A DNA stretch of 64,000 nucleotides from an uncultured bacterium (GTDB taxonomy: Bacteria > Patescibacteriota > Minisyncoccia > Phycocordibacterales > DATDWN01): contig CAVSGX010000004.1 in the NCBI GenBank assembly GCA_963727715.1, forward strand, positions 82,582 to 146,581, given 5' to 3'. Positions within the stretch are counted from its first letter, which is position 1. Each line of letters begins with the position of its first letter. Shown piece after piece: positions 1 through 64,000 of this stretch. Under the pieces are notes generated by a model. It saw nothing but the letters and a program-made list of their open reading frames with translations, searched no databases and had not been told where the DNA came from. Both the position numbers and the translations under genes were made by a program.

Positions 1-2495
<2,495 letters not shown>

Positions 2496-2978
2496 GCTCT
2501 TAAATTTCCCATTAGGAAATTTAAAAACCACTTCGCCAAAACATTTTGTAACCAAAAGTGTTTTGGACTTTAACTTCGTCCTGTTATATGAAATGAATCA
2601 TAGAACAGTTTTTACTTTTACTTTTTACCCCATCTGCATGGAAAGACCCCAAACATCTTGCGATATCTGAGAACCACACGATGGAATGTGCCCGATTCAA
2701 AACCTCGGTTTCTCCGCGAACAGTTTTTCAAGCAACTAGGCTTCCTGATTTTCACTGATTTTCATTAAAGCTGTTTTATTTGTTTTTTTCATCTTAGGAT
2801 GAAAAAAACCGCTTTTTAAGCGGGATTTTCGGACAACACTCAAAAGAGGGTCATCTATACCGCTGTAAAAAATGAAGTGAATTAAACATATCTGTAATGA
2901 GAGAAAGTATATACGAAGCAAAATATTTGTCAAATGAAAGCCCTTGTGGAAAAAGTGGGGATAAATAGGGGCCACAAA

Positions 2979-3138
2979 CCCAGCTGAATAATATTTTTTT
3001 GGAGACGTTCACCCGGCCGGCGCCGGACTCGCTCGGTCCTCGGCTCGGATCTGTCAAGAGCCCCCCGTTTTGCTCGGGGTCGTTGACAGAACCTGCTCCT
3101 CGCCTGCGTATGCTCCAAAAAGATATTATTCAGCTGGG
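2979..3138. repeat. Long-hairpin intergenic repeat, family 1, copy 1. Locus-specific perfectly complementary ~25-30 bp arms flank a conserved GC-rich core containing the TGTCAAGAGC...TTGACA inner hairpin.
   Basis: The 5' arm cccagctgaataatatttttttggag is complementary to the 3' arm ctccaaaaagatattattcagctggg. The core is shared with copies at 7898-8070 and 18399-18568. Confidence 0.8.
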
Positions 3139-3209
3139 TTTGTTTAGTGATAGTGGAAAATCAAAAAACTACCCTTGGGTAGTTTTTTGAAGACAAATTT
3201 AAAAGTTTT

Positions 3210-3896
3210 TTAGTGTCTGGTGATATTGTCCTTTACTCTGTGTATGACATCCTTGGCCGCATCCTGACCACCCAAACCGAACGAAAGGCCGAGGGCCAGA
3301 GAAACCGCTACAACAAAACCGGTAAAGAGAGTTTGGATGAAAGCGCCGGCCACGCCCATTTGCGACAAAGCGATGAGAATAGCGAAGATCCAGATCGCCC
3401 ATTTGGCCACCGTGCCAAGAAAATTAGCCGATGAAAGGCCCGCCGTGCGCGAGCTAGCCACGACAATGCGATGCATCACATCGCCGACAACCGCGCCAAC
3501 CAAAAGGATGAGCACAGCGACGATGAGTTGTGGCAAGTAGCCGATGACAACCTGTTGCAGAAAGACAGTCACTTGACTTAAACCAAGCACATCAAAGCTG
3601 GCAATCAAGAAGACGACGATGACAAAATATTCAATAAGCTTGCCTAGAAATTTGCCGGAGTTTAGATTGAGTCCGGCTCGTTTGACTATCTCTTCAAAGC
3701 CGGCTTTCCTCAAAGCTTCGTCAAACTTGATCATCTTCATAAATTTCTCGACGATTCGCTCAAGCAAAACGCCGATAGCCCAGCCGATGCAAAGGATGAC
3801 TAGAGCTACGACCAAACTTGGAATGAATGTGACCACACCAAGCCAAAGCGATTGGAACGAGCTACTTAAAACTGAACCCCATGTGTTTAATATCAT
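3210..3896 (-). CDS. Integral membrane protein with repeated conserved TM-helix motifs (MscS-associated TM_helix-like). Start probably at Met 3896, because the ORF-track start 3926 lies inside the palindromic element.
   Basis: Multiple hydrophobic helices. Two internal repeats: LIEYFVIVVFLIASFDVLGL and VAKWAIWIFAILIALSQMGV. Confidence 0.6.
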   Translation of the reverse strand: MILNTWGSVLSSSFQSLWLGVVTFIPSLVVALVILCIGWAIGVLLERIVEKFMKMIKFDEALRKAGFEEIVKRAGLNLNSGKFLGKLIEYFVIVVFLIASFDVLGLSQVTVFLQQVVIGYLPQLIVAVLILLVGAVVGDVMHRIVVASSRTAGLSSANFLGTVAKWAIWIFAILIALSQMGVAGAFIQTLFTGFVVAVSLALGLSFGLGGQDAAKDVIHRVKDNITRH

Positions 3897-3903
3897 AGTG
3901 ATT

Positions 3904-3976
3904 AATCCGTACACTAACTTTACCATCGCTTCGCCGTATTTTGAAAAAATACAATGGCAAAGTTAGTGTACGGATA
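3904..3976. repeat. Palindromic structured element, family 2, copy 1. About 70 nt, perfect outer stem ccgtacactaacttt..aaagttagtgtacgg and inner hairpin gtattttgaaaaaatac.
   Basis: A second copy with compensatory substitutions lies at 39554-39626, upstream of tuf. Confidence 0.8.
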
Positions 3977-4067
3977 AAATTAGGTGATAATAATTGTTAA
4001 TGACAATATTATAACACCCACGGCCAAAAAGCCTAGGCCGGATATGCACAGGCTGGTTTTTAACTGG

Positions 4068-4655
4068 CTACAGAACCCCGAGCTTATTTACCAGTTTTTT
4101 GTGAGGATAATCCAGAATGTCGCGAATAAGTTTGTCATACATGCCGTTGCGGTAGTTGAAATCTTCGGTTGTGAAGTAAGAATAGCGCAATTCCTTGCCC
4201 ATTTGCGATTCCAGAGTCTTAATGGTATGTCCCAGAGCCGAATTTTTGACATGGTCTCCGACAATTAAAATATCCACGCGACTTTCTGGATTTTGGATAA
4301 AAACACCGGCCACAAGAAGAAGTTTGATCACTCCTATCTTTGAGATTCTATTTATAATCTCCTTTGGCTGAAGCGGATCAATATTTATCAAAAAATTCTG
4401 CAAAGGCAAAAGATAAGTGAACTGACTATTTAGAACAAAACCGGTTTTGTGGGAATTGCGCATCATATGATGTTTGACTAAACAGGCTTTCTGCAAGAGT
4501 TTTAGTTCTCTGCGAACATTGACCAGATTCTCATTTGTCCTTCTGGCGATTTCAGCAGTGTTGAAAACCGTTTCCGGATTGAAAAGAAAAAGTCGCATCA
4601 TCTTGACCTTGGCCTCCGAGCCAAAAAGTTTTGATAGAGTTTCCATGCCCGCCAT
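4068..4655 (-). CDS. Putative winged-helix transcriptional regulator (N-terminal wHTH plus uncharacterised C-terminal domain).
   Basis: The N-terminal segment SKLFGSEAKVKMMRLFLFNPETVFNTAEIARRTNENLVNVRRELKLL resembles ArsR/MarR-type wHTH. Confidence 0.45.
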   Translation of the reverse strand: MAGMETLSKLFGSEAKVKMMRLFLFNPETVFNTAEIARRTNENLVNVRRELKLLQKACLVKHHMMRNSHKTGFVLNSQFTYLLPLQNFLINIDPLQPKEIINRISKIGVIKLLLVAGVFIQNPESRVDILIVGDHVKNSALGHTIKTLESQMGKELRYSYFTTEDFNYRNGMYDKLIRDILDYPHKKLVNKLGVL

Positions 4656-5044
4656 TATACACCCGAGCCACCCAAAAAAGCGACAGTTGACAAAAAAACA
4701 ATATGGTGATTAGATGATGGAGGAGGTTCGTGTGTTTTACATCAAAATGTTTGTCGTCGGACACAATTTATTCAATCCAGATAAATATTTTGGCCCATAC
4801 AATAGCGTACGTAAATGAAGCGATAGAGGACTTGTTAAAAAATGGCTGGATTCAATCAGATTGTTTAGGACGTTATTACTCAAAGAAGGGACTGGGAGTA
4901 ATATTGTTTGGGCGAGAAATGTTTAGGCGAGAAATGCAAGCATCAATTTTTAAGTTTGAAGACATCAAGGATTTTTGACTAAAAACTCGAGTGCCACGCA
5001 CCCGAGCTTTTCTTTTTTATTACACCTTACTTTTTACTCTCTAC

Positions 5045-5527
5045 TTATTTTAGTGTCACTTTGCCACCCGCCGATTCAATATCTTTCTTGACCTTTTCTG
5101 CATCTTCTTTCTTCATCCCCTCTTTGAGCATTGAAGGAGCGGCATCAACCAGATCCTTGGCCTCTTTGAGACCAAGCCCGAGAACCTCTTTGACCACTTT
5201 GATTACGGCAATTTTAGTTGCCCCACCGTCTGTCAGTTCAACATTGAATGTTGTTTTCTCCTCGCCAGCGCCGGCTCCTGGGCCAGCTACTGGGGTAGCC
5301 ACAGCCACGGTGGCCGCGGAGACTCCGAATTTTTCTTCCAAGTGCTTGACCAGTTCATGCAAATCCAAAACTGACATTTTTTCAATAGATTCGACAATTG
5401 TTTTGAATTTTGTCGGGGTTGAAACCCCGACGCCTTCAGGTCGGGACTCCGACTTCAACGTCGGAGCTGTTTTTTCTTCTTTTGCTTCGGTTTTTGCCGG
5501 AGCTGTTGTGTTTGTTGTTTCGTCCAT
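5045..5527 (-). CDS. rplL: Ribosomal protein L7/L12, with an N-terminal extension if the first Met is used.
   Basis: C-terminal domain ...[65 protein letters not shown]-terminal dimerisation helix [21 protein letters not shown]. Confidence 0.9.
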
Positions 5528-5550
5528 GATAATTTTTAATTTTAATAATT

Positions 5551-6039
5551 TTATTCTTTGCTTTTCGCAATTTCACTGAGAGCCATCACAAATCCCTGTA
5601 TCGGCGAGTTTATCAAATTGACAAACTGGGCCTGCAAAGTTTTCATGCCCGGGATCTGAGCAACAGAGACCATTTGGTTTTTATCCATAAATCTCCCCTC
5701 GAAAATTCCACCGACAATCTGGATTTTTTTGTCCAGCTTTTTCTGGAATTCATAAATCTCGCGAGCCGGATCCAAAAGATCCGAACCGAAAACAATGCCG
5801 AGTTCGCCGAGCATTTCCGGGGCCAGACCTTCAATTTTTTGACCTTCCAAAGCTTTTTTGGCCAGAGTTTTTTTGGCTACGGTATAACTGACACCTTTGA
5901 CACGCAGATTTTTTCTAATTTGCGAAGCTTCCGAAACGGATAAACCGTGGAAATTGACAAAAACCACTGAAATTGAGTCTTTGAAGACTTTTTTCAGTTT
6001 ATCGAAAATTTCTGATTTCTTTTGTTTTGATACTGCCAT
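5551..6039 (-). CDS. rplJ: Ribosomal protein L10.
   Basis: Immediately upstream of rplL. Typical L10 length and sequence (…[35 protein letters not shown]…). Confidence 0.9.
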
Positions 6040-6187
6040 TTGTTTTTTGTGTTTTTAACAAATTAAAAATCGACCTGAAGGTCGGGAGAATAGAAGCGAC
6101 ATTATGTCGTCTAAGTCTCGGTAGGGCTTATGATTGCCTACTGTCTTTGACCTTATAAACAGTATGATACTCGGAAATGAAAAAATG

Positions 6188-7597
6188 TCAATTCTCAACA
6201 AAAAGTCCACGAATGAAATTAAAACCGCGAATCGGCCAAGCGAAAATCCTGCTGATAAACCCCGGGCTAGATGTGGCCACAAAAACAGTGGCCGTTTGAC
6301 TGGAATTATTTGTTGCTGGTGGAATTTTGGTCTGTGATTTTGCTAGAGCCGGCGCTGAAATTGATGTTGAATTTTTTGGTATTTCTGCCGAGGCTAATGA
6401 AAACATCTGGGTAGGTATTGTTGTGGTTGAATTTATTTCCGATTGTAGTGAGGCTAATTTCTGACGAACACTTGAAATGCCGGTCAAAATGTCGTTTAGA
6501 TCCCCAATTGAAGTGGTGGAAATTACACTATTTGTTGCGACAATATTTTGACCGGGCAGACTGGCGTAGGTTTGGCCGAGTTGGTTTCTTATTTGCAAAT
6601 CGCCGGAGCCGAAGCCCAGATCAGTCAGATCATCGGCGAAAATAATTTTTTGGCCATCTAGTATTAAGGTGTCTTTAGGGAAAATAAATGACTTATTGGA
6701 CGAACCGAGAAGCCATCCTTCTAGATTTATTTCTGCCCCAGAATTGTTTGCCACTTCCAAACCGCCAGAAACTTTTCGAATGCTGATTTTCGGGTCAACC
6801 ACCAAAACTGTCAGCCGATCCGCGGCCATCTGATCAGAAGCGTTTGCGTTAACCACCACGGAATATTTCCCCGGAAACTTGTAGGCGTGATGAACAAGAC
6901 TGCCCGCATCGGTTGATCCATCGCCAAAAGACCATTCATAGTTGATTGAGTTTGAAATGATACCTTGCGTTTTAACGGGTTTAACAACGAACGTCAGATC
7001 ATTGCCGACAGAAGTCAAACGGTCTCGCCCGCACGATATTTCAAAATCAATTGTTATCTCGTCACTCGGTAAGGAAGCCGGAGAGGAGTTGGCCGACAAA
7101 TTTGAAGTAGTATTATTCTGGTTGTCTGTGCTGGTACTTTGATCTGTTGTGGTAGCGGTAGTTGTGGTTGATGTTTGATCTCCCCCGGGAACAGGTTGGC
7201 CTATGTAAATATGTTGACTTATGGTAGTAATCTGCACTTTAGCTTTGCTCAAAACCACTGCGGTGATGACAAAATCACCAGCTGTGGAATCTTCATAATA
7301 AACAGCGCGATTGGAATCACCGGTAGAGATATAGGCGCTTTTCAGCAGACCTCCAGTGCTGGTCAAAAATTGTCCTGTCGGTGAGGAAGAAGTGAAATCG
7401 AGATATGTCGTTTCGGTCACCGGACTGCTGGACTGCACATTTATTTTGCCAGACATTTGGCCCGCCGGCACACTTTGCGGATCAGTGCTGAAAGTAAATG
7501 AATTGTCCGCAAAAACCACCGACAAAATTGGTAAAAATATAAAAATGGATACAACAAAGAACAAATATTTAAAATTTCTCATATATAAGTTAGACAT
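6188..7597 (-). CDS. Secreted / membrane-anchored surface protein with a PKD-like and a lamin-tail (LTD)-like domain.
   Basis: N-terminal signal/TM segment. WSFGDGSTD...HAYKFPGKYSVVV is a PKD signature. NLEGWLLGSSNKSFIFPKDTLILDGQ is an LTD-like motif. Thr/Ser-rich linker. Confidence 0.6.
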   Translation of the reverse strand: MSNLYMRNFKYLFFVVSIFIFLPILSVVFADNSFTFSTDPQSVPAGQMSGKINVQSSSPVTETTYLDFTSSSPTGQFLTSTGGLLKSAYISTGDSNRAVYYEDSTAGDFVITAVVLSKAKVQITTISQHIYIGQPVPGGDQTSTTTTATTTDQSTSTDNQNNTTSNLSANSSPASLPSDEITIDFEISCGRDRLTSVGNDLTFVVKPVKTQGIISNSINYEWSFGDGSTDAGSLVHHAYKFPGKYSVVVNANASDQMAADRLTVLVVDPKISIRKVSGGLEVANNSGAEINLEGWLLGSSNKSFIFPKDTLILDGQKIIFADDLTDLGFGSGDLQIRNQLGQTYASLPGQNIVATNSVISTTSIGDLNDILTGISSVRQKLASLQSEINSTTTIPTQMFSLASAEIPKNSTSISAPALAKSQTKIPPATNNSSQTATVFVATSSPGFISRIFAWPIRGFNFIRGLFVEN

Positions 7598-7691
7598 TAT
7601 ATACGCTCCTCGGCTCGGAAATAAAATTTGCTAATTTTATTTCACTGGCCATATGTCGTTAATAAAAAATCCATAAAAGCTCAGGTGTCTT

Positions 7692-7850
7692 TTATGGTTC
7701 ATTCGTAGCGGCAGTTTGTATAGCTGGAGCAGTAGGTTTGTTTTTATCCTGATAAGCCCGAAGAGCCGCCACTACAATTAAACTAATAATAATGATGGCT
7801 GCAAAACCAAGCAAAAATTTCAAAAAATCTTTGTCAAAGTATTGCAACAT
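7692..7850 (-). CDS. Small hypothetical membrane protein (52 aa). Not in the ORF track because it is shorter than 60 aa.
   Basis: ATG at 7850; single hydrophobic helix (FLLGFAAIIIISLIVVAAL). Coding status is uncertain. Confidence 0.25.
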   Translation of the reverse strand: MLQYFDKDFLKFLLGFAAIIIISLIVVAALRAYQDKNKPTAPAIQTAATNEP

Positions 7851-7897
7851 AAAAATATTTTAACAAAGAAATTTTTTTGAAGCAATGTTGATAATTA

Positions 7898-8070
7898 TAA
7901 AATCTCGCTTAGCTATTTCCTTTTTGGATACGCTAGTTCGGCCAGCGCCGAACTCGCTCCTGTCCTCGGCCTTGCCTTGTCAAGAGCCCCGTCCAAAAAG
8001 GCGGGGTCTTGACAAGACCATGCTCAAGTCCTGCGGAGTCTCCAAAAAGGAAATAGCTAAGCGAGATTTT
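7898..8070. repeat. Long-hairpin intergenic repeat, family 1, copy 2.
   Basis: The arm aaatctcgcttagctatttcctttttgga is complementary to tccaaaaaggaaatagctaagcgagattt. The core GCGCCGAACTCGCTCCTGTCCTCGGC...TTGTCAAGAGCCCCG..CGGGGTCTTGACAAG is shared with the other copies. Confidence 0.8.
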
Positions 8071-8083
8071 GTTCAGTGATATT

Positions 8084-8797
8084 CTATTGGCTCAAACCGG
8101 CTTTGTATTGGAGAAGTGATGGGTCGTTTGGAATCTTGGTAAGACCTTGGTTGATAATATCCAGAGCTTTAGCCGAGTTCAATTCAATGTTGTGATAAAC
8201 TTGAGCCAATTGAATGTAGAGGTAGGTCTGGGTCGGACCGTTGGCAATAGCTTGCTTGTAATATTTTTCGGCTGTGGTTGTATCTTTCAAAAACCAAGCA
8301 TACAAATCACCCAAGTCACCAAAAGAAATGTAGTTGGTCGGTGAAAGTTTTCCGGCGTATTGCCAAGCGACGATTGTCGCTTGATAATCCCCCGTCATTT
8401 TTCTGTAGATACCTAAATTTATCCAACTGTCAAAATCAGCCGGATTTTTCAAAAGCGCCGTCTGCAAAACAGAAACCTTTTGTTCCACCATTTGCTTTTG
8501 TTCATCCGTCATAGAAACGTTCGGGCCGAAAGAAACTTTGGCCGTCAAATCCGGAATCGGCAAAGGAACATTGTTGGGAACTTGTTCAACTTTAAAATCG
8601 CCGTTACTAGAAATGTTCACACCGGTGTTGCCAATTTCTTTTGTTGTAGTGTTCCCCGTGGTAGTGGTTGATAAGGAAAAATTTGTATTTTCGTTTGGAA
8701 CATTTTTAGATCTTCTATCAAAAGCAATGTATAAAACTAATAAAATTCCAATGATAATAATGCTTATAATAATTTTTTGCGTTTTTGTTAATTTCAT
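8084..8797 (-). CDS. Membrane-anchored TPR-repeat protein.
   Basis: N-terminal TM helix (IIISIIIIGILLVLYIAF), then TPR-like helical repeats (W..lG..Y...gdY..Ai..yq.A). Confidence 0.55.
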   Translation of the reverse strand: MKLTKTQKIIISIIIIGILLVLYIAFDRRSKNVPNENTNFSLSTTTTGNTTTKEIGNTGVNISSNGDFKVEQVPNNVPLPIPDLTAKVSFGPNVSMTDEQKQMVEQKVSVLQTALLKNPADFDSWINLGIYRKMTGDYQATIVAWQYAGKLSPTNYISFGDLGDLYAWFLKDTTTAEKYYKQAIANGPTQTYLYIQLAQVYHNIELNSAKALDIINQGLTKIPNDPSLLQYKAGLSQ

Positions 8798-8825
8798 ATC
8801 GGATATACTAGCATATTTTTATAAA

Positions 8826-8862
8826 ACAAAAAACCAACCCGATTTTGAAGGTTGGTTTTTTG
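8826..8862 (-). terminator. Rho-independent terminator downstream of the 8881-9750 gene. The hairpin is flanked by A- and T-runs, so it could act in both directions.
   Basis: ccaacc-cgattttgaa-ggttgg hairpin followed by ttttttgttttt. Confidence 0.6.
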
Positions 8863-8880
8863 TTTTTATCAAATTTTTAA

Positions 8881-9750
8881 TTAAAGTCCTTTTAGACTGG
8901 CGATTTCATTGGCTTTGGCTCTGGTTTTCGGGCCAAAATTGCCATAACCAACTACTCCCGGCCCGGCTAAACCATATTTGACTTGGAATTTTTGGATAGC
9001 GACTTTGGTGGCCGTGCCAAAATAATTGGTTTCGTGACCCGGCGAGCCGGCGCCTGTGGCGACAATTTGTGTGTCCGGATCCGAATTGAGAATTTTTTGC
9101 AAGTGCAAAACGTCGGCGCTACGGTTACCGACATAAAGGTTTTTAGTAAACACTCCAGAACCGACTACTCCCGTCGTCCCAACACTAGCCATGCCAAGTT
9201 GCGCCCGCAAAGAGTTGACTGTGGCAAGCAACGAGGCAATTTGGGATTGCAGATTAGTTGTTGATGTGTTTGTGTTTGTTGTCACAACCGGTATGTAAGA
9301 AGGTCCGCCTCCACCTCCTCCGCCCGATGCGACTGGTCCGTTGCCCCCGCCAGATGAGGTGGTGGTAGTTGTTGTGGTGTCGCAAGTGCTGGATCCGGGA
9401 GTAACAGTTTCGGTGCCCGAACCATCAGCCGTTGAACCAACAGTCAAGAGTGATTGGGTGGCCGAACATTGATAAGCTATCAGATTCCCGCCAACAGCGG
9501 CCAAAACTTTTCTATCAGGTGACACGACTGTCAAAGTGGAACCGGACGGTAAACTAACTGAAAAACTGGTCGGCCCAATACTGATTGACTGCACAACGTC
9601 ACTGCTTCCGGAAACATCCAGGCTAACTCCACCTACCGAAATCACAGCATCAGTGGTTAGCGTCACATCATTGTATGCCGCCGAAACAATGAACGGCGTC
9701 ATTGCGATACAGACCGCCAGAGATGTCATTAAAAATTTATTTTTACTCAT
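8881..9750 (-). CDS. Secreted protein with a C-terminal peptidoglycan-binding domain (PG_binding_1-like).
   Basis: Signal peptide, then a Thr/Gly-rich region. The C-terminal module ...LYVGNRSADVLHLQKILNSDPDTQIVATGAGSPGHETNYFGTATKVAIQKFQVKYGL is paralogous to the N-terminal module of the 1208-aa protein. Confidence 0.65.
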   Translation of the reverse strand: MSKNKFLMTSLAVCIAMTPFIVSAAYNDVTLTTDAVISVGGVSLDVSGSSDVVQSISIGPTSFSVSLPSGSTLTVVSPDRKVLAAVGGNLIAYQCSATQSLLTVGSTADGSGTETVTPGSSTCDTTTTTTTSSGGGNGPVASGGGGGGGPSYIPVVTTNTNTSTTNLQSQIASLLATVNSLRAQLGMASVGTTGVVGSGVFTKNLYVGNRSADVLHLQKILNSDPDTQIVATGAGSPGHETNYFGTATKVAIQKFQVKYGLAGPGVVGYGNFGPKTRAKANEIASLKGL

Positions 9751-9838
9751 AATTTTACCTAAATTAACTGGTAAAGACTAAATCTTCATTATCCTTTCGA
9801 CCTGAAACAAGGCTGGATAATGAGTTAATTCAGGTTAT

Positions 9839-10477
9839 TTAGTTGCACGCTCCATATCTGACAATCGGAGCAACACCGACAGTTGTTTGCGCAGTGGTTG
9901 ATGCCGCAAATGTCATGTTGAGCAATGTATTTGTGCTGGTGGCGTTGAATTGCAAGCAAAAACCTTGCGTGCCCGAGGATGAAGTAAAGACCGCTGTACT
10001 GGTGGCTGTAGTGCTTTCCATGATAGTGCTTGAAGCATACAGCTGATTGGCAACAGTTAATGTCCTAAGAGATGTTGCCCCAGTAACTCCGAGTGTGCCG
10101 GCTACTGTAGCATTACCGAGAAGGGCAACTACTTGACTTGGCTGACCAATGTTGATGGTGGTAGCTGTGCTTGTGCCGATATTTAGGACACCTGCAGCAG
10201 CTGTATCAAAAGCATAGCCGGCTGGCACAGTAATGTTACCGCTGGTAGCCAGCGTGCTTGAAGCGTTAATTGCGCCAGCGATGGTTAAAGTGCTGTAGCC
10301 AGTAATTGCGCCGGTGACGGCCAATGAACTAGTGGCGTAGATATTGCCACCAGTCAGAACATCGGTGCTTATGGTGGTTGTGGCATAAGCTGCCGCTACT
10401 GTCAGCGACATCCCAATCAAAAAAACAAAAACATAAAAAAGATATCCCTTTCTTAAAAACATAGATTCTAAATCCAT
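9839..10477 (-). CDS. Secreted Thr/Ser/Gly-rich repeat protein (fibre / S-layer-like).
   Basis: Signal peptide followed by low-complexity repeats of the form TGG..A.S.LA.TG. No enzymatic motifs. Confidence 0.45.
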   Translation of the reverse strand: MDLESMFLRKGYLFYVFVFLIGMSLTVAAAYATTTISTDVLTGGNIYATSSLAVTGAITGYSTLTIAGAINASSTLATSGNITVPAGYAFDTAAAGVLNIGTSTATTINIGQPSQVVALLGNATVAGTLGVTGATSLRTLTVANQLYASSTIMESTTATSTAVFTSSSGTQGFCLQFNATSTNTLLNMTFAASTTAQTTVGVAPIVRYGACN

Positions 10478-10658
10478 AATAATTTTAATAGCTAATAATA
10501 GAGACGGAGATTAAACTCCTGCGTATAAATTATAACATATGTAAAGTGTTGACATATAAAATTGTGGATAACTTTTTAGGTAAACAAAAAACACTCCCGA
10601 AAGAGCGCTTTTTGTTTTAGCGTTAAGCTAAGTTTGATCAATTCAACCAATCAAGAGA

Positions 10659-13600
10659 TTAGTTTGATCGAGTCCAGAGCAGACCTGAAGATGGGAGTCC
10701 TACAATACCGTATCCTGTTGTCCAATCGTTTGAACTAAAGACGGATGTAGAGGTTGCATTTGGTGACCATACAAAATTGTATGTCGTGCCTGCACCCACT
10801 CCTGTCGCCGTGCTTGTCGCAGCAGCGGTATCTGCCAACATCTTTGTTACAACTGAACCTCCGTAAGTGCCGGAGATACCCGTTACTGAACCGCGAAGTT
10901 CAAAGTATCGAGTCTGGCCGGCTGGAACTTCCACCGGGTTCGAAGCTGTTCTAAATGTCAAAGTTGTCTTTGAACTGTCCGAGGCACATGTGCTGCCGGC
11001 ATTTGTCGTGTTGACAGTGTCGGAGCCACTTCCCGTACAGATATTTGATGCTGAACTTGTTGCCAAGTTTTCATCAATTTGGCCACCGTTGCTTGTTCCA
11101 CCTTTAGCGAAGTTTCCTGACATAGCTGTGGAATAACCTGAATCAGTGTAGCCAAACAAACCGACATCCCTGACTGTGATAGTTGTGGTAGCCAGAGTGA
11201 ATGTGAACTTGTAGAGACCAGCATCACCATGCGAGTCTGCCGTGATGGCAAATCTCATAAGGTGACCGTCAGCAATACCCGTTGAGGACAATGTGCCGAG
11301 AGTAAATGTTGGAATCGTGTTGAACACTCTGACACCGGCCGAACCTGTGGCCGCGCCGGTTCTGATTGTTGAACCAGATGAAGCGCCAGAACCTTCGGTG
11401 CTACTGAGATCAATCTTGATCAAATCACCTTCCGTACCAGACTGGTTTGTGCCGATGTCGGCCAAGTCAGCCTTGACGGTGATGAGAGTATCAATATTGT
11501 TTTGTAGAACGAGTGGGCTGGAAAGCGTCGAGGTAGCAATTGTGCCGCCACTGGCAAAGGTAGCCGTGCCGAGCAAAGTGGAACCTTGATACAAGTAGAC
11601 TTGTGACAAGTCCCCGGCCACGTTTGAGCTGTTTCCTGCGGCGGTACTTGTCAGAACCAAACCGATTTTATTCAGATTGACACTTTCATTTGTAGCTCGC
11701 AGTTTGATAACAGACATTATCTGACCAGTCGTGCCTCCAGCGGCCAGAGCATAGCCAGGGGATGACGAGTCGATTGAAGCCGACAAAGAACCAGTGCTGG
11801 CAGTCATCAGACCTCCGTTAGCTGTGCCAAACGTAGGTGTAACTGAATTTCCTGATGTGATACCTGTCACAGTGTAATGAGCGGTGTTGGTGTCGTTGGT
11901 AGCATAGTAAGTCGCGTTTGTTGTCGGCGAGCTGGCGATATTGCACTCAAGAGCCAACGTCACGATCGTTCCTTTTGGAACTGTCAACGAATTGTCAAAG
12001 CTGAATGTATGGTATGTCCCGCTTGTCAGCGAGTTTACAACATTTGAACCAGTGTTGAGTTGCGTTTGGCCATTGTTCAAAGTGCAACCAGTGAGGTCGC
12101 CAATTGAACTATTGCCCGCTGTAACTGTTACAGGGAAAGATGACAAGCGAAGATCTTCGCCAGACTGTGAAGCGTCGAGTTGGTAGTTGGCCAAAACGAA
12201 GTTCTGGGCACCACCGACAACGCTTTGGGCTGCTGGTTGAGCTGAAATATTAACAGCGAGAGTAGCGGCCCTGACTGTCATCTGATTCATAGAGATGACT
12301 GTTGTTTGACCTGAAAGACTGACAGTGTTGCCAGTGCTTTGACCGGTAACGTTTGTCCAATCTGTGTAAGGCTCGGTAAAGACATTGACTGTCGTACCAT
12401 TAGCCCAACCTGATGGGAGTTTGCCTTTCAAAGTGTAGACATATCGGCCTACTGGGAAGGTTACTGTGTCTGTGAAGTGAATCACAGCGTAACTTGTCGT
12501 TGATGGTACCACACCGGCGTGCGTAGTACTGCCATCGCCGACAGCGACATCAACTGGGCCAGCCACAACTGCGCCGTTTTGGTCAACAAGCGAAACGCTT
12601 GTGATTTGCGAAGCTGGGGATAACGCACTAGCGACATTACCAATTGTCGAGGAAGTTGCCACAACGAAGTACATGCTCTGAATGGAAACTGGTTCACCAG
12701 CAAAGTTTGTAGCAAAACCGCCGAGTACCTGATTAGGTACATTGACAGCAAGGTTTTGTGAAGCCACTTCATTGGCCTTACCAATAAGAGTAACTGAACC
12801 GGCAGTAATGCTGGCCTGTGAACCTTCAAACCAAGGATTGCTTGATGTGTTGATTACAGTGGCATGATTGGCTAGTGTCAGAACAACCCCAGTTCCTACT
12901 GGAGCTGTAATGCCATAGCCGTATGTGTTGCCGACTAAGTATAAGTCTGTGTTTTTATAGACATCGAATTCTGCTGTGCGGCCAGATGAATTGGAGCCGA
13001 CAATGTCGCCTTGGATGTACATATCAACTGAATTTCCTTTGGTGATAACAATACCGCCAGGGAAAACTGTTGAGTAATACTTTCCGGTTGCGTCAACCAC
13101 TGTCGGATATGATGTGCCGTTAACCACGGTCACAACATTGGCCAAGTCGCCTGAACCGACTGAACCAGTCTGATTCCAGCTGATTGACTTGAGTGTCAAG
13201 TCTTCGGCTGAACCAGCGGTCACTTTGAAACCGCTGAAACGATAGCCTGTTGTGCCGATTGGCTCGCTGGCTCCGTTGTTAGGGTCAAAAGAAGATGTGT
13301 TGATTGTGGCTGAACCGAGAGTAAGTGAAGCGTTGATCGTCTGCTGTGCTCCGGTGATAGGCAGAGAACCAGCCACTGTTGCGGAAGTGTTGACTGCCAC
13401 AACATTTAGACTGGCGACCTGACCGGCATAGTTTGTAAGTGATGATGCCATGTTGCCAGCCACTGTGAATGTCTCAGATGTGCCGGCTTTGATGACAAAT
13501 GGATTACCAATAACTGCTTGATGATTTGAGTTCAAAGTCTTGGCAATACCAACTTGCATTCCTGTTGGGTCAACCAAGACGATACCAGCGAAGACAGCGT

Positions 13601-14285
13601 CCTGTGCTAAACCACTTCTCTGAACTGTGATGGAGTTAACCGTCACATCAGATGCCCCAGCTGTCAAAGTGACAGTTGTGAATGGAACACGATTAGCGCT
13701 TTGAGGGGCCAATGAATTCATTGGTTGAACACCGGCCATAACTGTCAAATTGCCACCTGTTGGCATATTTGCTGTGGTGGTAGCGTACCTGTAGTCTGTG
13801 GTTGTAGTTGTAGTTGTGTTTGTTGTGCCACACATCGCGTTGAGCTTAGCTCGTGTGATAGCACCGACATAACCTGCTACCGGTGAAATACCATTGGCTG
13901 TCTGGAATTTCATCACCGCAGCTTTTGTCATCGGACCGAAGGTTGATGTTTCCATCCCCGGTGATCCCGCGCCTGTTGCGGCAACTTGTGTGGCAGCACT
14001 CTGGTTCAGAACTTTTTGCAAATTCATCACATCAGTGCCTTTGCTACCGACAGTCAAGTTTGTGTTGAATGTGTAGCATGTGCCTGTGGTAGCTGTGCTA
14101 CCAGTTGCGGCTGAAAGTTGAGCCTGAAGCGACTGAATTGTCGCCATCAAACTGTTGATCTGGGCTTGTATGTCAGCTGCTGTAGCGGCGCCCGCAATCA
14201 TAGGTGCGAAAGCGACTGCCATCATGGCAACTCCTACAAAACCAGTAACCAACTTTACAGCTGTTGATTTTGTTAAATTCTTCAT
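10659..14285 (-). CDS. Giant (1208 aa) cell-surface protein. Signal peptide, coiled-coil, PG-binding domain, then a long Thr/Ser-rich region with probable Ig-like repeats.
   Basis: N-terminal MKNLTKSTAVKLVTGFVGVAMMAVAFAPMIAGA. The segment ADIQAQINSLMATIQSLQAQLSAA plus the PG-binding motif (GTDVMNLQKVLNQ...GAGSPGMETSTFGPMTKAAVMKFQ). The rest is extremely T/S/G/N-rich. Confidence 0.7.
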   Translation of the reverse strand: MKNLTKSTAVKLVTGFVGVAMMAVAFAPMIAGAATAADIQAQINSLMATIQSLQAQLSAATGSTATTGTCYTFNTNLTVGSKGTDVMNLQKVLNQSAATQVAATGAGSPGMETSTFGPMTKAAVMKFQTANGISPVAGYVGAITRAKLNAMCGTTNTTTTTTTDYRYATTTANMPTGGNLTVMAGVQPMNSLAPQSANRVPFTTVTLTAGASDVTVNSITVQRSGLAQDAVFAGIVLVDPTGMQVGIAKTLNSNHQAVIGNPFVIKAGTSETFTVAGNMASSLTNYAGQVASLNVVAVNTSATVAGSLPITGAQQTINASLTLGSATINTSSFDPNNGASEPIGTTGYRFSGFKVTAGSAEDLTLKSISWNQTGSVGSGDLANVVTVVNGTSYPTVVDATGKYYSTVFPGGIVITKGNSVDMYIQGDIVGSNSSGRTAEFDVYKNTDLYLVGNTYGYGITAPVGTGVVLTLANHATVINTSSNPWFEGSQASITAGSVTLIGKANEVASQNLAVNVPNQVLGGFATNFAGEPVSIQSMYFVVATSSTIGNVASALSPASQITSVSLVDQNGAVVAGPVDVAVGDGSTTHAGVVPSTTSYAVIHFTDTVTFPVGRYVYTLKGKLPSGWANGTTVNVFTEPYTDWTNVTGQSTGNTVSLSGQTTVISMNQMTVRAATLAVNISAQPAAQSVVGGAQNFVLANYQLDASQSGEDLRLSSFPVTVTAGNSSIGDLTGCTLNNGQTQLNTGSNVVNSLTSGTYHTFSFDNSLTVPKGTIVTLALECNIASSPTTNATYYATNDTNTAHYTVTGITSGNSVTPTFGTANGGLMTASTGSLSASIDSSSPGYALAAGGTTGQIMSVIKLRATNESVNLNKIGLVLTSTAAGNSSNVAGDLSQVYLYQGSTLLGTATFASGGTIATSTLSSPLVLQNNIDTLITVKADLADIGTNQSGTEGDLIKIDLSSTEGSGASSGSTIRTGAATGSAGVRVFNTIPTFTLGTLSSTGIADGHLMRFAITADSHGDAGLYKFTFTLATTTITVRDVGLFGYTDSGYSTAMSGNFAKGGTSNGGQIDENLATSSASNICTGSGSDTVNTTNAGSTCASDSSKTTLTFRTASNPVEVPAGQTRYFELRGSVTGISGTYGGSVVTKMLADTAAATSTATGVGAGTTYNFVWSPNATSTSVFSSNDWTTGYGIVGLPSSGLLWTRSN

Positions 14286-14894
14286 ATATATGTTTTTAAT
14301 AATGAAATAATTCCTCCGGCAATTACTAATAATTTTTTAATGGCGCCGAAAAAATTACTTTTTGCAAAACAATTAACTGCTAATGTTTATCGCGGTTCAT
14401 ACACATACAAATTTTTGTACGTGTAACTCGCGCGTCATACTAATTTTTCTCGCTTTATATTTAATCCAGCTCCACTTTTGAAACAATGTTTTACAAACCA
14501 CTTTGACATTCCGTCAAAAGTGGGGCTGGACAAATCGACACAAAACGGAAAAATAGTTGGAAAGGTTTGGACCGAAAAACAACCTTTAAATCTTGGTTGG
14601 ATAAAGTCACGCGGAAAAACAAACAAATTTACACCAAAAGACTCTATGCAGTTGTCAAAGTACTGCTCCCAGACATTATATATTCTTCCCGCGATACTAA
14701 CAAACGCGGTCGTGTGGATAACTTAGAATATACGCCCATAATATACGATAAAAGTCGCATAAATGGCTCAAGACTAAACCTGATCCACATAGGAGAAGTA
14801 TCGCAAAAATGGGTTCAAAAGTCAATATATTGACATTTATTGACATTAAGGGGCCAAATTGATGTCAATTCTACAATGGAAATTCGTTGGCAAA

Positions 14895-15662
14895 TCAAAC
14901 AGCCAAAGAATATCTGCTCCATCTCCTTTCCCCCTTTTTTGTTATAACCCCGCTTTCAATTAGGGAAATAAGCTCACGTTGTATTGTCTTTTCACTGCAA
15001 TCTCTTATGGTTTGGGCTATGTCCTTAATATTCATTTCTTTCCCTTTTTTCAGAAGACCAATTATAATATTTTGCCTATTTGTCTTTTTAAACATAAATT
15101 GGTTGTTTTCTCCCAATTTTTTGTCTTTTATGAGAGTTGGTGAATTCGCCACTCTTATGTTCTCTTTACCGTACTCGAAATTGAAAGAGCCACGCGAAAT
15201 TTCGAAAAAAGATTTTGGAAAAATTTTACTGGGAGAATTTTCGCTGGTTGATTTAACTTCGTCCAAAACCCTAGCTAAATTAAGAAATTCCTCTTGGAGA
15301 ATAGTAAAATTCATAACAGATACCAAACTGGATTTAGAAGCCACTTCAAACAAAGAAATAATATTCAAAATTTGGTTTTTGGTATCGTCAACAAATGTTT
15401 GTTGGGGAACTGAATTTTTACATCCTAAAATAAAAGACAGTAATTCAGAGACTTTTTTACGAAGAACCCACTTTAAAGACTCGTTGTCAGAAAACAAATT
15501 GGTCACCATATATGTCGCAGTAGCCAATTTTTCTGTCTTTTTGTAGACAAAGATAAAATATTCATCTTTCTCAAAAAATGAGATGTGGTCAATGTTTTTA
15601 TTGAAACCGGTAGAAAGATTGTTTTGGGTTGGTTCTATTTTATTGTCTTTTTGTGGTTCCAT
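14895..15662 (-). CDS. Hypothetical protein with a C-terminal winged-HTH DNA-binding domain.
   Basis: The C-terminal segment NIKDIAQTIRDCSEKTIQRELISLIESGVITKKGERRWSRYSL resembles DeoR/HTH_11-type wHTH. Confidence 0.5.
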   Translation of the reverse strand: MEPQKDNKIEPTQNNLSTGFNKNIDHISFFEKDEYFIFVYKKTEKLATATYMVTNLFSDNESLKWVLRKKVSELLSFILGCKNSVPQQTFVDDTKNQILNIISLFEVASKSSLVSVMNFTILQEEFLNLARVLDEVKSTSENSPSKIFPKSFFEISRGSFNFEYGKENIRVANSPTLIKDKKLGENNQFMFKKTNRQNIIIGLLKKGKEMNIKDIAQTIRDCSEKTIQRELISLIESGVITKKGERRWSRYSLAV

Positions 15663-15815
15663 AATGTCTTATATTATGACTTTTAGTTTGTAGATTCTGT
15701 CTTTAATTGTCTTTTATTGTATCATGTGTCTTTTTGATTTACAAGTGCCTGTCCATTATACTACTTAAGGACAGATGGGCAAGAGGTTTCGTAATTCAGA
15801 AAATTTTGTTAAAAT

Positions 15816-18038
15816 GTGCATATGACTAAAACTGATAAGAAAAAGAAAGAGAAAAAAAATAATGATGGGGAAACAACTGTTCCAAACCATATTCAAAAAG
15901 AAACGGCTCAAGCCATTTTAGCTATTCTATTTTTTGTTTTGGCCATCTTTTTTATTCTCTCATCACCGGAAATCTTTGGAGGAATTGGTGTGGCCGGACC
16001 GGCCGGAGAAATAATTTTTAAGATCTTTTCTTTTCTTTTCGGCAAAGGTTATTATCTCTTGCCTATTCTTTTTTTTATCCTTTCTATTTCTTTCTTCAGA
16101 ACACTACGGAAAAAATTGGCTCTGACCCACACTGTCGGCGGGTTGCTTTTCTTTTTATCTTCCCTGTCTATTGTCGATATATTATTCCCCGGTTCCGGTG
16201 GGCTTATAGGAGGATTTGTTTCCAAACCGCTTTTATCTCTTTTTGCTCTCTATATTAGTTTGATTATCTTGTTGGCCTGCATTGTTATTTCTTTTCTGAT
16301 TATGTTTGACACACCGCTTCGACTTTCTTTTCTTACCAACTTATTCAGGAAAAAAATCTCTGATGAGCTTGATGACAGTGATTTGATTATTGCTCAAACA
16401 GGCCAAATGGAAACTCCGGCAGAAGATAATTCCCAAGATAAAAATCAAACCGAGGATGAAAAGGGTGGAACAAAAAAAATGTTTGGTGGAGAGAAAAAAG
16501 AGGAGTTTGTGATGAATAATATATCTTGGGGTAGCAAAGAATTCACTCCCCCACCACTATCACTTCTTGAAAGAGACCGGGGCAGACCGGGAGTTGGCGA
16601 CATTAAAGCCAATTCCAACATCATCAAACGCACTCTTTCCAATTTCGGCATCAATGTGGAAATGGATGAGATTTCTATTGGACCATCCATCACTCGTTAT
16701 GCTTTAAAACCGGCTGAAGGAGTTAAACTCTCTCGCATTGTTGGTCTGCAAAATGACCTGTCATTGGCTTTGGCCGCCCACCCTATCCGCATAGAGGCAC
16801 CGATCCCCGGTAAATCGCTTGTCGGTATTGAAATCCCGAATAGTATTAAAACCACTGTCGGTTTAGGGTCTCTCTTGTCCGCCACCGAATTTCAAAATTC
16901 GGATAAACCTCTTCTCATTTGTTTGGGTAAAGGTATTTCCGGGGTGTCTTATTTTGCCAATCTAGCCAAATCCCCTCACCTCCTCATCGCCGGAGCAACC
17001 GGCTCGGGCAAATCTGTGACTATTCATACCATCATCACCTCTCTTCTTTACCGCAATTCACCGGCCAATTTGAAATTTATCATGGTTGACCCGAAACGAG
17101 TCGAATTGACCATGTACAATAATATCCCTCACTTACTAACACCCGTTGTGACTGACGCCAAGAAAACCATCTTGGCTTTGAAATGGGCAGCTAAAGAAAT
17201 GGATCGACGCTATGATATTCTACAGGCGGAAAGCTTGCAGAACGTAGAGTCATACCACAAAAATGTGGTTGAACCGGAAATGAAAAAGATGAGAAACAGA
17301 AAATCTGGTGAGCAGCCGGAAAAACAAATTGAGACGATGCCGTACATTATTATTGTCATTGATGAGTTGGCTGATATTATGACCGCTTATCCGCGCGAGC
17401 TTGAGGCGGCCATCGTTCGCTTGGCCCAAATGTCTCGCGCCGTTGGCATTCATCTTATACTTTCCACCCAGCGCCCTTCGGTTAATGTCATCACAGGCCT
17501 GATCAAAGCCAACATTCCTTCGCGCATCGCTTTGCAAGTTTCTTCGCAAATTGACTCGCGAACCATTTTGGATATGTCTGGCGCCGAGAAACTTTTGGGC
17601 GCAGGGGATATGCTTTACCTTTCTGGCGAGATGTCCCAACCGCAACGCATTCAGTCAGCTTACATTTCCGAATCTGAAGTCAAAGCGGTAGTTAAATATT
17701 TAGTGGACAGTTATGAAAACGAGGTGCCGAACGAAATAAACCTGACTGGCAATGTTGAGAAAAATCCGATTTTTGACGCAAACATAAATATGGATGAGGA
17801 AAAACTGGAAGAAGATGATGAACTTTATGAGGAAGCCAGGCAAACAGTTATTTCGGCTGGCAAGGCTTCTACATCGTACCTGCAACGAAAACTCGGTGTC
17901 GGCTATGCTCGCGCCGCTCGTTTGATTGATATTTTGGAAGAACGCGGTGTTGTCGGTCCTGGCAGTGGCGCCAAACCAAGAGAAGTGTTGGGAAAAGCCG
18001 AGGATACTAATACCGATACTGCTGAAAATCAAATATAG
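15816..18038 (+). CDS. ftsK: DNA translocase FtsK/SpoIIIE.
   Basis: N-terminal TM helices. Walker A LIAGATGSGKSV. C-terminal gamma (wHTH) domain YEEARQTVISAGKASTSYLQRKLGVGYARAARLIDILEERGVVG. Confidence 0.95.
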   Translation: MHMTKTDKKKKEKKNNDGETTVPNHIQKETAQAILAILFFVLAIFFILSSPEIFGGIGVAGPAGEIIFKIFSFLFGKGYYLLPILFFILSISFFRTLRKKLALTHTVGGLLFFLSSLSIVDILFPGSGGLIGGFVSKPLLSLFALYISLIILLACIVISFLIMFDTPLRLSFLTNLFRKKISDELDDSDLIIAQTGQMETPAEDNSQDKNQTEDEKGGTKKMFGGEKKEEFVMNNISWGSKEFTPPPLSLLERDRGRPGVGDIKANSNIIKRTLSNFGINVEMDEISIGPSITRYALKPAEGVKLSRIVGLQNDLSLALAAHPIRIEAPIPGKSLVGIEIPNSIKTTVGLGSLLSATEFQNSDKPLLICLGKGISGVSYFANLAKSPHLLIAGATGSGKSVTIHTIITSLLYRNSPANLKFIMVDPKRVELTMYNNIPHLLTPVVTDAKKTILALKWAAKEMDRRYDILQAESLQNVESYHKNVVEPEMKKMRNRKSGEQPEKQIETMPYIIIVIDELADIMTAYPRELEAAIVRLAQMSRAVGIHLILSTQRPSVNVITGLIKANIPSRIALQVSSQIDSRTILDMSGAEKLLGAGDMLYLSGEMSQPQRIQSAYISESEVKAVVKYLVDSYENEVPNEINLTGNVEKNPIFDANINMDEEKLEEDDELYEEARQTVISAGKASTSYLQRKLGVGYARAARLIDILEERGVVGPGSGAKPREVLGKAEDTNTDTAENQI

Positions 18039-18040
18039 TT

Positions 18041-18394
18041 ATGAACCGCAATGCTATATCAATCTTAAAAATCTGCGCCCTATCACTTTTAGTTGTGGTT
18101 ATCGCCGGCTATTCCCTTTTTCAAGCCCAGAAACTTTTAGCTGGACCGGTCATTCAAATTTTCACTCCTCAAAACGGAGCTACATATAGTCAAACTCTAA
18201 TCGAAATAGATGGCCAAGCCAAAAATATCGCTTACATAAATTTGAATGACAAACAAATGTTCACCGATAAGAACGGAAACTTTAGCGAGAAACTTTTGCT
18301 CTCACCTGGCTATAATGTAGTCAAGCTCGACGCTTGGGATAAATTCGGCAAGCAAACTGAAAAAAAATTGCAGTTGGTGTTGAAAGAATATTAG
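18041..18394 (+). CDS. Hypothetical membrane-anchored / secreted small protein, translationally coupled to ftsK.
   Basis: The start is 3 nt after the ftsK stop. N-terminal hydrophobic helix ICALSLLVVVIAGYSLF. Confidence 0.45.
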   Translation: MNRNAISILKICALSLLVVVIAGYSLFQAQKLLAGPVIQIFTPQNGATYSQTLIEIDGQAKNIAYINLNDKQMFTDKNGNFSEKLLLSPGYNVVKLDAWDKFGKQTEKKLQLVLKEY

Positions 18395-18398
18395 TAAA

Positions 18399-18568
18399 GC
18401 AAACCTCACAAAAACTTTTCCTTTTCGGATACATTTGTCCCGCCAGCGCGGAACTCATTCCTGTCCTCGGCTCGGATTTGTCAATGAGCTTCGCTTCGCT
18501 CAGTCGTTGACAAAACCATGCTCCTCGCCTGCGGAGTCTCCGAAAAGGAAAGTTTTTGTGAGGTTTGC
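18399..18568. repeat. Long-hairpin intergenic repeat, family 1, copy 3.
   Basis: The arm gcaaacctcacaaaaacttttccttttcgga is complementary to tccgaaaaggaaagtttttgtgaggtttgc. The core is conserved with copies 1 and 2. The inner hairpin shows compensatory change (tgtcaatgagc..gctcagtcgttgaca). Confidence 0.8.
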
Positions 18569-18634
18569 TAGTGGTATTTTTAAAATTCAGTATGTTATAA
18601 TATCCACAACTTTTATTAGATTATTTTTATAAAA

Positions 18635-19711
18635 ATGAAAAAAGGAAAAACTCCAAAACCGGATAAAGGGCCAGTCGGCAAGTCCGGCATAGAAGACACT
18701 TTGCGCGATATTAAAACTAAATTCGGCGACGATTCCATCATGATGCTCGGCGAAAAACCTCACGTGGATGTCAACGCCATCCCAACGGGCTCGATCGGCC
18801 TCGATGCCGCTCTCGGTATCGGTGGTGTCCCGCGCGGACGCATTATTGAAATTTTCGGACCGGAATCTTCCGGCAAGACCACCCTATCTCTTCACATCGT
18901 AGCCGAGGCTCAAAAACTCGGTGGCATTTGCGCTTTCATTGATGCCGAGCACGCTATGGACCCGGAATATTCGCAAAGACTTGGAGTTAAAATTGATCAG
19001 CTTTTGATTTCTCAACCTGACAACGGCGAGCAAGCACTGGAAATCGTTGACTCTTTGGTGCGTTCCGGCAAAATTGACGTCATCGTTGTTGACTCCGTGG
19101 CAGCACTGACACCAAAAGACGAAATCGAGGGTGATGTCGGCGCCTACCACGTCGGCAAGCAAGCTCGCCTTATGTCGCAAGCTCTGCGCAAACTGACCGC
19201 CATTGTGGCCAAATCCAAAACCGTTGTCATTTTCATAAACCAGATTCGCATGCAAATCGGTGTGATGTTCGGCAATCCAGAAACCACCCCGGGTGGCAAA
19301 GCGTTGAAATTTTACACTAGCGTGAGATTAGACATCCGCAGAATCGCTCAAATCAAAAAAGGCGACGAGGTTATGGGTGGGCGCGTGCGTGTTAAAGTGG
19401 TCAAAAATAAAGTGGCTGCGCCATTCAAGCAAACCGAGTTTGATCTAATGTATAACGAGGGTATTTCTCGCGAAGGTGAAATCATTGCACTTGGCGAGAA
19501 GATGGGTATCATTGGCAAATCCGGCTCGTCATACAAATACGGCGAGACGGCACTCGGCCGTGGCTACGACGCCACACGACAATTTTTGAAAGACAAAGCC
19601 AATAAAAAACTGACTGATGAAATCCTCGGCAAGATCAAAAAACAACTCCACGACAACGGCGGGTCAGTGGTGGCGTCAAAAGGTGGTGAAGAAAGCAGAA
19701 GTGAAGAATGA
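18635..19711 (+). CDS. recA: Recombinase RecA.
   Basis: Walker [11 protein letters not shown]. Full-length RecA core (…IDAEHALDP…, …[31 protein letters not shown]…). Confidence 0.97.
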
Positions 19712-19868
19712 TTTTTGAAAAGAAAAAGAGGTTCGAAAACCCCCGTTGTTTAACTCCTAATTTTTGTAACCAATTTTATGGTCAGTGTTTTAACTTTTGG
19801 CCAGAGATAAATTAAAAGAGCAACCACTACCAAAAAAAGTAATGACATAACTGTCGGGAAACCTTTTC

Positions 19869-20284
19869 TTATAGCCTCATATAAAATAAAATCCATTGTT
19901 GGCTCCTCTTTACTTTTAACACATTTCGTCTATAAAAATCAAATTTTTTATAAAAAGAAATCTCTCGCTCAGCCGAAGCTAAACGAGAGGTAAGAATGTT
20001 TCGAGACCGCAATCTAATTAATGCAATACCCGATGACACAAAACTAGAAAGCCAAAATATAGGCCACAAATTAGTCCAATGATCAATTTAACCCAACTGC
20101 CCACTGTCCAGTGGCCAATTAGTTTGTCAATGACCGCATAAACTATCAACAACAAAGACAACGCAAAGAAAAACTTGTTGTTGTTGTAAAGACGCGCCAA
20201 AAAGTTCATGGCCCTAGATTCCCATTTGAATCCGAACACTTGGTATGATTTGTATATGAAAAAAATTCTCAAAAGTTTTCGCAT
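19869..20284 (-). pseudogene. Possible small membrane-protein gene disrupted or extended by the adjacent IS30 insertion (two overlapping minus-strand ORFs in different frames). Weak call.
   Basis: ORFs 20018-20284 and 19869-20069 overlap. The 5' ~75 nt of the upper ORF lies inside the putative IS30 left end. Confidence 0.2.
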
Positions 20285-21339
20285 CTTTCCAAAAGCGACA
20301 GGAATGAAATCAAGATTTTGTTGGACAAAAAATATTCACAGAGAGACATTGCTCTGTCCTTAGGCAGAAGCAACTCAACCATTTCGGAAGAAATCAAGCT
20401 TGGCTCGGTTAGAAGCAAATATGATCCGCTCAAAGCTCACCACAAAGCATATGTCAGACGGTGGCAGTCCAAATACCAAGCGATGAAAATAGTGGAAGAT
20501 ACAGAACTGAGAAATTTTGTGGAGAAAAAACTTTTGAAAGACGATTCACCGGTCAATATTTCAGGCAGAATCAAGAAGCATGAAAAATATCTGACAAACA
20601 TTTCCAAAAACAGCATATACAGATACATCGAAAGCCTGTATGGCAGAAGAATTGAAAATCACAGGAACAAAAGAAAACAGAGGAGAAAAAATTGCAGACC
20701 AAAGTCGGAAAAGCTCAAAGACAGAGTTTTCATCGCCAAAAGACCTAAATATATAGCCACTAGAAAAAGAATTGGTGATGCTGAAGCTGATTTCATTGTT
20801 TCCGGCAAAAGTGGCAAAGGAATATTGCTTGTTGTTGCAGACCGAAAGTCTAGGACTCCATTTTTGGAGAAAATACTTCCAACCACCATTACTGAAGTTG
20901 AAAAGGGGTTTTTGAAAATCAAAGAGAGATTTCCTGAACTGAAAACTTTGACTTTGGACAACGACATTCTTTTCAGGCATCATGTGAGACTTGAAAAACT
21001 TTTGAATATCAAAATATATTTTTGCAACCCGTACCACTCTTGGGAAAAAGGCACTGTTGAAAAAGTGAACCGAGAGATACGAAAAGACATTCCGAAAGGC
21101 AGCAACATTTCCAAATATTCCAGGCAATTCATCTGTTCGATTGAAGAGAAACTTCAAAACAAAATATACAAATGTTTGAACTACCACACCCCTTTTGAAG
21201 TCTTGAACAAGCACAGAAAAAGAAAAAACACCTCTGACTCCAATTAGTCAGGGTGTTCGGTTTGAGGGGGGTTCGCAGGTGCTACCTCCACTTGTCATTA
21301 TACACCTTTTAAATTTAAAGTCAAGTGGATTTTGAGGCC
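20210..21339 (+). mobile_element. IS30-family insertion sequence, copy A. Ends are approximate; putative imperfect terminal inverted repeats ggccctagattcc..cacttg / caagtggattttgaggcc.
   Basis: Encodes the IS30-type DDE transposase (see CDS 20256-21247). Size ~1.1 kb, typical for IS30. Confidence 0.5.
20256..21247 (+). CDS. IS30-family transposase, apparently frameshifted at the N-terminus. ATG 20256 is followed by an A7 run; the HTH continues in the -1 frame, and the ORF track starts at TTG 20318.
   Basis: The C-terminus LTLDNDILFRHHVRLEKLLNIKIYFCNPYHSWEKGTVEKVNREIRKDIPKG is colinear with the second IS30 transposase (36871-37815). The in-frame upstream sequence FSHLSKSDRNEIKILL aligns with FKHLSYEERVLISAL of copy B but has no in-frame ATG. 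Confidence 0.7.
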
Positions 21340-21364
21340 AAAATAGGCTATATTTTAGGCAATT

Positions 21365-21946
21365 ATGTCACAACTTGAATACGATGAAATAAAGGAGAGA
21401 AAATACGTTGTCTTAGATGGCGAGCCGTGGGAGGTGCTGACTTCACATGTTTTTCGCAAGCAACAAAGAAAGCCGGTCAACGCGGTCAAATTGAAAAACC
21501 TCAAAAGCGGTAAAGTGACCGAGCGATCTTTTCATGTCTCCGAAAAAGCTGAGGAAGCCGAGATTGAAAATCGCGATGTGAAATATTTGTATGAAAACCG
21601 TGGCGAGTATTGGTTCTGTGAGCCAGATGATCCGTCAAAAAGATTTGAAATTGATTCTGATCTTATCGGACAGGAAATAAAATTCATCAAAACAAATTCC
21701 ATTTTGGCCGGACTTTACTTTGACGATGAAATCATCGGCGTGAAGTTTCCTATAAAAGTTGATCTCAAAGTTACCGAAGCCCACGACGCGGTCAAAGGCA
21801 ACACGGCCCAAGGTGGGACAAAACAGGTGGTAGTTGAAACTGGAGCAATCGTGAACGTCCCAATGTTTATAAAACAAGGTGAGATAATCCGCATCAACAC
21901 CGAAACCGGCGACTACGCCGAACGTGTCGGCGGAGCAAATTTCTAA
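21365..21946 (+). CDS. efp: Translation elongation factor P.
   Basis: KLKNLKSGKVTERSF...GNTAQGGTKQVVVETGAIVNVPMFIKQGEIIRINTETGDYAERV matches the EF-P KOW/OB domains. Confidence 0.85.
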   Translation: MSQLEYDEIKERKYVVLDGEPWEVLTSHVFRKQQRKPVNAVKLKNLKSGKVTERSFHVSEKAEEAEIENRDVKYLYENRGEYWFCEPDDPSKRFEIDSDLIGQEIKFIKTNSILAGLYFDDEIIGVKFPIKVDLKVTEAHDAVKGNTAQGGTKQVVVETGAIVNVPMFIKQGEIIRINTETGDYAERVGGANF

Positions 21947-21976
21947 AAATTGACTGGGTACGAAAAAAATGCATAA

Positions 21977-22321
21977 TTGATGGCAGAGGAAATAATGTCA
22001 ACCCAATGTGGGCCATTACAAAATGATTTGATGAGCAACGCTTGTAGAGTTGCTGTTTTATTAGAAGATTTTGGAGATTGGCAGGTTGGAACAATGTCGC
22101 GAAGAGTGTGTCCTTTAAAAAAAGGAGAGGTTGTACTTTATTTAATAGAATCGGATGAAGTAGACAGGAAAGGAAATCCTAAAAGGGTTTTGGCACTAAA
22201 GGCGTCAAAAGTACCATTTGTTGATGTCAATACCACTCCTGAAAAATTGCACTCCGAGTTGCTCACAATGATTAAAGAAATAGGAATTCCTATCTCATTC
22301 AACAGTTTGAACAACGACTAA
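21977..22321 (+). CDS. Hypothetical protein (114 aa).
   Basis: ORF followed directly by an intrinsic terminator. No recognisable motifs. Confidence 0.35.
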   Translation: MMAEEIMSTQCGPLQNDLMSNACRVAVLLEDFGDWQVGTMSRRVCPLKKGEVVLYLIESDEVDRKGNPKRVLALKASKVPFVDVNTTPEKLHSELLTMIKEIGIPISFNSLNND

Positions 22322-22347
22322 AAACCCCAAAAGGGTTTTGTTTTTTA
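22321..22347. terminator. Bidirectional rho-independent terminator between the 114-aa ORF (+) and rpsR (-).
   Basis: aaaaccc-caaaa-gggtttt hairpin with A-run before and T-run after. Confidence 0.7.
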
Positions 22348-22366
22348 TTAAAAAACAAGTTTACGA

Positions 22367-22573
22367 CTATCTAGAAACATAAGGAAGTAATCCCATGAAG
22401 CGAGCTCTTTTGACTGCTGTTGCGAGCAAGCGCTGATACTTTGAAGTCACACCTGTGCGCTTGTGGGAGATGATGCGAGCATGTGGGTTAAGAAACTTTT
22501 TCAAAAGTTCCACATCCTTGTAGTCGATGTATTTTATGTTGTTTTGGGTGAAGTAACACTGTTTGTTTGTCAT
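22367..22573 (-). CDS. rpsR: Ribosomal protein S18.
   Basis: CYFTQNNIKYIDYKDVELLKKFLNPHARIISHKRTGVTSKYQRLLATAVKRARFMGLLPY. Confidence 0.92.
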   Translation of the reverse strand: MTNKQCYFTQNNIKYIDYKDVELLKKFLNPHARIISHKRTGVTSKYQRLLATAVKRARFMGLLPYVSR

Positions 22574-22733
22574 GTCTTTTTTAAGATTAAAGTTTATTTT
22601 GTAACTGTTTTTTCTGAGGATTTTTGTTGAATTTCAAGGCGGATGAGAAAAATAATTTGAGCAATATAGTAATATTGTGAAAATTATTTTACCGAAATCC
22701 AACGCAGAAATTCGGCAAAAATACCAGAAAAAA

Positions 22734-23186
22734 CTAGAAAGGAATGTCCTCGGGGTTTATCTCTTCTTCCGGATATTCAATGGTATCCAAAGCCTTTTTG
22801 TCGTCTTCGTGGACCGGAGGCGTTGCTGTACCAGCAGACTGAACAAATGGCGCTCCACTAGGTTTGGGACCGAATTGAATGCGGTCGGCGATGATTTCGG
22901 TGCGATATTTTTTCACTCCACTCGCGTCGTCCCAACTTCGAGTCTGCATTCGGCCTTCTACCAAAATGGAACTGCCCTTCTTCATATACTGCCCAACAAT
23001 TTCGGCTTGACGACCGAAAACGACGACATTGTGATAATCGGTGTTTTCTTGTTTGACGCCGTTTTTGTCTTTCCAAACACGATTGGTGGCCACCGAGAAA
23101 CTAGCCACTCGAACGCCGGACGGTAAACTTTTAAGCTCCGGATCGCGAGTCAGATTGCCTATGATCATTGCTTTGTTTAAGTACAT
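22734..23186 (-). CDS. ssb: Single-stranded DNA-binding protein.
   Basis: OB-fold MYLNKAMIIGNLTRDPEL...; acidic C-terminal tail ending DIPF. Confidence 0.92.
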   Translation of the reverse strand: MYLNKAMIIGNLTRDPELKSLPSGVRVASFSVATNRVWKDKNGVKQENTDYHNVVVFGRQAEIVGQYMKKGSSILVEGRMQTRSWDDASGVKKYRTEIIADRIQFGPKPSGAPFVQSAGTATPPVHEDDKKALDTIEYPEEEINPEDIPF

Positions 23187-23203
23187 AATATTTAAATTAA
23201 ATA

Positions 23204-23692
23204 TTAAACGATAACAAGTTCGTCAATACTTTTATCAATCTCTTCCGGTGTCGATTCCGGTTCGGAGAGTTCTGGTTGTTTGACGACAAATTCTTTTTTC
23301 TCTTCTTTCTCTCCACGCAACTGCATTTTGCCGTGGAGAAGAGTATTTTCTCTGACTGTTTTAATAATTAAATATCGGAGAATGTTGTCATCCAAATCAA
23401 GATTTTTCTTTACCTCTTTTATTCCTTCCTTGTCCATTTCAAACTTCACCCAGCCAAAATAGCCTCTGTCACATTTGTGGCGAGTGGTAGAAACGACCTT
23501 TGTCATCGGATAAGCCAGATCCACGAGAATCGGATTCTCGGAAGAGATCAACTCACCGTCCCTCTCCACAATTGCCTTTTCTGTGGCAATTGTAGAGAGG
23601 GAAACTTGCTCTAAGGCAAGGGACGGAAGGAGAAGGTAGGAAACCTCGTAAATGGTTGCTAAATCCCCTTTTTCTTTGTTGTCTTTTTGCAT
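23204..23692 (-). CDS. rpsF: Ribosomal protein S6, with C-terminal extension.
   Basis: YEVSYLLLPS...ENPILVDLAYPM; conserved rpsF-ssb-rpsR gene order. Confidence 0.85.
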   Translation of the reverse strand: MQKDNKEKGDLATIYEVSYLLLPSLALEQVSLSTIATEKAIVERDGELISSENPILVDLAYPMTKVVSTTRHKCDRGYFGWVKFEMDKEGIKEVKKNLDLDDNILRYLIIKTVRENTLLHGKMQLRGEKEEKKEFVVKQPELSEPESTPEEIDKSIDELVIV

Positions 23693-23737
23693 AGGGACAG
23701 ACTAACACAAAAATAATTTTCAGGCAAATACCTAGAC

Positions 23738-24022
23738 TTGCATTATTCTGCAAGATGTGTAGTATTAATTTCGGAGTCACTCATGGTAATTGAAATCCGG
23801 CCAGATATTTATGCGACAAAAAATGGTCCCCAAATCTATTTAGTAGGGACCGAGGAAGAAATCCAGCGAGCTCACGAGATATTTGATAAACGACAAATAA
23901 AGTCTCAAGATAAATTTGAACATGTAGCTTTTTTCGGGATTATTGAATCTCTAATGGGGATTGGCAAAACCGTAGAGATCTATAGTGGCAGTCCAGTCGC
24001 CATGGATCTCAAGGTAAAATAA
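23738..24022 (+). CDS. Hypothetical small protein.
   Basis: ORF only. Confidence 0.25.
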   Translation: MHYSARCVVLISESLMVIEIRPDIYATKNGPQIYLVGTEEEIQRAHEIFDKRQIKSQDKFEHVAFFGIIESLMGIGKTVEIYSGSPVAMDLKVK

Positions 24023-24099
24023 ATTGTGTTAAGCCATCTGTAAGAATACAGGTGGTTTTTGTTTTTGTAAAAGAAAAAGTGCCGGTTGCCCGAACACCT

Positions 24100-24327
24100 T
24101 TACAAAAACACTAATGTTTCTACTTCACCCTTTTCGTTAACATGCTGTATTTTACCTTTTCCTTCCAACATGGCGTAGATTTTGAAACTAAGCTTAATTG
24201 ATTTTCTAATGGCCCCAGCATGAGAAAGCGTATCACTTATTTTCTTAAGTCTTTTCAAATCGTCAAATTCCTCCGGAGACATATCTATTGAAACCCTGAC
24301 TCGTCTTTCCATATAGACCCTCTGCAA
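24100..24327 (-). CDS. Putative ribbon-helix-helix (CopG-like) DNA-binding protein.
   Basis: RVRVSIDMSPEEFDDLKRLKKISDTLSHAGAIRKSI fits a beta-strand plus two helices RHH pattern. Confidence 0.4.
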   Translation of the reverse strand: MQRVYMERRVRVSIDMSPEEFDDLKRLKKISDTLSHAGAIRKSIKLSFKIYAMLEGKGKIQHVNEKGEVETLVFL

Positions 24328-24347
24328 GCAATCCTACCTCACTAGAT

Positions 24348-25202
24348 TTATTTAGTCAATTTGAAATTTCTCACTGCATTTTTCACCAAAGTTTTTTTGA
24401 CCAAGTCGAGATTCTCACCGCGGATGCGGGCAATGGCTGAGACGACTTCTGGAACGTAGAGTGGAGAGTTGCGTTTGCCACGATATGGCGCCGGCGCGAC
24501 AAACGGCGCATCTGTTTCAGACATTATCATTTCAATCGGCGCGTAGCGAATATATTCATTATATTCGCTGGTAAAAGTGACAACGCCAGCGAAAGAAACA
24601 GTAAAGCCAATATTCAAAAATCTTTTCAAAACTTCCAAACCCCCGACAAAAAAGTGCGCGTTGCCATGAAGTTTTTCACCGACGGTTTTAGTATGATGTT
24701 CTAGAATTTCCAGAGCGTCGAAATACGCATCAAAATTTATTTTATCTGACGGACGGATGTGAAGCATCAAAGGCTTCCCGACAAGAAGTGACAGTTCAAT
24801 TTGTTTTTCAAAAATTTCTTTTTGGGCTTTTTTTATTTTCTCCGCGTCTTCAGTTAGACGGAAATAATCCAGTCCGCACTCGCCGATAGCCACGACTTTT
24901 GGATTTTTGGCCAGTTCGGAAATTCTCTCGTCAAATCCACCTGGTAAATTTTCGGGGTGTTGGCCAACACAGGCAAAAATATTTTCGTGCTTTTCAGCAA
25001 GCTCAATTTCTTTTTTTGAAGTATCAAAATCAACACCGACGGAAATGGTGCCGATTTTACTTTTCTTCATTCCTGAAATTATTTCTTCCCTGTCCGCGTT
25101 GTAATCAGGAAATGACAAGTGTGAGTGTATATCAAAATATTCAAACATTTTAATCTTTTCGCAAAAAGAGCGGTTTTTCTGGAGATTTGTTTTCTTTAAC
25201 AA
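24348..25202 (-). CDS. TatD-family metal-dependent DNase/hydrolase.
   Basis: FDIHSHL...VVAIGECGLDYFR...LMLHIR are TatD signature segments. Confidence 0.85.
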   Translation of the reverse strand: MLKKTNLQKNRSFCEKIKMFEYFDIHSHLSFPDYNADREEIISGMKKSKIGTISVGVDFDTSKKEIELAEKHENIFACVGQHPENLPGGFDERISELAKNPKVVAIGECGLDYFRLTEDAEKIKKAQKEIFEKQIELSLLVGKPLMLHIRPSDKINFDAYFDALEILEHHTKTVGEKLHGNAHFFVGGLEVLKRFLNIGFTVSFAGVVTFTSEYNEYIRYAPIEMIMSETDAPFVAPAPYRGKRNSPLYVPEVVSAIARIRGENLDLVKKTLVKNAVRNFKLTK

Positions 25203-26608
25203 GTTTTTTTATTTTTTCAGATGTTTTTGGCATTATTGGATTTAGCATTTTGGCAACAGAATACAATCTGACAATCAATTCCGTTATCATTTTTTGTCCG
25301 GACTCTTTGTTGGTCTTCACTACTTTGAACGGTTGATTTTCCTGAATGAATTTATCCATCTCGGTAATTTCAGTCCAAATAAAATCGCAAGCTTTGGAAA
25401 TTTCAAATTGATCGATCAAGTCAAAAAATTTTTGTGGGATTGATTCTTCTGGAATTTTTATTGGTTTATCTAAATTATTTTCTGCCATTTTCATCACCCG
25501 CGAAACTAAGTTGCCGAGACCATTAGCTAGATTGGCATTGTAGGCCTCTTTGAATTTTTCCATTGTGAAAATGCCATCTTCAAAAGGAGGAATTTCTCTG
25601 ACCATGAAATAACGTAGTGGATCAGCCCCATATTCGGCCACCACTTCATAAGGATCGACGGTATTGCCAAGACTCTTGCTCATTTTGACACCACCTTCGC
25701 CGGTGATAAAACCATCAATTACAATTTGTTTGGACGGCGTAAGTCCCGCGGACTTGAGCATGGCTTGCCACATAGCCGACTGTTGGCGCAGATTGTCCTT
25801 GCCTGCATACTGAACCACCCCGCCGGAATTTTTCCACCATTTTTCAAATTTTTCCGGATCACTCGGCCAACCGATAGCCGAAATGTAATTGACCAGAGCG
25901 TCAAACCAAACATACATGACATGATTGGAATCGTTTGGCACGGGCACACCCCACGGCATTTTTTCTTTCAAACGAGAGATACTGAAATCTTCCAAACCCC
26001 TTTCCACAAATTTTTCTATTTCATATTGTCGAAATTGCTGGAAAAACAAATTTTGGATTTTCTTTGTACAAATCCAAAAGATATTTTTGATATTTGGAAA
26101 ATTTAAAAAAATAATTTTCTTCTTCGCGGATTTCGATTTGGCGATTTGGGTGCAGTGGGCATTTTCCATCCATCAAGTCCGATTCGGTTTTTGGCAACTC
26201 ACAACCAGTGCAATATTTTATTTTGTAATTTTTTTTGTAAATGTCTCCAGCTTCAAAACATTTTTGCCAAAAGGCTTGAGCTGATTTAATATGATGCTCG
26301 TCTGTTGTGCGAATAAAATTATATTCTACACCGGAAACATTTGAAGCAAGATCTAAAAGTTTAGCCAAGCCTTTGAATTTTTCAACGGAAGTATCAACAT
26401 ATTCTTGTGGTGTTTTGTCTTCATTTACGGCATTTTCATATATTTTGGCTCCGTGTTCATCCGTACCAGTATTGAAAAAAACCTCAAAACCCTGAAGTTG
26501 CTTGCTTCGGGCGATAATGTCAGCCCGAATGATTTCCATGGCAAAACCGATGTGAGGATCAGAATTCACATACGGCAAAGTCGTGGTGATGTAAAAAGTT
26601 TTTTCCAT
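25150..26608 (-). CDS. metG: Methionyl-tRNA synthetase, split into two overlapping ORFs (26021-26608 and 25150-26169) by a 1-nt frameshift near 26036-26050.
   Basis: The N-terminal part has the HIGH-region equivalent (PYVNSDPHIGF) and a Zn-knuckle CTGC..C. The C-terminal part has KMSKS and the anticodon-binding domain. The frames join cleanly at ...LYKENPKF / QQFRQYEIEKFVERGLEDFSISR. Confidence 0.85.
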
Positions 26609-26656
26609 AAATTTTATCCGAATACTAATTTCGGGCTTTCATTCTTTCAATTTTTT

Positions 26657-27709
26657 CTATTTTGTTGCGTTCCAAATCGTCAAAAAATTCGATGAAAATA
26701 GTGGCAATCGGCACGGACAAAACGAGCCCAGAAAACCGGCTAGCTCAAAACCGGCTATTAAAGCTACCATGGAAACAATTGGTGGAACTCCGACCACTTT
26801 CTTGACAACAAGCGGATAGATTAACTGATTTTCAAATTGGTGAACAATGAGATAAAGCCCGACTACCAATATCACTGAAGCAAAACCCCCGTTGACAAAA
26901 GAAATGGCGATGGCCGGCACAGAAGCCAAGATGGGGCCGAACAAAGGAATAATCTCAAAAGCGGCTGCCAAAACGGCCAAAAGAAGAGCATTCGGCACAT
27001 TCAAGAGAAGAAGACCTAAATAAACCAACACCCCGATAATAACAGCCAGAATTATTTGCCCTTGCATCCATAGACCTATTTTTTTCTGGGACCTTCTCCA
27101 AAGATCTATGATGTAGTCTTCGTGTTTGAGAGGAGTGACAATTTTCAAAAATTTACCAATACCATCTCTCTCAACCGATAAATAAAAAGACATAATAATC
27201 ATCATAAAAAAACTCAAAATGCCACCGAAGACTGAAGAAATGGTGTTGAATGTGTTGTTGCTAAGACTGGCGATAGTGTTGTTGATTTGAGATATTATTT
27301 GTTCCAGATTGGCGCTGTTTTTCAAATTATTGACGATTGATTGAGAGGAAAGAAATTTACTTTGATCTATCGTGTTGGAAACAGTGTCAACATTAAAATA
27401 AGTTGGCAGATCTTTCAAAAACTGACTGGACTCGGAAAGAAGGGGCAGAATCAAAAAATAGACAACACAGACCAAAATGACAGCTAGGGATAAGTAAACT
27501 AAAATAACAGATAAAAGCCTTGGTGTTTTTCGTCTGATTAACCATTGGGTCGCAGGTTCAATGGCTGAAGCTATAACGATAGACAAGAGAACTATCAAAA
27601 CAAGATTTTTCAGCAAAAATAAAGTCCAAAACAAAAGGAGAATTAGGACGGTTTTGATAATCGTCCCGGCGCTTATATGAATGACACTTTCCAAACGTTC
27701 CATGGGCAT
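26657..27709 (-). CDS. AI-2E family transporter (PerM/UPF0118-like permease).
   Basis: Eight-TM architecture and family-typical N-terminal segment. Confidence 0.65.
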   Translation of the reverse strand: MPMERLESVIHISAGTIIKTVLILLLFWTLFLLKNLVLIVLLSIVIASAIEPATQWLIRRKTPRLLSVILVYLSLAVILVCVVYFLILPLLSESSQFLKDLPTYFNVDTVSNTIDQSKFLSSQSIVNNLKNSANLEQIISQINNTIASLSNNTFNTISSVFGGILSFFMMIIMSFYLSVERDGIGKFLKIVTPLKHEDYIIDLWRRSQKKIGLWMQGQIILAVIIGVLVYLGLLLLNVPNALLLAVLAAAFEIIPLFGPILASVPAIAISFVNGGFASVILVVGLYLIVHQFENQLIYPLVVKKVVGVPPIVSMVALIAGFELAGFLGSFCPCRLPLFSSNFLTIWNATK

Positions 27710-27741
27710 ATCCTAACATTAATTGATGATTTTGTAAAAAA

Positions 27742-29010
27742 TCAGAAGCGAAATGTTTTTTTAAGTTTTCCCGGATTTTTGATATTGCCGACAATAGCCA
27801 TATTCAGATGATTATTTTTGAAAACTTCTTTGGCCACATTTTTGATTTCAGTGGCAGTGACTTTTTGGATTTTTTCGGAAAATTCCAATGGTGTTAACAT
27901 TTTTTCAGTCAAAATAAATTGACTGGCACAATCCCAGGCCACAGAGTCCGATGATTCCAGTCCGAGATACATATGACCGAGAAGAAAATCTTTGGCTTTT
28001 TTTATTTCTTCAGCCGGAACAAGTTCTTTGGTAAATTTTTTCATCTCTCCCAACACGGCTTTTACCACTTCCAAAATCCTTTTTGTGTCCACACCGGTGG
28101 AAACAGCCAGATATCCGTGGTCAGTAAATTCATTGACGCCGGAATGAACATAATAACCAACGCCCATTTCGTCACGCAACTTCTGAAAAAGACGAGAGCT
28201 CATGCCCATACCGAGAACGGTGTTCAAAATATAGAGCGGATAATTTTTCTTTTCTTTGGCTCCGTAAGTTTTTACACCCAAAATAATATGGGTCTGATCC
28301 GTTTCTTTGTGTTTTATTTTGATATTTGGTTTTGTTTGTTTTTCAACAATACTTATCTTGTCAGTTTTTTTACTGGTCGGAATTTCTTGAAAAACTTTCC
28401 CAATTTTTTCAATGACTTTTTTTTCATTTATATTGCCGGTCACAACAACAATCGTGCCTTTGGCCACATAATGCTTTCGTCTGTATTCCAGAAAATCCTC
28501 CCGCGACATTTTTTTGACATTTTCTTTTGTGCCGGCAATGTTCCACCCGGCCGGTTGGTCGCCATACATCGCTTCCATAAAAACATCGTGGACAATGCGG
28601 TTTGGCATATCCTCGTACATATTTATTTCTTCCACAATCACACCTTTCTCTTTTTCAATTTCTTTCTCGTCAAAAACCGGGTGAAGATATATGTCCGAAA
28701 CAACGTCCAAAATTTTTGAGAAATGTTTTGGGTAAGCTTTGGCGTAGTAACCAGTGTATTCCTGCCCGGTAAAAGCGTTGTTCTGGGCGCCGAGACTGTC
28801 CAGCTCGCGGGAAATATCAATAGCTTTCGGCCGTCTGGTTGTGCCTTTAAAACACATGTGCTCCAAAAAATGCGACAGGCCGTTTATCTTTTTGTTTTCG
28901 TATTTCGAGCCGGCTTTGACCACAACCAAAACCGTGACCGACGGATTGTCTTTCATCGGCGCAGTAATAATGGTCAGACCGTTTTTCAACTTTGTTTTTT
29001 TGTATTTCAT
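27742..29010 (-). CDS. M16 family (pitrilysin-like) zinc peptidase. Probable start at Met 29010; the ORF-track start 29184 is less likely.
   Basis: Inverted zinc motif HFLEHMCFKGT (HxxEH). Confidence 0.8.
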   Translation of the reverse strand: MKYKKTKLKNGLTIITAPMKDNPSVTVLVVVKAGSKYENKKINGLSHFLEHMCFKGTTRRPKAIDISRELDSLGAQNNAFTGQEYTGYYAKAYPKHFSKILDVVSDIYLHPVFDEKEIEKEKGVIVEEINMYEDMPNRIVHDVFMEAMYGDQPAGWNIAGTKENVKKMSREDFLEYRRKHYVAKGTIVVVTGNINEKKVIEKIGKVFQEIPTSKKTDKISIVEKQTKPNIKIKHKETDQTHIILGVKTYGAKEKKNYPLYILNTVLGMGMSSRLFQKLRDEMGVGYYVHSGVNEFTDHGYLAVSTGVDTKRILEVVKAVLGEMKKFTKELVPAEEIKKAKDFLLGHMYLGLESSDSVAWDCASQFILTEKMLTPLEFSEKIQKVTATEIKNVAKEVFKNNHLNMAIVGNIKNPGKLKKTFRF

Positions 29011-29063
29011 GTTGCTGAATATAGCATAATTTGAATGAATTAAAAACCCCGAAACTTCGGGGC

Positions 29064-29576
29064 TTAATCTGGGAAAGATTCTACTTCTCTTATCCGAACT
29101 GGCCTGAGAAGAGTTTTTTGATCTGGACCATACCAGACATTGGCAATGATCTTTTGCCCATATCGAATAATTGGATTGAGCCAAAATGGATCAGCCAACA
29201 TCATCTTGTGAAATGGCCACCTCCACATCTGATACCATTTCGGGTTGACCATTTCATTTGTGCTTTGTGGCAGACCTTTCCAATTTCTTGCGAAATAAAC
29301 ATGGGCTTCAAAAATAAAGGGCTTGCCGTTTTCTCCTATATTGTGAAAATTGACAATGGCTACTTTTAAGAGACTTCGTCGGTCAATCTTAAGACCGCAT
29401 TCTTGCTCTACTTCACGGACACAACAATCTTCAAGACTTTCACCTTTTTCTTGTTTCCCGCCAAAACCATTTAGTTTTCCTTTTCCTATATCATCAACTT
29501 TTTTGGCCAAGAGCACTTCTGACCCCGGCCGAACAATAAAACACAGCGTGCCCCTAATCACTTTCATTTTTGGCAT
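29064..29576 (-). CDS. NUDIX hydrolase.
   Basis: Nudix box GGKQEKGESLEDCCVREVEQECGL. Confidence 0.8.
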   Translation of the reverse strand: MPKMKVIRGTLCFIVRPGSEVLLAKKVDDIGKGKLNGFGGKQEKGESLEDCCVREVEQECGLKIDRRSLLKVAIVNFHNIGENGKPFIFEAHVYFARNWKGLPQSTNEMVNPKWYQMWRWPFHKMMLADPFWLNPIIRYGQKIIANVWYGPDQKTLLRPVRIREVESFPD

Positions 29577-29631
29577 TTTTGCTCCAGAACTTATCCTACT
29601 CTTGTGCTATAATAATGCAAGGAGCCAGAAA

Positions 29632-29829
29632 ATGAAAAGGATCTTGATGATCTTAACAGATAAAGGTTTTACTGATTTGTTGTTGCCAAGCCTTGGTGAC
29701 ACTTTGAAGATTGTCGGGCCAATGATTGTACTCCTTTTGTTCTTTATTTTGTATAAATACGAACAACGCAAAAAAATGCTCTTTGATTTTGTGAAATATG
29801 GTATGTATAGAGGCAGCGGTCAGAGATGA
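29632..29829 (+). CDS. Hypothetical small membrane protein (65 aa).
   Basis: AGGAG Shine-Dalgarno 8 nt upstream of ATG 29632. Hydrophobic helix GPMIVLLLFFILY. Confidence 0.3.
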   Translation: MKRILMILTDKGFTDLLLPSLGDTLKIVGPMIVLLLFFILYKYEQRKKMLFDFVKYGMYRGSGQR

Positions 29830-29839
29830 CCGCTGTTTT

Positions 29840-31226
29840 TTAAATTTTAGATTTCACGAAATTGACCAGTTCAGCAATTGGCATTCTGGTTTGTTCGCCT
29901 GTGTCGCGGTCGCGGACAGTCACGCCATTGTTTTTTTCAATCGTTTCAAAATCAACGGTCACACAAAACGGCGTGCCGATTTCGTCTTGTCTGCGGTAGC
30001 GTTTGCCGATGTTGCCGTTGTCGTCAAACTCGCATTGAAATTCTTTACGCAACATCTGAAAAACTTCGCGCGCTTTGGAGACAAGTTCCGGTTTGTTTTT
30101 CAAGAGCGGAAATACTGCAACTTTGACGGGAGCCAATTTTGGTGATAAACGAAGCACAATACGTTTCTCCCCCCCAAGTTCATCCTCGTCATATGCATCA
30201 AGCAAAACAATAAGAGACAATCTGCCCATACCCATCGAGGTCTCAAGTATCCACGGGATATATTTTTCTCCAGTCTCTTGATCGACATAATTAAGATCTG
30301 TTCCAGAAGATTTCATATGTTGAGTGAGATCATAATCGGAGCGGTCATGAATACCCATAAGTTCGTCGAACCCCCATGGAAATTTATATTCGATATCCCA
30401 CGCATCTTTTGCGTAAAAGACCAGATTTTCATGCTGATGCCATTTCAGATGATCTTTTTTGACACCAAGTGAAAGTAGCCAGTCCCATTGTTCGTGCTTG
30501 ATAAACTCAAATGCGTCCTTGTTCTCATTCGGCCTGACAAACAACTGTGTATCTGCCTGTTCCATTTCGCGCACTCTGAAAAGAAAATTGCGCGGGGATA
30601 TCTCATTACGAAAAGCTTTACCTATTTGAGCGACACCAAAAGGAATTTTGGGGTGCATTGAATCAACAATATTTTTGTAATCAAGATAAATACCTTGACA
30701 AGCCTCACCCGGCAAATACACCGTGTCCAATCCTTCAGAAGTGAAATCACCTAAATTGCTTTTCACCAAAAGATTAAACTTGCGAACTTTAGAAAAATCT
30801 TTGGCCCCGCATTTTTCACAAGTTATTTTGTCGCGATTTTCGTCAAAAATTTCGTTTAACTTTTTTTCATCCATCTTTTCGTCAGCGTTTATACCAATCG
30901 CGTTTAAAACCTTATCAACTCTGATGCGAGTGTTGCATTTTTTGCATTCAGCTAAGGGGTCGGCAAATCCGGTGGTATGTCCACTGGCATCCCAAACACG
31001 CGGGTGTTTGAACATACCGGCATCCAGCCCGTAATAATTATCTTTCTGATAAACATTGGCCTTCCACCATTCCTGTTTCAAATTATTTAAGAAGTTCTAC
31101 CCCGCGTGGTCCAAAGTCGTAGATCCCAGCCAATCCCCCGTAAATTTCCGATCCGGCAAAAATAAAACCACGCCTTTTACACAAGGACACAATTTTCTCC
31201 ATCAAATCTTTTTTTTGTTCTGCCAT
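29840..31226 (-). CDS. glyQS: Glycyl-tRNA synthetase (class II, alpha2 type), with an apparent 1-nt frameshift near 31085. The N-terminal 48 codons (ATG 31226) are in another frame.
   Basis: The upstream frame encodes [47 protein letters not shown] and the main ORF continues (L)[10 protein letters not shown]. Joined, they give the canonical GlyRS N-terminus. Confidence 0.85.
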
Positions 31227-31252
31227 AATTTTTGATACTACATTAAAAGAAT

Positions 31253-33250
31253 TTATTTCACAACTCTTTCATCACCACTTTGAAAACCCGGGTCTGAGTA
31301 ATGGGTGGTCACATCTCCGGCTGAAGCGTCAACTTCGTGCTCTACATAAGTGTCGGTGGCCGATACGTTTGATGAGGGCAGAAGATCAATTGGCGATCCG
31401 ATTTCGGTCAGACTTGGGGTCAGACCGACCTGGAAAGAGACGCTTCTTGGTGAGTAGGTAAAGCCGGTGCCGGCAGAAACATTCCCAACTAACCAAGTAA
31501 TGAGGCGCGAGTCCGGGTTGTAGGAAATGCGTTCACTTGCCGGAGAAGTTTGGTTTCCCCAAACAAGACCAACTGGCAAAGTGGCTGTGACCGTCGCGCC
31601 GGAAAGATCATTGGAAGTGTTGGTCAGCGTCCATGTGATAGTGTAGGTTGATTCGTTGTTGGCTTTCGGCGGAATCGGTCCAGTGTTTTGAAAAGGCCCG
31701 ACCAGACGATAAGATTGGGCGGATAAGTTGAGATTGGAAAGGAATTTAAAAGTCATATTTTGAGTAGAAGAAATGTCGGACGCCGATAATCCTGTTCGAC
31801 TGCCGGACATGACGACCGATATGTCAATGTGTGGGTTTTCAATATTCTGGATTTGCGACCGGTTGGAAATTGGAGAAAGCGAAAAAGAAACTTGGCCAGA
31901 ATCACCTGGTGAAATTTCCGACAATGATCCCGTGGTGTTTTTGTCCCATAAAATTGAATTGTCTGACGAACTGTAAAATCCCCCGTTGTTAGCATTTACC
32001 TGGGCCGGATCAAAAACATTGCCGGAAAGTTTTACACTGATTTTATTGTTGACGATTTTATCAGGCAAAGTGTTTTGAAAACCTAAAATCAAAGAGACCG
32101 GCTGACCAAGCGAAGTGAATGTTTGGCTGGCATTTGATGAGTTTACAATAGACAAACCAAAAAATGATTTGCGTATGCCGACGGTGGCCAACTGCTCGGA
32201 AAGTGGATTGGTAAAATTCAGTTGGCCGGAAACTTCCGGCACGCCGACGGAAACATCAAAAGACCTGTCCTCCATATCTTGCCCGACTAATGTCCCGGTG
32301 ATGGTCAAATTTTTATTATCGCCGTTTTTAAAATCACCCAAGGACCACATGGCCCCAACCGAACCGGCCTTGGCGTCGGTAGTAGTTGATAAATTTGGAC
32401 TACTGGTGCTGGTGGAAGTGTTGAGATTGTCAGCCAGTGTCAGATTTCTAACAGGTTTTATATTTGAACTTTCATAGGTAAAACCGTAAGGATACTCCAC
32501 TTTGACCAGAGTGCCGGAAATGACAACATTGGAATTGGAGGTCAGGTTGATGGACAGGGTAACCTCCTGTCCAGAATTTACTTCCTGCGGATAAGAAACA
32601 TTCAAAAGTAAAGGTGAAGAGCTTATTGAAACGGCGTAATCTTTCTCTTTGGAAAAAACGGCAGCGGAGCCGACCACGGTGTATTCCAATTTCATAACAA
32701 TGTTTTGAACCGAATCTTTCGGCCCGAATAAAATTGCCCTAATAGACTGATTCTTGACTTGGCCTTTGGCAATACCATTCAGTGAAAATTGATCGCGGGT
32801 AAGAGGGGCGCCACCCCCGCCAGCCACCTGAGCGTTTGGCGGATAAGAAATAGTCAGTTTGACATTTTGCAAATCAACACGATTTTGATTGACCACAGAC
32901 AACCCCAAATCCAATTCTTCGCCGGAAGAGACAGAGCTCGGACCGATAATCTTAATGTCAACATTGTTGGAAGAAATCATATTAAACCCCCCGAAAAATA
33001 TAAAAGCGGCGACACCCAGAGCCAAAATAAAAAATATGACCGAAATCAGGAAAAATTTATTGAAAAATGAATTATTTTTTTGCGACATTTTTTTGTCCGA
33101 AAAATCAAAACCTTTATCATCTCCCCAATCCGGTGGCACAGTATAATCTTGACCCGAAACAGGAGTTCTTTTTTCCTTTGGCACCATATCTTCATTGCGC
33201 GAGTAAAGTGATTGTTTTAGATTTTCCAATCTATCTTTTTTGAAATCCAT
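31253..33250 (-). CDS. Membrane-anchored extracellular Thr/Ser-rich protein (hypothetical). Probable start at Met 33250.
   Basis: Cytoplasmic N-terminus, one TM helix ([24 protein letters not shown]) and a long beta-rich ectodomain. The ORF-track start at 33412 would overlap rplB. Confidence 0.5.
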
Positions 33251-33312
33251 TGCTGAATTATAACACAAAAATTTTTTCAAAAACACCACGAGGGTGGTGT
33301 TTTTGTTTGTTT

Positions 33313-34155
33313 CTATTTTCTTTTGCCAACTTTGCGACGAGAGATGACAAATTTGTTTGAGTATTTTTTCGGTGTGCGAGTTTTTTGACCCTTGCCTGTC
33401 GGTCGGCCCCATGCCGAAACGGCCCGACGGCGACCACGGCCTTGTCTGCCTTCTCCACCGCCGTGCGGGTGATCTACCGGGTTCATGGCTGTGCCACGAA
33501 CGGTCGGGCGAATGCCAAGCCAGCGCGAGCGTCCGGCTTTACCGAGATTGACCAAACGATTTTCTTCATTGGACAAAACGCCGATTGAAGCGAAGCAGGT
33601 TTCTTTGACTCTGTGAATTTCCGAGGACGGCATCTTGAGGTCAACCATCCCGGCATCCTTGGCCACCACTTCCAGATAATTCCCCGCCGAGCGTCCGAAC
33701 TTGGCCCCGCCCTGCGGTTTGACTTCAACATTGTAAACAAAAGTGCCGACATTTATATTGCGCAGAGGCAAGCGATTACCAACTTTTTGTTCGGCCGTCT
33801 CGGAGGTCAAAAACATTTCTCCAATTTTTACACCTTGTGGGATCAGAACATATCTTTTTTCTCCATCTCGATACTGGACCAAACCGATGAAAGCGCTGCG
33901 GTTCGGATCGTATTCAATCGTTTTCAAAGAGTAAGGAATACCTATTTTGTCATATTTAAAATCAACTTCGCGGAAAAGTCTTTTGTGCCCGGCGCCTTTG
34001 TGGCGAGTGGTCACTTTGCCGTGATGGTTTCTACCGACAGCCCGTTTAAATCCACGAGTCAGAGATTTTTCTGGTTTTTGAGTGGTCAAAATATCGCCAA
34101 AAGAAATGGTGGTCATGCCTCTACGCGATTTTGATGTTGGTTTGTATTTTTTCAT
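33313..34155 (-). CDS. rplB: Ribosomal protein L2.
   Basis: …GRNHHGKVTTRHKGAGHKRLFR… and …PHGGGEGR…. Confidence 0.97.
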   Translation of the reverse strand: MKKYKPTSKSRRGMTTISFGDILTTQKPEKSLTRGFKRAVGRNHHGKVTTRHKGAGHKRLFREVDFKYDKIGIPYSLKTIEYDPNRSAFIGLVQYRDGEKRYVLIPQGVKIGEMFLTSETAEQKVGNRLPLRNINVGTFVYNVEVKPQGGAKFGRSAGNYLEVVAKDAGMVDLKMPSSEIHRVKETCFASIGVLSNEENRLVNLGKAGRSRWLGIRPTVRGTAMNPVDHPHGGGEGRQGRGRRRAVSAWGRPTGKGQKTRTPKKYSNKFVISRRKVGKRK

Positions 34156-34244
34156 ATTATTAAGATGTAAAAAGTAATGAGTAAGGAGTAGGGGAAAGAT
34201 TTTGCGTTTTTTACTCCCTACATCTTACTTCTTACTTATTGTTT

Positions 34245-34526
34245 TCAAATTATCTCTACTTTCTGACCTTTCTTCAAAAAAACATAGGCTTTTTTGTAAC
34301 CAGCCTTCATCCCTTTCTTGCCACGCACAAAAACTTTTTTGGCCGGGATATGTACTGTAGTCACCTTGACTGGTTGAGTTTTGTATTTTTCCACAAAAGC
34401 CTTTTCGATCTCCTTTTTGGTTGACATTTGGGGCACTTCAAAAACATAAACGGAAGATTCCGAGACAAGGGTGGCCTTTTCGGTAATGCACGGCCTGATT
34501 AAAATTGAAGCGAGATTTGTTTTCAT
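34245..34526 (-). CDS. rplW: Ribosomal protein L23.
   Basis: Size, position between rplD and rplB, and the sequence ILIRPCITEKATL.... Confidence 0.85.
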   Translation of the reverse strand: MKTNLASILIRPCITEKATLVSESSVYVFEVPQMSTKKEIEKAFVEKYKTQPVKVTTVHIPAKKVFVRGKKGMKAGYKKAYVFLKKGQKVEII

Positions 34527-34531
34527 GTTTT

Positions 34532-35299
34532 TTATTTTTTAGCCACAACTTTTTTCTCCACTTTCTTTTCTGTTTTTTTGACAGATGTTTTTACTGCTTT
34601 AACTTTGACTTCTTTTACGGTTTTCACGGTCTTGGCCTCGCCGAGCTTGCCTGAAATTTGAGCCAAACTTTTCTCCGGGTTTTCAATTATCAAATATTTA
34701 TAATTCAAAAGATCAACCGGATTCAGGTTGCGAACCTCATCAACCAAAACGTTGTTGAAATTGTGAAAACTTTTTTCGGTCGCAGAATCCTTTTTGGAAA
34801 ATGCCAAGATGGCCGAGTTGTTTTTTTTGGAAAGCAAAGTTTCGTAGCCGGAGATTTTGGAAAGTGAGGAAAGAACATCCTTGGCTTCCTTGGTTTTTGG
34901 CGTTCTGAAAGAAATGTCATCAACAAAAATAATTTGGCCATCTTTGTATTTGGCCGACAAAATAGTGTAAAAAGCTTTGGCTTTCATTTTCTTGTTGATT
35001 TTGCGGTCGTAATTTTTGTCATTGCGTGGACCGTGAGTCACTCCGCCGTGAGCCCAGATCGGTGATCGAGTTGAACCGTGTCTGGCTCGGCCGGTGCCTT
35101 TTTGTTGCCAAGGTTTTTTGCCACCGCCGGAAACATCTCCGCGGTTTTTAGTATGAGCTACTGGTGTGCGCTGTGAAGACATCATGGAAGTTACAACCTG
35201 ATGCACCAAGTCAGCGTTCCAAGGCAAGCCGAAAACATTTTCAGCCAGCTGAATTTTTCCTGTTTGTTTTCCTTTTTGATTGTAAATTGTTGCTTCCAT
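34532..35299 (-). CDS. rplD: Ribosomal protein L4, with a Lys-rich C-terminal extension.
   Basis: …GGGKKPWQQKGTGRARHGSTRSPIWAHGGVTHGP…. The tail is KVKAVKTSVKKTEKKVEKKVVAKK. Confidence 0.92.
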   Translation of the reverse strand: MEATIYNQKGKQTGKIQLAENVFGLPWNADLVHQVVTSMMSSQRTPVAHTKNRGDVSGGGKKPWQQKGTGRARHGSTRSPIWAHGGVTHGPRNDKNYDRKINKKMKAKAFYTILSAKYKDGQIIFVDDISFRTPKTKEAKDVLSSLSKISGYETLLSKKNNSAILAFSKKDSATEKSFHNFNNVLVDEVRNLNPVDLLNYKYLIIENPEKSLAQISGKLGEAKTVKTVKEVKVKAVKTSVKKTEKKVEKKVVAKK

Positions 35300-35317
35300 T
35301 TTTTATTTTCAAAAATT

Positions 35318-35929
35318 TTATCCTCTGATTTCCACCAGTGTTCCCTTCCTGCCGGCCACCGCTCCACTAATGAAAATCTCTCCTGTTTCCGGAGAAACTT
35401 TAAGCACGGTCAAACCTTTCGTGGTGATTCTGTCACCACCCATTCTGCCAGCCATGCGTTTGCCTTTGGCCACCCGTCCGCCATCGCGACCAGCGCCACC
35501 GATCGAGCCCGGTTCACGCTCAGAGTGCTTCTGACCGTGACTTCGTGGGCCACCGTGGAAACCATGTCGCTTGACCACACCCTGAAAACCTTTGGCCTTG
35601 GAAATGGAGGAAACGGTCACGGTCTCACCACTTGCGAAAGAAGATAAATCTATTTTGTCTCCCATCGCAAATGTCGCATCACTTCCCGTTTCAAATTCTT
35701 TAAGATAAGCATAGTTGCCACCCTTCATGTGACCTTGCATCGGTTTGTTAACATTTTTGGCGTTGCGTGAGCCATAACCAACTTGAACAGCGTTGTAGCC
35801 GTCTTTTTCCATAGTTTTGATTTGAGTCACGGTCAAAGGCCCGGTTTTCAGAACCGTTACCGGATGAACTACCCCCCCCTCGTCAAAGATTTGGGTCATA
35901 TTCTGTTTTGTGGCCAGCAAGAATTTCAT
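35318..35929 (-). CDS. rplC: Ribosomal protein L3. Start at Met 35929.
   Basis: MKFLLATKQNMTQIFDEGGVVHPVTVL...KAKGFQGVVKRHGF.... Confidence 0.92.
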   Translation of the reverse strand: MKFLLATKQNMTQIFDEGGVVHPVTVLKTGPLTVTQIKTMEKDGYNAVQVGYGSRNAKNVNKPMQGHMKGGNYAYLKEFETGSDATFAMGDKIDLSSFASGETVTVSSISKAKGFQGVVKRHGFHGGPRSHGQKHSEREPGSIGGAGRDGGRVAKGKRMAGRMGGDRITTKGLTVLKVSPETGEIFISGAVAGRKGTLVEIRG

Positions 35930-36064
35930 TTTGGTTCCAAATTTGCAAATTAAAAAGCCCACAGGCAATGTTGGTATCCTAGCAGATATTGATTTTTATT
36001 TCAAGCCCCGTTGTAGTGTTGACTTACGTAACCAAAATAGTACCATAGCTAGCGGAGGTCTGTT

Positions 36065-36292
36065 ATGAAATTAGAATCAATTTGCCGGGGAATGCATGAC
36101 AACCCTAAAGAAACAGTTGTTGATATTGAAATAATAGCGGAGACAGCAGAAGAAGAGGAAATCATTAACAGGGCGGCGACAATGGTGATGGTTCAAGACA
36201 TACAAAGTATGGGTAAGATGAGCCTATCATCCGCTTGTCACCTCGTCGCAAAACGTGCTCTTAGCATAAGTTTCTACAAAAGAACGGTCTAG
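36065..36292 (+). CDS. Small hypothetical acidic protein (75 aa), antisense-embedded between rplC and rpsJ.
   Basis: GGAGG Shine-Dalgarno 6 nt upstream of ATG 36065. Stop codon sits in the loop of a perfect 20-nt palindrome followed by a T-run. Confidence 0.4.
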   Translation: MKLESICRGMHDNPKETVVDIEIIAETAEEEEIINRAATMVMVQDIQSMGKMSLSSACHLVAKRALSISFYKRTV

Positions 36293-36309
36293 ACCGTTCT
36301 TTGTTTTTT
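36279..36309 (+). terminator. Rho-independent terminator of the 75-aa ORF.
   Basis: Perfect palindrome agaacggtctagaccgttct (36281-36300) plus ttgtttttt. Confidence 0.65.
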
Positions 36310-36326
36310 ATAAAATTTTTCCGAGA

Positions 36327-36755
36327 CTAGATTATCTTCACATCTATGTTCACCCCGCTCGGCAGAGACATATTTGTCAGGGCTTCCATGATTTTCGGGT
36401 TCGGATTTAAAATGTCTATCAGTCGCTTATGTATGCGCATCTCAAACTGCTCGCGCGCGTTTTTGAAAATGAAAGACGATCGGCCAACAGTGTATTTCTT
36501 GTTGACAGTCGGCAAAGGTATCGGGCCCAAAACTTTAGCGTCGTAACGTAAAGCCGTGTCAATAATTTGTTTAACGGACAAATCCAAAATCTTGTATTCA
36601 TAAGCCTGCACCCTGATGCGCAGTTTAGAAACCGGCTCGGCTTTGGCTGGAGCTTTGACAGCAGTTTTTCTGACAGCCGGTTTTTTGACTGCAACTTTTT
36701 TCTCAGTCGGTTTCTTTGCAATCATTTTTTTTTCTTTGACTTCTTTTGTAGCCAT
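36327..36755 (-). CDS. rpsJ: Ribosomal protein S10, with a Lys/Ala-rich N-terminal extension. Start 36755 is favoured over the ORF-track 36800 because a TTGACC-17-TAGTAT promoter overlaps 36775-36810.
   Basis: [38 protein letters not shown]...[31 protein letters not shown]. Confidence 0.9.
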
Positions 36756-36829
36756 ATGTTTTGTTTTTTGAATACTAGCAGATAATATTTTTTTGGTCAA
36801 CTTTTTTGTTTGACAAGGTTTTACCCTCC

Positions 36830-37868
36830 TGTTAGTTAACCTTTGAATTTAGACACTCAGTTAGAAATAATTGAGTGATATGAAAACATTTAAACATTTG
36901 TCATACGAGGAAAGAGTTTTGATTTCAGCTTTGTTCTCCGAGGGTTGGAGTGCAAGGAAAATTGGAAAGAAACTTGGCCGGCACCATTCATGCATTGCCT
37001 ACGAAATGAAAAAGAAAGTGAAAGGTTTGTATGTAGCCAAGAAAGCTCACCACAAAACATACTGGAGGAGATATTTAAGCAAGAAGCAGTGTATGAAAGC
37101 TGCTTTGGACAGAGAACTGTCCAAATTCATTCCGGAGAAATTGAAAGAAGGATGGTCGCCGGAGAGAATATCAGGGTATTTCAAACTGCAAGGAAAAAAC
37201 ATCTCAACTAAAGCGGTGTACAAATTCGTGTATTCCAGATGTTTGGAAAGATATCTGTTTTGGAGAAAACACCACAAGAAAAGTGGTTGGAAAAAGAAAA
37301 GATACGGTAAAGCCATCGATGAGAGAAAATACATTGAAGACAGACCGAAAATGGAGAGATCTGGACACTGGGAGGGAGATTTCATTGTCTCATCTCACAA
37401 CGCTTGTTCATTATTTGTCTTGGTTGACCGATATTCCAGAGATACCATCACTCGCAAAATTCCAAACAGAAAGCACGCAACGGTATTGCGTGCTTTCTTG
37501 GATTCTCTGCGTAATATGCCAGTCAAGACAATTACACTAGACAATGATATCGCATTTAATTGTTGGAGGAAACTGGAAAAACAACTAAAATGTTCGATAT
37601 ATTTCTGTCACCCATATCACTCCTGGGAAAAGGGTTTGGTTGAAAATACAAACAAATGGATCAGGGTGTTTGTTCCAAAGAGAAAAGATTTGAGAGAAGT
37701 CACAGAAGAAGAGCTTCGTTCAATTGAAAAGTTTTTAAACGAAATTCCTCGTCAATGTCTTGGATTTAGGACAGCAAAAGAGGTATTATTAGATTCAATG
37801 AAGTGTCTAAATTGAGGGGTGCGGAAACGTCCTCGCTATAATACAGGTATTACAATTAACTAAAATAC
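36830..37868 (+). mobile_element. IS30-family insertion sequence, copy B, inserted between tuf and rpsJ. Putative terminal inverted repeats ttagttaacctttgaattt / aattaactaaaatact.
   Basis: Carries the transposase at 36871-37815. Ends are approximate. Confidence 0.55.
36871..37815 (+). CDS. IS30-family DDE transposase (intact).
   Basis: N-terminal HTH (LSYEERVLISALFSEGWSARKIGKKLGRHHSCIAYEMKK). DDE core ...HWEGDFIVS...TLDNDIAFNCW...HPYHSWEKGLVENTN. Confidence 0.85.
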   Translation: MSDMKTFKHLSYEERVLISALFSEGWSARKIGKKLGRHHSCIAYEMKKKVKGLYVAKKAHHKTYWRRYLSKKQCMKAALDRELSKFIPEKLKEGWSPERISGYFKLQGKNISTKAVYKFVYSRCLERYLFWRKHHKKSGWKKKRYGKAIDERKYIEDRPKMERSGHWEGDFIVSSHNACSLFVLVDRYSRDTITRKIPNRKHATVLRAFLDSLRNMPVKTITLDNDIAFNCWRKLEKQLKCSIYFCHPYHSWEKGLVENTNKWIRVFVPKRKDLREVTEEELRSIEKFLNEIPRQCLGFRTAKEVLLDSMKCLN

Positions 37869-37869
37869 T

Positions 37870-38196
37870 ATGGGGATGGAATCATTTGGGGAAACAACTC
37901 CTGCTCCACAAGAAGAGACACCAGCGGTAGAAGGAGTTGTGAATGAAAAAAGTGCGACAGAAAAAGGGCTAGACGATGAAAGACAATTACTCAAATATTG
38001 TGATGAAGAAATGCAGAATATGCAACAAAGATACGAGAATTATATGAGGTCGTCAAAAGATCCCGATAACATAAAAGCTGGTGAGGATTTCAGAAATGCG
38101 CAAGCATGTTTAAGGGAGGTGAAAAATTGGAAAACAAAGATTGATGAACATAATATAAATGTAGAAAGATTGGAAGCAAAATTAAACATGCAATAA
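37870..38196 (+). CDS. Hypothetical acidic coiled-coil protein (108 aa) abutting the IS30 right end.
   Basis: ORF followed by a strong terminator. No motifs. Confidence 0.35.
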   Translation: MGMESFGETTPAPQEETPAVEGVVNEKSATEKGLDDERQLLKYCDEEMQNMQQRYENYMRSSKDPDNIKAGEDFRNAQACLREVKNWKTKIDEHNINVERLEAKLNMQ

Positions 38197-38211
38197 TGTA
38201 AAGATACTATC

Positions 38212-38240
38212 AAAAAACCACCGGGAGGTGGTTTTTTGAT
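38212..38240. terminator. Bidirectional rho-independent terminator (3' of the 108-aa ORF on plus and of tuf on minus).
   Basis: aaaaaaccacc-ggga-ggtggttttttga. Confidence 0.8.
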
Positions 38241-38263
38241 TTTGCGCACTCGCACTTTTTTAC

Positions 38264-39460
<1,197 letters not shown>

Positions 39461-39553
39461 ATAATTTTTATAATTAAATAATAATTTTTGTTCCGAGCTA
39501 ACTGCAAAAGCACAATACTCGAGAAGTGACTGTGCCCTAGCAATTAGCGACTA

Positions 39554-39626
39554 TATCCGCACACTAAGTCTGCCATCGCTTCGCCGTGTTTTGAAAAAAC
39601 ACAATGGCAAACTTAGTGTGCGGATG
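39554..39626. repeat. Palindromic structured element, family 2, copy 2 (~95 nt upstream of tuf).
   Basis: ccgcacactaagtctgccat...atggcaaacttagtgtgcgg with inner gtgttttgaaaaaacac. It differs from copy 1 by paired compensatory substitutions. Confidence 0.8.
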
Positions 39627-39772
39627 AAAACAAAAGTACCGCTAAAACGCGATAATATATATATTATACAAAATCAAAAGTAATGTCAACAAAAAATATA
39701 AAAATCAGCCGCACCTTGTGAGATGCGGCCGTGACCAAATGGTCAAGTGTTAGGGAAAGAACTGGTGCGATG

Positions 39773-40543
39773 TCAGCGGGTCTGACGCTGGCGGTTGAGA
39801 CTGACCATCCAGGTCTGACTATCGACCCGTTGGTAGTAATTGTTCCGGTTCAAGTAAACCGAGAACTGCGCGGTGGCGATGCCACCGTCCGCCGGACGAG
39901 CAACCGCAGTCAGCTGAATCGGCACATTGTCCGAGTCGAGAAGCCCAAGAAAGAAAGTCATGGTCATCGAACCTCTCGGGCAGAGGTTGCGCGCCACAAC
40001 ACCTTTAGAACTCGCGATCTCAATCGGCAACGCGCTTGTGTTGACGACACGCACCACCACCGACTGGTAAATCCGCGTCACCCAGTGCGGAGGTTCAACC
40101 TCCGGATTGACCCAGAAGTTTCCGTCGGGGCACCCGGTGATTTGCGCGTCCGCGATGACCCGCCTAGCTTCGCGCTTGATCTTCGCCTGTTGTTTCTCCT
40201 CGTGAGCGATTTGCCTTTCGGCTTGCTTCATCGCCGGAGACTCGGCCTTGTGCGCTTCGCGCTCGGCCTTTTTCAGGTTAGCGTTGGCTTCGATGGCAAG
40301 TGCCCTCAGGCGAACGATCTTCTCCCGATCGGTCTCGCCGGCGGGTGCTGTTGTCGGCGTTGTGTTCTTTTTTGATTCCTTCTCCTTCTTGACTTTGGTG
40401 GTCTTACCGGCCACCTTGTCCAACTCGCTTTGGAGCGCCGGCGTCTGAGCTTGCGCCCAAACTGCACCGGAAAAAGAAAAGAAAATGACTATGGTTGCGA
40501 CCGTCAAATTTGATTTGTGCATGGCTTGTACCTCTACTGACAA
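39773..40543 (-). CDS. Secreted hypothetical protein with a coiled-coil region, encoded in a GC-rich island (~39730-40545).
   Basis: Signal peptide MHKSNLTVATIVIFFSFSGAVWAQA. Lys/Glu-rich coiled-coil. GC content visibly higher than the flanking DNA. Confidence 0.55.
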   Translation of the reverse strand: MSVEVQAMHKSNLTVATIVIFFSFSGAVWAQAQTPALQSELDKVAGKTTKVKKEKESKKNTTPTTAPAGETDREKIVRLRALAIEANANLKKAEREAHKAESPAMKQAERQIAHEEKQQAKIKREARRVIADAQITGCPDGNFWVNPEVEPPHWVTRIYQSVVVRVVNTSALPIEIASSKGVVARNLCPRGSMTMTFFLGLLDSDNVPIQLTAVARPADGGIATAQFSVYLNRNNYYQRVDSQTWMVSLNRQRQTR

Positions 40544-40584
40544 TTATACACCTTTTCACATTTTTTGTCAAGTTCAATTTACAG

Positions 40585-40617
40585 CAAAAATCTGGCTCAA
40601 CAAGGCCAGATTTTTGT
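40585..40617. terminator. Bidirectional intrinsic terminator.
   Basis: aaaaatctggc-tcaacaag-gccagatttttg. Confidence 0.6.
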
Positions 40618-40619
40618 AA

Positions 40620-40795
40620 TAAGCAGATTCAAATAAGAAAATACTTTTCCGGCACATCGCGCAAGAGGTTAGAAAACAACGACGTAGGCCTGAGTATACA
40701 GGCCGAGGAGAATTGTTTTCTTGACCGACGAGCGGGAAGAAAAATCGCACCAGCGATTTATTCTGGTGACGGAAAAGTATTTTCTTATTTGAGAC
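40620..40795. repeat. Long inverted-repeat element: ~26-bp perfect arms aataagaaaatacttttccg / cggaaaagtattttcttatt flanking a ~120-nt core.
   Basis: Arms read directly from the sequence. The core is distinct from family 1 but the architecture is similar. Confidence 0.6.
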
Positions 40796-40808
40796 AGATG
40801 CATCCCAA

Positions 40809-41108
40809 CTAAGCGACCGGCACAAGCAAATCTTCTTTCAATTTTGCCACTTCTTCTTGTCGCATTTGCTCAAATGTCGGAATTTTGCTGGCCAAAAATT
40901 TCAAAACATCTTGTGGAGTAGTGGTGTCTTCATCCAAAAGCAAATCGAGCTCGGTCTGTTCTTTCTCGGACAAAATATCCAGCGAGCGAACCATTACGGC
41001 CTGATACAGAAGCCGGCCGATGCGATCCACCATTTCAACCTGCTTCATCTCCGGAAGATTCTGCAATCCCCACTCAGTGATCATTTCTTTTGATAAAATA
41101 TTTTGCAT
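40809..41108 (-). CDS. Hypothetical protein (99 aa).
   Basis: ORF downstream of the giant gene. No motifs. Confidence 0.35.
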   Translation of the reverse strand: MQNILSKEMITEWGLQNLPEMKQVEMVDRIGRLLYQAVMVRSLDILSEKEQTELDLLLDEDTTTPQDVLKFLASKIPTFEQMRQEEVAKLKEDLLVPVA

Positions 41109-41176
41109 TTGTTGAGTTTAATTATATCAAATCGACAAAATCACTTTTTTAATCACTTGTTAATAACTTTTTCAAA

Positions 41177-44100
41177 TTAATTATGTTTTGTCGCCATTAG
41201 GAGTGCGGTCTTAAAACTTTTTTTGGCCAGTTTGAAAGCTCTATCATATACGGTGTCGGCCATCAAAAAGTTGTGGTGAAGTTTTGGATCAAGGTTAAGT
41301 TTCAAACCTTTTTCTGTTAACAAACCTTTGGCAATTTCCTTGCCGTTGAGAAGAGCATGGATTTCGTCCGGATGACCCGGGACACCATGAATGAGACTTA
41401 ATCTGCCATTTTCAAACGCAAAGTTGGTTGTACTCTTTGGGACCGGGATGTTCATTCTGTCTTGAGCTATGACAAAAGCCTCACGAATCGGTGCGCTTTT
41501 TGGTCCATCTTGGAATCTATCGAGTAGTTGCATCCCGCTTGCGCCATTTGGCAATTTGACGGACTGTGCTACCGCTTCACCCTGAACAAAAATTTGTTTT
41601 TGTCCCCCGGCCACTTCAACAACACTCGTATGAAATTTCCCTTCTGCACCATTTGCTGCTTTGACAATGTGATCAAACTCAATGGCACCGGGCGTTTTAG
41701 GTGTGTTGGCTAGATTTTCGCCGACATGAGAAAAATTATGGATGTTGACCGGAGCGTGCGCTAAATCGGTATCAACCGGTTTGGAAAAATCAAGTGGTTT
41801 ATAATTTCCTGACACCTTATACGGTTCTGACACCAAAAATTCATTTTGGGGCTCGGTAACATCGGCAGGTTTCGGCGCCACAATTTCGTGCGGAACTGGC
41901 GCTTTCGGAGCAAACATTTTGTCGGAGTGTAGTGATTCAAAATTGTGCTCGCCTGTGCCAATAATTTCTGTTGGCTTGCCGGCGGCGGTTAGGTGTTCCA
42001 ATTTCAAATGACCTTCAGCGTCAACAGCCAAAGCTTCGCCTTTCAGCCCCATCGCGCTCGTGCCATGTTTGGCATCCCAAAAGCCATACTCTTGTGCCAG
42101 TTTGGTGCTCGGAGTTTCCACAAAATGTTTAACACCAGCCGGCATTTTACCCGCGTCAGGATATTGCGCTTTCAGTTTGTCTTTCATATCGTCAAATGTC
42201 TGGATAAATCCGCGGGAAGAAAGTTTGACTTCAACCACATTGGTCGCCTCCGGCATCTTCGGTCCAAGCGGAGGAGTAGCAACTTTGGGAGCGGGCGGCT
42301 GAGTGACGACTTCAGATACTTTCGGCGCAGGTGGTGTTTCGGCGGGCATTGTTAGTTTGACGGTTGGTGGCGCTTCGGTTAGAACAGGAGGTTTTGCTAC
42401 GGTTGGAGTTTCAGCCGGCATAGCTGGCTTTGCCGTGACAACTTCGGCGTGCGTTGTCCCGGTTTTTGGTGTGTTTTCAGAGTGGAACATTTTGTAAAAG
42501 AAACCATGTTGTCCAGATTGGACAGCGCCCGGAACATTGCCAAATTGATTGGCCATGGTTAAATCAGTGGCTATATTGACCCCGGCGCCGACAGCCACCA
42601 TAACCGCAGCCTTTTTTAAAATGCCACGCTTTTTTCTGTTTTCTTCTTTCTCTTTCAATCCCATCAACTCTTTTTCTTTGATTTCATAATTGTCTTCAGT
42701 CAATCCTTCAGCATATCTTCTCAAATTTTTTTGTTTCTTCCTTTCCAAACTCCATTTGGTGATTGAATCCACACCTTTGCCTGCCGCTTGACCAGCCAAA
42801 GCGCCGCTAAGAGATCTCGCCCCTCTGTAAGCCAAAGTTGTGCCGATACCAACAGTAGCCACAGTGCCGAGAGTCATACCAAGGCCAGTCATAACAGCCG
42901 TAGTCAAAGCGATTCTGGCCGGCAAAGGCAACTTGGCCCATTTTTCAAATGATTTGCCAATAATTCCCTTCTCCAAAGGCGGGACATTCTCGGCGATTCT
43001 TTTTTGCAAAACTTCCCATTCCTTTTCGGCTTGAGTAATAGCTCTACACTTGAAAATTGCGGATGCTTTTTCTTCATTTGACAAATTTTCATCCAAACCA
43101 AGATCATTTATTTCTTTTTCAATCCCGGGCATCGAAAAAATTTCTTCCATCTTTTTTTTCTTGGATTGGATATAGACGGCTTCGGCCGCTTCTAGTCGAA
43201 CTTTGACTTCTGTCATGTCTTGCGGAGTAACCTTATCAAATCTGTGAAATATTTCGTCTATTTTTTCTTCTAGACCAACTTTGGACGCCAAACCCCTGGT
43301 GGTTCTGTGGATAAAACTTCTGTTATTCATTATGTCCTCAGTTGTCTCACCTAAGCCTACACTGTTGGCCAAATCACTGGCTTGTTTATAAACCCATTTT
43401 TTCTTTTCCCGATTTTTATTTTTAAACTCCACCAAAACACTGGCATAAGTACCTCGCGCCTCGGCCAATTCCATGTCCACTTCGGAAAGTGCTTCCGCCA
43501 CTAGTGGAGCATTTTCAACCGCCCCAGACAGCACCGGCTCAGGTGGTAATGGACCAGCTACTGGTATTACTTCCGGACTGGCAGAAGGTTGCGGGGTTAC
43601 TTCCTCTTCTTGCCCAGGTTGCTGAAATTCTTCTTCATATTCGGCAAACTCATCAATACCAAAAATACCAAACAGTTCTCTCCTTTCGGCTTTACTTAGG
43701 TGACCTTTCTCAAGGTCAAAATCAATTTCTCTTTCCAATCCTTTTTTCTTGGATTCATACGGCTCAGAACTTCTGGAGGATTCTTCTATGATTGTAATGA
43801 GATTCCCTAAATTGGAATGATCTTCACTCTTGGACAAGGTTACCAAAAATTCAACGGCCTTTTCATATCTCTCTGATTCAGGATTTTCTTTTTGTTCTTC
43901 CGTTGTTTCAAAATTTTTACCGGCAGTTTTCACTGATGTTAACGGTTCTGTCGGTTCTACTTCCGTTTCCGAAGCTGGAATAACAGGTGGAAAAGGTAGG
44001 AAATCTTTGTTTGACACACTCGGAGAATTATCTTCAACTGGGGCTGACTCTTCTTCTGCTGTTATTATCGGCTCAACAATATGTTCAGAAGTTATTGGTT

Positions 44101-44482
44101 GATTTCCATTTAAGGCTTCAATTATTTTTTCATACCCCTTTATTTTTTCAACAAAACTGGACGCCCTTTCTTTTTTTTCTTCTTCATTATAATCGTTATT
44201 AGACAAAATAAATTCCAAAGTCCTTCTATCATTTGCAAGTCTTTCTTCAAAAAATTTTACTGGGTTAGATTCTAATGTAGATATTTCCCCCCGACAAAAT
44301 TCAACCATTCTTTCATCGTTTTTTGCACCAAAATGTACTAGTTGTTCTTTGTATCTTTGAAGTTCTTCATTAATACGAACCGTGACAAATTCTGGTCTGT
44401 GTTCCCTAGGATTCATATGATCCTCCAATTCTTGTTTGAGCGCCTTTGGATCTATATTTAAAGCATTTGGAGACTCCATGTT
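41177..44482 (-). CDS. Giant hypothetical protein (~1100 aa): acidic coiled-coil N-terminal half, Pro-rich linkers, two or more TM segments in the middle, C-terminal globular part. The start is uncertain (44482 or 44539).
   Basis: Hydrophobic segments LTTAVMTGLGMTLGTVATVGIGTTLAY and AAVMVAVGAGVNIATDL. Low-complexity PAPK/PPAP repeats. No catalytic motifs recognised. Confidence 0.5.
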   Translation of the reverse strand, partial: NMESPNALNIDPKALKQELEDHMNPREHRPEFVTVRINEELQRYKEQLVHFGAKNDERMVEFCRGEISTLESNPVKFFEERLANDRRTLEFILSNNDYNEEEKKERASSFVEKIKGYEKIIEALNGNQPITSEHIVEPIITAEEESAPVEDNSPSVSNKDFLPFPPVIPASETEVEPTEPLTSVKTAGKNFETTEEQKENPESERYEKAVEFLVTLSKSEDHSNLGNLITIIEESSRSSEPYESKKKGLEREIDFDLEKGHLSKAERRELFGIFGIDEFAEYEEEFQQPGQEEEVTPQPSASPEVIPVAGPLPPEPVLSGAVENAPLVAEALSEVDMELAEARGTYASVLVEFKNKNREKKKWVYKQASDLANSVGLGETTEDIMNNRSFIHRTTRGLASKVGLEEKIDEIFHRFDKVTPQDMTEVKVRLEAAEAVYIQSKKKKMEEIFSMPGIEKEINDLGLDENLSNEEKASAIFKCRAITQAEKEWEVLQKRIAENVPPLEKGIIGKSFEKWAKLPLPARIALTTAVMTGLGMTLGTVATVGIGTTLAYRGARSLSGALAGQAAGKGVDSITKWSLERKKQKNLRRYAEGLTEDNYEIKEKELMGLKEKEENRKKRGILKKAAVMVAVGAGVNIATDLTMANQFGNVPGAVQSGQHGFFYKMFHSENTPKTGTTHAEVVTAKPAMPAETPTVAKPPVLTEAPPTVKLTMPAETPPAPKVSEVVTQPPAPKVATPPLGPKMPEATNVVEVKLSSRGFIQTFDDMKDKLKAQYPDAGKMPAGVKHFVETPSTKLAQEYGFWDAKHGTSAMGLKGEALAVDAEGHLKLEHLTAAGKPTEIIGTGEHNFESLHSDKMFAPKAPVPHEIVAPKPADVTEPQNEFLVSEPYKVSGNYKPLDFSKPVDTDLAHAPVNIHNFSHVGENLANTPKTPGAIEFDHIVKAANGAEGKFHTSVVEVAGGQKQIFVQGEAVAQSVKLPNGASGMQLLDRFQDGPKSAPIREAFVIAQDRMNIPVPKSTTNFAFENGRLSLIHGVPGHPDEIHALLNGKEIAKGLLTEKGLKLNLDPKLHHNFLMADTVYDRAFKLAKKSFKTALLMATKHN

Positions 44483-44678
44483 GCTTTCATTATATTCCCC
44501 TATAAAAATATTCGCAACAAAAAAGATCCTATTTTGCATTTCTCGAAAAGCAATCTGTCTAGCCCTGCTGGGCTAGTGAACTTCTCGTCGTCCAAGAAAA
44601 CAATCCACGGATTACCGTGGTTGTTTTCTAAACTCCTGCGAAAGGCTTTTCTTGAAACACAAAAAGGATTTGCGTGAA

Positions 44679-46838
44679 TTATTTTCTTGCCTCAATTATC
44701 GCTTTCTCAACATTCGGCGGGACGACTTCATAGTGGTCAAATTCCATCATCATTGAACCGCGACCTTGGGTCATGGAGCGGATGTCTGTGGTGTAGCCGA
44801 ACATTTCGGAAAGCGGCACTTTAGCGTGAACGACACGAAGCTGACCGCGTTCATCCATTCCTTCTATTTGCCCGCGCTTGCCGGAAAGCGAGCCGGTAAT
44901 GTCACCCATAAACTGCTCCGGCATGACAACTTCCACTTTCATAATAGGTTCCAGAATGACCGGGCGAGCGCGCTTGGCGGCATCTTGGAAAGCCTGCGAA
45001 GCGGCGATTTTGTAAGCGATTTCGGAAGAGTCAACATCGTGATACGAACCGTATGTCAGCTCGCAGGAAACATTGACCATCGGATAGCCGGCGACAATCC
45101 CGCGACCCATCGCTTCGCGCACACCTTTCTCCACAGCCGGAATAAATTCCTGCGGGATGACACCGCCTTTGATGGAATCAATGAATTCAAAGTCATCGTA
45201 GCGTTTGACATTTTTCGGAATTTTTTTGCCCTCGGCAATCGGCTCCATCGGTTTCAAATTTAATTTGACGTGACCATACTGACCTTTGCCACCGGTTTGT
45301 TTGATGTATTTGTGTTCGGCTTCGGCCGTGCCGAGAATGGTTTCGCGATATGCCACTTGCGGTTTGCCGACATTGGCTTCCACCGAAAATTCTCGCTTCA
45401 TTCTTTCAACCATAATTTCCAAGTGGAGCTCGCCCATGCCGGAAATGATAGTCTCACCGGTTTCGGTATTACTCGAAATAACAAATGTGGGGTCCTCGTC
45501 GGAAAGTTTTTTCAAAGCCAAACCCATTTTTTCCTGGTCGGCTTTTGTTTTCGGTTCAATGCGCAAAGAAACGACAGGGGCCACGAATTTGATCGGTTCA
45601 AGGATGATCGGCTTGTCCTCGTCGCAGAGCGTGTGTGAAGTTTTGGCTGATCTTTAATCCGACAGCCGCGGCGATTTCGCCGGCGAAAACTTTTTTGACT
45701 TCTTCGCGCTTGTCGGCTTGCAGACGGACGATGCGACCGAGACGTTCTTTTTCGCCTGTTGTTGAATTGTAAATATATGTGCCCGCCTCAATCGTCCCGG
45801 AATAGACGCGGAAGAAAGTCAGCTGACCGACGAACGGATCGTTTTGCAGTTTGAAAGCCAGAGCGGCAAAGGGCTCTTCGTCTGAAGCGTTGCGATAAAT
45901 ATCCTCACCGGTTTTCGGGTCTGTTCCGTGTACCGGCGGAATATCAGAGGTGATGGTAAATAGTCCACCACTCCGTCGAGAACGAGCTGCACGCCTTTGT
46001 TTTTCAGCGCCGAACCGGCGTAAACAGGAACGATTTTGACGGCGATGCAAGCTTTGCGCAAAGTGGTTTTGAGTTCTGGGACAGACGGCTCGCTTCCTTC
46101 CAGATATTCATGCATCAGTTTGTCATCTTCGGAAACAATTTTTTCCACCAGTTCATCGCGATATTTTTTTGCTTCTTCCAAATATTCTGCCGGCATTTCC
46201 GCCTCGCGAACGTTGATACCCATATTACCTTCAAAGTAGTAGGCTTTCATATCCAGCAAATCAATCACACCTTCAAATTTATCTTCCAATCCCATCGGGA
46301 TTTGCATTCGCACTGCGTTTTTAGTCAGACGATCCAAAATGGAAGCGTATGATCTTTCAAAACTCGCGCCTGTGCGGTCCAGCTTGTTGATGAAGCAGAT
46401 GCGTGGCACGTTGCCGTCGTCGGCATAGCGCCAGTTGGTTTCGGATTGTGGTTCCACACCGGCCACACCGTCGAAAACCACCACCGCGCCGTCGAGCACA
46501 CGAAGCGAGCGTTTGACCTCGGCTGTAAAATCAATGTGCCCGGGAGTGTCAATAATATTGAAACGATAAAGATTTTCATGCAGAGGTTTGCCGTCCGCGC
46601 CACGAGCTTTGTATGTCGGGTTCCAGAAACAAGTGATGGCTGCCGCCGTGATAGTGATGCCGCGTTCCCTCTCCTGCTCCATCCAGTCGGTCACCGTTTC
46701 GCCCTCGTGCACTTCGCCGATTTTGTGGGTCATGCCCGTGTAGAAAAGCACGCGCTCCGAAGTGGTCGTCTTTCCTGCGTCAATATGGGCAATAATGCCG
46801 AAATTTCTGACTTTCTCTAATGGGTAATCTCTGTTCAT
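44679..46838 (-). CDS. fusA: Elongation factor G, fragmented into three ORFs (45819-46838, 45598-46050, 44679-45584) by two apparent 1-nt frameshifts (~45945 and ~45642).
   Basis: N-terminal [18 protein letters not shown]...DTPGHIDF...NKLDR. Domain [16 protein letters not shown].... Domains III-V ...[27 protein letters not shown].... The frames reconnect at ...VDYLPSPL|DIPPVHG and ...AAAVGLK..|..[14 protein letters not shown]. Confidence 0.9.
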
Positions 46839-46941
46839 ATAAATTTGTTGAATAAAAAAATTTGCAAAAAATAAAAAACGCTAACGAGTAATTGGAGATA
46901 CTATAGCTTAATTCACCAAAAATTGCAAAAAATTCTGGTCA

Positions 46942-47241
46942 GTGCTTATTAATGGCAGAGGTAGTATGCTACATCTGTTGACCATTACCTATCAAAGAAT
47001 AAATAAAGAAATTATATTAAGGAGTTATGATGAAGAAAGTAGGGCATTCTTTCATGAATTCATGAAGAATTATCCTGGTGGATTTTTCCCAGATAGGAAA
47101 AAATCTCCAAATGAGACCATTTTGAATATACTTCAATTATTGGAAAGCGGTGCAGAAAAATTCTACGAAGTAGTTTCCATTTCTGAGGTTACAACAGACA
47201 CTTCTTTTGATTGGGATGTATGGTATAGAAACAAAACCTGA
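46942..47241 (+). CDS. Hypothetical protein (99 aa, GTG start), on the opposite strand between rpsG and fusA.
   Basis: ORF with its own downstream intrinsic terminator. Confidence 0.35.
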   Translation: MLINGRGSMLHLLTITYQRINKEIILRSYDEESRAFFHEFMKNYPGGFFPDRKKSPNETILNILQLLESGAEKFYEVVSISEVTTDTSFDWDVWYRNKT

Positions 47242-47263
47242 CCCGAGTGGGTCAGTTTTTTTA
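47236..47263 (+). terminator. Rho-independent terminator of the 99-aa ORF. Its T-run overlaps the rpsG stop codon on the other strand.
   Basis: ctgaccc-gag-tgggtcag followed by ttttttt. Confidence 0.7.
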
Positions 47264-47734
47264 CCAGGCGAAGTGAGCAAAGGCCTTGTTAGCTTCTGCC
47301 ATTTTGTGAGTATTTTCGCGTTTGGTCACGGCGGCGCCTTCGCCTTTGGAAGCTAGAATAATTTCGTCAGCCAGTTTTTCAGCCATTGGTTTGCCTTTGC
47401 CGGCGCGGGCGGCATCTACAATCCATTTCATTGAAAGAAAACTTCGGCGTTCCGGTCTGACTTCCCTCGGCACTTGGTAGTTGGCCCCGCCAACTCTCCG
47501 CGAGCGGACTTCGGTCAGTGGTCCTGTGTTTTTCAAAGCGGTGTCAAAAACTTCCATAACATCCACTGTCGTAGCTCCGCCTTTTTTGATAATTTCAAAT
47601 GCCTCGTAAACAATTCCGCGAGCCGTCTGCTTCTGACCGCGTTGCATGACATAGTTAATAAACTTGGCTACTTTTTCCGAGTTGTATTTATTTTCTTTCT
47701 TGACAATATTTCTGTTTTTAACTTTTCTTCGCAT
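47261..47734 (-). CDS. rpsG: Ribosomal protein S7.
   Basis: Typical S7 sequence (…RSRRVGGANYQVP…), in the rpsL-rpsG-fusA context. Confidence 0.95.
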   Translation of the reverse strand: MRRKVKNRNIVKKENKYNSEKVAKFINYVMQRGQKQTARGIVYEAFEIIKKGGATTVDVMEVFDTALKNTGPLTEVRSRRVGGANYQVPREVRPERRSFLSMKWIVDAARAGKGKPMAEKLADEIILASKGEGAAVTKRENTHKMAEANKAFAHFAW

Positions 47735-47776
47735 GATTTTTATATTTTTTACTTTCTACTTTTTACACTTTACTTA

Positions 47777-48190
47777 TTATTTAGCTTTAGGTTTCTTGGC
47801 TCCGTAATTTGACCGACTCTGTCTCCTGGCTTCCACGCCGGTGGCATCAAGCACCCCGCGCACGATGGAATAACGCAAACCGACATCGCGCACTTTGCCC
47901 CCGCGAAGCATTACCACCGAGTGCTCCTGCAAATTATGCCCCATGCCCGGGATGTAAGCTGTCACTTCGTAGCCGTTGGTCAGACGAACGCGAGCGATTT
48001 TGCGGATAGCCGAGTTCGGTTTCTTCGGCGTTTTGGTTGTGACTTTAGTGCAAACACCGCGTTTAAACGGAGATGAGTAAAAAACCGGCCGGTTTTCCAG
48101 ATTGTTGAATCCGCGCGTCAAAGCCACCGATCTTGGTTTGCGTTTGTTTTTATGTCGCTTTTTTTTGATTAACTGATTTATTGTGGACAT
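47777..48190 (-). CDS. rpsL: Ribosomal protein S12.
   Basis: …[52 protein letters not shown]…. Confidence 0.97.
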
Positions 48191-48353
48191 TGGTCACTAC
48201 TCTAATATAGATGGAGAAAAAATGCAAATTTTATAATCAAAACTGCCAGACAGTTTAAACTGTCTGGCAGGCGTTACTTCGGTGGTTCAACATTTCTGTC
48301 GGCCCCTATCTTACGCTGGAAATATGTTATCTTTTTGGACAAAAAAGTCAATT

Positions 48354-48965
48354 TTACATAGCCACCCCAGTAATCCAAGTAAACTCATGCGAAACGATTG
48401 GTAACATAAATTGCCATAAAAAGAAAATGAAGAAAAGTAAAATCAAAAAACCGTATCGTTCAAAAAATGGGCGGACACTTTGCCAACGGTACGGCAGAAA
48501 AGAAAAAATAATTTTGGAACCGTCCAGTGGCGGAATCGGCACGAGGTTGAATGTAGCCAAAATCAAATTGATGAAAACTATCGTGCCAGCAATGTAGACA
48601 AAACCGTCGCCGAGTGCATAGAGCAAACCAAAACGCAACAGAAGACCAAAGAAAAGGGCGACACAAATGTTGGCCAAGGGTCCGGCGATGGCCACGATGG
48701 CCTCGCCCCATTTTTGATTGCGCAAGTTGTACGGATTGAAAGGCACGGGCCTGGCCCAACCGATGATGAAGCCACCGAGAAAATACGAAATGACCGGCAA
48801 AATGAAAGAGCCGAACCACTCCAAATGTTTCAGTGGGTTAAGTGTCAATCGCCCGGCATACTTGGCTGTGTTGTCGCCCTGAAAATAGGCGGCATAGCCG
48901 TGCGAGACCTCGTGAACAACGATCGACATTATCAATATTAAAATGGAAAAAATAAAAGTAATCAT
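48354..48965 (-). CDS. M50-family intramembrane metalloprotease (site-2 protease-like, small form).
   Basis: HEVSH (HExxH) within TM1. Polytopic membrane protein with a second conserved ...LNPLKHL... region. Confidence 0.65.
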   Translation of the reverse strand: MITFIFSILILIMSIVVHEVSHGYAAYFQGDNTAKYAGRLTLNPLKHLEWFGSFILPVISYFLGGFIIGWARPVPFNPYNLRNQKWGEAIVAIAGPLANICVALFFGLLLRFGLLYALGDGFVYIAGTIVFINLILATFNLVPIPPLDGSKIIFSFLPYRWQSVRPFFERYGFLILLFFIFFLWQFMLPIVSHEFTWITGVAM

Positions 48966-49103
48966 GAGAAAATTTCTAATTTTTAATTTCTAATTGACCT
49001 AAACAATAACCAATCTCTAAGTCCCAATGCCCAAAATTTTTGGTTGGTCATTTGTTACTGGAATTTATTTAGAAATTAGATTAATTAGAAATTAGAAATT
49101 TGA
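48966..49103. promoter_or_regulatory. AT-rich upstream region with TAGAAATT / AATTTCTAA repeat boxes. The proximal and distal boxes are identical to those upstream of comEC (62259-62404).
   Basis: Proximal box gagaaaatttctaatttttaatt abuts the start codon. Distal box ttagaaattagattaattagaaatt. Both are 23-25 nt identical between the two loci. Confidence 0.6.
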
Positions 49104-49147
49104 TTGTGTTGCACCAGCAACACAACTATGCTAGCATACTTACCACT

Positions 49148-49390
49148 ATGGCAAAAGTATGTCCGATCAATAAAAAAGGTTCGCGCATGGGTGGCGGGTA
49201 TTCCAATCGCACTCGCGCCACACAATTCAACCCGACCGGCATGGTCCGCAAATATCCAAACCTCCAGAAAAAGAAGGTTTATATCCCCGAACTGAAAAAA
49301 TCAGTCACTCTTTTGCTTTCCACTAAAGGTATCAAAACTATCCAAAAAAACGGCGCTTTCATCACACTGAAAAAAGCCGGGTTGATCTAA
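49148..49390 (+). CDS. rpmB: Ribosomal protein L28.
   Basis: MAKVCPINKKGSRMGGGYSNRTRATQFNP.... Confidence 0.8.
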   Translation: MAKVCPINKKGSRMGGGYSNRTRATQFNPTGMVRKYPNLQKKKVYIPELKKSVTLLLSTKGIKTIQKNGAFITLKKAGLI

Positions 49391-49417
49391 AATACGTATC
49401 AAATAATTAACCTTATC

Positions 49418-49447
49418 AAAAATACCGCTCAAATAAGCGGTATTTTT
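49418..49447. terminator. Bidirectional intrinsic terminator after rpmB.
   Basis: aaaataccgct-caaataa-gcggtatttttga. Confidence 0.7.
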
Positions 49448-49477
49448 GATATTAGGCATTATGATTATTGAATTTAC

Positions 49478-49506
49478 TTGACAAAAGACTAAAGATGGTG
49501 TATGAT
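49478..49506 (+). promoter_or_regulatory. Consensus sigma70-type promoter (TTGACA - 17 nt - TATGAT) driving the candidate ncRNA.
   Basis: TTGACA at 49478-49483 and TATGAT at 49501-49506, read directly. Confidence 0.6.
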
Positions 49507-49512
49507 ACCCAT

Positions 49513-49844
49513 AAAAGATGCCGTTCTATTGAACGCTTGGAATCATGGCCTCCGGCTAGAGCACCGAAGGAGGTCACGAAGCACCTGTGACCGGAAGCCG
49601 CATCGTGGCTGAAAAATAAGGTGGATCCCCGGAAGTTATGACCCCGGTGGACGCGCTGACCCAGTGCGAGAAAAAGGGTGATTTGGTTCTTAGGGAGAAT
49701 ATCATGCATCGCTGAGTGAAGGCGTCGTTAAATAAGTTCCCAAAGGTTGACGCACCAAGGTTGCGAGCGACTCTAGGCCCGAGTCGAATACCCGGCCGTG
49801 TAAATGCATCCGGGTGCCCAGACAATTTTGTCTGGGCTTTTTGT
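49513..49844 (+). ncRNA. Candidate structured ncRNA (~330 nt, GC-rich, no credible ORF). Identity unknown; possibly a divergent RNase P RNA, tmRNA or SRP RNA.
   Basis: Bounded by a perfect promoter and a strong terminator (gcccagacaattttgtctgggc + T-run at 49816-49844). GC content is far above the genome background. Only short or implausible ORFs. Confidence 0.5.
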
Positions 49845-49848
49845 TTAC

Positions 49849-50724
49849 CTATTTTTGCAAAACAAACTGTTTACCGTCGGAGTGCAAAACAATTCGGCCC
49901 AAATCGTATGTGCCGAGAATTTGCACACCGTACTTTTGCAGTGTGGCTACTGTTGTCGTGGCCGGAAAGCCGTAGCTGTTCCCTTTTTCGGCCGAGATAA
50001 CGGCAATTTGTGGCGCGACTTCTTTGACAAACTCATCCGAAGTGGAAGTTTTGGAACCATGATGCCCGACTTTCAAAATAGTGCTCTGTAAATTTTTCCC
50101 ATCAAGCGAGATTAAATAGTCTTCAATTTTTTTCGGCGAGTCCCCGGTCAAAAGCACGCTTGTGTCTCCGTAAGTCAGACGCGAAACGACCGAGGCGTCG
50201 TTACTAGCCAAACCGGAAACATCGCGATCGGGGAAAAGAATTGTAATTTGCGCGCCGTCACCAAGATCAATAACCTCTCCGCGCCTAGCCAAAATTTCAG
50301 GAATATTTTTTTCGACAATTTCTTTTTCCAATAATGCATAATCAGGTGTAGCCGAGCGATAACCAGACTCTACAACCACATCCACTTTGTAATTTTGCAG
50401 GAGCGAAATAAATCCGCTGTAATGATCGCTGTCCGAGTTGGTGATGATAATAGCGTCAATATGTTTGTCCCACCACGGCATAACGGCCGGCAGTTCGCGA
50501 ATCAAGTTGTCGTTTGGTCCACCGTCCATCAAAACTTTCACACCACCCGGCGATTCAATGAAAAGCCCGTCACCTTGACCGATGTTAAGCGCAGCGAATG
50601 TCAGACCGATTTGATTTTCGGCTAGTGTGACCGACCACAAAACAGCGCAGAAAACAAAAAGCGATAGCAACAAGTACCAGCGAAAATATTTTTTGATGTG
50701 GGAGAAAATTTGCTTCATACTCAT
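49849..50724 (-). CDS. Metallo-beta-lactamase-fold protein of the ComEC C-terminal-domain type, with a signal-anchor.
   Basis: Matches the ComEC MBL domain: …DAIIITNSDSDHYSGF… and …LKVGHHGSKTS…. Confidence 0.7.
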   Translation of the reverse strand: MSMKQIFSHIKKYFRWYLLLSLFVFCAVLWSVTLAENQIGLTFAALNIGQGDGLFIESPGGVKVLMDGGPNDNLIRELPAVMPWWDKHIDAIIITNSDSDHYSGFISLLQNYKVDVVVESGYRSATPDYALLEKEIVEKNIPEILARRGEVIDLGDGAQITILFPDRDVSGLASNDASVVSRLTYGDTSVLLTGDSPKKIEDYLISLDGKNLQSTILKVGHHGSKTSTSDEFVKEVAPQIAVISAEKGNSYGFPATTTVATLQKYGVQILGTYDLGRIVLHSDGKQFVLQK

Positions 50725-50745
50725 AACATATTATATAATTTTTTT

Positions 50746-51858
50746 ATGAAAAATTTCTCTTTTTTTATTTTGGCCATTTTTGCGCCAACTTTTATTTTAT
50801 TAAATTTTGTTTTGCCACATAGCGCAGAGGCTTCGTATCATTTTGCAAATTTTCAAGGCAAACCTCCGATCCACATTTACGGCTCGACAAGCAAAAAGCC
50901 GGTTGGCATCACGCCGGCCCAGATAAAAAAGATTTACAACTTGCCGGCAAATGGCGGGCACGGCACAATCGCAATCGTCGGCGCTTACGACGACACAGCA
51001 ATTGAGGGTGACCTCGCCGATTTTGACACACAGTTTGGTTTGACTTCCTGCACAACCAAAAACGGTTGTTTTGAAAAACACAAAATGAGCGCGACAGAAA
51101 AATCGGACAGTGGCTGGACACTGGAAACAACTCTCGATGTGGAATGGGCTCACGCCATCGCCCCGCAAGCCAAAATTTTGCTGGTTGAAGCCACCACGCC
51201 TTCCGGCGCAAATTTGCTCAAAGCCATTGACTACGCCGACTCACGCGCCGATGTGGTTGCCATCTCAATGAGTTGGGGTGGCGCGGAATTTCCGGAAGAG
51301 ACAACGATGGATTCGCATTTCACTTCCAAATCCGACGCAATCTTTTTCGCTTCCTCTGGTGACAATGGCACAGGCGCCAGTTGGCCAGCCGCTTCGCCCA
51401 GTGTCATCGGAGTTGGCGGTACCACGCTCACACTCGATGTAAACGGCGCGCTGAAAAGCGAAACAGCTTGGTCTGGCTCTGGCGGTGGCATCAGTATTTA
51501 TGAAAAAGAACCAAACTTTCAAAAAAGTTACAATATTAGCAGGGCTGGCGGAATGCGAGCCATTCCAGATGTGGCCTACGATGCCGACCCGGGTTCCGGC
51601 TTTTCGATTGTTCGCGGAGGTCTCTGGCGCACAGTCGGTGGCACTTCGGCTGGCGCTCCACAGTGGGCTGCCCTTTCCACTCTCGGAAGCGGCGCGAGCA
51701 ACGCAAATTTTTACAAAGACAAATCTTCGTCGCTGCCGGAGCAATTTTTCTATGATATCAAATCCGGAATAAACGGCGACTGCGGATATTTCTGCACTGC
51801 GCGAAGTCACTACGACTATGTCACCGGTCTCGGTAGCCCGCGCACCAGTGTGTTTTGA
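50746..51858 (+). CDS. Secreted sedolisin-like (S53) serine peptidase.
   Basis: Signal peptide. LETTLDVEWAHAIAP (E/D motif), ISMSWGG and GGTSAGAPQWAAL motifs. Confidence 0.65.
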   Translation: MKNFSFFILAIFAPTFILLNFVLPHSAEASYHFANFQGKPPIHIYGSTSKKPVGITPAQIKKIYNLPANGGHGTIAIVGAYDDTAIEGDLADFDTQFGLTSCTTKNGCFEKHKMSATEKSDSGWTLETTLDVEWAHAIAPQAKILLVEATTPSGANLLKAIDYADSRADVVAISMSWGGAEFPEETTMDSHFTSKSDAIFFASSGDNGTGASWPAASPSVIGVGGTTLTLDVNGALKSETAWSGSGGGISIYEKEPNFQKSYNISRAGGMRAIPDVAYDADPGSGFSIVRGGLWRTVGGTSAGAPQWAALSTLGSGASNANFYKDKSSSLPEQFFYDIKSGINGDCGYFCTARSHYDYVTGLGSPRTSVF

Positions 51859-51917
51859 TTTTCAGAAAAATATTTACAAAACAAAACCCAACCAGCGTAC
51901 CAATTGGGTTTCAAAAA

Positions 51918-52241
51918 CTAGGCGACATTTTCCAAATTCGCAACATTTTCAACCACTTGAAAAATTTGAACCGCCTTTACAAACCAAATCTCAAGCTCGG
52001 TTTCAAGTCCTCCAGACCACCCTCTTTCTATTAAAAGACAATGCCCGAATTCTTTGAGTGCATCATGATGATGACCTTTGATATAATACAAAGTCCTACC
52101 GATAGGACCTTGGGAATCTTCTTTTATATCAATAATAAGATTTCTAAATCTTTCTAAAAAAGGTGGAACATTTTTGTTCATACGATCCTCTGTCCGCATT
52201 ATACTCCTGACAAAAATAAAAAAATTGCTATACTTATCCAC
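51918..52241 (-). CDS. Hypothetical protein.
   Basis: ORF divergent from the purN-like gene. No motif recognised. Confidence 0.3.
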   Translation of the reverse strand: MDKYSNFFIFVRSIMRTEDRMNKNVPPFLERFRNLIIDIKEDSQGPIGRTLYYIKGHHHDALKEFGHCLLIERGWSGGLETELEIWFVKAVQIFQVVENVANLENVA

Positions 52242-52946
52242 ATGACAGATTCAAATCGCAAAAAAATTATCGTTTTCGCTTCCGGCACAAAAGACGGCGG
52301 TGGGTCGGGGTTTGAAAATTTGGTCGTGGCTTCGCGCGACGGAAGGCTTAGTGGCGAAATTGTCGCGGTCGTGAGCAATCACGAAAACGGCGGGGTAAAG
52401 CTTCGCGCAGACAAGCTTGGCATCAAGTTCATTCACTTCCCCGCAAAAAAACCGTCCGAAGGAGAGGGTGGACCGGAATTCGGTACAGCGGAAAATTATA
52501 GAAAACTTACAGAAGGCGCCGACTTAGTTTGCCTTTCCGGTTGGCTCAAGCTTGTCACCGGACTTGACCCGCGAAAAACGATTAATATTCACCCGGGGCC
52601 ACTTCCGCGATTTGGCGGAGCCGGAATGTATGGACATCACGTCCACGAAGCTGTGATGGGAGCGTACAAAAACGGCGACCCTAATCCTGCGGACGGGCAA
52701 AGAGTGACGCACTCTGCGGTTTCAATGCATTTCGTCACCGAAAAATATGATGAGGGCCCATTGTTCTTTTCACAACCCGTGCCGATTCTTCCTGACGACA
52801 CAGCCGACACTTTAGCCAAGCGCGTCAACGAAGCCGAACATAAATGGCAACCGATAATCACCGACAAAGTTTTGTGTGGCGAGATCAGTTGGGATGGTAG
52901 GGACCCAAAAACCTTGCATGTTCCTGAAAAGACCGACCAACCTTGA
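52242..52946 (+). CDS. purN: Formyltransferase, PurN-like (phosphoribosylglycinamide formyltransferase).
   Basis: KIIVFASG..GS...L; NIHPGPLPRFGG (the HxSLLP-type loop); typical size ~230 aa. Confidence 0.65.
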   Translation: MTDSNRKKIIVFASGTKDGGGSGFENLVVASRDGRLSGEIVAVVSNHENGGVKLRADKLGIKFIHFPAKKPSEGEGGPEFGTAENYRKLTEGADLVCLSGWLKLVTGLDPRKTINIHPGPLPRFGGAGMYGHHVHEAVMGAYKNGDPNPADGQRVTHSAVSMHFVTEKYDEGPLFFSQPVPILPDDTADTLAKRVNEAEHKWQPIITDKVLCGEISWDGRDPKTLHVPEKTDQP

Positions 52947-53023
52947 TGTGCCGGATCCAAAAGAATTTCGTTTCTTCTAGGCTCACGAAAGTGGGCTTTG
53001 TTTTTTAGTGTTATAATTCTCGC

Positions 53024-55201
53024 ATGAATTTAAATTCTCCACTTTCGGACGTACTGCGAATACTGCCGGCGCACAAAAAGGCGTTGGACAAGCTTGGGCT
53101 GAAAACAGTCAGGAATTTGCTTTACCATTTTCCGGTACGATATGGCAACACAAAAGAAATAAAATACATTGGGTCGCTTTTGGCCGGTCAGGAAGCGACT
53201 GTTTTTGGCACAGTGACCGGACTGAAAACAAGCAGGGGTTTCCGTAGTAGAATTCCGATGTCGGAGGCCACGCTTTCCGATGAGACGGGTAAAATAAAAA
53301 TCGTCTGGTTCCATCAGCCATACATCGCCAAGATGCTCCACGAAGGCGCGAGTGTGCGCGTACAGGGGAAAATTTCCGAAAAAAGAAAGAAAGATGCTGA
53401 CGGACACGGAGAGATTTATTTTTCAAATCCGAAAGTGGAAGTGGTGCGGAGTATTCCCGTCGGCGTCGGCAAAAGTCTTTTTGGCCAGTCGGGCGACGAG
53501 CATAGTTTGTATCCGGTTTATCCGGAAAGTCGCGGAGTAACTTCCAACTGGATTTACCACGCCGTTGAAAAAATTTTTCGTAGCGACATTTTGGAAAATT
53601 TAGAGGAAAACATCCCGCCAGAGATTTTAGAAAAATATAATCTGCCATCTCTCAAGACCGCGCTGATTTGGATTCACACGCCGAAAAAAGAATCCGACGC
53701 CGAAGCGGCCCGCAAAAGATTCGCTTTTGAAGAAATTTTTTTCATTCAGCTTCAAAAACAGCGCGATAAAAAAATCTGGCAGAGTGAGAAAAGTTTTGAA
53801 ATTTCTCCGAACAAAAAAAATGTTGATGAATTTGTGGCGCGATTTCCTTTCACCCCGACAGAAGCCCAGAAAAAAGCTGTTTATGTGGTGCTGGCCGATT
53901 TCAAAAAAGGTCATCCGATGTCGCGACTACTTGAAGGAGACGTCGGGAGTGGCAAAACAGCTGTGGCTGCCACATGCGCTTTCGCCGTAGTGACAAGTCG
54001 ACCAAACGGCCAAGATTTCGGCAACTTGCAAGTCGCCTACATGGCCCCGACGGAAATTTTAGCCAAACAACATTATGAAAATTTTATTGGATATTTCAAA
54101 CATCTACCAATTAAAGTCGGACTTCTGACCGGAAGCGACTGCCAGATTTTTCCAAGCAAATCCGACCGAACAAAACCGACCAAAATTTCTCGTGTTCAAC
54201 TTTTGAAGTGGGTGGCCAATGGCGAGGTGCCGATTTTGATTGGCACGCACGCACTCATTCAAAAATCTGTCGCATGGAAGCACTTGGCATTCGTGGTCAT
54301 CGACGAACAGCACCGCTTCGGCACGGCCCAACGCCAGAAACTGATACAAAAAAATTCCGTCGCGCCACATCTCCTGACCATGACCGCCACCCCGATTCCC
54401 CGCACTTTGGCCTTGACCATTTACGGCGATTTGGATTTGACTTTGCTTGACCAAATGCCCGTCGGTAGAAAACCAATTATTACCAAAATTATTTTGCCAC
54501 AGAACAGAGAAAAAACTTATGAGGAAATCTCGCGAGAACTTGAAAACGACCGTCAACTTTATGTCATTTGCCCGCGCATTGAAGAGCCCGACCCGACCAA
54601 AGAATTGGCCATTATTGCCAAATCGGTCAAACTGGAAGCTGAGCGGTTAAAGCGCGACATTTTCCAAAAATGGAACATCGGCATTCTGCACAGTAAAATG
54701 ACGCCAGCCGAAAAAGAAAAAACCATGCAGGAATTTTTGGCAAAAAAAATTGATATTCTGGTTGCCACATCTGTGGTAGAAGTCGGCGTTAATGTGCCGA
54801 ACGCCACTATGATCGTCATTGAAGGCGCCGAACGCTTTGGTCTGTCGCAACTTCACCAACTGCGCGGACGCGTCATTCGTTCAAACCATCAAGCCTACTG
54901 TTTTGTTTTCACCGAAAGCAAAAGTGAGAAAACGCGCGAGCGCTTGAAAGCGCTGACTACAGCCAAAAATGGTTTTGAACTTTCCGAATTTGATTTGGCA
55001 CAACGCGGAGCCGGCGAACTTTATGGCAGAAAACAATGGGGCATCTCGGACTTGGCCATGGAAGCCATCAAAAATATAAAAATGGTGGAAGCGGCTCGCT
55101 TGGAAGCCACACAAATTATTGACTCTGACCAGCTACTGCAAAAACACCCGAAACTTTTGGATCACATTTCAAATCAAACAAACGCCATTCATTTTGAATA
55201 A
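53024..55201 (+). CDS. recG: ATP-dependent DNA helicase RecG.
   Basis: N-terminal wedge/OB domain. Helicase motifs GDVGSGKT, DEQHRFG. C-terminal helicase domain. Confidence 0.92.
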   Translation: MNLNSPLSDVLRILPAHKKALDKLGLKTVRNLLYHFPVRYGNTKEIKYIGSLLAGQEATVFGTVTGLKTSRGFRSRIPMSEATLSDETGKIKIVWFHQPYIAKMLHEGASVRVQGKISEKRKKDADGHGEIYFSNPKVEVVRSIPVGVGKSLFGQSGDEHSLYPVYPESRGVTSNWIYHAVEKIFRSDILENLEENIPPEILEKYNLPSLKTALIWIHTPKKESDAEAARKRFAFEEIFFIQLQKQRDKKIWQSEKSFEISPNKKNVDEFVARFPFTPTEAQKKAVYVVLADFKKGHPMSRLLEGDVGSGKTAVAATCAFAVVTSRPNGQDFGNLQVAYMAPTEILAKQHYENFIGYFKHLPIKVGLLTGSDCQIFPSKSDRTKPTKISRVQLLKWVANGEVPILIGTHALIQKSVAWKHLAFVVIDEQHRFGTAQRQKLIQKNSVAPHLLTMTATPIPRTLALTIYGDLDLTLLDQMPVGRKPIITKIILPQNREKTYEEISRELENDRQLYVICPRIEEPDPTKELAIIAKSVKLEAERLKRDIFQKWNIGILHSKMTPAEKEKTMQEFLAKKIDILVATSVVEVGVNVPNATMIVIEGAERFGLSQLHQLRGRVIRSNHQAYCFVFTESKSEKTRERLKALTTAKNGFELSEFDLAQRGAGELYGRKQWGISDLAMEAIKNIKMVEAARLEATQIIDSDQLLQKHPKLLDHISNQTNAIHFE

Positions 55202-55600
55202 AAAGAAATCCACCACTCACTTTGTGTTTGGTGGACAATTAACAACTAACTATTTTATTCAAACTCAATTTTCTCGATCCCAAGATCACAAGGATCAACA
55301 AAATCAACTTCTAATCTTGGATTCCCTGGCTCCCCGGTTTTTGAACACTTTCCATTTGATAAAACCTTAACAACCACGGGACAACCTCCATGAGAATACA
55401 AAAAGTATATTAGGTGATTTTCTCTAAAAAAACCATGTTCCACGAAAGCAAGTCGGCTACGACGAATTACTCTCGCTTTATTACCCACATCTACCATTTG
55501 CTGTAACTGCGGCATCATTACCTCCGGAGGTATACTAGCACATATTACAATAAAGGCAACGGACTCGCATTATAAAAAATATTATGATATAAAGTTTTAA

Positions 55601-56434
55601 ATGCTCAAGAAAATTTTTAAAATTGTTGTTTACATTTTCGCCGTCATTGGTTTTGTTTTGGTGGCTGGATATTTTGCTGTAAGATTTGGTTTGACAAATG
55701 TTCGTGGCATCATTGATGTTCAGCAACAGAGTTTTTTACAGAGTGGCCAAAGCGGACAAACTGCAAATGTAGTCGGTTCGCAGAGCAAAACATATTATTG
55801 GCAGACACTTCCCGAATGGCAAGTTATCAAAGTGGCCGTGCAAAAAGATCAGGGTGTCATTTCTCGCGCGGCAATGGTCAGTGGTGTTCCGGCTCGGCTC
55901 ATTGTGGCAGAGCTTATGGTAGAGCAAATTCGTTTTTTCACTGACGACCGCGAATCTTTCAAGAAATTTTTTGAACCTCTAAAAATTCTCGGCAGTGAAA
56001 CGCAATTCTCATGGGGTGTGATGGGTATCAAAGAGGATACAGCAATACAAATTGAAAATAATTTAAAAGACCCATCTTCGCCGTTCTACTTGGGACCGCA
56101 ATACGAACATCTTTTAGATTTTCAAACAGACAACCCGAAACAAGAACGCTTTGCCCGTATGACAGACCAGCACGACCACTATTATAGTTATCTCTACGCC
56201 GGACTTTATTTGCATGAAGTTGAAACACAATGGAAATCAGCTGGTTTTGATATCTCCGCCCGACCGGAAATTATTTCCACTCTCTACAACATCGGCTTTG
56301 CCAATTCAAAACCGAACGGAAACCCGCAATCCGGTGGCGCGCCGATCACACTCGGCCCGCAAACTTACAGCTTTGGTTCCCTGGCCGCCGAGTTTTACAA
56401 TTCAAATGAGTTACTAAACGAGTCCCCGAGGTAA
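55601..56434 (+). CDS. Hypothetical membrane-anchored protein.
   Basis: N-terminal TM helix VVYIFAVIGFVLVAGYFAV. Confidence 0.4.
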   Translation: MLKKIFKIVVYIFAVIGFVLVAGYFAVRFGLTNVRGIIDVQQQSFLQSGQSGQTANVVGSQSKTYYWQTLPEWQVIKVAVQKDQGVISRAAMVSGVPARLIVAELMVEQIRFFTDDRESFKKFFEPLKILGSETQFSWGVMGIKEDTAIQIENNLKDPSSPFYLGPQYEHLLDFQTDNPKQERFARMTDQHDHYYSYLYAGLYLHEVETQWKSAGFDISARPEIISTLYNIGFANSKPNGNPQSGGAPITLGPQTYSFGSLAAEFYNSNELLNESPR

Positions 56435-57034
56435 TTATTTTTTGTAGAAAAATTTGCTCTTATTGTTAGTAAATTCTTCAAGAAGTTCCGACCAATATTT
56501 ATTGACTATTTTTGATTTGGAAATCTTTTCATTTTTATTTTCCACCACTTCTTCAAAAGTTACTCTCATTTCCTTGTGTAATTTCCCATCTTCAAGATAA
56601 ATTTGAATTGGTGGCAAAAGTTTATCAAGAGCATAAATAAATCTGCTTTCCTCGTCTTGTTTCTTTTCATATCTTTCAATAATTTTTGCCAAAGATTTAA
56701 AAAATGGAAATTTTTCTTTTATTTTTTTCAAAGATTCTTTTTCTCTTTTATGTTTTGAAGAATTTAAATTTTTATCCACAAAAAACGTGTCCCCCGCATA
56801 AATCTCCACCAAATCGTGCGCCAGAGCGTACATAAAACAAAGCTCTTTGTCGAGTTTGAGTTTGTCCTGCTCAATCAAAAACCAAGCCACCATGGCCAGC
56901 TGGTAACTATGCTCGGCGTCGTTTTCAAAACGTTCGCGAAATGGGGGTCTGGCTACGCGGATAATCTCCTGAAATTCATGAGTAAATTCAATAAAGTCCA
57001 AGAGCTGTTCAAATTCTTTGGAAAATTTTTTCAT
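56435..57034 (-). CDS. HD-domain phosphohydrolase (YfbR-like).
   Basis: …NDAEHSYQLAM… and …HDLVEIYAGD… are the two halves of the HD metal-ligand motif. Confidence 0.75.
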   Translation of the reverse strand: MKKFSKEFEQLLDFIEFTHEFQEIIRVARPPFRERFENDAEHSYQLAMVAWFLIEQDKLKLDKELCFMYALAHDLVEIYAGDTFFVDKNLNSSKHKREKESLKKIKEKFPFFKSLAKIIERYEKKQDEESRFIYALDKLLPPIQIYLEDGKLHKEMRVTFEEVVENKNEKISKSKIVNKYWSELLEEFTNNKSKFFYKK

Positions 57035-57036
57035 TG

Positions 57037-57110
57037 TCCGCCCTCCACGACTCGAACGTGGGACCCTCGAGGTATAAGCTCGATGCTCTAACCAACTGAG
57101 CTAAGGGCGG
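57037..57110 (-). tRNA. tRNA-Ile with anticodon UAU. CCA is not encoded.
   Basis: Perfect cloverleaf CCGCCCT-TA-GCTC-AGTTGGTTA-GAGC-A-TCGAG-CTTATAC-CTCGA-GGGTC-CCACG-TTCGAGT-CGTGG-AGGGCGG-A. Anticodon loop CU-UAU-AC. Confidence 0.8.
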
Positions 57111-57169
57111 ATATTTTAAAACTATACTAGCATAAAACAAAGTCCGAAAAAACAAAAGACTAGCCGAAG

Positions 57170-57394
57170 CTAGCCTATATGATAAACAAGAGAATCTCCC
57201 GGGTGACGGACCGGTAAACCACCGTCTGGTTTTAAAACCATTGGTTCTAAACTGTCATCCCTCCCGCATTTATTGCAAATTTCATGAACAACAGTTTTAC
57301 CATCTTCTTCAATCAGTATATCCTCAATAATACCACCACAAGCAACAAGCTCTCCATCAATCAAACGAACACCCCCACATTTTCTTATACTCAT
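57170..57394 (-). CDS. Small zinc-ribbon protein (75 aa).
   Basis: GGAGA Shine-Dalgarno 5 nt upstream of ATG 57394. Two CxxC-like pairs (C..GG...CGG ... C.KCG). The ORF-track start at 57466 would overlap the ftsH stop. Confidence 0.45.
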   Translation of the reverse strand: MSIRKCGGVRLIDGELVACGGIIEDILIEEDGKTVVHEICNKCGRDDSLEPMVLKPDGGLPVRHPGDSLVYHIG

Positions 57395-57449
57395 GACAGT
57401 CTCCTTGTTTAAATTAACATAAAAACCAAAAACAGACAAGTCCAAAAAT

Positions 57450-59387
57450 TTACACTTGATGTTCAATATCCATTTTCTGTTTCGGAGTGATGCCGTGAGA
57501 AATCAGGATTTGCTCAAACTCCGGTCTCTCGATTGTTTCCACATCCATCAGACGTTTGGCGATGGCGTCAAGAAGCGGACGGTTTTCGGTGATGGTGTTT
57601 ATGGCTTTGCTTTCAGCCTCTTTCATAATGCGCGAAACTTCAGCATCAATATCGGCAGCCACTTTCTCGGAAAATTCTTTTTCTTCCACACCGCGACCGA
57701 ACAAAACTTTGCCACCCTGCCCTTCCAGCGCCACCGGTCCGAGTTTTTCCGACATCCCATATTTCGTGACCATATCGCGAGCCAAAGCGGTGGAAACCTG
57801 CAAATCGTTTGATGGTCCTGTGGTCAAATCATCAAAAAGCATTCTCTCGGTCACATAACCGCCGAGGGAAACAGCGATGTCGTCCAGAAATTCTTTTTTG
57901 GATTGCAGTTTTTTGTCTTCAAACGGCAGTTTCAAAACATAACCGGCGGCGTGCCCGCGCGAGATGATGGAAATTTTGTGCACCGGATCGGCATACGGCA
58001 AAATGGAAGCCAAGACGGCATGGCCGGCTTCGTGGTAAGCGGTGATTTCTTTTTCTTTTTTGGAAAGAATGTGACTTTTGCGTTCCGGCCCGAGCATCAC
58101 TTTTTCTATGGAGCGAATTAAATCATACTGCGAAACTTTTTGGCGATTTTCGCGCGCGGCTAAAATAGCGCCTTCGTTCATCAGCGAATACAGATCGGCG
58201 CCGGAAAATCCGGGTGTGCGTTCGGCGATGACTTTCAGATTGACATCCTCGGCGAAGGGTTTTTTGACAGCATGCACTTTCAAAATTTCTTCGCGGTCGG
58301 CCCGATCTGGCAAGTCCAACGTGACCCGTCGGTCAAATCTGCCCGGTCGCAAAAGAGCGGGGTCTAAAACATCTGGACGGTTTGTCGCCGCCATGACAAT
58401 CACTTTTTCGTTCGGTTCAAAACCATCCATTTCCACCAAAATCTGATTGAGGGTTTGTTCGCGTTCGTCATTCCCGCCACCGGCGCCAACACCGCGAATT
58501 CTGCCGACCGCGTCAATTTCATCCACAAAAATAATGGCTGGCGCGTTTTTCTTGGCCATTAAAAATAGATCACGCACACGCGAAGCGCCGACACCAACAA
58601 ACATTTCCACGAACTCCGAACCGGAAATGGAAAAGAAAGCTACACCGGCCTCTCCCGCCACAGCCCGAGCTAGCAAAGTTTTGCCTGTGCCAGGCGCGCC
58701 CATGAGTAGTATGCCTTTTGGAATTCGCGCCCCGATGTCTAGAAACTTTTTTGGATTTTTCAAAAAATCCACAATTTCTGAAAGTTCTTCTTTGGCTTCT
58801 TTGCAACCGGCCACATCTTTGAATGTCACGCGTTGCGATTTGTCGTTCGGATCAATCATTCTAGCTTTGGATTGGCCAAAAGTCAGAGCTTGCATCCCTG
58901 CCCCGCGAACTTGCCGACTGATAAACCAAATAAAAATCAAAATAAAAAGCAGAGGAAAAATAATCGGAGCCAAATTGACCATCCAATAACCAAAACCTGT
59001 ATCTTCTTTGACAGTGATGCTAACTTTCCCGATGTCAGCTGGGGCCAAACCATAATTGACCAATGTTTGCGACAGAGCCTCGCCCGATTCTTTCTTGGCG
59101 TTTTTGATATCACCATTTTTGTATGTCAGTTGCAAATCGTCGCCTGTCACCACGATGCTAGTTACACTGCCGACTTTGATGTCTGTTGAAATTTGCGAAA
59201 GAGAAACGGTCGGCACCGATTTGGTTTTGTTGGAAATGTAGGAATAAGCCGAGGACAGCACAGCAAAAATAATTATTACCGATAAAATATATGTCAAAAT
59301 AGACCAGCCACTTTCCGGGTTGTCTTTCTTGTTCGGCGATTTTTTGATGATTATTTTGGTTGGTTTTTTTGGATTTTCCGGGTTCAT
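57450..59387 (-). CDS. ftsH: ATP-dependent zinc metalloprotease FtsH.
   Basis: N-terminal TM helices. AAA module GAPGTGKT...; protease HEAGHA. Confidence 0.97.
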
Positions 59388-59502
59388 AGGTCAATACAAT
59401 AACATAAAGACAGAAAAAAAGAAACGGTCTTCATTGTTTGTTCAGATTCATTCTGTTAGAATTAGTGCTCGGTCAGCAGATTTTAATATAAAAAATAAAA
59501 AT

Positions 59503-60102
59503 ATGATAAAACAATTTCAAGAAAAAAAATTTAATATTGGCTCGCTTGTCGGCATTTCGGAGAAAACAATGGGAGAACATTTGAAACTTTACGCCGGCTA
59601 TGTAAAAAATTCGAACGCTGTGGTTGAGAAGATCGCCGAATTTTCACAGGACACGGAGAAAAATGCATATCTTCTCGGCGAGCTTTTTCGGCGTTTCAGT
59701 TTTGAATACAACGGAATGCGCAATCATGAGTTGTATTTTGACAGTTTGTCTGATGGGGCTAAATCATTTTCGCAAGACAGTAATCTTGCAAAAATGATCG
59801 CCCGAGATTTCGGTTCGTTTGATTTATGGCTTTCGCAATTCAAAATTTTGGCCACTACTCGCGGAGTCGGCTGGGCAATGCTTTGGTACGACAGAAAAGA
59901 CGACCGATTGCTTTGCTCGTGGATTGATGAACAACATTTGGGACAACTCTCCGATTGCGCGCCGATTTTGGCTTTGGATATGTGGGAACACTCCTTCGTG
60001 GCCGATTACCAGCCAAGTGGCAAGAAAAAATACATTGAAGATTTTTTCACAAATCTGAATTGGCAGAAAGTTGAAAAAAATTATCTGGATGCAACAAAAT
60101 AA
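59503..60102 (+). CDS. sod: Fe/Mn superoxide dismutase-like protein. Start at ATG 59503.
   Basis: DMWEHSFVADY (D-x-W-E-H), GVGWAMLWYD, NHELYF. Confidence 0.65.
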   Translation: MIKQFQEKKFNIGSLVGISEKTMGEHLKLYAGYVKNSNAVVEKIAEFSQDTEKNAYLLGELFRRFSFEYNGMRNHELYFDSLSDGAKSFSQDSNLAKMIARDFGSFDLWLSQFKILATTRGVGWAMLWYDRKDDRLLCSWIDEQHLGQLSDCAPILALDMWEHSFVADYQPSGKKKYIEDFFTNLNWQKVEKNYLDATK

Positions 60103-60115
60103 AATTAAATATAAT

Positions 60116-60415
60116 TTAAGACCGCCCTTTCTCGGCGGCCCATTTTGCTTGCATCCTCATAAGATTCCGACTTCGCCCTCTGTGACGATTTGCCTCTACC
60201 AAATGAGATAACAGATAATCACACCTTTTAAGAGCTCTTTGAAAATTCTTAGTGAGACTCTTTTTTTGGCCAAAAACTTTTTCACAACATTTTACTAAGC
60301 GACTTCCAAGATGAACTAATCTCCGATATTCTTCAACACCGAGATTTTCAGGACCTTTAGACGTTTTTAGACAAATTCTAAACAATCTTCGTTCCAAACT
60401 TTGTTTGTAATTCAC
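60116..60415 (-). CDS. Hypothetical basic protein (100 aa, GTG start).
   Basis: Perfect AAGGAGG Shine-Dalgarno 5 nt upstream of GTG 60415. Consensus promoter TTGACT-16-TATTAT upstream. Confidence 0.5.
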   Translation of the reverse strand: MNYKQSLERRLFRICLKTSKGPENLGVEEYRRLVHLGSRLVKCCEKVFGQKKSLTKNFQRALKRCDYLLSHLVEANRHRGRSRNLMRMQAKWAAEKGRS

Positions 60416-60432
60416 AATAACCTCCTTTTGGA

Positions 60433-60506
60433 ATAATATGCTAGTTTTTAAAATAGTCAAATAAAAAATGCGGGGTGGTTGACTTTTAGTTTTAAGATGA
60501 TAATCT
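60433..60506. promoter_or_regulatory. Back-to-back consensus sigma70 promoters for the divergent pair. Plus strand: TTGACT 60479-60484 / TAATCT 60501-60506. Minus strand: TTGACT as rc of 60455-60460 / TATTAT as rc of 60433-60438.
   Basis: Hexamers and spacers read directly from the sequence. Confidence 0.55.
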
Positions 60507-60525
60507 GTCACCGGAGGTAATTTTC

Positions 60526-60768
60526 GTGGGTAATAATGCAAATACTTGCAAAGAATTGAATTTGGAATTGGTGAATGAAATGTCCACGGCTCTGATAAGA
60601 GCCCACCGGATTATTGGCTGTTTATACATAACAGCCACTTTAAAAGCCAGCCAAGCGACAAGAAACTTAGTAGTTGCTCAAGTTGCTGAAGCTTCTCAAA
60701 TTGGGTACAGAGAAGCTAAGGGACTTTTGGAGAGAGCTGAAAGAATATACGAATTGCCTGATGAATAA
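60526..60768 (+). CDS. Hypothetical small protein (80 aa, GTG start).
   Basis: GGAGG Shine-Dalgarno 8 nt upstream; consensus promoter upstream. Confidence 0.45.
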   Translation: MGNNANTCKELNLELVNEMSTALIRAHRIIGCLYITATLKASQATRNLVVAQVAEASQIGYREAKGLLERAERIYELPDE

Positions 60769-60785
60769 ATTCTGGGGCGGAAGCT

Positions 60786-62258
60786 TCAGGATTTTCTTTT
60801 TTGCAAAAAATACAAACCGGTGCCGATGAGTGTGTAAATTAAAATGACAACCCACGGCGAAAACGCCGGTAAAATGAATGAGCCGAAATAAAGTGTGGCA
60901 CCGATGTGGACAATGGTGAGCTGGTACCACAAAAGAGCATATGAAAAAATAGCCGGAATGTATGAAAGCCACAAAGAAAACATTCCGAAAAACCCCGTAA
61001 GAAAACCGAGAAACATCGCGCTTGGCACTGTGGCCAAAATCAAAATGTTGACGGGCAGAGCGACGAGCGAAAGAATGCCGGTTTGATAAATTAGAAAAGG
61101 CAGAACAACGAGCTGTGTGGAAATTGTGGCTGAAACGATTTCACGCATGCCAAATTTTTCCGGCACGCGAGTTAAGTGCGGTTCCAGAAAAGGCGAAACG
61201 AAAATAATGCCGATGGTGGCCAAAACCGAAAGTTGAAAAGAGACATCAAAAACCAAAAGCAAAGGATTCCAAAAAATCATCAGGACAACGGCCAGACCGA
61301 AAGCTCGGGCCACGCTATACTCTCTGCCGAACTTTCGAGCAATCAAAGCAGTCAAAACCATTATGGTCGCGCGCACAGCCGAAGCCCCGCCACCGGCCAA
61401 AATGGTGAACAAAATAATTCCGAGCGAACCGATTAGAAACGAAAATGTGGCCGGTAAAAAAGAAAAGAAAGCGATGACACTTTCGGCCACAATGGTAATG
61501 TTGTAGCCGGACAAGACCACCACATGCGAGACACCGGCACGGGCAAATTCAGAGAGCCACTCTTTGCCCAGCGACTGTTTGGCGCCGAGCAAAAGTCCGG
61601 CCGAGAGGTCTGACTCCGGTGGTGGCAGGCTTCGATTCATAGCCGAGACAAAAGTATTTTTTATTTTGAACAAATATTTTTTAATCACACTGCCGTGGTT
61701 TTGCGAAAGTAATTTCGGATAAACAAAACCGGCGGTGTACCAGATGCCCCGAACACGCAGATATCCGCCGTAATCAAACTCGCGGTCATTTGATTTTATT
61801 TTAGCCGGCAAAGAAAGTTTAGCCGAAAAAGAAATTTGATCACCGTAAGAAAATTGCGGATACAGTTCAGTAGTGATTAAAATTTTTTCGGAAAAAGGTT
61901 CGGTTGTCGTACCAACTTTGGCCAATTGCAAAAGAACGGTGAGCATTGCGGCTTTCTCGCGAACATCCGGCTCGTCAACTATGATGCCGACGAATTCGGT
62001 TTTTTTGTTTTCAAACTGGGAAAGAGTTGACGCGCGATAATTGTCAGAAAAATGCATTCGTGTCATGCCAAATATCGCGCCCAAAATAAAAATGGAAATA
62101 AAAAACAACAACCATTGTTGATTTTTTTGAACAAAAAATGAATAACTGAAAATCAGAAACCCGAAACAAACCACAATCAACACCAAACCCCAACTCGGAA
62201 AAATAAAAGAACCAATAAATATTCCGATGATAAAACCGAAAATTAAAGAGAGGATCAT
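60786..62258 (-). CDS. comEC: Competence protein ComEC/Rec2 (DUF4131 plus Competence domains only; no fused MBL domain).
   Basis: ~10 TM helices. Conserved ...LSAGLLLGAKQSLGKEWLSEFARAGVSHVVVLSGYNITIVA.... Confidence 0.75.
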   Translation of the reverse strand: MILSLIFGFIIGIFIGSFIFPSWGLVLIVVCFGFLIFSYSFFVQKNQQWLLFFISIFILGAIFGMTRMHFSDNYRASTLSQFENKKTEFVGIIVDEPDVREKAAMLTVLLQLAKVGTTTEPFSEKILITTELYPQFSYGDQISFSAKLSLPAKIKSNDREFDYGGYLRVRGIWYTAGFVYPKLLSQNHGSVIKKYLFKIKNTFVSAMNRSLPPPESDLSAGLLLGAKQSLGKEWLSEFARAGVSHVVVLSGYNITIVAESVIAFFSFLPATFSFLIGSLGIILFTILAGGGASAVRATIMVLTALIARKFGREYSVARAFGLAVVLMIFWNPLLLVFDVSFQLSVLATIGIIFVSPFLEPHLTRVPEKFGMREIVSATISTQLVVLPFLIYQTGILSLVALPVNILILATVPSAMFLGFLTGFFGMFSLWLSYIPAIFSYALLWYQLTIVHIGATLYFGSFILPAFSPWVVILIYTLIGTGLYFLQKRKS

Positions 62259-62404
62259 GAGAAATTTCTAATTTTTAATTAACCTAATTTCTAAATAAAT
62301 TCTAATGACCAAATAACAAATTAGAAACTAAATCTGCTAGATCAGATTTTATTTTGAAATTGGTTATTGTTTAAAAATTAGAAATTAGATTAATTAGAAA
62401 TTTT
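62259..62404. promoter_or_regulatory. TAGAAATT-repeat upstream element, second copy (see 48966-49103).
   Basis: gagaaatttctaatttttaatt ... ttagaaattagattaattagaaatt. Confidence 0.6.
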
Positions 62405-63076
62405 TTCAAACCCAGAAATTATTTCCGCTTCTTCTTCCGGCGAGCGGGCTTTTTTGTATTTGGCGCCGGAAACACCGATGGTGTGCGCTCGGCAATCTTC
62501 CCAAGTTTTGTGCGTTGTGACAATGCCACCTACAAGAGAAACGTATGAGTAAGCGTAGATTCGCGACGGTTTGGCTGGTTTATTTTTCTCCGGCAAAGAG
62601 AGCGAGATGCCGTAACGCGAGAGCGAGCCGATATACAAAACAACCGGTTTCTTGTCGGCAAAAGATGTGGCAATAATGTCGCATCTCTCGTTGGCCGGAA
62701 TACCGGAATGCCCTTTCAGCAGTTGCCAATCTATTTTTTTCTTGGTTCGCGCTGTGGCAAGAAGCCTTTCCCACAAATCGCGATTCAAAACATCTTGCTT
62801 TTGCGAAGTTTGCCAATTATTTTTTTGCCAACCTAAAACCCAGCGTGTCGCACCGGAGAGAACATAAGCTGAATCGGTGTAAACGACAATCGGATCGCTG
62901 AAGCCGGCTTTTTCCAATCCGGAAATGGCCGCCAAAAGTTCCATTCTGTTGTTTGTGGTGTGCTCTTCCCCACCACCGAGTTCTGTCACCGTCTCGTCGG
63001 TGGCCAAAATAGTGCCCCAACCGCCCGGTCCGGGATTCCCTCTGGCCGCCCCATCTGTGAAAATAGTTGTGGTCAT
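62390..63076 (-). CDS. rnhA: Ribonuclease HI with a C-terminal hybrid-binding (Cauli_VI-like) domain.
   Basis: N-terminal RNase H fold (IFTDGAARGNPGPGGWG...TNNRMEL...VYTDSAY...HSGIPANERCD). The C-terminal segment YAYSYVSLVGGIVTTHKTWEDCRAHTIGVSGAKYKKARSPEEEAEII matches the HBD pattern. Confidence 0.8.
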   Translation of the reverse strand: MTTTIFTDGAARGNPGPGGWGTILATDETVTELGGGEEHTTNNRMELLAAISGLEKAGFSDPIVVYTDSAYVLSGATRWVLGWQKNNWQTSQKQDVLNRDLWERLLATARTKKKIDWQLLKGHSGIPANERCDIIATSFADKKPVVLYIGSLSRYGISLSLPEKNKPAKPSRIYAYSYVSLVGGIVTTHKTWEDCRAHTIGVSGAKYKKARSPEEEAEIISGFEKISN

Positions 63077-63088
63077 AAAATAAGTATA

Positions 63089-64000
63089 TCAAAAGATATC
63101 AACAATGCGCAGACGAAGTTCGGGAAAGTTGCGAAAGTTGGATTTCTCCAATGTGGCCACCAGATTTATTTTGGAACCAACATCCATCGCGACTGGAAAT
63201 TTTTTCGGCTCGGAGAAAAATGAGATGGCGGTAACTTCCTTGTCGGAATTGTTGTCGTCGCAGACTTTTATTTCCAGATGATTTTTTTCCTTGCCGAATT
63301 GTTTGACTGCCGAGACAGTCGCATTTTCAAACCAGAACATCGGCTTCGGATTTTCAAAACCGAACGGCGCGAATTTGGCCACCGTATCGTACAAATCCCA
63401 ATCAACATCGGAAAGTTGCAATTTTTTATCAACCAAAATTTCAGATACAGAATTTTTATTTTTTAATTTCAAAAAAGCTTGGTTCAGTTTTTCTTCCAGT
63501 TGGTGAATGTTTTCCTGAGCCACCGAAAATCCGCCAGCCCCGCTGTGCCCACCATATTCCACAAAAATATCTTTGGCTTCACCCATAAGTTCAAAGACAC
63601 TAACGTCCCCACCAGAGCGACAGGAACCTTTAATGACACTATTGCCATTTGTGCCTTCCCTGCCCCACAGAAAAACCGGCCGATTGTGCTCATCGCTGAA
63701 ACTATTTGCCACTAAACCGAGAAGTGACGGTTTCCATTTTGGATTGCCGAGAACCAAAACATTTTTCATTTGTTCTTCGCGGTCTGAAATCTTTTTTTTG
63801 ATTTCCTTGACCATGCTGGCCACCAAACCTTTTCGTTCATCATTTTTTTTGTTCAGGTGTTCAGCCAGCGCGCCAGCTTCTACCATATCCGTGGTGGACA
63901 AAAGTTTGAAAGCATCAAGCGGGATGCCCATCCGCGAAGCGGCATTGACGCGCGGAGTGATCATAAAAACAATGTCATCTTCGGTCACGTTTCTCTGGTC
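63089..64000 (-). CDS. recJ: Single-stranded-DNA exonuclease RecJ, C-terminal part. The 5' end of the gene lies beyond the window end.
   Basis: DHHA1 region GGHSGAGGF and the RecJ OB-fold tail. Confidence 0.75.
   Translation of the reverse strand, partial: DQRNVTEDDIVFMITPRVNAASRMGIPLDAFKLLSTTDMVEAGALAEHLNKKNDERKGLVASMVKEIKKKISDREEQMKNVLVLGNPKWKPSLLGLVANSFSDEHNRPVFLWGREGTNGNSVIKGSCRSGGDVSVFELMGEAKDIFVEYGGHSGAGGFSVAQENIHQLEEKLNQAFLKLKNKNSVSEILVDKKLQLSDVDWDLYDTVAKFAPFGFENPKPMFWFENATVSAVKQFGKEKNHLEIKVCDDNNSDKEVTAISFFSEPKKFPVAMDVGSKINLVATLEKSNFRNFPELRLRIVDIF

Follow-up and report, generated by a model that had tools for sequence, protein, structure and literature searches.

A candidate orphan small RNA gene in the variable spacer between the convergent rpmB and MBL-fold genes of a Patescibacteria bacterium

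In a 64-kb stretch of DNA (referred to here as the window), we identified a self-contained element that separates rpmB from an MBL-fold gene pointing towards it. We propose tentatively, with the evidence close to evenly balanced, that this element is a lineage-specific, independently transcribed accessory small RNA (sRNA) gene located in a convergent spacer. According to this proposal, a unit of ~400 bp consisting of a promoter, a body and a terminator would have been inserted between the two genes in one lineage. Its near-consensus sigma-70 promoter would give rise to a transcript from around position 49513. This transcript of ~330 nt, which would carry no translatable ORF, is predicted to end in a series of three hairpins, of which the third is a canonical intrinsic terminator. 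The product would most probably be an accessory, non-essential sRNA acting in trans and not a universal housekeeping RNA; by analogy, it might act by base pairing or by protein binding. An accessory ncRNA of ~330 nt appears most likely because fitting signals coincide exactly with the two ends of the insert and no coding trace is seen. Transcription of the unit, the choice of the plus strand as the functional strand and any function of the RNA are inferred.

Transcription signals and base composition of the element

The element and its neighbours comprise the following features (window coordinates).

49145..49390, plus strand: rpmB (ribosomal protein L28), upstream neighbour on the same strand; translation MAKVCPINKKGSRMGGGYSN...
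49414..49451, plus strand: rpmB terminator hairpin, with perfect 16-nt arms (49414-49429 and 49436-49451), a 6-nt loop and a T-run
49478-49506, plus strand: promoter identified by consensus match, with -35 TTGACA (49478-49483), a 17-nt spacer and -10 TATGAT (49501-49506)
49513..49815 (~303 nt), plus strand: candidate ncRNA body, 53.8% GC, no ORF with a ribosome-binding site (RBS), no Rfam match
49768..49786, plus strand: first 3' hairpin, GACUC-UAGGCCC-GAGUC with a flanking pair, from fold prediction
49790..49815, plus strand: second 3' hairpin, CCCGGCC...GCAUCCGGG, from fold prediction
49816-49844, plus strand: intrinsic terminator with a 9-bp stem, a 4-nt loop and a U-tract
49849..50724, minus strand: MBL-fold (ComEC C-terminal-like) gene, PF00753, convergent downstream neighbour

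The promoter is of the sigma-70 type (TTGACA-17 nt-TATGAT), matches the consensus at 11 of 12 positions and has the ideal spacer of 17 nt. Only five sites with at least 11/12 matches occur across the two strands of the 64-kb window; the number expected from shuffles is 2.1. An earlier note on this DNA (the sequence-only reading) had described a textbook promoter at 49478-49506, and its place among the five best sites of the window bears out this description. Judging from the position of the promoter, transcription would start at ~49512-49514. The other four sites are all on the minus strand: the sole perfect 12/12 consensus promoter of the window (TTGACA-17-TATAAT) is located at 40571, and 11/12 sites are located at 21324, 6191 and 2933, the last of which is upstream of the 23S rRNA.

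At the other end, the terminator hairpin (49816-49837) reads GCCCAGACA-ATTT-TGTCTGGGC and is followed by TTTTTGTTT. Six of its nine pairs are G-C, in agreement with the strong intrinsic terminator noted earlier, and the terminator (49816-49844) stops 5 nt short of the stop codon of the convergent gene. Since rpmB has a terminator of its own upstream of the element (49414-49451), the unit is bracketed by terminators on both sides, as had been claimed. The features by which an sRNA gene can be recognized, namely a promoter of its own, a Rho-independent terminator and the absence of a translatable ORF, were thus all found in the element.

The base composition is less distinctive. The sequence-only reading had stressed a GC-rich body in an AT-rich window. 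The body (49513-49815) does have a GC content of 53.8%, compared with 43.1% for the window, and falls in the top 3.5% of 300-nt windows, but the window as a whole is not strongly AT-rich. Several coding stretches of the same genome have a GC content of 50-58%, comparable to that of the body, and the contrast is mainly against the flanking intergenic DNA (25-32% GC). The argument from composition is therefore weaker than stated. Two further regions of the window (33413-33612 and 45585-45818) have a GC content of 51-59%, lie outside the picked ORFs and look like coding sequence; frameshifts in genes or the greedy ORF selection itself may account for them. The number of CCGG sites in the element (6) was found not to be unusual, being reached by 1.3% of windows. 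An 8-nt direct repeat (TATTTTTG, at 49441 and 49850) was considered as a target-site duplication and rejected as too short and AT-rich. No extended complementarity was seen between the element and the rest of the window.

The rpmB/MBL spacer in related genomes

To place the element in its genomic context, we compared the neighbourhood with that of relatives. The MBL-fold protein has 3864 homologs, which in Patescibacteria are named 'competence protein ComEC' or 'MBL fold metallo-hydrolase', and the source names of the homologs include Zambryskibacteria, Paceibacterota and Minisyncoccia. The host is a Paceibacteria-type (CPR/Patescibacteria) bacterium. Loci were gathered through the MBL-fold protein, and 80 more were gathered from metagenomes through L28; 104 loci were compared (93 of them from relatives; ~0.8 Mb), with those of relatives spanning +/-3-6 kb around rpmB. 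Genome contigs searched with the MBL-fold protein yielded just two loci, both distant (34-35% identity). The rpmB translation is 74-97% identical to PF00830-carrying genes in related loci, and the gene order S7-S12-M50 peptidase-L28-><-MBL was found to be conserved across loci. On an identical Logan contig (L013), the gene caller misses rpmB and predicts a spurious 52-aa antisense ORF in its place; the protein collection does not contain the exact L28 sequence. An exact look-up of the S12 protein of the window for sister strains returned only the same Logan contig.

Searches of the 104 loci with blastn and nhmmer matched the element only in L013, which represents the same genome (99.985% identity); this genome is also present in run ERR11594402. 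In none of the relatives' loci compared was the element found, either at the syntenic site or within +/-4-6 kb of it. Six pattern scans of IMG/VR with 16-18-mers gave only chance matches, none of which extend, and blastn against phage and plasmid collections gave nothing. The comparison with related genomes that the sequence-only reading had proposed thus turned out against conservation: the element is unconserved in the loci compared, and its slot is empty or filled by unrelated cassettes. As no homolog besides the identical genome was found in the loci compared, there is no covariation or conservation to show selection.

The spacer between rpmB and the MBL-fold gene was found to be highly variable across 60 related Patescibacteria loci, ranging from an 11-nt gene overlap up to several kb. 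Where both genes are present, their 3' ends overlap or are separated by a few tens of nt in ~23 loci, by 150-900 nt in ~19 loci and by several kb in 8 loci. Unrelated spacer contents occur even among the closest relatives (77-84% MBL identity). The contents include the following.

L003/L004 and L026: empty spacer
L001, L006, L010, L014, L025 and L028: promoter, GGAGGTG RBS, TTG start, a small Cys-containing protein of 65-81 aa and a GCGACC...GGTCGC terminator (ORFs at L001:4876-5085, L006:3938-4135, L010:3136-3381, L014:899-1123 and L025:~4654-4851, and in L028)
L008/L009: a different cassette, GC-rich and lacking an ORF, ~200 nt long, whose promoter matches at 12/12 positions and whose terminator has 9 bp (L008:3867-4113, minus strand)
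L029/L030, farther relatives: ORF-less, GC-rich cassette of ~200 nt on the opposite strand, with an 11/12 promoter and a terminator hairpin in L029 (L029:~6320-6524, minus strand)
L060, a farther relative, 1097-1207, plus strand: SAM riboswitch (RF00162, 46.6 bits)

The small slot proteins are fast-evolving, have an N-terminal Cys motif (C..C or CxxC) and belong to no Pfam family; the element shows no similarity to them. The ORF-less cassettes of L008 and L029 have no Rfam match and are related neither to one another nor to the element of the window. Homology between the element and the L008 cassette was considered and rejected, as the two have only a 10-mer (TGGATCCCCG) in common and their local alignment scores 25, against 22 +/- 3.4 for shuffles. 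The presence of varied, compact cassettes running from promoter to terminator suggests that the slot habitually carries small expressed genes. Insertions into the convergent spacer disrupt no promoter, and small, self-contained cassettes with strong promoters turn over rapidly there in relatives. In L003 (1-1369), DGR-like genes for bAvd and a reverse transcriptase lie within a few kb of the slot, and in L010 (720-2411) a shortened MBL gene is immediately preceded by a serine recombinase; both are signs of mobile-element activity around the neighbourhood.

The instability of the slot also bears on the main rival to an sRNA gene, namely that the element is neutral inserted DNA, either what remains of a cassette since replaced or a fragment gained by horizontal transfer, possibly transcribed but functionless. 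We consider this somewhat unlikely, with an appreciable chance of being correct. Contents that are unrelated even between close relatives, the restriction of the element to a single genome among the loci compared, the lack of conservation and covariation and the shuffle-like fold stability of the body would all be expected of such DNA. However, a promoter and a terminator placed exactly at the ends of the insert would be a notable coincidence for junk. Moreover, no frame shows stop depletion or a residual coding signal that would point to a decayed gene, and the six-frame translations match nothing (tblastn against all collected loci).

A more far-reaching and rather improbable extension of the sRNA reading is that the rpmB/MBL spacer of Paceibacteria is a hot spot where small genes with strong expression are captured or arise again and again. 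The element would then be the first representative, and to date the sole one, of a class of CPR RNA not yet described, which might do the work of a missing regulator (such as a 6S-like or sponge RNA). The inventory of such a hot spot may comprise the small Cys proteins together with no fewer than three ORF-less RNA cassettes that are unrelated to one another (the element and those of L008 and L029).

Predicted folding, coding potential and known RNA families

We analyzed the predicted folding of both strands. The minimum free energy (MFE) of the plus strand was -102.2 kcal/mol (z -1.6 against shuffles) and that of the minus strand was -90 kcal/mol (z -0.56). Sliding sub-domains of the body gave z values from +0.4 to -1.8, with the central parts between -0.6 and +0.4. 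The 3' module, consisting of two hairpins and the terminator, had a z value of -5.05, and its MFE structure made up 41% of the ensemble. Structure prediction, which the sequence-only reading had suggested, thus singles out the trio of 3' hairpins and leaves the body unremarkable. The predicted thermodynamics of the body are weak support for a highly structured RNA. The better folding of the plus strand than of the minus strand (-102 versus -90 kcal/mol) is evidence for an sRNA gene; the lack of conservation, the near-shuffle fold of the body, a GC content like that of coding stretches and the missing complementarity to the rest of the window are evidence against it.

The same predictions bear on the possibility that the minus strand is functional, either as a long 3' UTR of the MBL gene or with the plus-strand RNA acting as a cis-antisense RNA to read-through transcripts. 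In the minus direction, the terminator hairpin (49837-49816) is followed by ACCCGG and no U-tract, so that MBL transcripts may read through, and a weak terminator-like site is located further on at 49535-49522 (minus strand). This site has only 5 pairs, however, and the minus strand folds no better than shuffles. Relatives can do without any spacer between the two genes, and the strong promoter and the terminator are both on the plus strand. We regard a functional minus strand as quite improbable.

We then examined whether the element could encode a protein. Each plus-strand frame of the body contains 5-7 stops, and the plus-strand ORFs are only 25-36 aa long, none with a properly spaced Shine-Dalgarno (SD) sequence. 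The minus strand contains two overlapping ORFs of 83 and 85 aa, both without an SD. The claim of the sequence-only reading that there are only short ORFs without an RBS therefore holds for the plus strand and passes over the two longer minus-strand ORFs. Log-odds of codon usage, with 29 long genes from the window as the training set, were negative in all six frames (-0.20 to -0.70). The two minus-strand ORFs scored -0.06 and -0.13, which is non-coding-like, compared with a mean of +0.26 and a 5th percentile of +0.086 for true genes. The ORFs of the element had no match in Pfam and no entries in a collection of 15 billion proteins, and a protein search with frame -2 found no homolog. Frame -0 matched two tandem-repeat junk 'proteins' at 30-34% identity per repeat; these were rejected as an artefact, the E-values being inflated because a weak match of 43 aa recurs in 7-13 near-identical repeats. 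The gene caller predicted no gene in the element on the identical contig L013. We conclude that the region is non-coding on both strands.

These results leave a gene for a small protein or peptide on either strand, comparable to the small-protein cassettes of relatives, very unlikely. The length of the minus-strand ORFs is near that of the slot proteins of relatives (63-83 aa), and a perfect AAGGAGGU is present at 49567-49574 on the plus strand. However, the start nearest to AAGGAGGU, a GUG 11-13 nt further on, opens an ORF of merely 10 codons, and the minus-strand ORFs have neither an SD, nor coding-like scores, nor a Pfam match, nor a real homolog. The GGAGGTG SD 5-8 nt upstream of a 63-83-aa ORF, which marks the small-protein cassettes, was not found in the element, nor was any similarity to their proteins.

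To determine whether the element belongs to a known RNA family, we searched it with Rfam 15. No match was found in the body at the gathering thresholds or at E<=10 (521-nt region), and a scan of the whole 64-kb window at E<=1 likewise gave nothing there. The weak Rfam matches all fall on the rpmB terminator, which draws sub-threshold, terminator-like matches. The RNase P RNA models RF00010 and RF00011 gave no match at the gathering thresholds or at E<=10, a scope that stops short of the 5-bit level, and the 6S RNA model RF00013 gave no match to the element. ARAGORN detected no tmRNA or tRNA-like element at the default or 80% thresholds; a 'hit' at the 60% threshold ran past the ends of the sequence and was discarded as meaningless.

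Motif scans gave the same picture. The strands of the RNase P P4 pseudoknot have the consensus sequences GGAAAGUCC (CR-I) and ACAGAAnnCGGCUUA (CR-V). With these consensus sequences, the best matches in the element had 3-4 mismatches out of 9 for CR-I and 4-5 out of 13 for CR-V, no better than in shuffles. SRP RNA domain IV carries a GGAA tetraloop and a symmetric-loop motif, and tmRNA has a tRNA-like domain with a T-arm, a CCA-ending acceptor stem and a tag reading frame. In the element, the RNase P CR-IV and SRP domain IV motifs occurred at chance level relative to shuffles, and the match to the tmRNA 3'-end motif was worse than in shuffles. The sequence-only reading had failed to find a P4 motif or tRNA-like parts by eye, and these scans agree with it. 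The Rfam check that it had proposed (RNase P, tmRNA, SRP and 6S models) came back empty for the body, and its suggestion of an RNase P RNA, tmRNA or long SRP RNA falls away with the negative searches. What stands of its candidate ncRNA is a stand-alone, non-coding unit with a promoter and a terminator.

An identity as RNase P RNA, tmRNA, SRP RNA or 6S RNA is not supported. A highly divergent form of one of these, which the size, the GC enrichment and the lack of any RNase P RNA, tmRNA, SRP RNA or 6S RNA detected elsewhere in the 64-kb window would fit, is barely credible given the negative searches at E<=10 and with relaxed ARAGORN thresholds, the chance-level motifs, a predicted structure (MFE and centroid) that is multibranched and not a 6S-like rod, and a syntenic position that in relatives is empty or holds unrelated cassettes, with the element missing from the surrounding +/-4-6 kb as well, which is unexpected behaviour for an essential housekeeping RNA gene. 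Sub-threshold RNase P RNAs do occur in CPR genomes, where 10 out of 35 scored under the Rfam cutoffs and came to light only once the threshold was set to 5 bits; in these cases the model was still matched and core features were kept (Lui et al. 2021, PMC8172020).

The same scans yielded observations on other RNA genes of the window. A 23S rRNA match at 412-2513 (minus strand) covers model positions 1-2925 in only ~2.1 kb; as the match also has large insertions (e.g., 247 nt), much of the model must be missing from it. At 370-446 (minus strand), a tRNA-Ala(UGC) overlaps the 3' end of this 23S rRNA, and a weak tRNA-like match (27 bits) lies next to it at 271-337 (minus strand). Unusual rRNA and tRNA arrangements of this kind are known from CPR genomes. 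A tRNA-Ile with the anticodon UAU was found at 57036-57110 on the minus strand (ARAGORN; Rfam tRNA, 66 bits). Bacteria seldom have a tRNA-Ile(UAU); in most of them, AUA is read by a CAU tRNA modified with lysidine.

Significance and comparison with known systems

If expressed, the element would be among the very few candidate regulatory RNAs described for CPR/Patescibacteria, in which regulation is, to our knowledge, almost unknown. The slot comparison shows turnover of small genes in a spacer between convergent genes, where insertions hit no promoter. The variable rpmB/MBL slot, with its small proteins and several unrelated RNA-like cassettes, is the more interesting by-product of the analysis. 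The element has no bearing on the question of divergent CPR housekeeping RNAs, because it is not one of them.

Compared with the divergent RNase P RNAs of CPR bacteria (PMC8172020), the element likewise has a CPR host, a length of ~300 nt and a high GC content and is missed at the Rfam gathering thresholds. Unlike the element, which has no match at E<=10, those RNAs match RF00010 at low thresholds. The element also lacks the CR-I and CR-V (P4) motifs and is unconserved in relatives. With 6S RNA (ssrS) it shares a strong promoter of the type seen for abundant RNAs, the absence of an ORF and poor sequence conservation between lineages. However, 6S RNA is a rod of ~180-200 nt with a central bubble, whereas the element is ~330 nt long and predicted to be multibranched.

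The Cys-protein cassettes of relatives resemble the element in occupying the same slot in the same orientation and in their compact architecture (promoter, ~200-300 nt, terminator). They differ in having a GGAGGTG RBS, a TTG start, an ORF of 65-81 aa, a GC content of 32-40% and a shared GCGACC...GGTCGC terminator; the element has none of these features and no sequence similarity to them.

The closest likeness in kind is to orphan sRNA genes. At ~330 nt, the element is at the long end for base-pairing sRNAs, it is known from sequence alone, and it is without known target complementarity or chaperone context. Its CPR host also sets it apart, as we found no studies in the literature on sRNA in CPR bacteria. 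Like orphan sRNA genes, it has a stand-alone sigma-70 promoter, a Rho-independent terminator preceded by hairpins and no ORF; a location between two convergent genes and a restricted phylogenetic range are further points in common. Although it fits no family described so far, the element is of an ordinary kind, an orphan sRNA-like gene.

Follow-up and report, generated by a model that had tools for sequence, protein, structure and literature searches.

A tRNA-Ile gene with an encoded UAU anticodon beside ftsH as the probable AUA decoder of a CPR lineage

The 64-kb stretch of DNA analysed here (the window) belongs to an uncultured member of the CPR/Patescibacteria and encodes ribosomal proteins, EF-Tu, EF-G, RecA, FtsK, RecG, FtsH and ComEC, together with two tRNAs only, which ARAGORN calls as Ile(tat) and Ala(tgc). 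The gene for the former lies on the minus strand, which the earlier note on this DNA had not given, between ftsH and a gene for an HD-domain hydrolase, and the features of the locus are the following:

53024-55201, plus strand: recG, which like ftsH recurs beside the tRNA-Ile(UAU) gene in other loci (Pfam)
56435-57034, minus strand: HD_3 / YfbR-like HD-domain phosphohydrolase, 199 aa (Pfam PF13023, 1.8e-29)
57035-57036, minus strand: 2-nt spacer CA, from A73 to the ATG of the HD hydrolase (direct reading)
57037-57110, minus strand: tRNA-Ile(UAU) gene, 74 nt (ARAGORN, Rfam, direct reading and covariation of the orthologues)
57074-57076, minus strand: anticodon UAU, ATA on the plus strand, with the wobble U34 at 57076 (direct reading)
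57147-57176, minus strand: terminator-like GC hairpin with a T-run at the end of the 98-aa ORF (consensus pattern match only)
57170-57466, minus strand: 98-aa ORF between ftsH and the tRNA, no family assigned
57450-59387, minus strand: ftsH, whose place upstream of the tRNA is conserved across CPR lineages (Pfam)

ARAGORN, run on the 64-kb window, places a tRNA-Ile with the anticodon tat at 57036-57110 of the minus strand, and Rfam matches RF00005 to 57037-57110 of the same strand with 66.3 bits (E = 3.3e-12, gathering score 29), the alignment running over model positions 1-71 of 71 with no non-canonical pairs flagged. Both programs agree with the earlier note in reading a tRNA-Ile whose UAU anticodon is encoded in the genome. 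The 5′ part of the tRNA reads CCGCCCU UA GCUC AGUUGGUUA GAGC A UCGAG CU-UAU-AC, and the 3′ part continues as CUCGA GGGUC CCACG UUCGAGU CGUGG AGGGCGG A. The anticodon loop C32-U33-U34-A35-U36-A37-C38, read directly at 57072-57078, is the CU-UAU-AC described before, and it holds the anticodon T34-A35-T36 in a loop of 7 nt with U33 and A37, as is characteristic of tRNA-Ile3, the name that tRNAscan-SE gives to encoded tRNA-Ile(UAU). The acceptor stem comprises C1-G72 (an unusual first pair), G3-C70, C4-G69 and C5-G68, the D stem includes C11-G24 and U12-A23, the discriminator is A73, and the CCA end is not encoded. The minimum-energy fold of this single sequence is not the cloverleaf (z = -2.4); despite this, the cloverleaf is settled by the comparative evidence from the orthologues presented below.

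Proteins homologous to the HD hydrolase are 196-203 aa long and cover 96-100% of the window protein, so that its ATG at 57034 is credible and the distance of 2 nt formerly noted between the tRNA and the start of this gene holds. They carry the names Candidatus Nomurabacteria, Paceibacterota or Minisyncoccia, which points to a Nomurabacteria-like CPR organism of the Parcubacteria/Paceibacteria type as the source of the window. Junctions of 1-3 nt are also found in two related loci (L004 and L008), and of 104-151 nt in two others (L001 and L005). A GGAGG motif 7 nt upstream of the ATG is itself part of the 3′ strand of the tRNA. Since there is no space for a promoter between them, the tRNA and the HD-hydrolase gene are likely co-transcribed and, as CCA is not encoded and processing would take place after A73, 3′ maturation of the tRNA would leave an HD mRNA with a leader of 2 nt. 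On the other side, the terminator-like hairpin lies 36 nt upstream of the tRNA, and the promoter scan called no promoter directly upstream of it; a TATAGT hexamer can be read by eye 10 nt before its 5′ end. The 98-aa ORF has no Pfam or NCBIfam match and no homologue in the other loci compared, and a 101-aa ORF occupies the corresponding place in L001. Upstream of ftsH, the window carries a superoxide dismutase gene (opposite strand), a 141-aa ORF and ComEC, and tilS is absent there.

Elsewhere in the window there are an IS30-like transposase and a 23S fragment with large insertions, and the assembly shows defects of the indel type, with frameshifted EF-G and MetRS genes. As EF-G looked split, genetic codes 4 and 25 were considered and rejected: its domain II lies in another frame, which means indels and not an in-frame UGA. 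The stop codons of the window genes occur in ordinary proportions (TAA 24, TGA 8, TAG 7). A metallo-beta-lactamase-fold protein at 49849-50724 was considered as RNase Z and rejected, being ComEC-like.

Five independent relatives of the locus, retrieved through the HD protein (59-73% identity), all carry a tRNA-Ile(tat) between ftsH and the HD gene. In a second sample, the comparison of the window FtsH with metagenome contigs yielded 80 loci at 49-83% identity. In 28 of them a tRNA-Ile(tat) lies no more than 5 kb from ftsH, in most cases immediately downstream and on the same strand. From such searches with neighbouring proteins, in which the tRNA itself was never the query, 33 distinct orthologous tRNAs were obtained. 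The positions C32-U33-U34-A35-U36-A37 are invariant in 33/33, position 38 varies (19 C, 7 U, 7 A), and double compensatory changes occur in 17 of the 21 stem pairs, with 99.3% of the cells paired. The cloverleaf covariation score of these orthologues is 0.754, versus 0.183 for shuffles (0 of 500 reach the observed value) and at most 0.149 for slid controls. These comparative measures show that the window gene is a functional tRNA under selection and that its UAU anticodon is fixed. The overall identity of the UAU tRNA, 71.6% to the Ile2 type versus 70.6% to the Met type, does not separate the two as its origin.

Codon usage was assessed in 39 window ORFs (35 matched by Pfam and four long ones), with 13,873 codons altogether. 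ATA occurs 150 times in them, that is 10.8 per 1000 codons or 15% of the isoleucine codons, and 7.6 times per 1000 in the ribosomal and elongation-factor genes of the window. Alignment with E. coli orthologues covers 15 of the ATA positions, of which 12 face V, I or L and none faces M; of the ATG positions aligned in this way, 28/64 face M. Judged by its use and by these alignments, AUA is an isoleucine-like sense codon in the window genes, and for this reason it needs a decoder.

A rule based on the acceptor stem separates Ile tRNAs from Met and fMet tRNAs (PMC1635315). In a set of 129 UAU tRNAs, 107 have G-C and 19 have A-U at 3-70, A73 is found in 126 and C4-G69 in 93, and the window tRNA carries the whole combination that marks Ile over Met identity (A73, G3/A3-C70/U70, C4-G69, U12-A23). 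It lacks two of the identity elements of E. coli IleRS, having C38 in place of A38 and G29-C41 in place of C29-G41. The CAU tRNAs near UAU genes, by comparison, are of fMet or Met type with C3-G70, apart from one ambiguous case. An elongator or initiator tRNA-Met was rejected, since a tRNA-Met has CAU and C3-G70, and an initiator also A11-U24/G12-C23 and R29-G30-G31 in its anticodon stem, as against the anticodon UAU, the G-C pair at 3-70, C11-G24 and U12-A23 of the window tRNA; a suppressor tRNA, because UAU pairs with AUA and with no stop codon; and a tRNA-Ile2(CAU) that could serve as TilS substrate, because position 57076 on the minus strand is T and not C. The concern that a tRNA-Met or a suppressor had been misassigned is thus removed by the anticodon together with G3-C70, C4-G69, C5-G68 and A73. 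As for the synthetase, IleRS genes are absent from the window and from all the CPR loci fetched, and the E. coli IleRS query found only an archaeal one (L062); the same query also gave weaker class-I synthetase-like ORFs over all loci.

No TilS or other PF01171 protein was found by Pfam scans and a TilS HMM in the 64-kb window, nor was any found in about 160 UAU-bearing loci, and a phmmer search with E. coli TilS gave no match in 1.06 Mb of UAU loci. This search is able to detect TilS, since it recovered the protein in 10 loci of the TilS type, and an HMM built from those 10 detected no further TilS in the fetched loci, about 1.8 Mb altogether. For a set of 85 ORFs that lie upstream of ftsH, PF01171 is not one of the 25 commonest of 57 matched families. 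Ten further ORFs that occupy the position of tilS in UAU-type loci show no TilS remnant at E values up to 0.1, and are TyrRS/TrpRS-type proteins, S1-domain proteins or ORFs without family match.

The 80 loci retrieved with FtsH divide into 28 with the UAU tRNA, 10 with tilS, none with both, 16 with neither despite full flanks, and 26 that are truncated. In the 10 with tilS, which are not all shown to be CPR, the gene was confirmed by Pfam and lies directly upstream of ftsH. The zero overlap between tilS and the UAU tRNA corresponds to p ~0.01 by our own hypergeometric arithmetic, uncorrected for phylogeny. All 10 TilS loci belong to the more distant ones (50-55% FtsH identity), and wherever FtsH identity reaches 60% and the downstream flank is usable, the UAU tRNA is present and tilS is absent. 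The 16 full-flank loci with neither gene indicate that linkage to ftsH is not universal, and the local absence of tilS consequently weighs little. The loss of TilS, one of two possibilities raised in the earlier note, is supported indirectly by the loci sampled (none in the window, none in about 160 UAU loci, both features in 0/80), and its extension to the whole genome is a matter of inference.

TilS does occur within the radiation. In the cultivated Saccharibacterium S. epibionticum, the gene table lists tilS (SEML1_0730, 294 aa) immediately upstream of ftsH, and the same arrangement is found in the CPR-labelled loci L213 and L215. The relatives of the L182 TilS are named Patescibacteria group, candidate division Kazan and Parcubacteria group, the latter clade being Moranbacteria, and judging from such homologies the short TilS proteins belong to CPR. 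The gene order in L213 is cmk-tilS-ftsH-two ORFs-tRNA-Val(gac)-tRNA(cat), and its CAU tRNA, with G3-C70, C4-G69 and C5-G68, is of the Ile2 type and has an anticodon arm that we take to be closely similar to that of E. coli ileX. In L215 and L182, CAU tRNAs of Ile2, fMet and Met type are clustered upstream of tilS-ftsH. In five other loci (L035, L071, L085, L119 and L129), one of which, L119, is a complete Woesebacteria genome, the UAU tRNA is clustered with only one fMet-type and one Met-type CAU tRNA. CPR genomes of the UAU type that are complete or nearly so include CP055307.1 (Woesebacteria Ch104b, 901,682 bp), BOKZ01000001.1 (685 kb), CAVRET010000002.1 (1.1 Mb) and CALFMK010000001.1 (591 kb). 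Moreover, the CAU tRNAs of Ile2 and Met type have A38 here, and all the UAU lineages close to the window have C38 or U38. The simplest reading of these gene arrangements is that CPR would have two alternative modules for decoding AUA, both tied to ftsH, the window lineage having the UAU module. Adjacent tilS and ftsH genes are found in many bacteria, among them Mycoplasma species other than Mycoplasma mobile (PMC1635315).

The distribution of the gene was explored in one genome per GTDB species with a relaxed pattern (D arm plus CTTATA loop), which gave at least 120 matches. Of the 80 loci listed, ARAGORN calls a tRNA-Ile(tat) in 79; with the earlier loci included, such calls number 129. Among the matches listed, which number at least 120, 74 are titled as CPR lineages: Nomura-, Kaiser-, Taylor-, Adler-, Vogel-, Uhr-, Magasanik-, Kuenen-, Woese-, Shapiro-, Davies-, Dojka- and Peribacteria, Paceibacterota, 'Patescibacteria group' and 'Saccharibacteria'. 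Other matches listed comprise 17 titled 'bacterium', 11 from other phyla and 6 from archaea (mostly DPANN), and a further 12 are titled 'Gammaproteobacteria/Pseudomonadales' (TPA), of which at least some are CPR by content, the TPA titles 'uncultured Candidatus Saccharibacteria' and 'Gammaproteobacteria' being unreliable. The FtsH of L122 is among the closest to the window FtsH, and the initiator tRNA of L035 is nearly equal to that of a 'Patescibacteria group' MAG. Among 120 matches listed, ftsH lies inside the 8-kb block in 44 and recG in about 30. Previous surveys reported tRNA-Ile(TAT) in 9-19 bacterial species, plus 371 unassigned metagenomic tDNA-Ile(TAT) (PMC3575796, PMC4013482, PMC8450103). 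The rarity claimed in the earlier note applies to cultured bacteria alone; across CPR/Patescibacteria the gene is common and keeps its synteny. In view of at least 74 CPR-titled matches in the scan of species genomes, 'rare' is wrong for the lineage of the window, in which a tRNA with an encoded UAU anticodon is the normal state.

A first point to be weighed is whether the tRNA is a second, redundant decoder, in which case TilS and tRNA-Ile2(CAU) would be encoded outside the window and AUA would be read by both LAU and UAU tRNAs, a double reading that has been proposed for Lactobacillus casei, L. plantarum, Cyanothece and Ferrimonas. Some bacteria, such as Lactobacillus casei and L. plantarum, do contain both systems (PMC3575796), TilS is present in CPR (S. 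epibionticum and the Kazan-like, Patescibacteria-group and Moranbacteria-like proteins), and the part of the genome that has been seen amounts to 64 kb only. However, none of the 80 FtsH-retrieved loci combines the two features, the loci with FtsH identity of 60% or above all have the UAU tRNA without tilS if their downstream flank is usable, the roughly 1.8 Mb of fetched loci hold no TilS beyond those of the TilS type, and the tRNA clusters of five loci contain just two CAU tRNAs besides the UAU tRNA, all of which makes redundancy unlikely. An ambiguous or reassigned decoding, where the U34 tRNA would read AUG as well as AUA, or would be charged by MetRS, and AUA would not be a clean isoleucine codon, would fit with the capacity of an unmodified U34 to wobble with G, with the binding of AUG by the M. 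mobile tRNA-Ile(UAU) on E. coli ribosomes (PMC3575796) and with the identity elements at positions 38 and 29-41 that differ from those of E. coli. This reading seems very improbable, as the AUA positions face V, I or L in the alignments and none faces Met, against 28/64 ATG positions that do, the acceptor signature is of the Ile and not of the Met type, and separate fMet and Met tRNAs are present in related loci.

The frameshifted EF-G and MetRS genes of the assembly could also raise the suspicion of an artefact or a dead gene, be it a pseudogene or a C-to-T error in a tRNA-Ile2(CAU) or a tRNA-Met, and a C at the wobble position had been named as the observation that would overturn the earlier claim. 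However, the assembly defects seen are indels and not substitutions, the stems covary, and T34 is found in 33/33 orthologues retrieved through proteins, and in 129 tRNAs in total, from independent assemblies, so that T34 is not a sequencing error and this explanation is effectively refuted. Hardly more credible is a horizontal acquisition of the tRNA on a phage or mobile element, of which one is reminded by a non-CPR match (L040, Chitinophagaceae) that sits in an 11-tRNA cluster of phage-like kind and by the IS30-like transposase present elsewhere in the window: the gene keeps a stable place among core genes (ftsH, recG, smpB/tmRNA) across many CPR lineages, and no integrase or phage genes lie beside it in the window.

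Encoded UAU anticodons are known from several systems, to which the locus of the window bears different degrees of resemblance. In Mycoplasma mobile, a tRNA with an unmodified UAU anticodon works together with an adapted IleRS and an adapted ribosome (Taniguchi et al. 2013, PMC3575796). Both cases share an encoded UAU that reads AUA (here as the probable role), the lack of tilS beside ftsH and a reduced genome (PMC3575796; Silva et al. 2006, PMC1635315). However, only for M. mobile has it been shown that U34 is unmodified, that Arg865 of IleRS is needed and that the ribosome rejects AUG. In addition, the M. mobile tRNA resembles tRNA-Ile(GAU), while the window gene sits where TilS-type CPR keep a CAU tRNA of the Ile2 type, and its loop, unlike that of M. 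mobile, carries C38. Bifidobacterium and Neorickettsia also encode tRNA-Ile(TAT) and lack tilS (PMC3575796, PMC8450103), but they have a horizontally acquired IleRS of eukaryotic type, and the window is without an IleRS gene. Lactobacillus casei, L. plantarum, Cyanothece PCC 7424 and Ferrimonas balearica have an encoded tRNA-Ile(UAU) too and keep TilS, in contrast to the CPR loci, where the two were found together in 0/80. With the canonical pair of TilS and tRNA-Ile2(CAU), the window tRNA shares the AUA-specific isoleucine task, the acceptor pairs G3-C70/C4-G69/C5-G68 and the neighbourhood of ftsH, but its position 34 is T and TilS is not detected in the window; lysidine cannot be made on this tRNA, because position 34 is not a C.

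Outside bacteria, an encoded UAU replaces the decoder with a modified cytidine in Nanoarchaeum equitans, Korarchaeum cryptofilum and the eukaryotic tRNA-Ile(UAU). There too the encoded UAU is tied to ultrasmall organisms with reduced genomes, and DPANN are among the pattern matches listed. However, these tRNAs belong to other domains, with a different IleRS and different modification enzymes (TiaS or Pus1), and the eukaryotic tRNA-Ile(UAU) has pseudouridine at positions 34 and 36, whereas nothing indicates pseudouridine 34 in the window tRNA. Finally, the tilS-suppressor tRNA-Ile1(G34U) of B. subtilis illustrates that one mutation in an anticodon makes TilS dispensable; that suppressor is a laboratory product derived from tRNA-Ile1(GAU), with some misreading of AUG, and the window gene, in contrast, is old, conserved and natural.

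Taken together, the tRNA-Ile(UAU) of the window is probably the AUA decoder of its lineage, in place of TilS and tRNA-Ile2(CAU). U34 of the tRNA would pair with the A of AUA, leading to the insertion of isoleucine, and this dedicated decoder would replace the TilS and tRNA-Ile2(CAU) that other CPR keep at the same ftsH locus. We infer that TilS and tRNA-Ile2(CAU) are absent from the whole source genome and, by analogy with the systems above, the IleRS of the organism would accept the UAU anticodon. Misreading of AUG could be limited, as in M. mobile, by an unmodified U34 together with the ribosome and competition by tRNA-Met, or else by some modification of U34, of the wobble-restricting kind suggested in the earlier note. 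More speculatively, the derived C38 or U38 may tune decoding or the recognition by IleRS. Regarding the radiation as a whole, there is an even chance that much of CPR has permanently given up TilS and lysidine, with a UAU tRNA beside ftsH reading AUA. The lineages embraced by this wider reading are Nomura-, Kaiser-, Taylor-, Adler-, Vogel-, Woese-, Shapiro-, Davies-, Dojka-, Uhr-, Magasanik-, Kuenen- and Peribacteria, and the sister CPR that keep tilS and tRNA-Ile2(CAU) at the ftsH locus are Moranbacteria-like, Kazan-like and S. epibionticum.

A last question is what such a decoder would mean for the biology of these bacteria. TilS is commonly regarded as an essential enzyme that all bacteria share, and the earlier exceptions amount to a few dozen genomes (Mycoplasma, Bifidobacterium, Neorickettsia) besides the 371 unassigned metagenomic tRNA-Ile(TAT). 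The kind of system is known, but the CPR-wide pattern may be undescribed, since the literature searched contained no paper that connects CPR with TilS, with lysidine or with the decoding of AUA. If true, these CPR lineages would far exceed in size any other bacterial group that lacks TilS, and they would offer many natural replicates of how U34 avoids the misreading of AUG. IleRS, the anticodon loop (C/U38) and possibly the ribosome or a U34 modification would then have co-adapted throughout these lineages. TilS could then not be used as a universal marker or drug target for such organisms, and the annotation of CPR genomes would be affected, as would completeness estimates that expect tilS or three CAU tRNAs. 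In practical terms, the message of the window locus is that a tRNA-Ile(UAU) is ordinary for its own lineage and, if the pattern holds genome-wide, a major bacterial radiation would use the simpler solution of an encoded UAU to read AUA.

AUR-box tRNAs are often grouped near ftsH in CPR genomes, as in the following loci from other genomes or contigs (L numbers, each with its own coordinates):

L182:3021-3849, AUR-box tRNA cluster
L215:8383-9845, AUR-box tRNA cluster
L119:2932-4902, AUR-box tRNA cluster
L035:1-1223, AUR-box tRNA cluster
L129:1523-4153, AUR-box tRNA cluster

The clusters of TilS-type loci contain CAU tRNAs of the Ile2, fMet and Met types, and those of UAU-type loci contain tRNA-Ile(UAU) together with two CAU tRNAs, one of the fMet type and the other of the Met type. 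Among CPR initiator tRNAs, several carry U1 or A1 in place of C1 as their first base. The pair formed by ftsH and tRNA-Ile(UAU) repeatedly has tmRNA and smpB within a few kb (L011, L020, L034, L043, L058, L066, L069, L073 and L004). Of the 85 ORFs inspected on the upstream side of ftsH, 14 encode SmpB.

Other unusual tRNAs were found in the comparison loci. Bacteria very rarely have serine anticodons beginning with A. One such anticodon, ACU with A34, occurs in a well-formed class II tRNA-Ser of L005-L009 and L038 (e.g. L005:19243-19331 and L038:4098-4185), where this tRNA is conserved and adjoins tRNA-Ser(GCU), near recG in L005-L009 and with recG also present in L038. On a Chitinophagaceae contig, a cluster of 11 tRNAs holding both tRNA-Ile(tat) and tRNA-Ile(aat) (L040:6408-7869) looks like a phage-type tRNA array.

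Several further features of the window deserve description:

271-2513 (-), region with a partial 23S rRNA, approximately the first 1200 positions only
373-446, tRNA-Ala(tgc)
10659-14285 (-), 1208-aa ORF, a peptidoglycan-binding domain its sole family match
20318-21247 (+), second HTH_38 ORF, with HTH_38 as its only domain
36871-37815 (+), IS30-like transposase with an HTH_38 domain and an rve integrase core
41177-44539 (-), 1120-aa ORF without family matches, flanked by EF-G and a 99-aa ORF

The 23S rRNA is interrupted by large insertions (247 nt in one example) and its homology ends at 592, followed by the tRNA-Ala, which has G3.U70, an A4xG69 mismatch and an unusual T loop, and whose CCA end is encoded. 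A sub-threshold tRNA-like match of 27 bits is located at 271-337. The region could represent a fragmented 23S rRNA, an intervening sequence or a misassembly. The transposase interrupts the ribosomal-protein region between rpsJ and tuf. In EF-G (44679-46838, -), two compensating frameshifts place domain II out of frame with the rest, and MetRS (25150-26608, -) is split into two overlapping ORFs. Both are assembly errors of the indel type or pseudogenes; an alternative genetic code was rejected as their cause.

In three lineages, the ATG of the HD-hydrolase gene lies 1-3 nt past the tRNA discriminator:

57034-57046 (-), tRNA-HD junction in the window
L004:9990-10003, the same junction
L008:9995-10003, the same junction

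The sole Shine-Dalgarno-like motif preceding this ATG, GGAGG, sits within the 3′ strand of the tRNA, so that tRNA 3′ processing would yield a near-leaderless HD-hydrolase mRNA, much as in tRNA punctuation.

What the first reader, a model, noticed from the sequence alone, without database searches (positions are those of the whole stretch)
60116..60768. Divergent pair of small genes with textbook promoters and Shine-Dalgarno sites in a genome whose other genes mostly lack Shine-Dalgarno sequences
A 100-aa basic protein (minus, GTG 60415, AAGGAGG Shine-Dalgarno) and an 80-aa protein (plus, GTG 60526, GGAGG Shine-Dalgarno) are transcribed from overlapping back-to-back promoters. Both are exact TTGACT -35 hexamers with 16-nt spacers, followed by TATTAT (minus) and TAATCT (plus). 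The local GC content is higher than in neighbouring genes. The strong canonical signals contrast with the Shine-Dalgarno-less starts of recA, ftsK, tuf and rpsL here. This suggests a recently acquired regulatory or toxin-antitoxin-like module. Neither protein has a motif I recognise.
Basis: partly seen in the sequence, partly recalled or inferred. Interest (0 to 1): 0.55.

Follow-up and report, generated by a model that had tools for sequence, protein, structure and literature searches.

The report
Orphan divergent small-gene pair, Parcubacteria
Two small genes found in no other sequenced organism sit back to back in a much-rearranged spot of a tiny-genome (Parcubacteria) bacterium; their classic promoter and ribosome-binding signals are unusual for this genome's housekeeping genes but recur before several of its other small genes, and their function is still unknown.

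Summary
The sequence features are real. OrfM (60415-60116, minus, 99 aa) and orfP (60526-60768, plus, 80 aa) start at GTG behind AAGGAGG and GGAGGT. They are driven by back-to-back TTGACT promoters and each ends at a hairpin.

Ordinary genes here do not use Shine-Dalgarno (SD) sequences: 4 of 47 long genes have an SD core, which equals background. Local GC is lower than in the neighbours, not higher. The promoters do not overlap, and the plus -10 matches only 3 of 6 positions.

The pair fills a 683-nt gap between convergent SOD and ComEC genes. These genes are usually adjacent in relatives, but about a third of relatives carry unrelated cargo there, so it is a variable hot spot.

Neither protein has a homologue in any protein, phage, plasmid, viral or metagenome search. 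The only orfM hit, to TALE-like repeat proteins, is a repeat-amplified artefact.

OrfP looks coding: host-like dicodon score and a confident helical hairpin. OrfM is very basic, has atypical codon usage and folds with low confidence.

The same compact -35/-10/SD/start layout occurs six times in the window against 0.045 expected, mostly before small ORFs. The signals therefore mark a native minority class, not necessarily foreign DNA.

Verdict: a lineage-specific orphan gene pair. The toxin-antitoxin or regulator reading is untested and unsupported.

The parts
60116..60415 (-). OrfM: 99-aa orphan ORF with a GTG start. Very basic (pI 10.7, net charge about +17, 4 Cys), predicted all-helical.
   Evidence: Translation and composition. 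AlphaFold2 single-sequence model: pLDDT 58.8, three helices. Only self hits among 5.8 billion clusters, and no credible hit among 1.84 billion representatives. Dicodon score -0.37, which is in the non-coding range, and GC3 0.28.
60421..60427 (-). Shine-Dalgarno AAGGAGG, 5 nt upstream of the orfM GTG.
   Evidence: AAGGAGG occurs only 3 times in the 64-kb window on both strands.
60433..60460 (-). Promoter of orfM: -35 TTGACT (60460-60455), 16-nt spacer, -10 TATTAT (60438-60433). The -10 ends 5 nt before the SD, so the predicted leader is about 12 nt.
   Evidence: Promoter scan, 10 of 12 matches. Layout shown.
60479..60506 (+). Promoter of orfP: -35 TTGACT (60479-60484), 16-nt spacer, -10 TAATCT (60501-60506), preceded by TG at 60498-60499 (extended -10 type).
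   Evidence: Sequence read. It did not pass the scan, because the -10 matches only 3 of 6. It is part of the composite pattern hit.
60513..60518 (+). Shine-Dalgarno GGAGGT, 7 nt upstream of the orfP GTG.
60526..60768 (+). OrfP: 80-aa orphan ORF with a GTG start. Mildly acidic (pI 5.8), predicted helical hairpin.
   Evidence: Translation. AlphaFold2: pLDDT 81.1, helices 3-38 and 43-75. Dicodon score +0.24, the best of six frames and above 99.4% of non-coding frames. Only a self hit. Foldseek found only generic designed hairpins, E > 0.5.
60119..60141 (.). GC-rich hairpin (CCGCC-ctttctc-GGCGG core) between the SOD stop (60102) and the orfM 3' end. It is terminator-like for both convergent transcripts and overlaps the last codons of orfM.
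   Evidence: Sequence. The hairpin appears in the RNA fold of the minus transcript. It was not listed by the terminator scan, so the terminator role is inferred.
60767..60794 (.). Hairpin of 12 pairs followed by a T-run, starting at the orfP stop and spanning the ComEC stop (60786). Terminator-like for orfP.
   Evidence: Terminator scan and fold.
60103..60785 (.). The whole 683-nt lineage-specific insert between convergent SOD (59434-60102, plus) and ComEC (60786-62258, minus).
   Evidence: Flanking genes identified. Synteny and gap sizes. No DNA similarity to any fetched locus except the same-species Logan contig L001.

Best explanation
The region is a lineage-specific insert carrying two real, independently expressed orphan genes. 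It sits at a junction (SOD -> <- ComEC) that acts as a cargo hot spot in Paceibacterota/Parcubacteria.

Each gene is a compact monocistronic unit: a sigma-70-type -35/-10, then 5-6 nt, then a strong SD (GGAGG[T]), then 5-8 nt, then GTG, the ORF, and a hairpin shared with the convergent neighbour.

Shown:
- The ORFs, signals and hairpins.
- The absence of the pair from relatives.
- The variability of the junction.
- The SD-poor background.
- The recurrence of the same cassette layout before other small ORFs in this genome and clade.

Inferred:
- The -10 lies so close to the SD that transcripts should start at or just before it, giving a leader of about 12 nt. Translation would then depend on SD/anti-SD pairing. 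Most housekeeping genes here instead use AT-rich leaders without an SD, or have a -10-like box 5-7 nt before the ATG, suggesting leaderless mRNAs.
- The canonical signals therefore mark a native minority expression class used mainly by small, fast-evolving genes, rather than proving foreign origin.

Function is speculative and low confidence. OrfP is a helical-hairpin protein that probably oligomerises into a helical bundle. OrfM, if translated, is a strongly basic helical protein suited to binding nucleic acid. It may act on the shared 110-nt control region, where TAGTTTT(T)AA occurs in both promoter spacers.
For: Gene-like structure:
- ORFs, SD sites, promoters and terminators.
- Chance of two such ORFs in the gap is P = 0.0018.
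- OrfP has a host-like dicodon score, best of six frames, and pLDDT 81.
- The same sequence appears in an independent Logan assembly that differs by 11 SNPs elsewhere, so it is not an assembly artefact.

Lineage-specific insert in a hot spot:
- SOD/ComEC/RNase H synteny holds in 74 loci. In 48 the gap is 206 nt or less. In 26 it is 316-5173 nt and, in those checked, holds unrelated cargo: an EcoRI-type methylase with GmrSD/HNH and Bro-N, NUDIX, tRNA_bind, YbjQ, NADAR, a kinase, and other orphans.
- No homologue of either ORF was found anywhere.

SD class:
- SD-poor background.
- GGAGG is enriched in intergenic DNA and positioned before ORFs, compared with permuted motifs.
- The composite cassette occurs 6 times against 0.045 expected.
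- The same layout precedes orphan orf4730 and the 89-aa orphan in L003's own SOD/ComEC gap.
Against: - OrfM scores like non-coding sequence under the host dicodon model: -0.37, below 99% of real gene chunks and only second of six frames. Its model has low confidence (pLDDT 59).
- There is no sequence variation in the pair between the two available strains, so purifying selection could not be tested.
- No transcript or protein data are available.
- The 16S rRNA is not in the window, so presence of the anti-SD is only inferred. Published work reports loss of the anti-SD motif in about half of Parcubacteria (PMC9297842).
- The plus promoter -10 is weak.
- The functional roles proposed for OrfM and OrfP rest only on charge and predicted helices.
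Confidence: 0.6

Rival explanations
1. Only orfP is a gene. OrfM, or both ORFs, are chance or decaying ORFs in an expanded spacer, and the minus-strand promoter and SD are fortuitous or drive a short non-coding transcript.
For: - OrfM's dicodon score is in the non-coding range and not the best frame.
- Its pLDDT is 58.8.
- It has no homologues even in an exhaustive HMMER search.
- A single ORF of 99 or more codons arises in 4% of simulated gaps.
Against: - AAGGAGG occurs only 3 times in 64 kb, yet one copy sits 5 nt before the GTG and 5 nt after a 10-of-12 promoter.
- The ORF runs exactly from that start to the hairpin.
- The joint cassette pattern is expected 0.045 times per window.
- The minus transcript shows no unusual RNA structure (z = -1.2) and has no Rfam match.
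Confidence: 0.17
2. A toxin-antitoxin-like or defence-associated two-protein module. The basic OrfM would be the toxin and the acidic helical OrfP its neutraliser, parked in a defence and cargo hot spot.
For: - Sizes (99 and 80 aa) and the charge asymmetry (pI 10.7 against 5.8) resemble type II pairs.
- The same junction carries a methylase with GmrSD/HNH in another genome.
- The pair is strain- or lineage-specific.
Against: - The genes are divergent with separate promoters, not a co-directional autoregulated operon.
- There is no hit in PADLOC, Pfam, NCBIfam or PDB.
- No recognisable antitoxin DNA-binding fold appears, such as ribbon-helix-helix, helix-turn-helix or AbrB.
- Most cargo at this junction in other genomes is not defence-related.
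Confidence: 0.1
3. De novo gene birth. The two ORFs arose in place from spacer DNA that gained promoter/SD cassettes, rather than being imported.
For: - There are no homologues at any level in very large databases.
- The ORFs have low GC3, GTG starts and simple all-helical predicted folds.
- A third cassette-driven singleton orphan (orf4730) has the same features.
- The analogous gap in L003 holds a different orphan with the same cassette.
Against: - Closest relatives have only 0-60 nt at this junction, so 683 nt of raw material must have come from somewhere.
- OrfP already has host-like dicodon usage.
- This cannot be distinguished from import from unsampled donors or from rapid divergence.
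Confidence: 0.1
4. OrfM is a degenerate relic of a TALE-like DNA-binding repeat protein.
For: The exhaustive HMMER search gave E = 4.9e-10, 6.6e-5 and 7.2e-5 to three long proteins with 33-aa '..LEHLVKVAAHNGGSKNLE..' repeats. OrfM residues 57-85 align with them.
Against: - The score is the sum of 7-9 near-identical repeats.
- The best single stretch is 9.3 bits, with E = 1.7e5 for the library.
- BLAST pieces of 25-29 bits are far below significance for a library of 2.4e11 residues.
- OrfM has no tandem repeat, and its model shows an unbroken helix where the RVD (repeat-variable diresidue) loop would be.
Confidence: 0.02

Closest known systems
Strain- or lineage-specific orphan (ORFan) small genes in variable 'hot spots' between conserved convergent genes
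   Same: - Conserved flanks (SOD, ComEC, RNase H) with variable content between them across 74 genomes.
- Lower GC3 than core genes.
- No homologues.
- Own promoters and terminators.
   Different: - No integrase, repeats, att-like duplication or tRNA at the borders was found, so the insertion mechanism is unknown.
- The cargo is only 683 nt.
Type II toxin-antitoxin pairs
   Same: Two adjacent small proteins of 80-100 aa, one very basic and one acidic, in accessory DNA.
   Different: - Divergent monocistronic genes instead of a co-directional operon.
- No family match.
- No antitoxin-type DNA-binding domain.
Divergent repressor/antirepressor switches such as lambda cI/cro (PRM/PR back-to-back promoters)
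   Same: - Two small genes transcribed divergently from back-to-back promoters within a 110-nt control region.
- A short repeat, TAGTTTT(T)AA, occurs in both promoter spacers.
   Different: - Neither protein shows a helix-turn-helix by Pfam or in the AlphaFold models.
- There is no phage context and no phage homologue.
- The repeat is short and its significance was not tested.
SD-poor bacteria with a minority of SD-led genes (for example Bacteroidetes, and Parcubacteria subgroups reported to lack the anti-SD; Tsurumaki et al. 2022, PMC9297842)
   Same: Housekeeping genes lack an SD. rplJ-rplL is not preceded by rplK/rplA, as in the uL1-lacking Parcubacteria that the paper discusses.
   Different: GGAGG(T) is enriched and correctly positioned before a subset of mostly small genes. 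This suggests the anti-SD is retained and used, but it could not be checked because the 16S gene is outside the window.

Membership tests
Type II toxin-antitoxin system | Two genes in one co-directional, usually overlapping or closely spaced, operon | tested here: not met
   OrfM is on the minus strand and orfP on the plus strand. They are divergent, 110 nt apart, and each has its own promoter and terminator.
Type II toxin-antitoxin system | Sequence or profile match of either protein to a known toxin or antitoxin family | tested here: not met
   No hit in Pfam, NCBIfam, PADLOC or PDB sequences at E <= 10. One weak partial PHROG hit of unknown function.
Type II toxin-antitoxin system | Toxicity of one product, neutralised by the other | not testable with these tools
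   Needs expression experiments.
TALE-like repeat proteins | Tandem array of 33-35-aa repeats with an RVD (repeat-variable diresidue) loop | tested here: not met
   OrfM has at most one repeat-length match. The best single-domain score is 9.3 bits, and the whole-sequence E-value arises from summing 7-9 copies in the targets.
cI/Cro-type divergent transcriptional switch | At least one helix-turn-helix DNA-binding protein | tested here: not met
   No helix-turn-helix family hit. The models show a three-helix rod-like protein and a two-helix hairpin. The orfM model has low confidence, so this is weak.
cI/Cro-type divergent transcriptional switch | Repeated operator sites overlapping both promoters | tested here: inconclusive
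   TAGTTTTTAAAAT (60441-60453) and TAGTTTTAAGAT (60487-60498) lie in the two spacers (read). The repeat finder did not report them, and no significance test was done.
Known structured RNA (Rfam family, tRNA or tmRNA) | Covariance-model or ARAGORN match in 59900-61000 | tested here: not met
   No match reached a gathering score, and the best match had E = 0.26. Fold z-scores are -1.2 and -2.8.
SD-led bacterial gene | GGAGG-type motif 4-9 nt upstream of the start codon | tested here: met
   AAGGAGG-5 nt-GTG for orfM and GGAGGT-7 nt-GTG for orfP.
SD-led bacterial gene | Complementary anti-SD (CCUCC) at the 3' end of this organism's 16S rRNA | not testable with these tools
   The 16S gene is not in the window. 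Published data show loss of the motif in about half of Parcubacteria. Indirect support for retention comes from the positional enrichment of GGAGG.
Genomic-island or hot-spot cargo | Conserved flanks with variable, unrelated content across relatives | tested here: met
   74 syntenic loci. In 48 the gap is 206 nt or less, and in 26 it is 316-5173 nt; the cargo families checked are unrelated to one another.
Genomic-island or hot-spot cargo | Mobility signatures (integrase, flanking direct repeats, tRNA target) | tested here: not met
   There are no convincing flanking repeats and no integrase within the 683 nt. The nearest tRNA is 3 kb away.

The most novel reading that the evidence does not exclude
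In this SD-poor Parcubacterium, and to a lesser degree in its clade, a compact self-contained cassette forms a separate expression regime used preferentially by small, fast-evolving or orphan genes. The cassette is TTGAC(T/A), 16-17 nt, a -10 box, 5-7 nt, GGAGG(T), 3-8 nt, then the start codon, giving a leader of about 12 nt. These genes appear in gaps between conserved genes, and the orfM/orfP pair is a double, back-to-back example. If so, SD-dependent initiation is retained in an otherwise SD-independent translation system mainly to serve young or accessory genes. The cassette could also be the vehicle by which new small genes become expressed.
Probability: 0.2. Interest if true: 0.6.

Novelty: new member of a known kind. 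Interest (0 to 1): 0.35.

Why it matters
The pair itself is an ordinary case of lineage-specific orphan genes in a variable junction of a candidate-phyla-radiation (CPR) genome, and nothing points to a specific new mechanism.

What could matter is the pattern behind it. In a genome whose core genes ignore the Shine-Dalgarno mechanism, strong SD sites fused to near-consensus promoters recur before small, mostly orphan ORFs. If real transcripts and proteins are confirmed, this would give a simple sequence signature for finding genuine small genes in CPR genomes, where gene callers are unreliable. It would also show that two translation-initiation regimes coexist in one reduced genome. The SOD/ComEC junction is also a usable marker locus for studying gene gain in Paceibacterota.

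Tried and rejected
- Structured RNA. An Rfam gathering scan of the whole window, a permissive scan of 59900-61000 and ARAGORN found nothing in the region. RNA folding z-scores were unremarkable.
- Protein families. Pfam, NCBIfam, PHROGs and PADLOC gave nothing significant. PDB sequence search gave nothing.
- Homologues in large databases. The word-indexed search of 5.8 billion clusters gave only self hits for orfM, orfP and orf4730, and each cluster has one member.
- Exhaustive HMMER search with orfM. It hit TALE-like repeat proteins, but this was rejected as repeat-amplified weak similarity.
- Related DNA. tblastn and phmmer against 160 fetched loci, against the ORFs lying in their SOD/ComEC gaps, and against the window itself found no relatives or paralogues. 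blastn of the 683-nt insert found nothing.
- Mobile-element sources. Searches of phage, plasmid, IMG/VR and JGI metagenome collections with the proteins found nothing.
- Fold searches. Only generic helical hairpins and bundles came back, with E > 0.5. The afdb50 library was unavailable.
- dN/dS between the window and the Logan strain. This was impossible because there are no SNPs in the pair.
- Flanking repeats as insertion scars. None were convincing.
- Higher local GC as a sign of foreign origin. The GC is in fact lower.

Full report
**What the window is**

Conserved genes identify a Patescibacteria (CPR) genome of the Paceibacterota/Parcubacteria type. The Fe/Mn superoxide dismutase (SOD) next to the finding is at most 71% identical to any of 185,579 species representatives. 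All best matches are Paceibacterota, Minisyncoccia or Nomurabacteria MAGs. Flanking genes were confirmed by Pfam:
- FtsH: 57450-59387, minus strand.
- SOD: 59434-60102, plus strand.
- ComEC: 60786-62258, minus strand.
- RNase H: 62390-63076, minus strand.

**Checking the observation**

The two ORFs are exactly as described.
- OrfM runs from GTG 60415 to the stop at 60116 and encodes 99 aa. AAGGAGG (60427-60421) lies 5 nt before its GTG.
- OrfP runs from GTG 60526 to 60768 and encodes 80 aa. GGAGGT (60513-60518) lies 7 nt before its GTG.
- The minus promoter, TTGACT-16-TATTAT, was found by the scan with 10 of 12 matches.
- The plus promoter, TTGACT-16-TAATCT, has only 3 of 6 matches in the -10 and failed the scan. 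It is preceded by TG, which makes it a possible extended -10.
- The -35 hexamers are 18 nt apart, so the promoters are back to back but do not overlap.
- A hairpin of 12 pairs with a T-run starts at the orfP stop.
- A GC-rich hairpin lies between the SOD stop and the orfM 3' end.

The GC claim is wrong. The region has GC 0.33-0.42 while its neighbours have 0.42-0.54. GC3 is 0.28 for orfM and 0.33 for orfP, against 0.46 +/- 0.07 for long genes.

The claim about SD use is right. Only 4 of 47 long genes have an SD 4-mer at -22 to -4. That is 8.5%, identical to the background at random positions. Only 2 of 47 have a 5-mer. A few more appear if alternative starts are allowed. Many long genes have AT-rich upstream regions. 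Five or six have a -10-like box 5-7 nt before the ATG, which suggests leaderless mRNAs.

**More than chance?**

- Markov simulations of the 683-nt gap give two non-overlapping ORFs of 80 or more codons with P = 0.0018. A single ORF of 99 or more codons arises with P = 0.041.
- AAGGAGG occurs only three times in the window.
- The composite pattern is -35, then 15-18 nt, then TAnnnT, then 3-9 nt, then [AG]GAGG, then 1-10 nt, then a start codon. It is expected 0.045 times per window in shuffles but occurs six times, two of them being this pair.
- The same sequence is present in an independent Logan assembly (ERR11594402). That assembly differs from the window by 11 SNPs in FtsH and ComEC, so the locus is not an assembly artefact. 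None of those SNPs falls in the pair, so selection on the ORFs could not be measured.

**Genomic context**

SOD -> <- ComEC <- RNase H is conserved in 74 of the fetched species-representative loci. In 48 of them the gap between the two stop codons is 206 nt or less, and often the genes abut or overlap. In 26 it is 316-5173 nt. The cargo in those gaps is unrelated from genome to genome:
- An EcoRI-type adenine methylase with a GmrSD/HNH nuclease and a Bro-N protein.
- NUDIX.
- A tRNA-binding domain.
- YbjQ.
- NADAR.
- A P-loop kinase.
- Other small orphans.

The closest sister found has 80% ComEC identity (L082) and a different sequence downstream of ComEC. The junction is therefore a hot spot for gene gain, and the 683-nt insert here is lineage-specific. 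I found no integrase, flanking repeats or tRNA target.

**Are they related to anything?**

No.
- Pfam, NCBIfam and PADLOC give nothing, and PHROGs gives one weak partial hit.
- The 5.8-billion-cluster search returns only the proteins themselves, in singleton clusters.
- tblastn against all fetched loci, phages, plasmids, IMG/VR and JGI metagenomes finds nothing.
- PDB sequence search finds nothing.

The exhaustive HMMER search with orfM reported three TALE-like repeat proteins at E = 4.9e-10 to 7e-5. The domain table shows that the best single stretch scores 9.3 bits, with E = 1.7e5. The total score is the sum of 7-9 nearly identical repeats (BLAST pieces of 25-29 bits). I reject this as homology.

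**Are they coding?**

I trained a dicodon model on the window's long genes.
- OrfP scores +0.24. This is the best of six frames, above 99.4% of non-coding frames and within the range of real genes. AlphaFold2 on the single sequence gives a confident helical hairpin (pLDDT 81). Foldseek returns only generic or designed hairpins.
- OrfM scores -0.37. This is in the non-coding range and second of six frames. Its model has pLDDT 59 and three helices, with no meaningful structural match.
- OrfM is extremely basic (25 K/R, pI 10.7, about +17), while orfP is mildly acidic.

I consider orfP very probably a real gene. OrfM is probably real because of its start signals and length, but its codon usage is atypical.

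**The wider pattern**

The same compact layout recurs elsewhere in the window:
- Orf4730 (4730-4978, plus strand, 82 aa): TTGACA-17-TTAGAT-5-AGGAGG-3-GTG, followed by a terminator. It is also a singleton orphan.
- The ORF at 36065-36292.
- The ORF at 55255-55515.
- An ORF within 24100-24327, starting at about 24312.
- A 249-aa gene at 39773-40522.

GGAGG is 2-3 times more frequent in intergenic DNA than same-composition permutations, and it precedes seven ORFs against 0-2 for the permutations. None of the small ORFs tested has a Pfam family.

In 1.81 Mb of related loci the composite pattern is much rarer: 9 hits, against 3 in a shuffle. However, 7 of those 9 precede ORFs of 64-94 aa. One of these is the unrelated 89-aa orphan that occupies L003's own SOD/ComEC gap.

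The -10 box ends 5-7 nt before the SD, so transcripts should begin at the SD and leaders should be about 12 nt. This is inference. The canonical signals therefore look like a native minority expression class that is enriched among small genes. They do not by themselves indicate foreign origin.

Published work reports that the anti-SD motif is missing from about half of Parcubacteria 16S genes, mostly in uL1-lacking lineages (PMC9297842). Here rplJ-rplL is not preceded by rplK/rplA. The 16S gene is outside the window, so the anti-SD could not be checked. The positional enrichment of GGAGG argues that it is retained.

**Interpretation**

Best explanation (confidence about 0.6): a lineage-specific insert carrying two independently transcribed, SD-dependent orphan genes in a cargo hot spot. 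Function is unknown. My low-confidence guess is that OrfP is an oligomerising helical-hairpin protein and OrfM a basic nucleic-acid-binding protein. OrfM might act on the shared 110-nt control region, where TAGTTTT(T)AA occurs in both promoter spacers.

Rivals:
- OrfM, or both ORFs, non-coding (0.17).
- A toxin-antitoxin-like or defence module (0.10). The charge and size pattern and the hot spot fit, but the divergent arrangement and the lack of any family match do not.
- De novo origin (0.10).
- A TALE-like relic (0.02).

**Novelty and score**

Orphan small genes in variable junctions are a known kind, so this is a new member of it. The specific proteins are new families by default, but there is no functional lead. 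The recurring promoter-SD cassette in an SD-poor CPR genome is the most interesting by-product and deserves a genome-wide test. Interest: 0.35.

Noticed in passing
window 4680-5015: A third orphan with the same design: TTGACA-17-TTAGAT-5-AGGAGG-3-GTG, an 82-aa ORF (4730-4978, plus strand), then a hairpin terminator. It sits between a 195-aa gene and rplL. It is a singleton in the 5.8-billion-cluster database and has atypical codon usage.
   Followed up: partly
window 36019-36292, 55255-55559, 24100-24359, 40522-40571, 21289-21324: Further matches to the compact -35/-10/SD cassette.
- One drives a 75-aa plus-strand ORF lying antisense between rpsJ and rplC.
- One drives an 86-aa ORF whose SD is part of the palindrome ACCTCCGGAGGT.
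- One (21324, minus strand; perfect TTGACT-16-TATAAT followed by GGAGGT) has no ORF behind it and could be a small RNA.
   Followed up: partly
window 412-2513 and 370-446: The 23S rRNA match spans model positions 1-2925 in only 2.1 kb with a low score (790 bits). A tRNA-Ala(TGC) overlaps its 3' end on the same strand. No 16S gene lies upstream. This points to a reduced or rearranged and unlinked rRNA locus.
   Followed up: no
window 57036-57110: A tRNA-Ile with anticodon TAT (UAU) was called by both ARAGORN and Rfam. This is an uncommon way for bacteria to decode AUA.
   Followed up: no
window 5045-7597: rplJ-rplL is preceded by a 469-aa PKD-domain protein rather than rplK-rplA. This is consistent with the uL1-lacking Parcubacteria, in which loss of the anti-SD has been reported (PMC9297842).
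   Followed up: partly
window 62256-62300 and 48963-49000 (also about 49075-49100): ComEC and the 203-aa membrane ORF 48354-48965 share an almost identical 22-nt leader, TAAAAATTAGAAATTT(T)CTC-ATG. A related ATTAGAAATTAGAAAT lies nearby. This may be a shared regulatory or initiation element.
   Followed up: partly
window 58194-61949 vs L001: An independent Logan assembly of the same species differs by 11 SNPs. Six are synonymous in FtsH. Three are synonymous and two non-synonymous in ComEC. None lies in the 2.4 kb from 58957 to 61379 that holds SOD and the pair, where about 7 would be expected at the average rate.
   Followed up: partly
L060 10603-15776; L010/L017/L019/L036 at about 8.6-9.1 kb: One relative carries a defence island (EcoRI-type methylase, GmrSD/HNH, Bro-N) in the SOD/ComEC junction. 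Four relatives share a weakly conserved 65-94-aa ORF about 1 kb upstream of SOD, driven by the same promoter-SD cassette.
   Followed up: partly
window 57450-60102 vs L002-L081: FtsH lies divergently next to SOD only in this genome. None of the 80 species-representative loci has FtsH within 10 kb of SOD, so the left side of SOD has also been rearranged.
   Followed up: no
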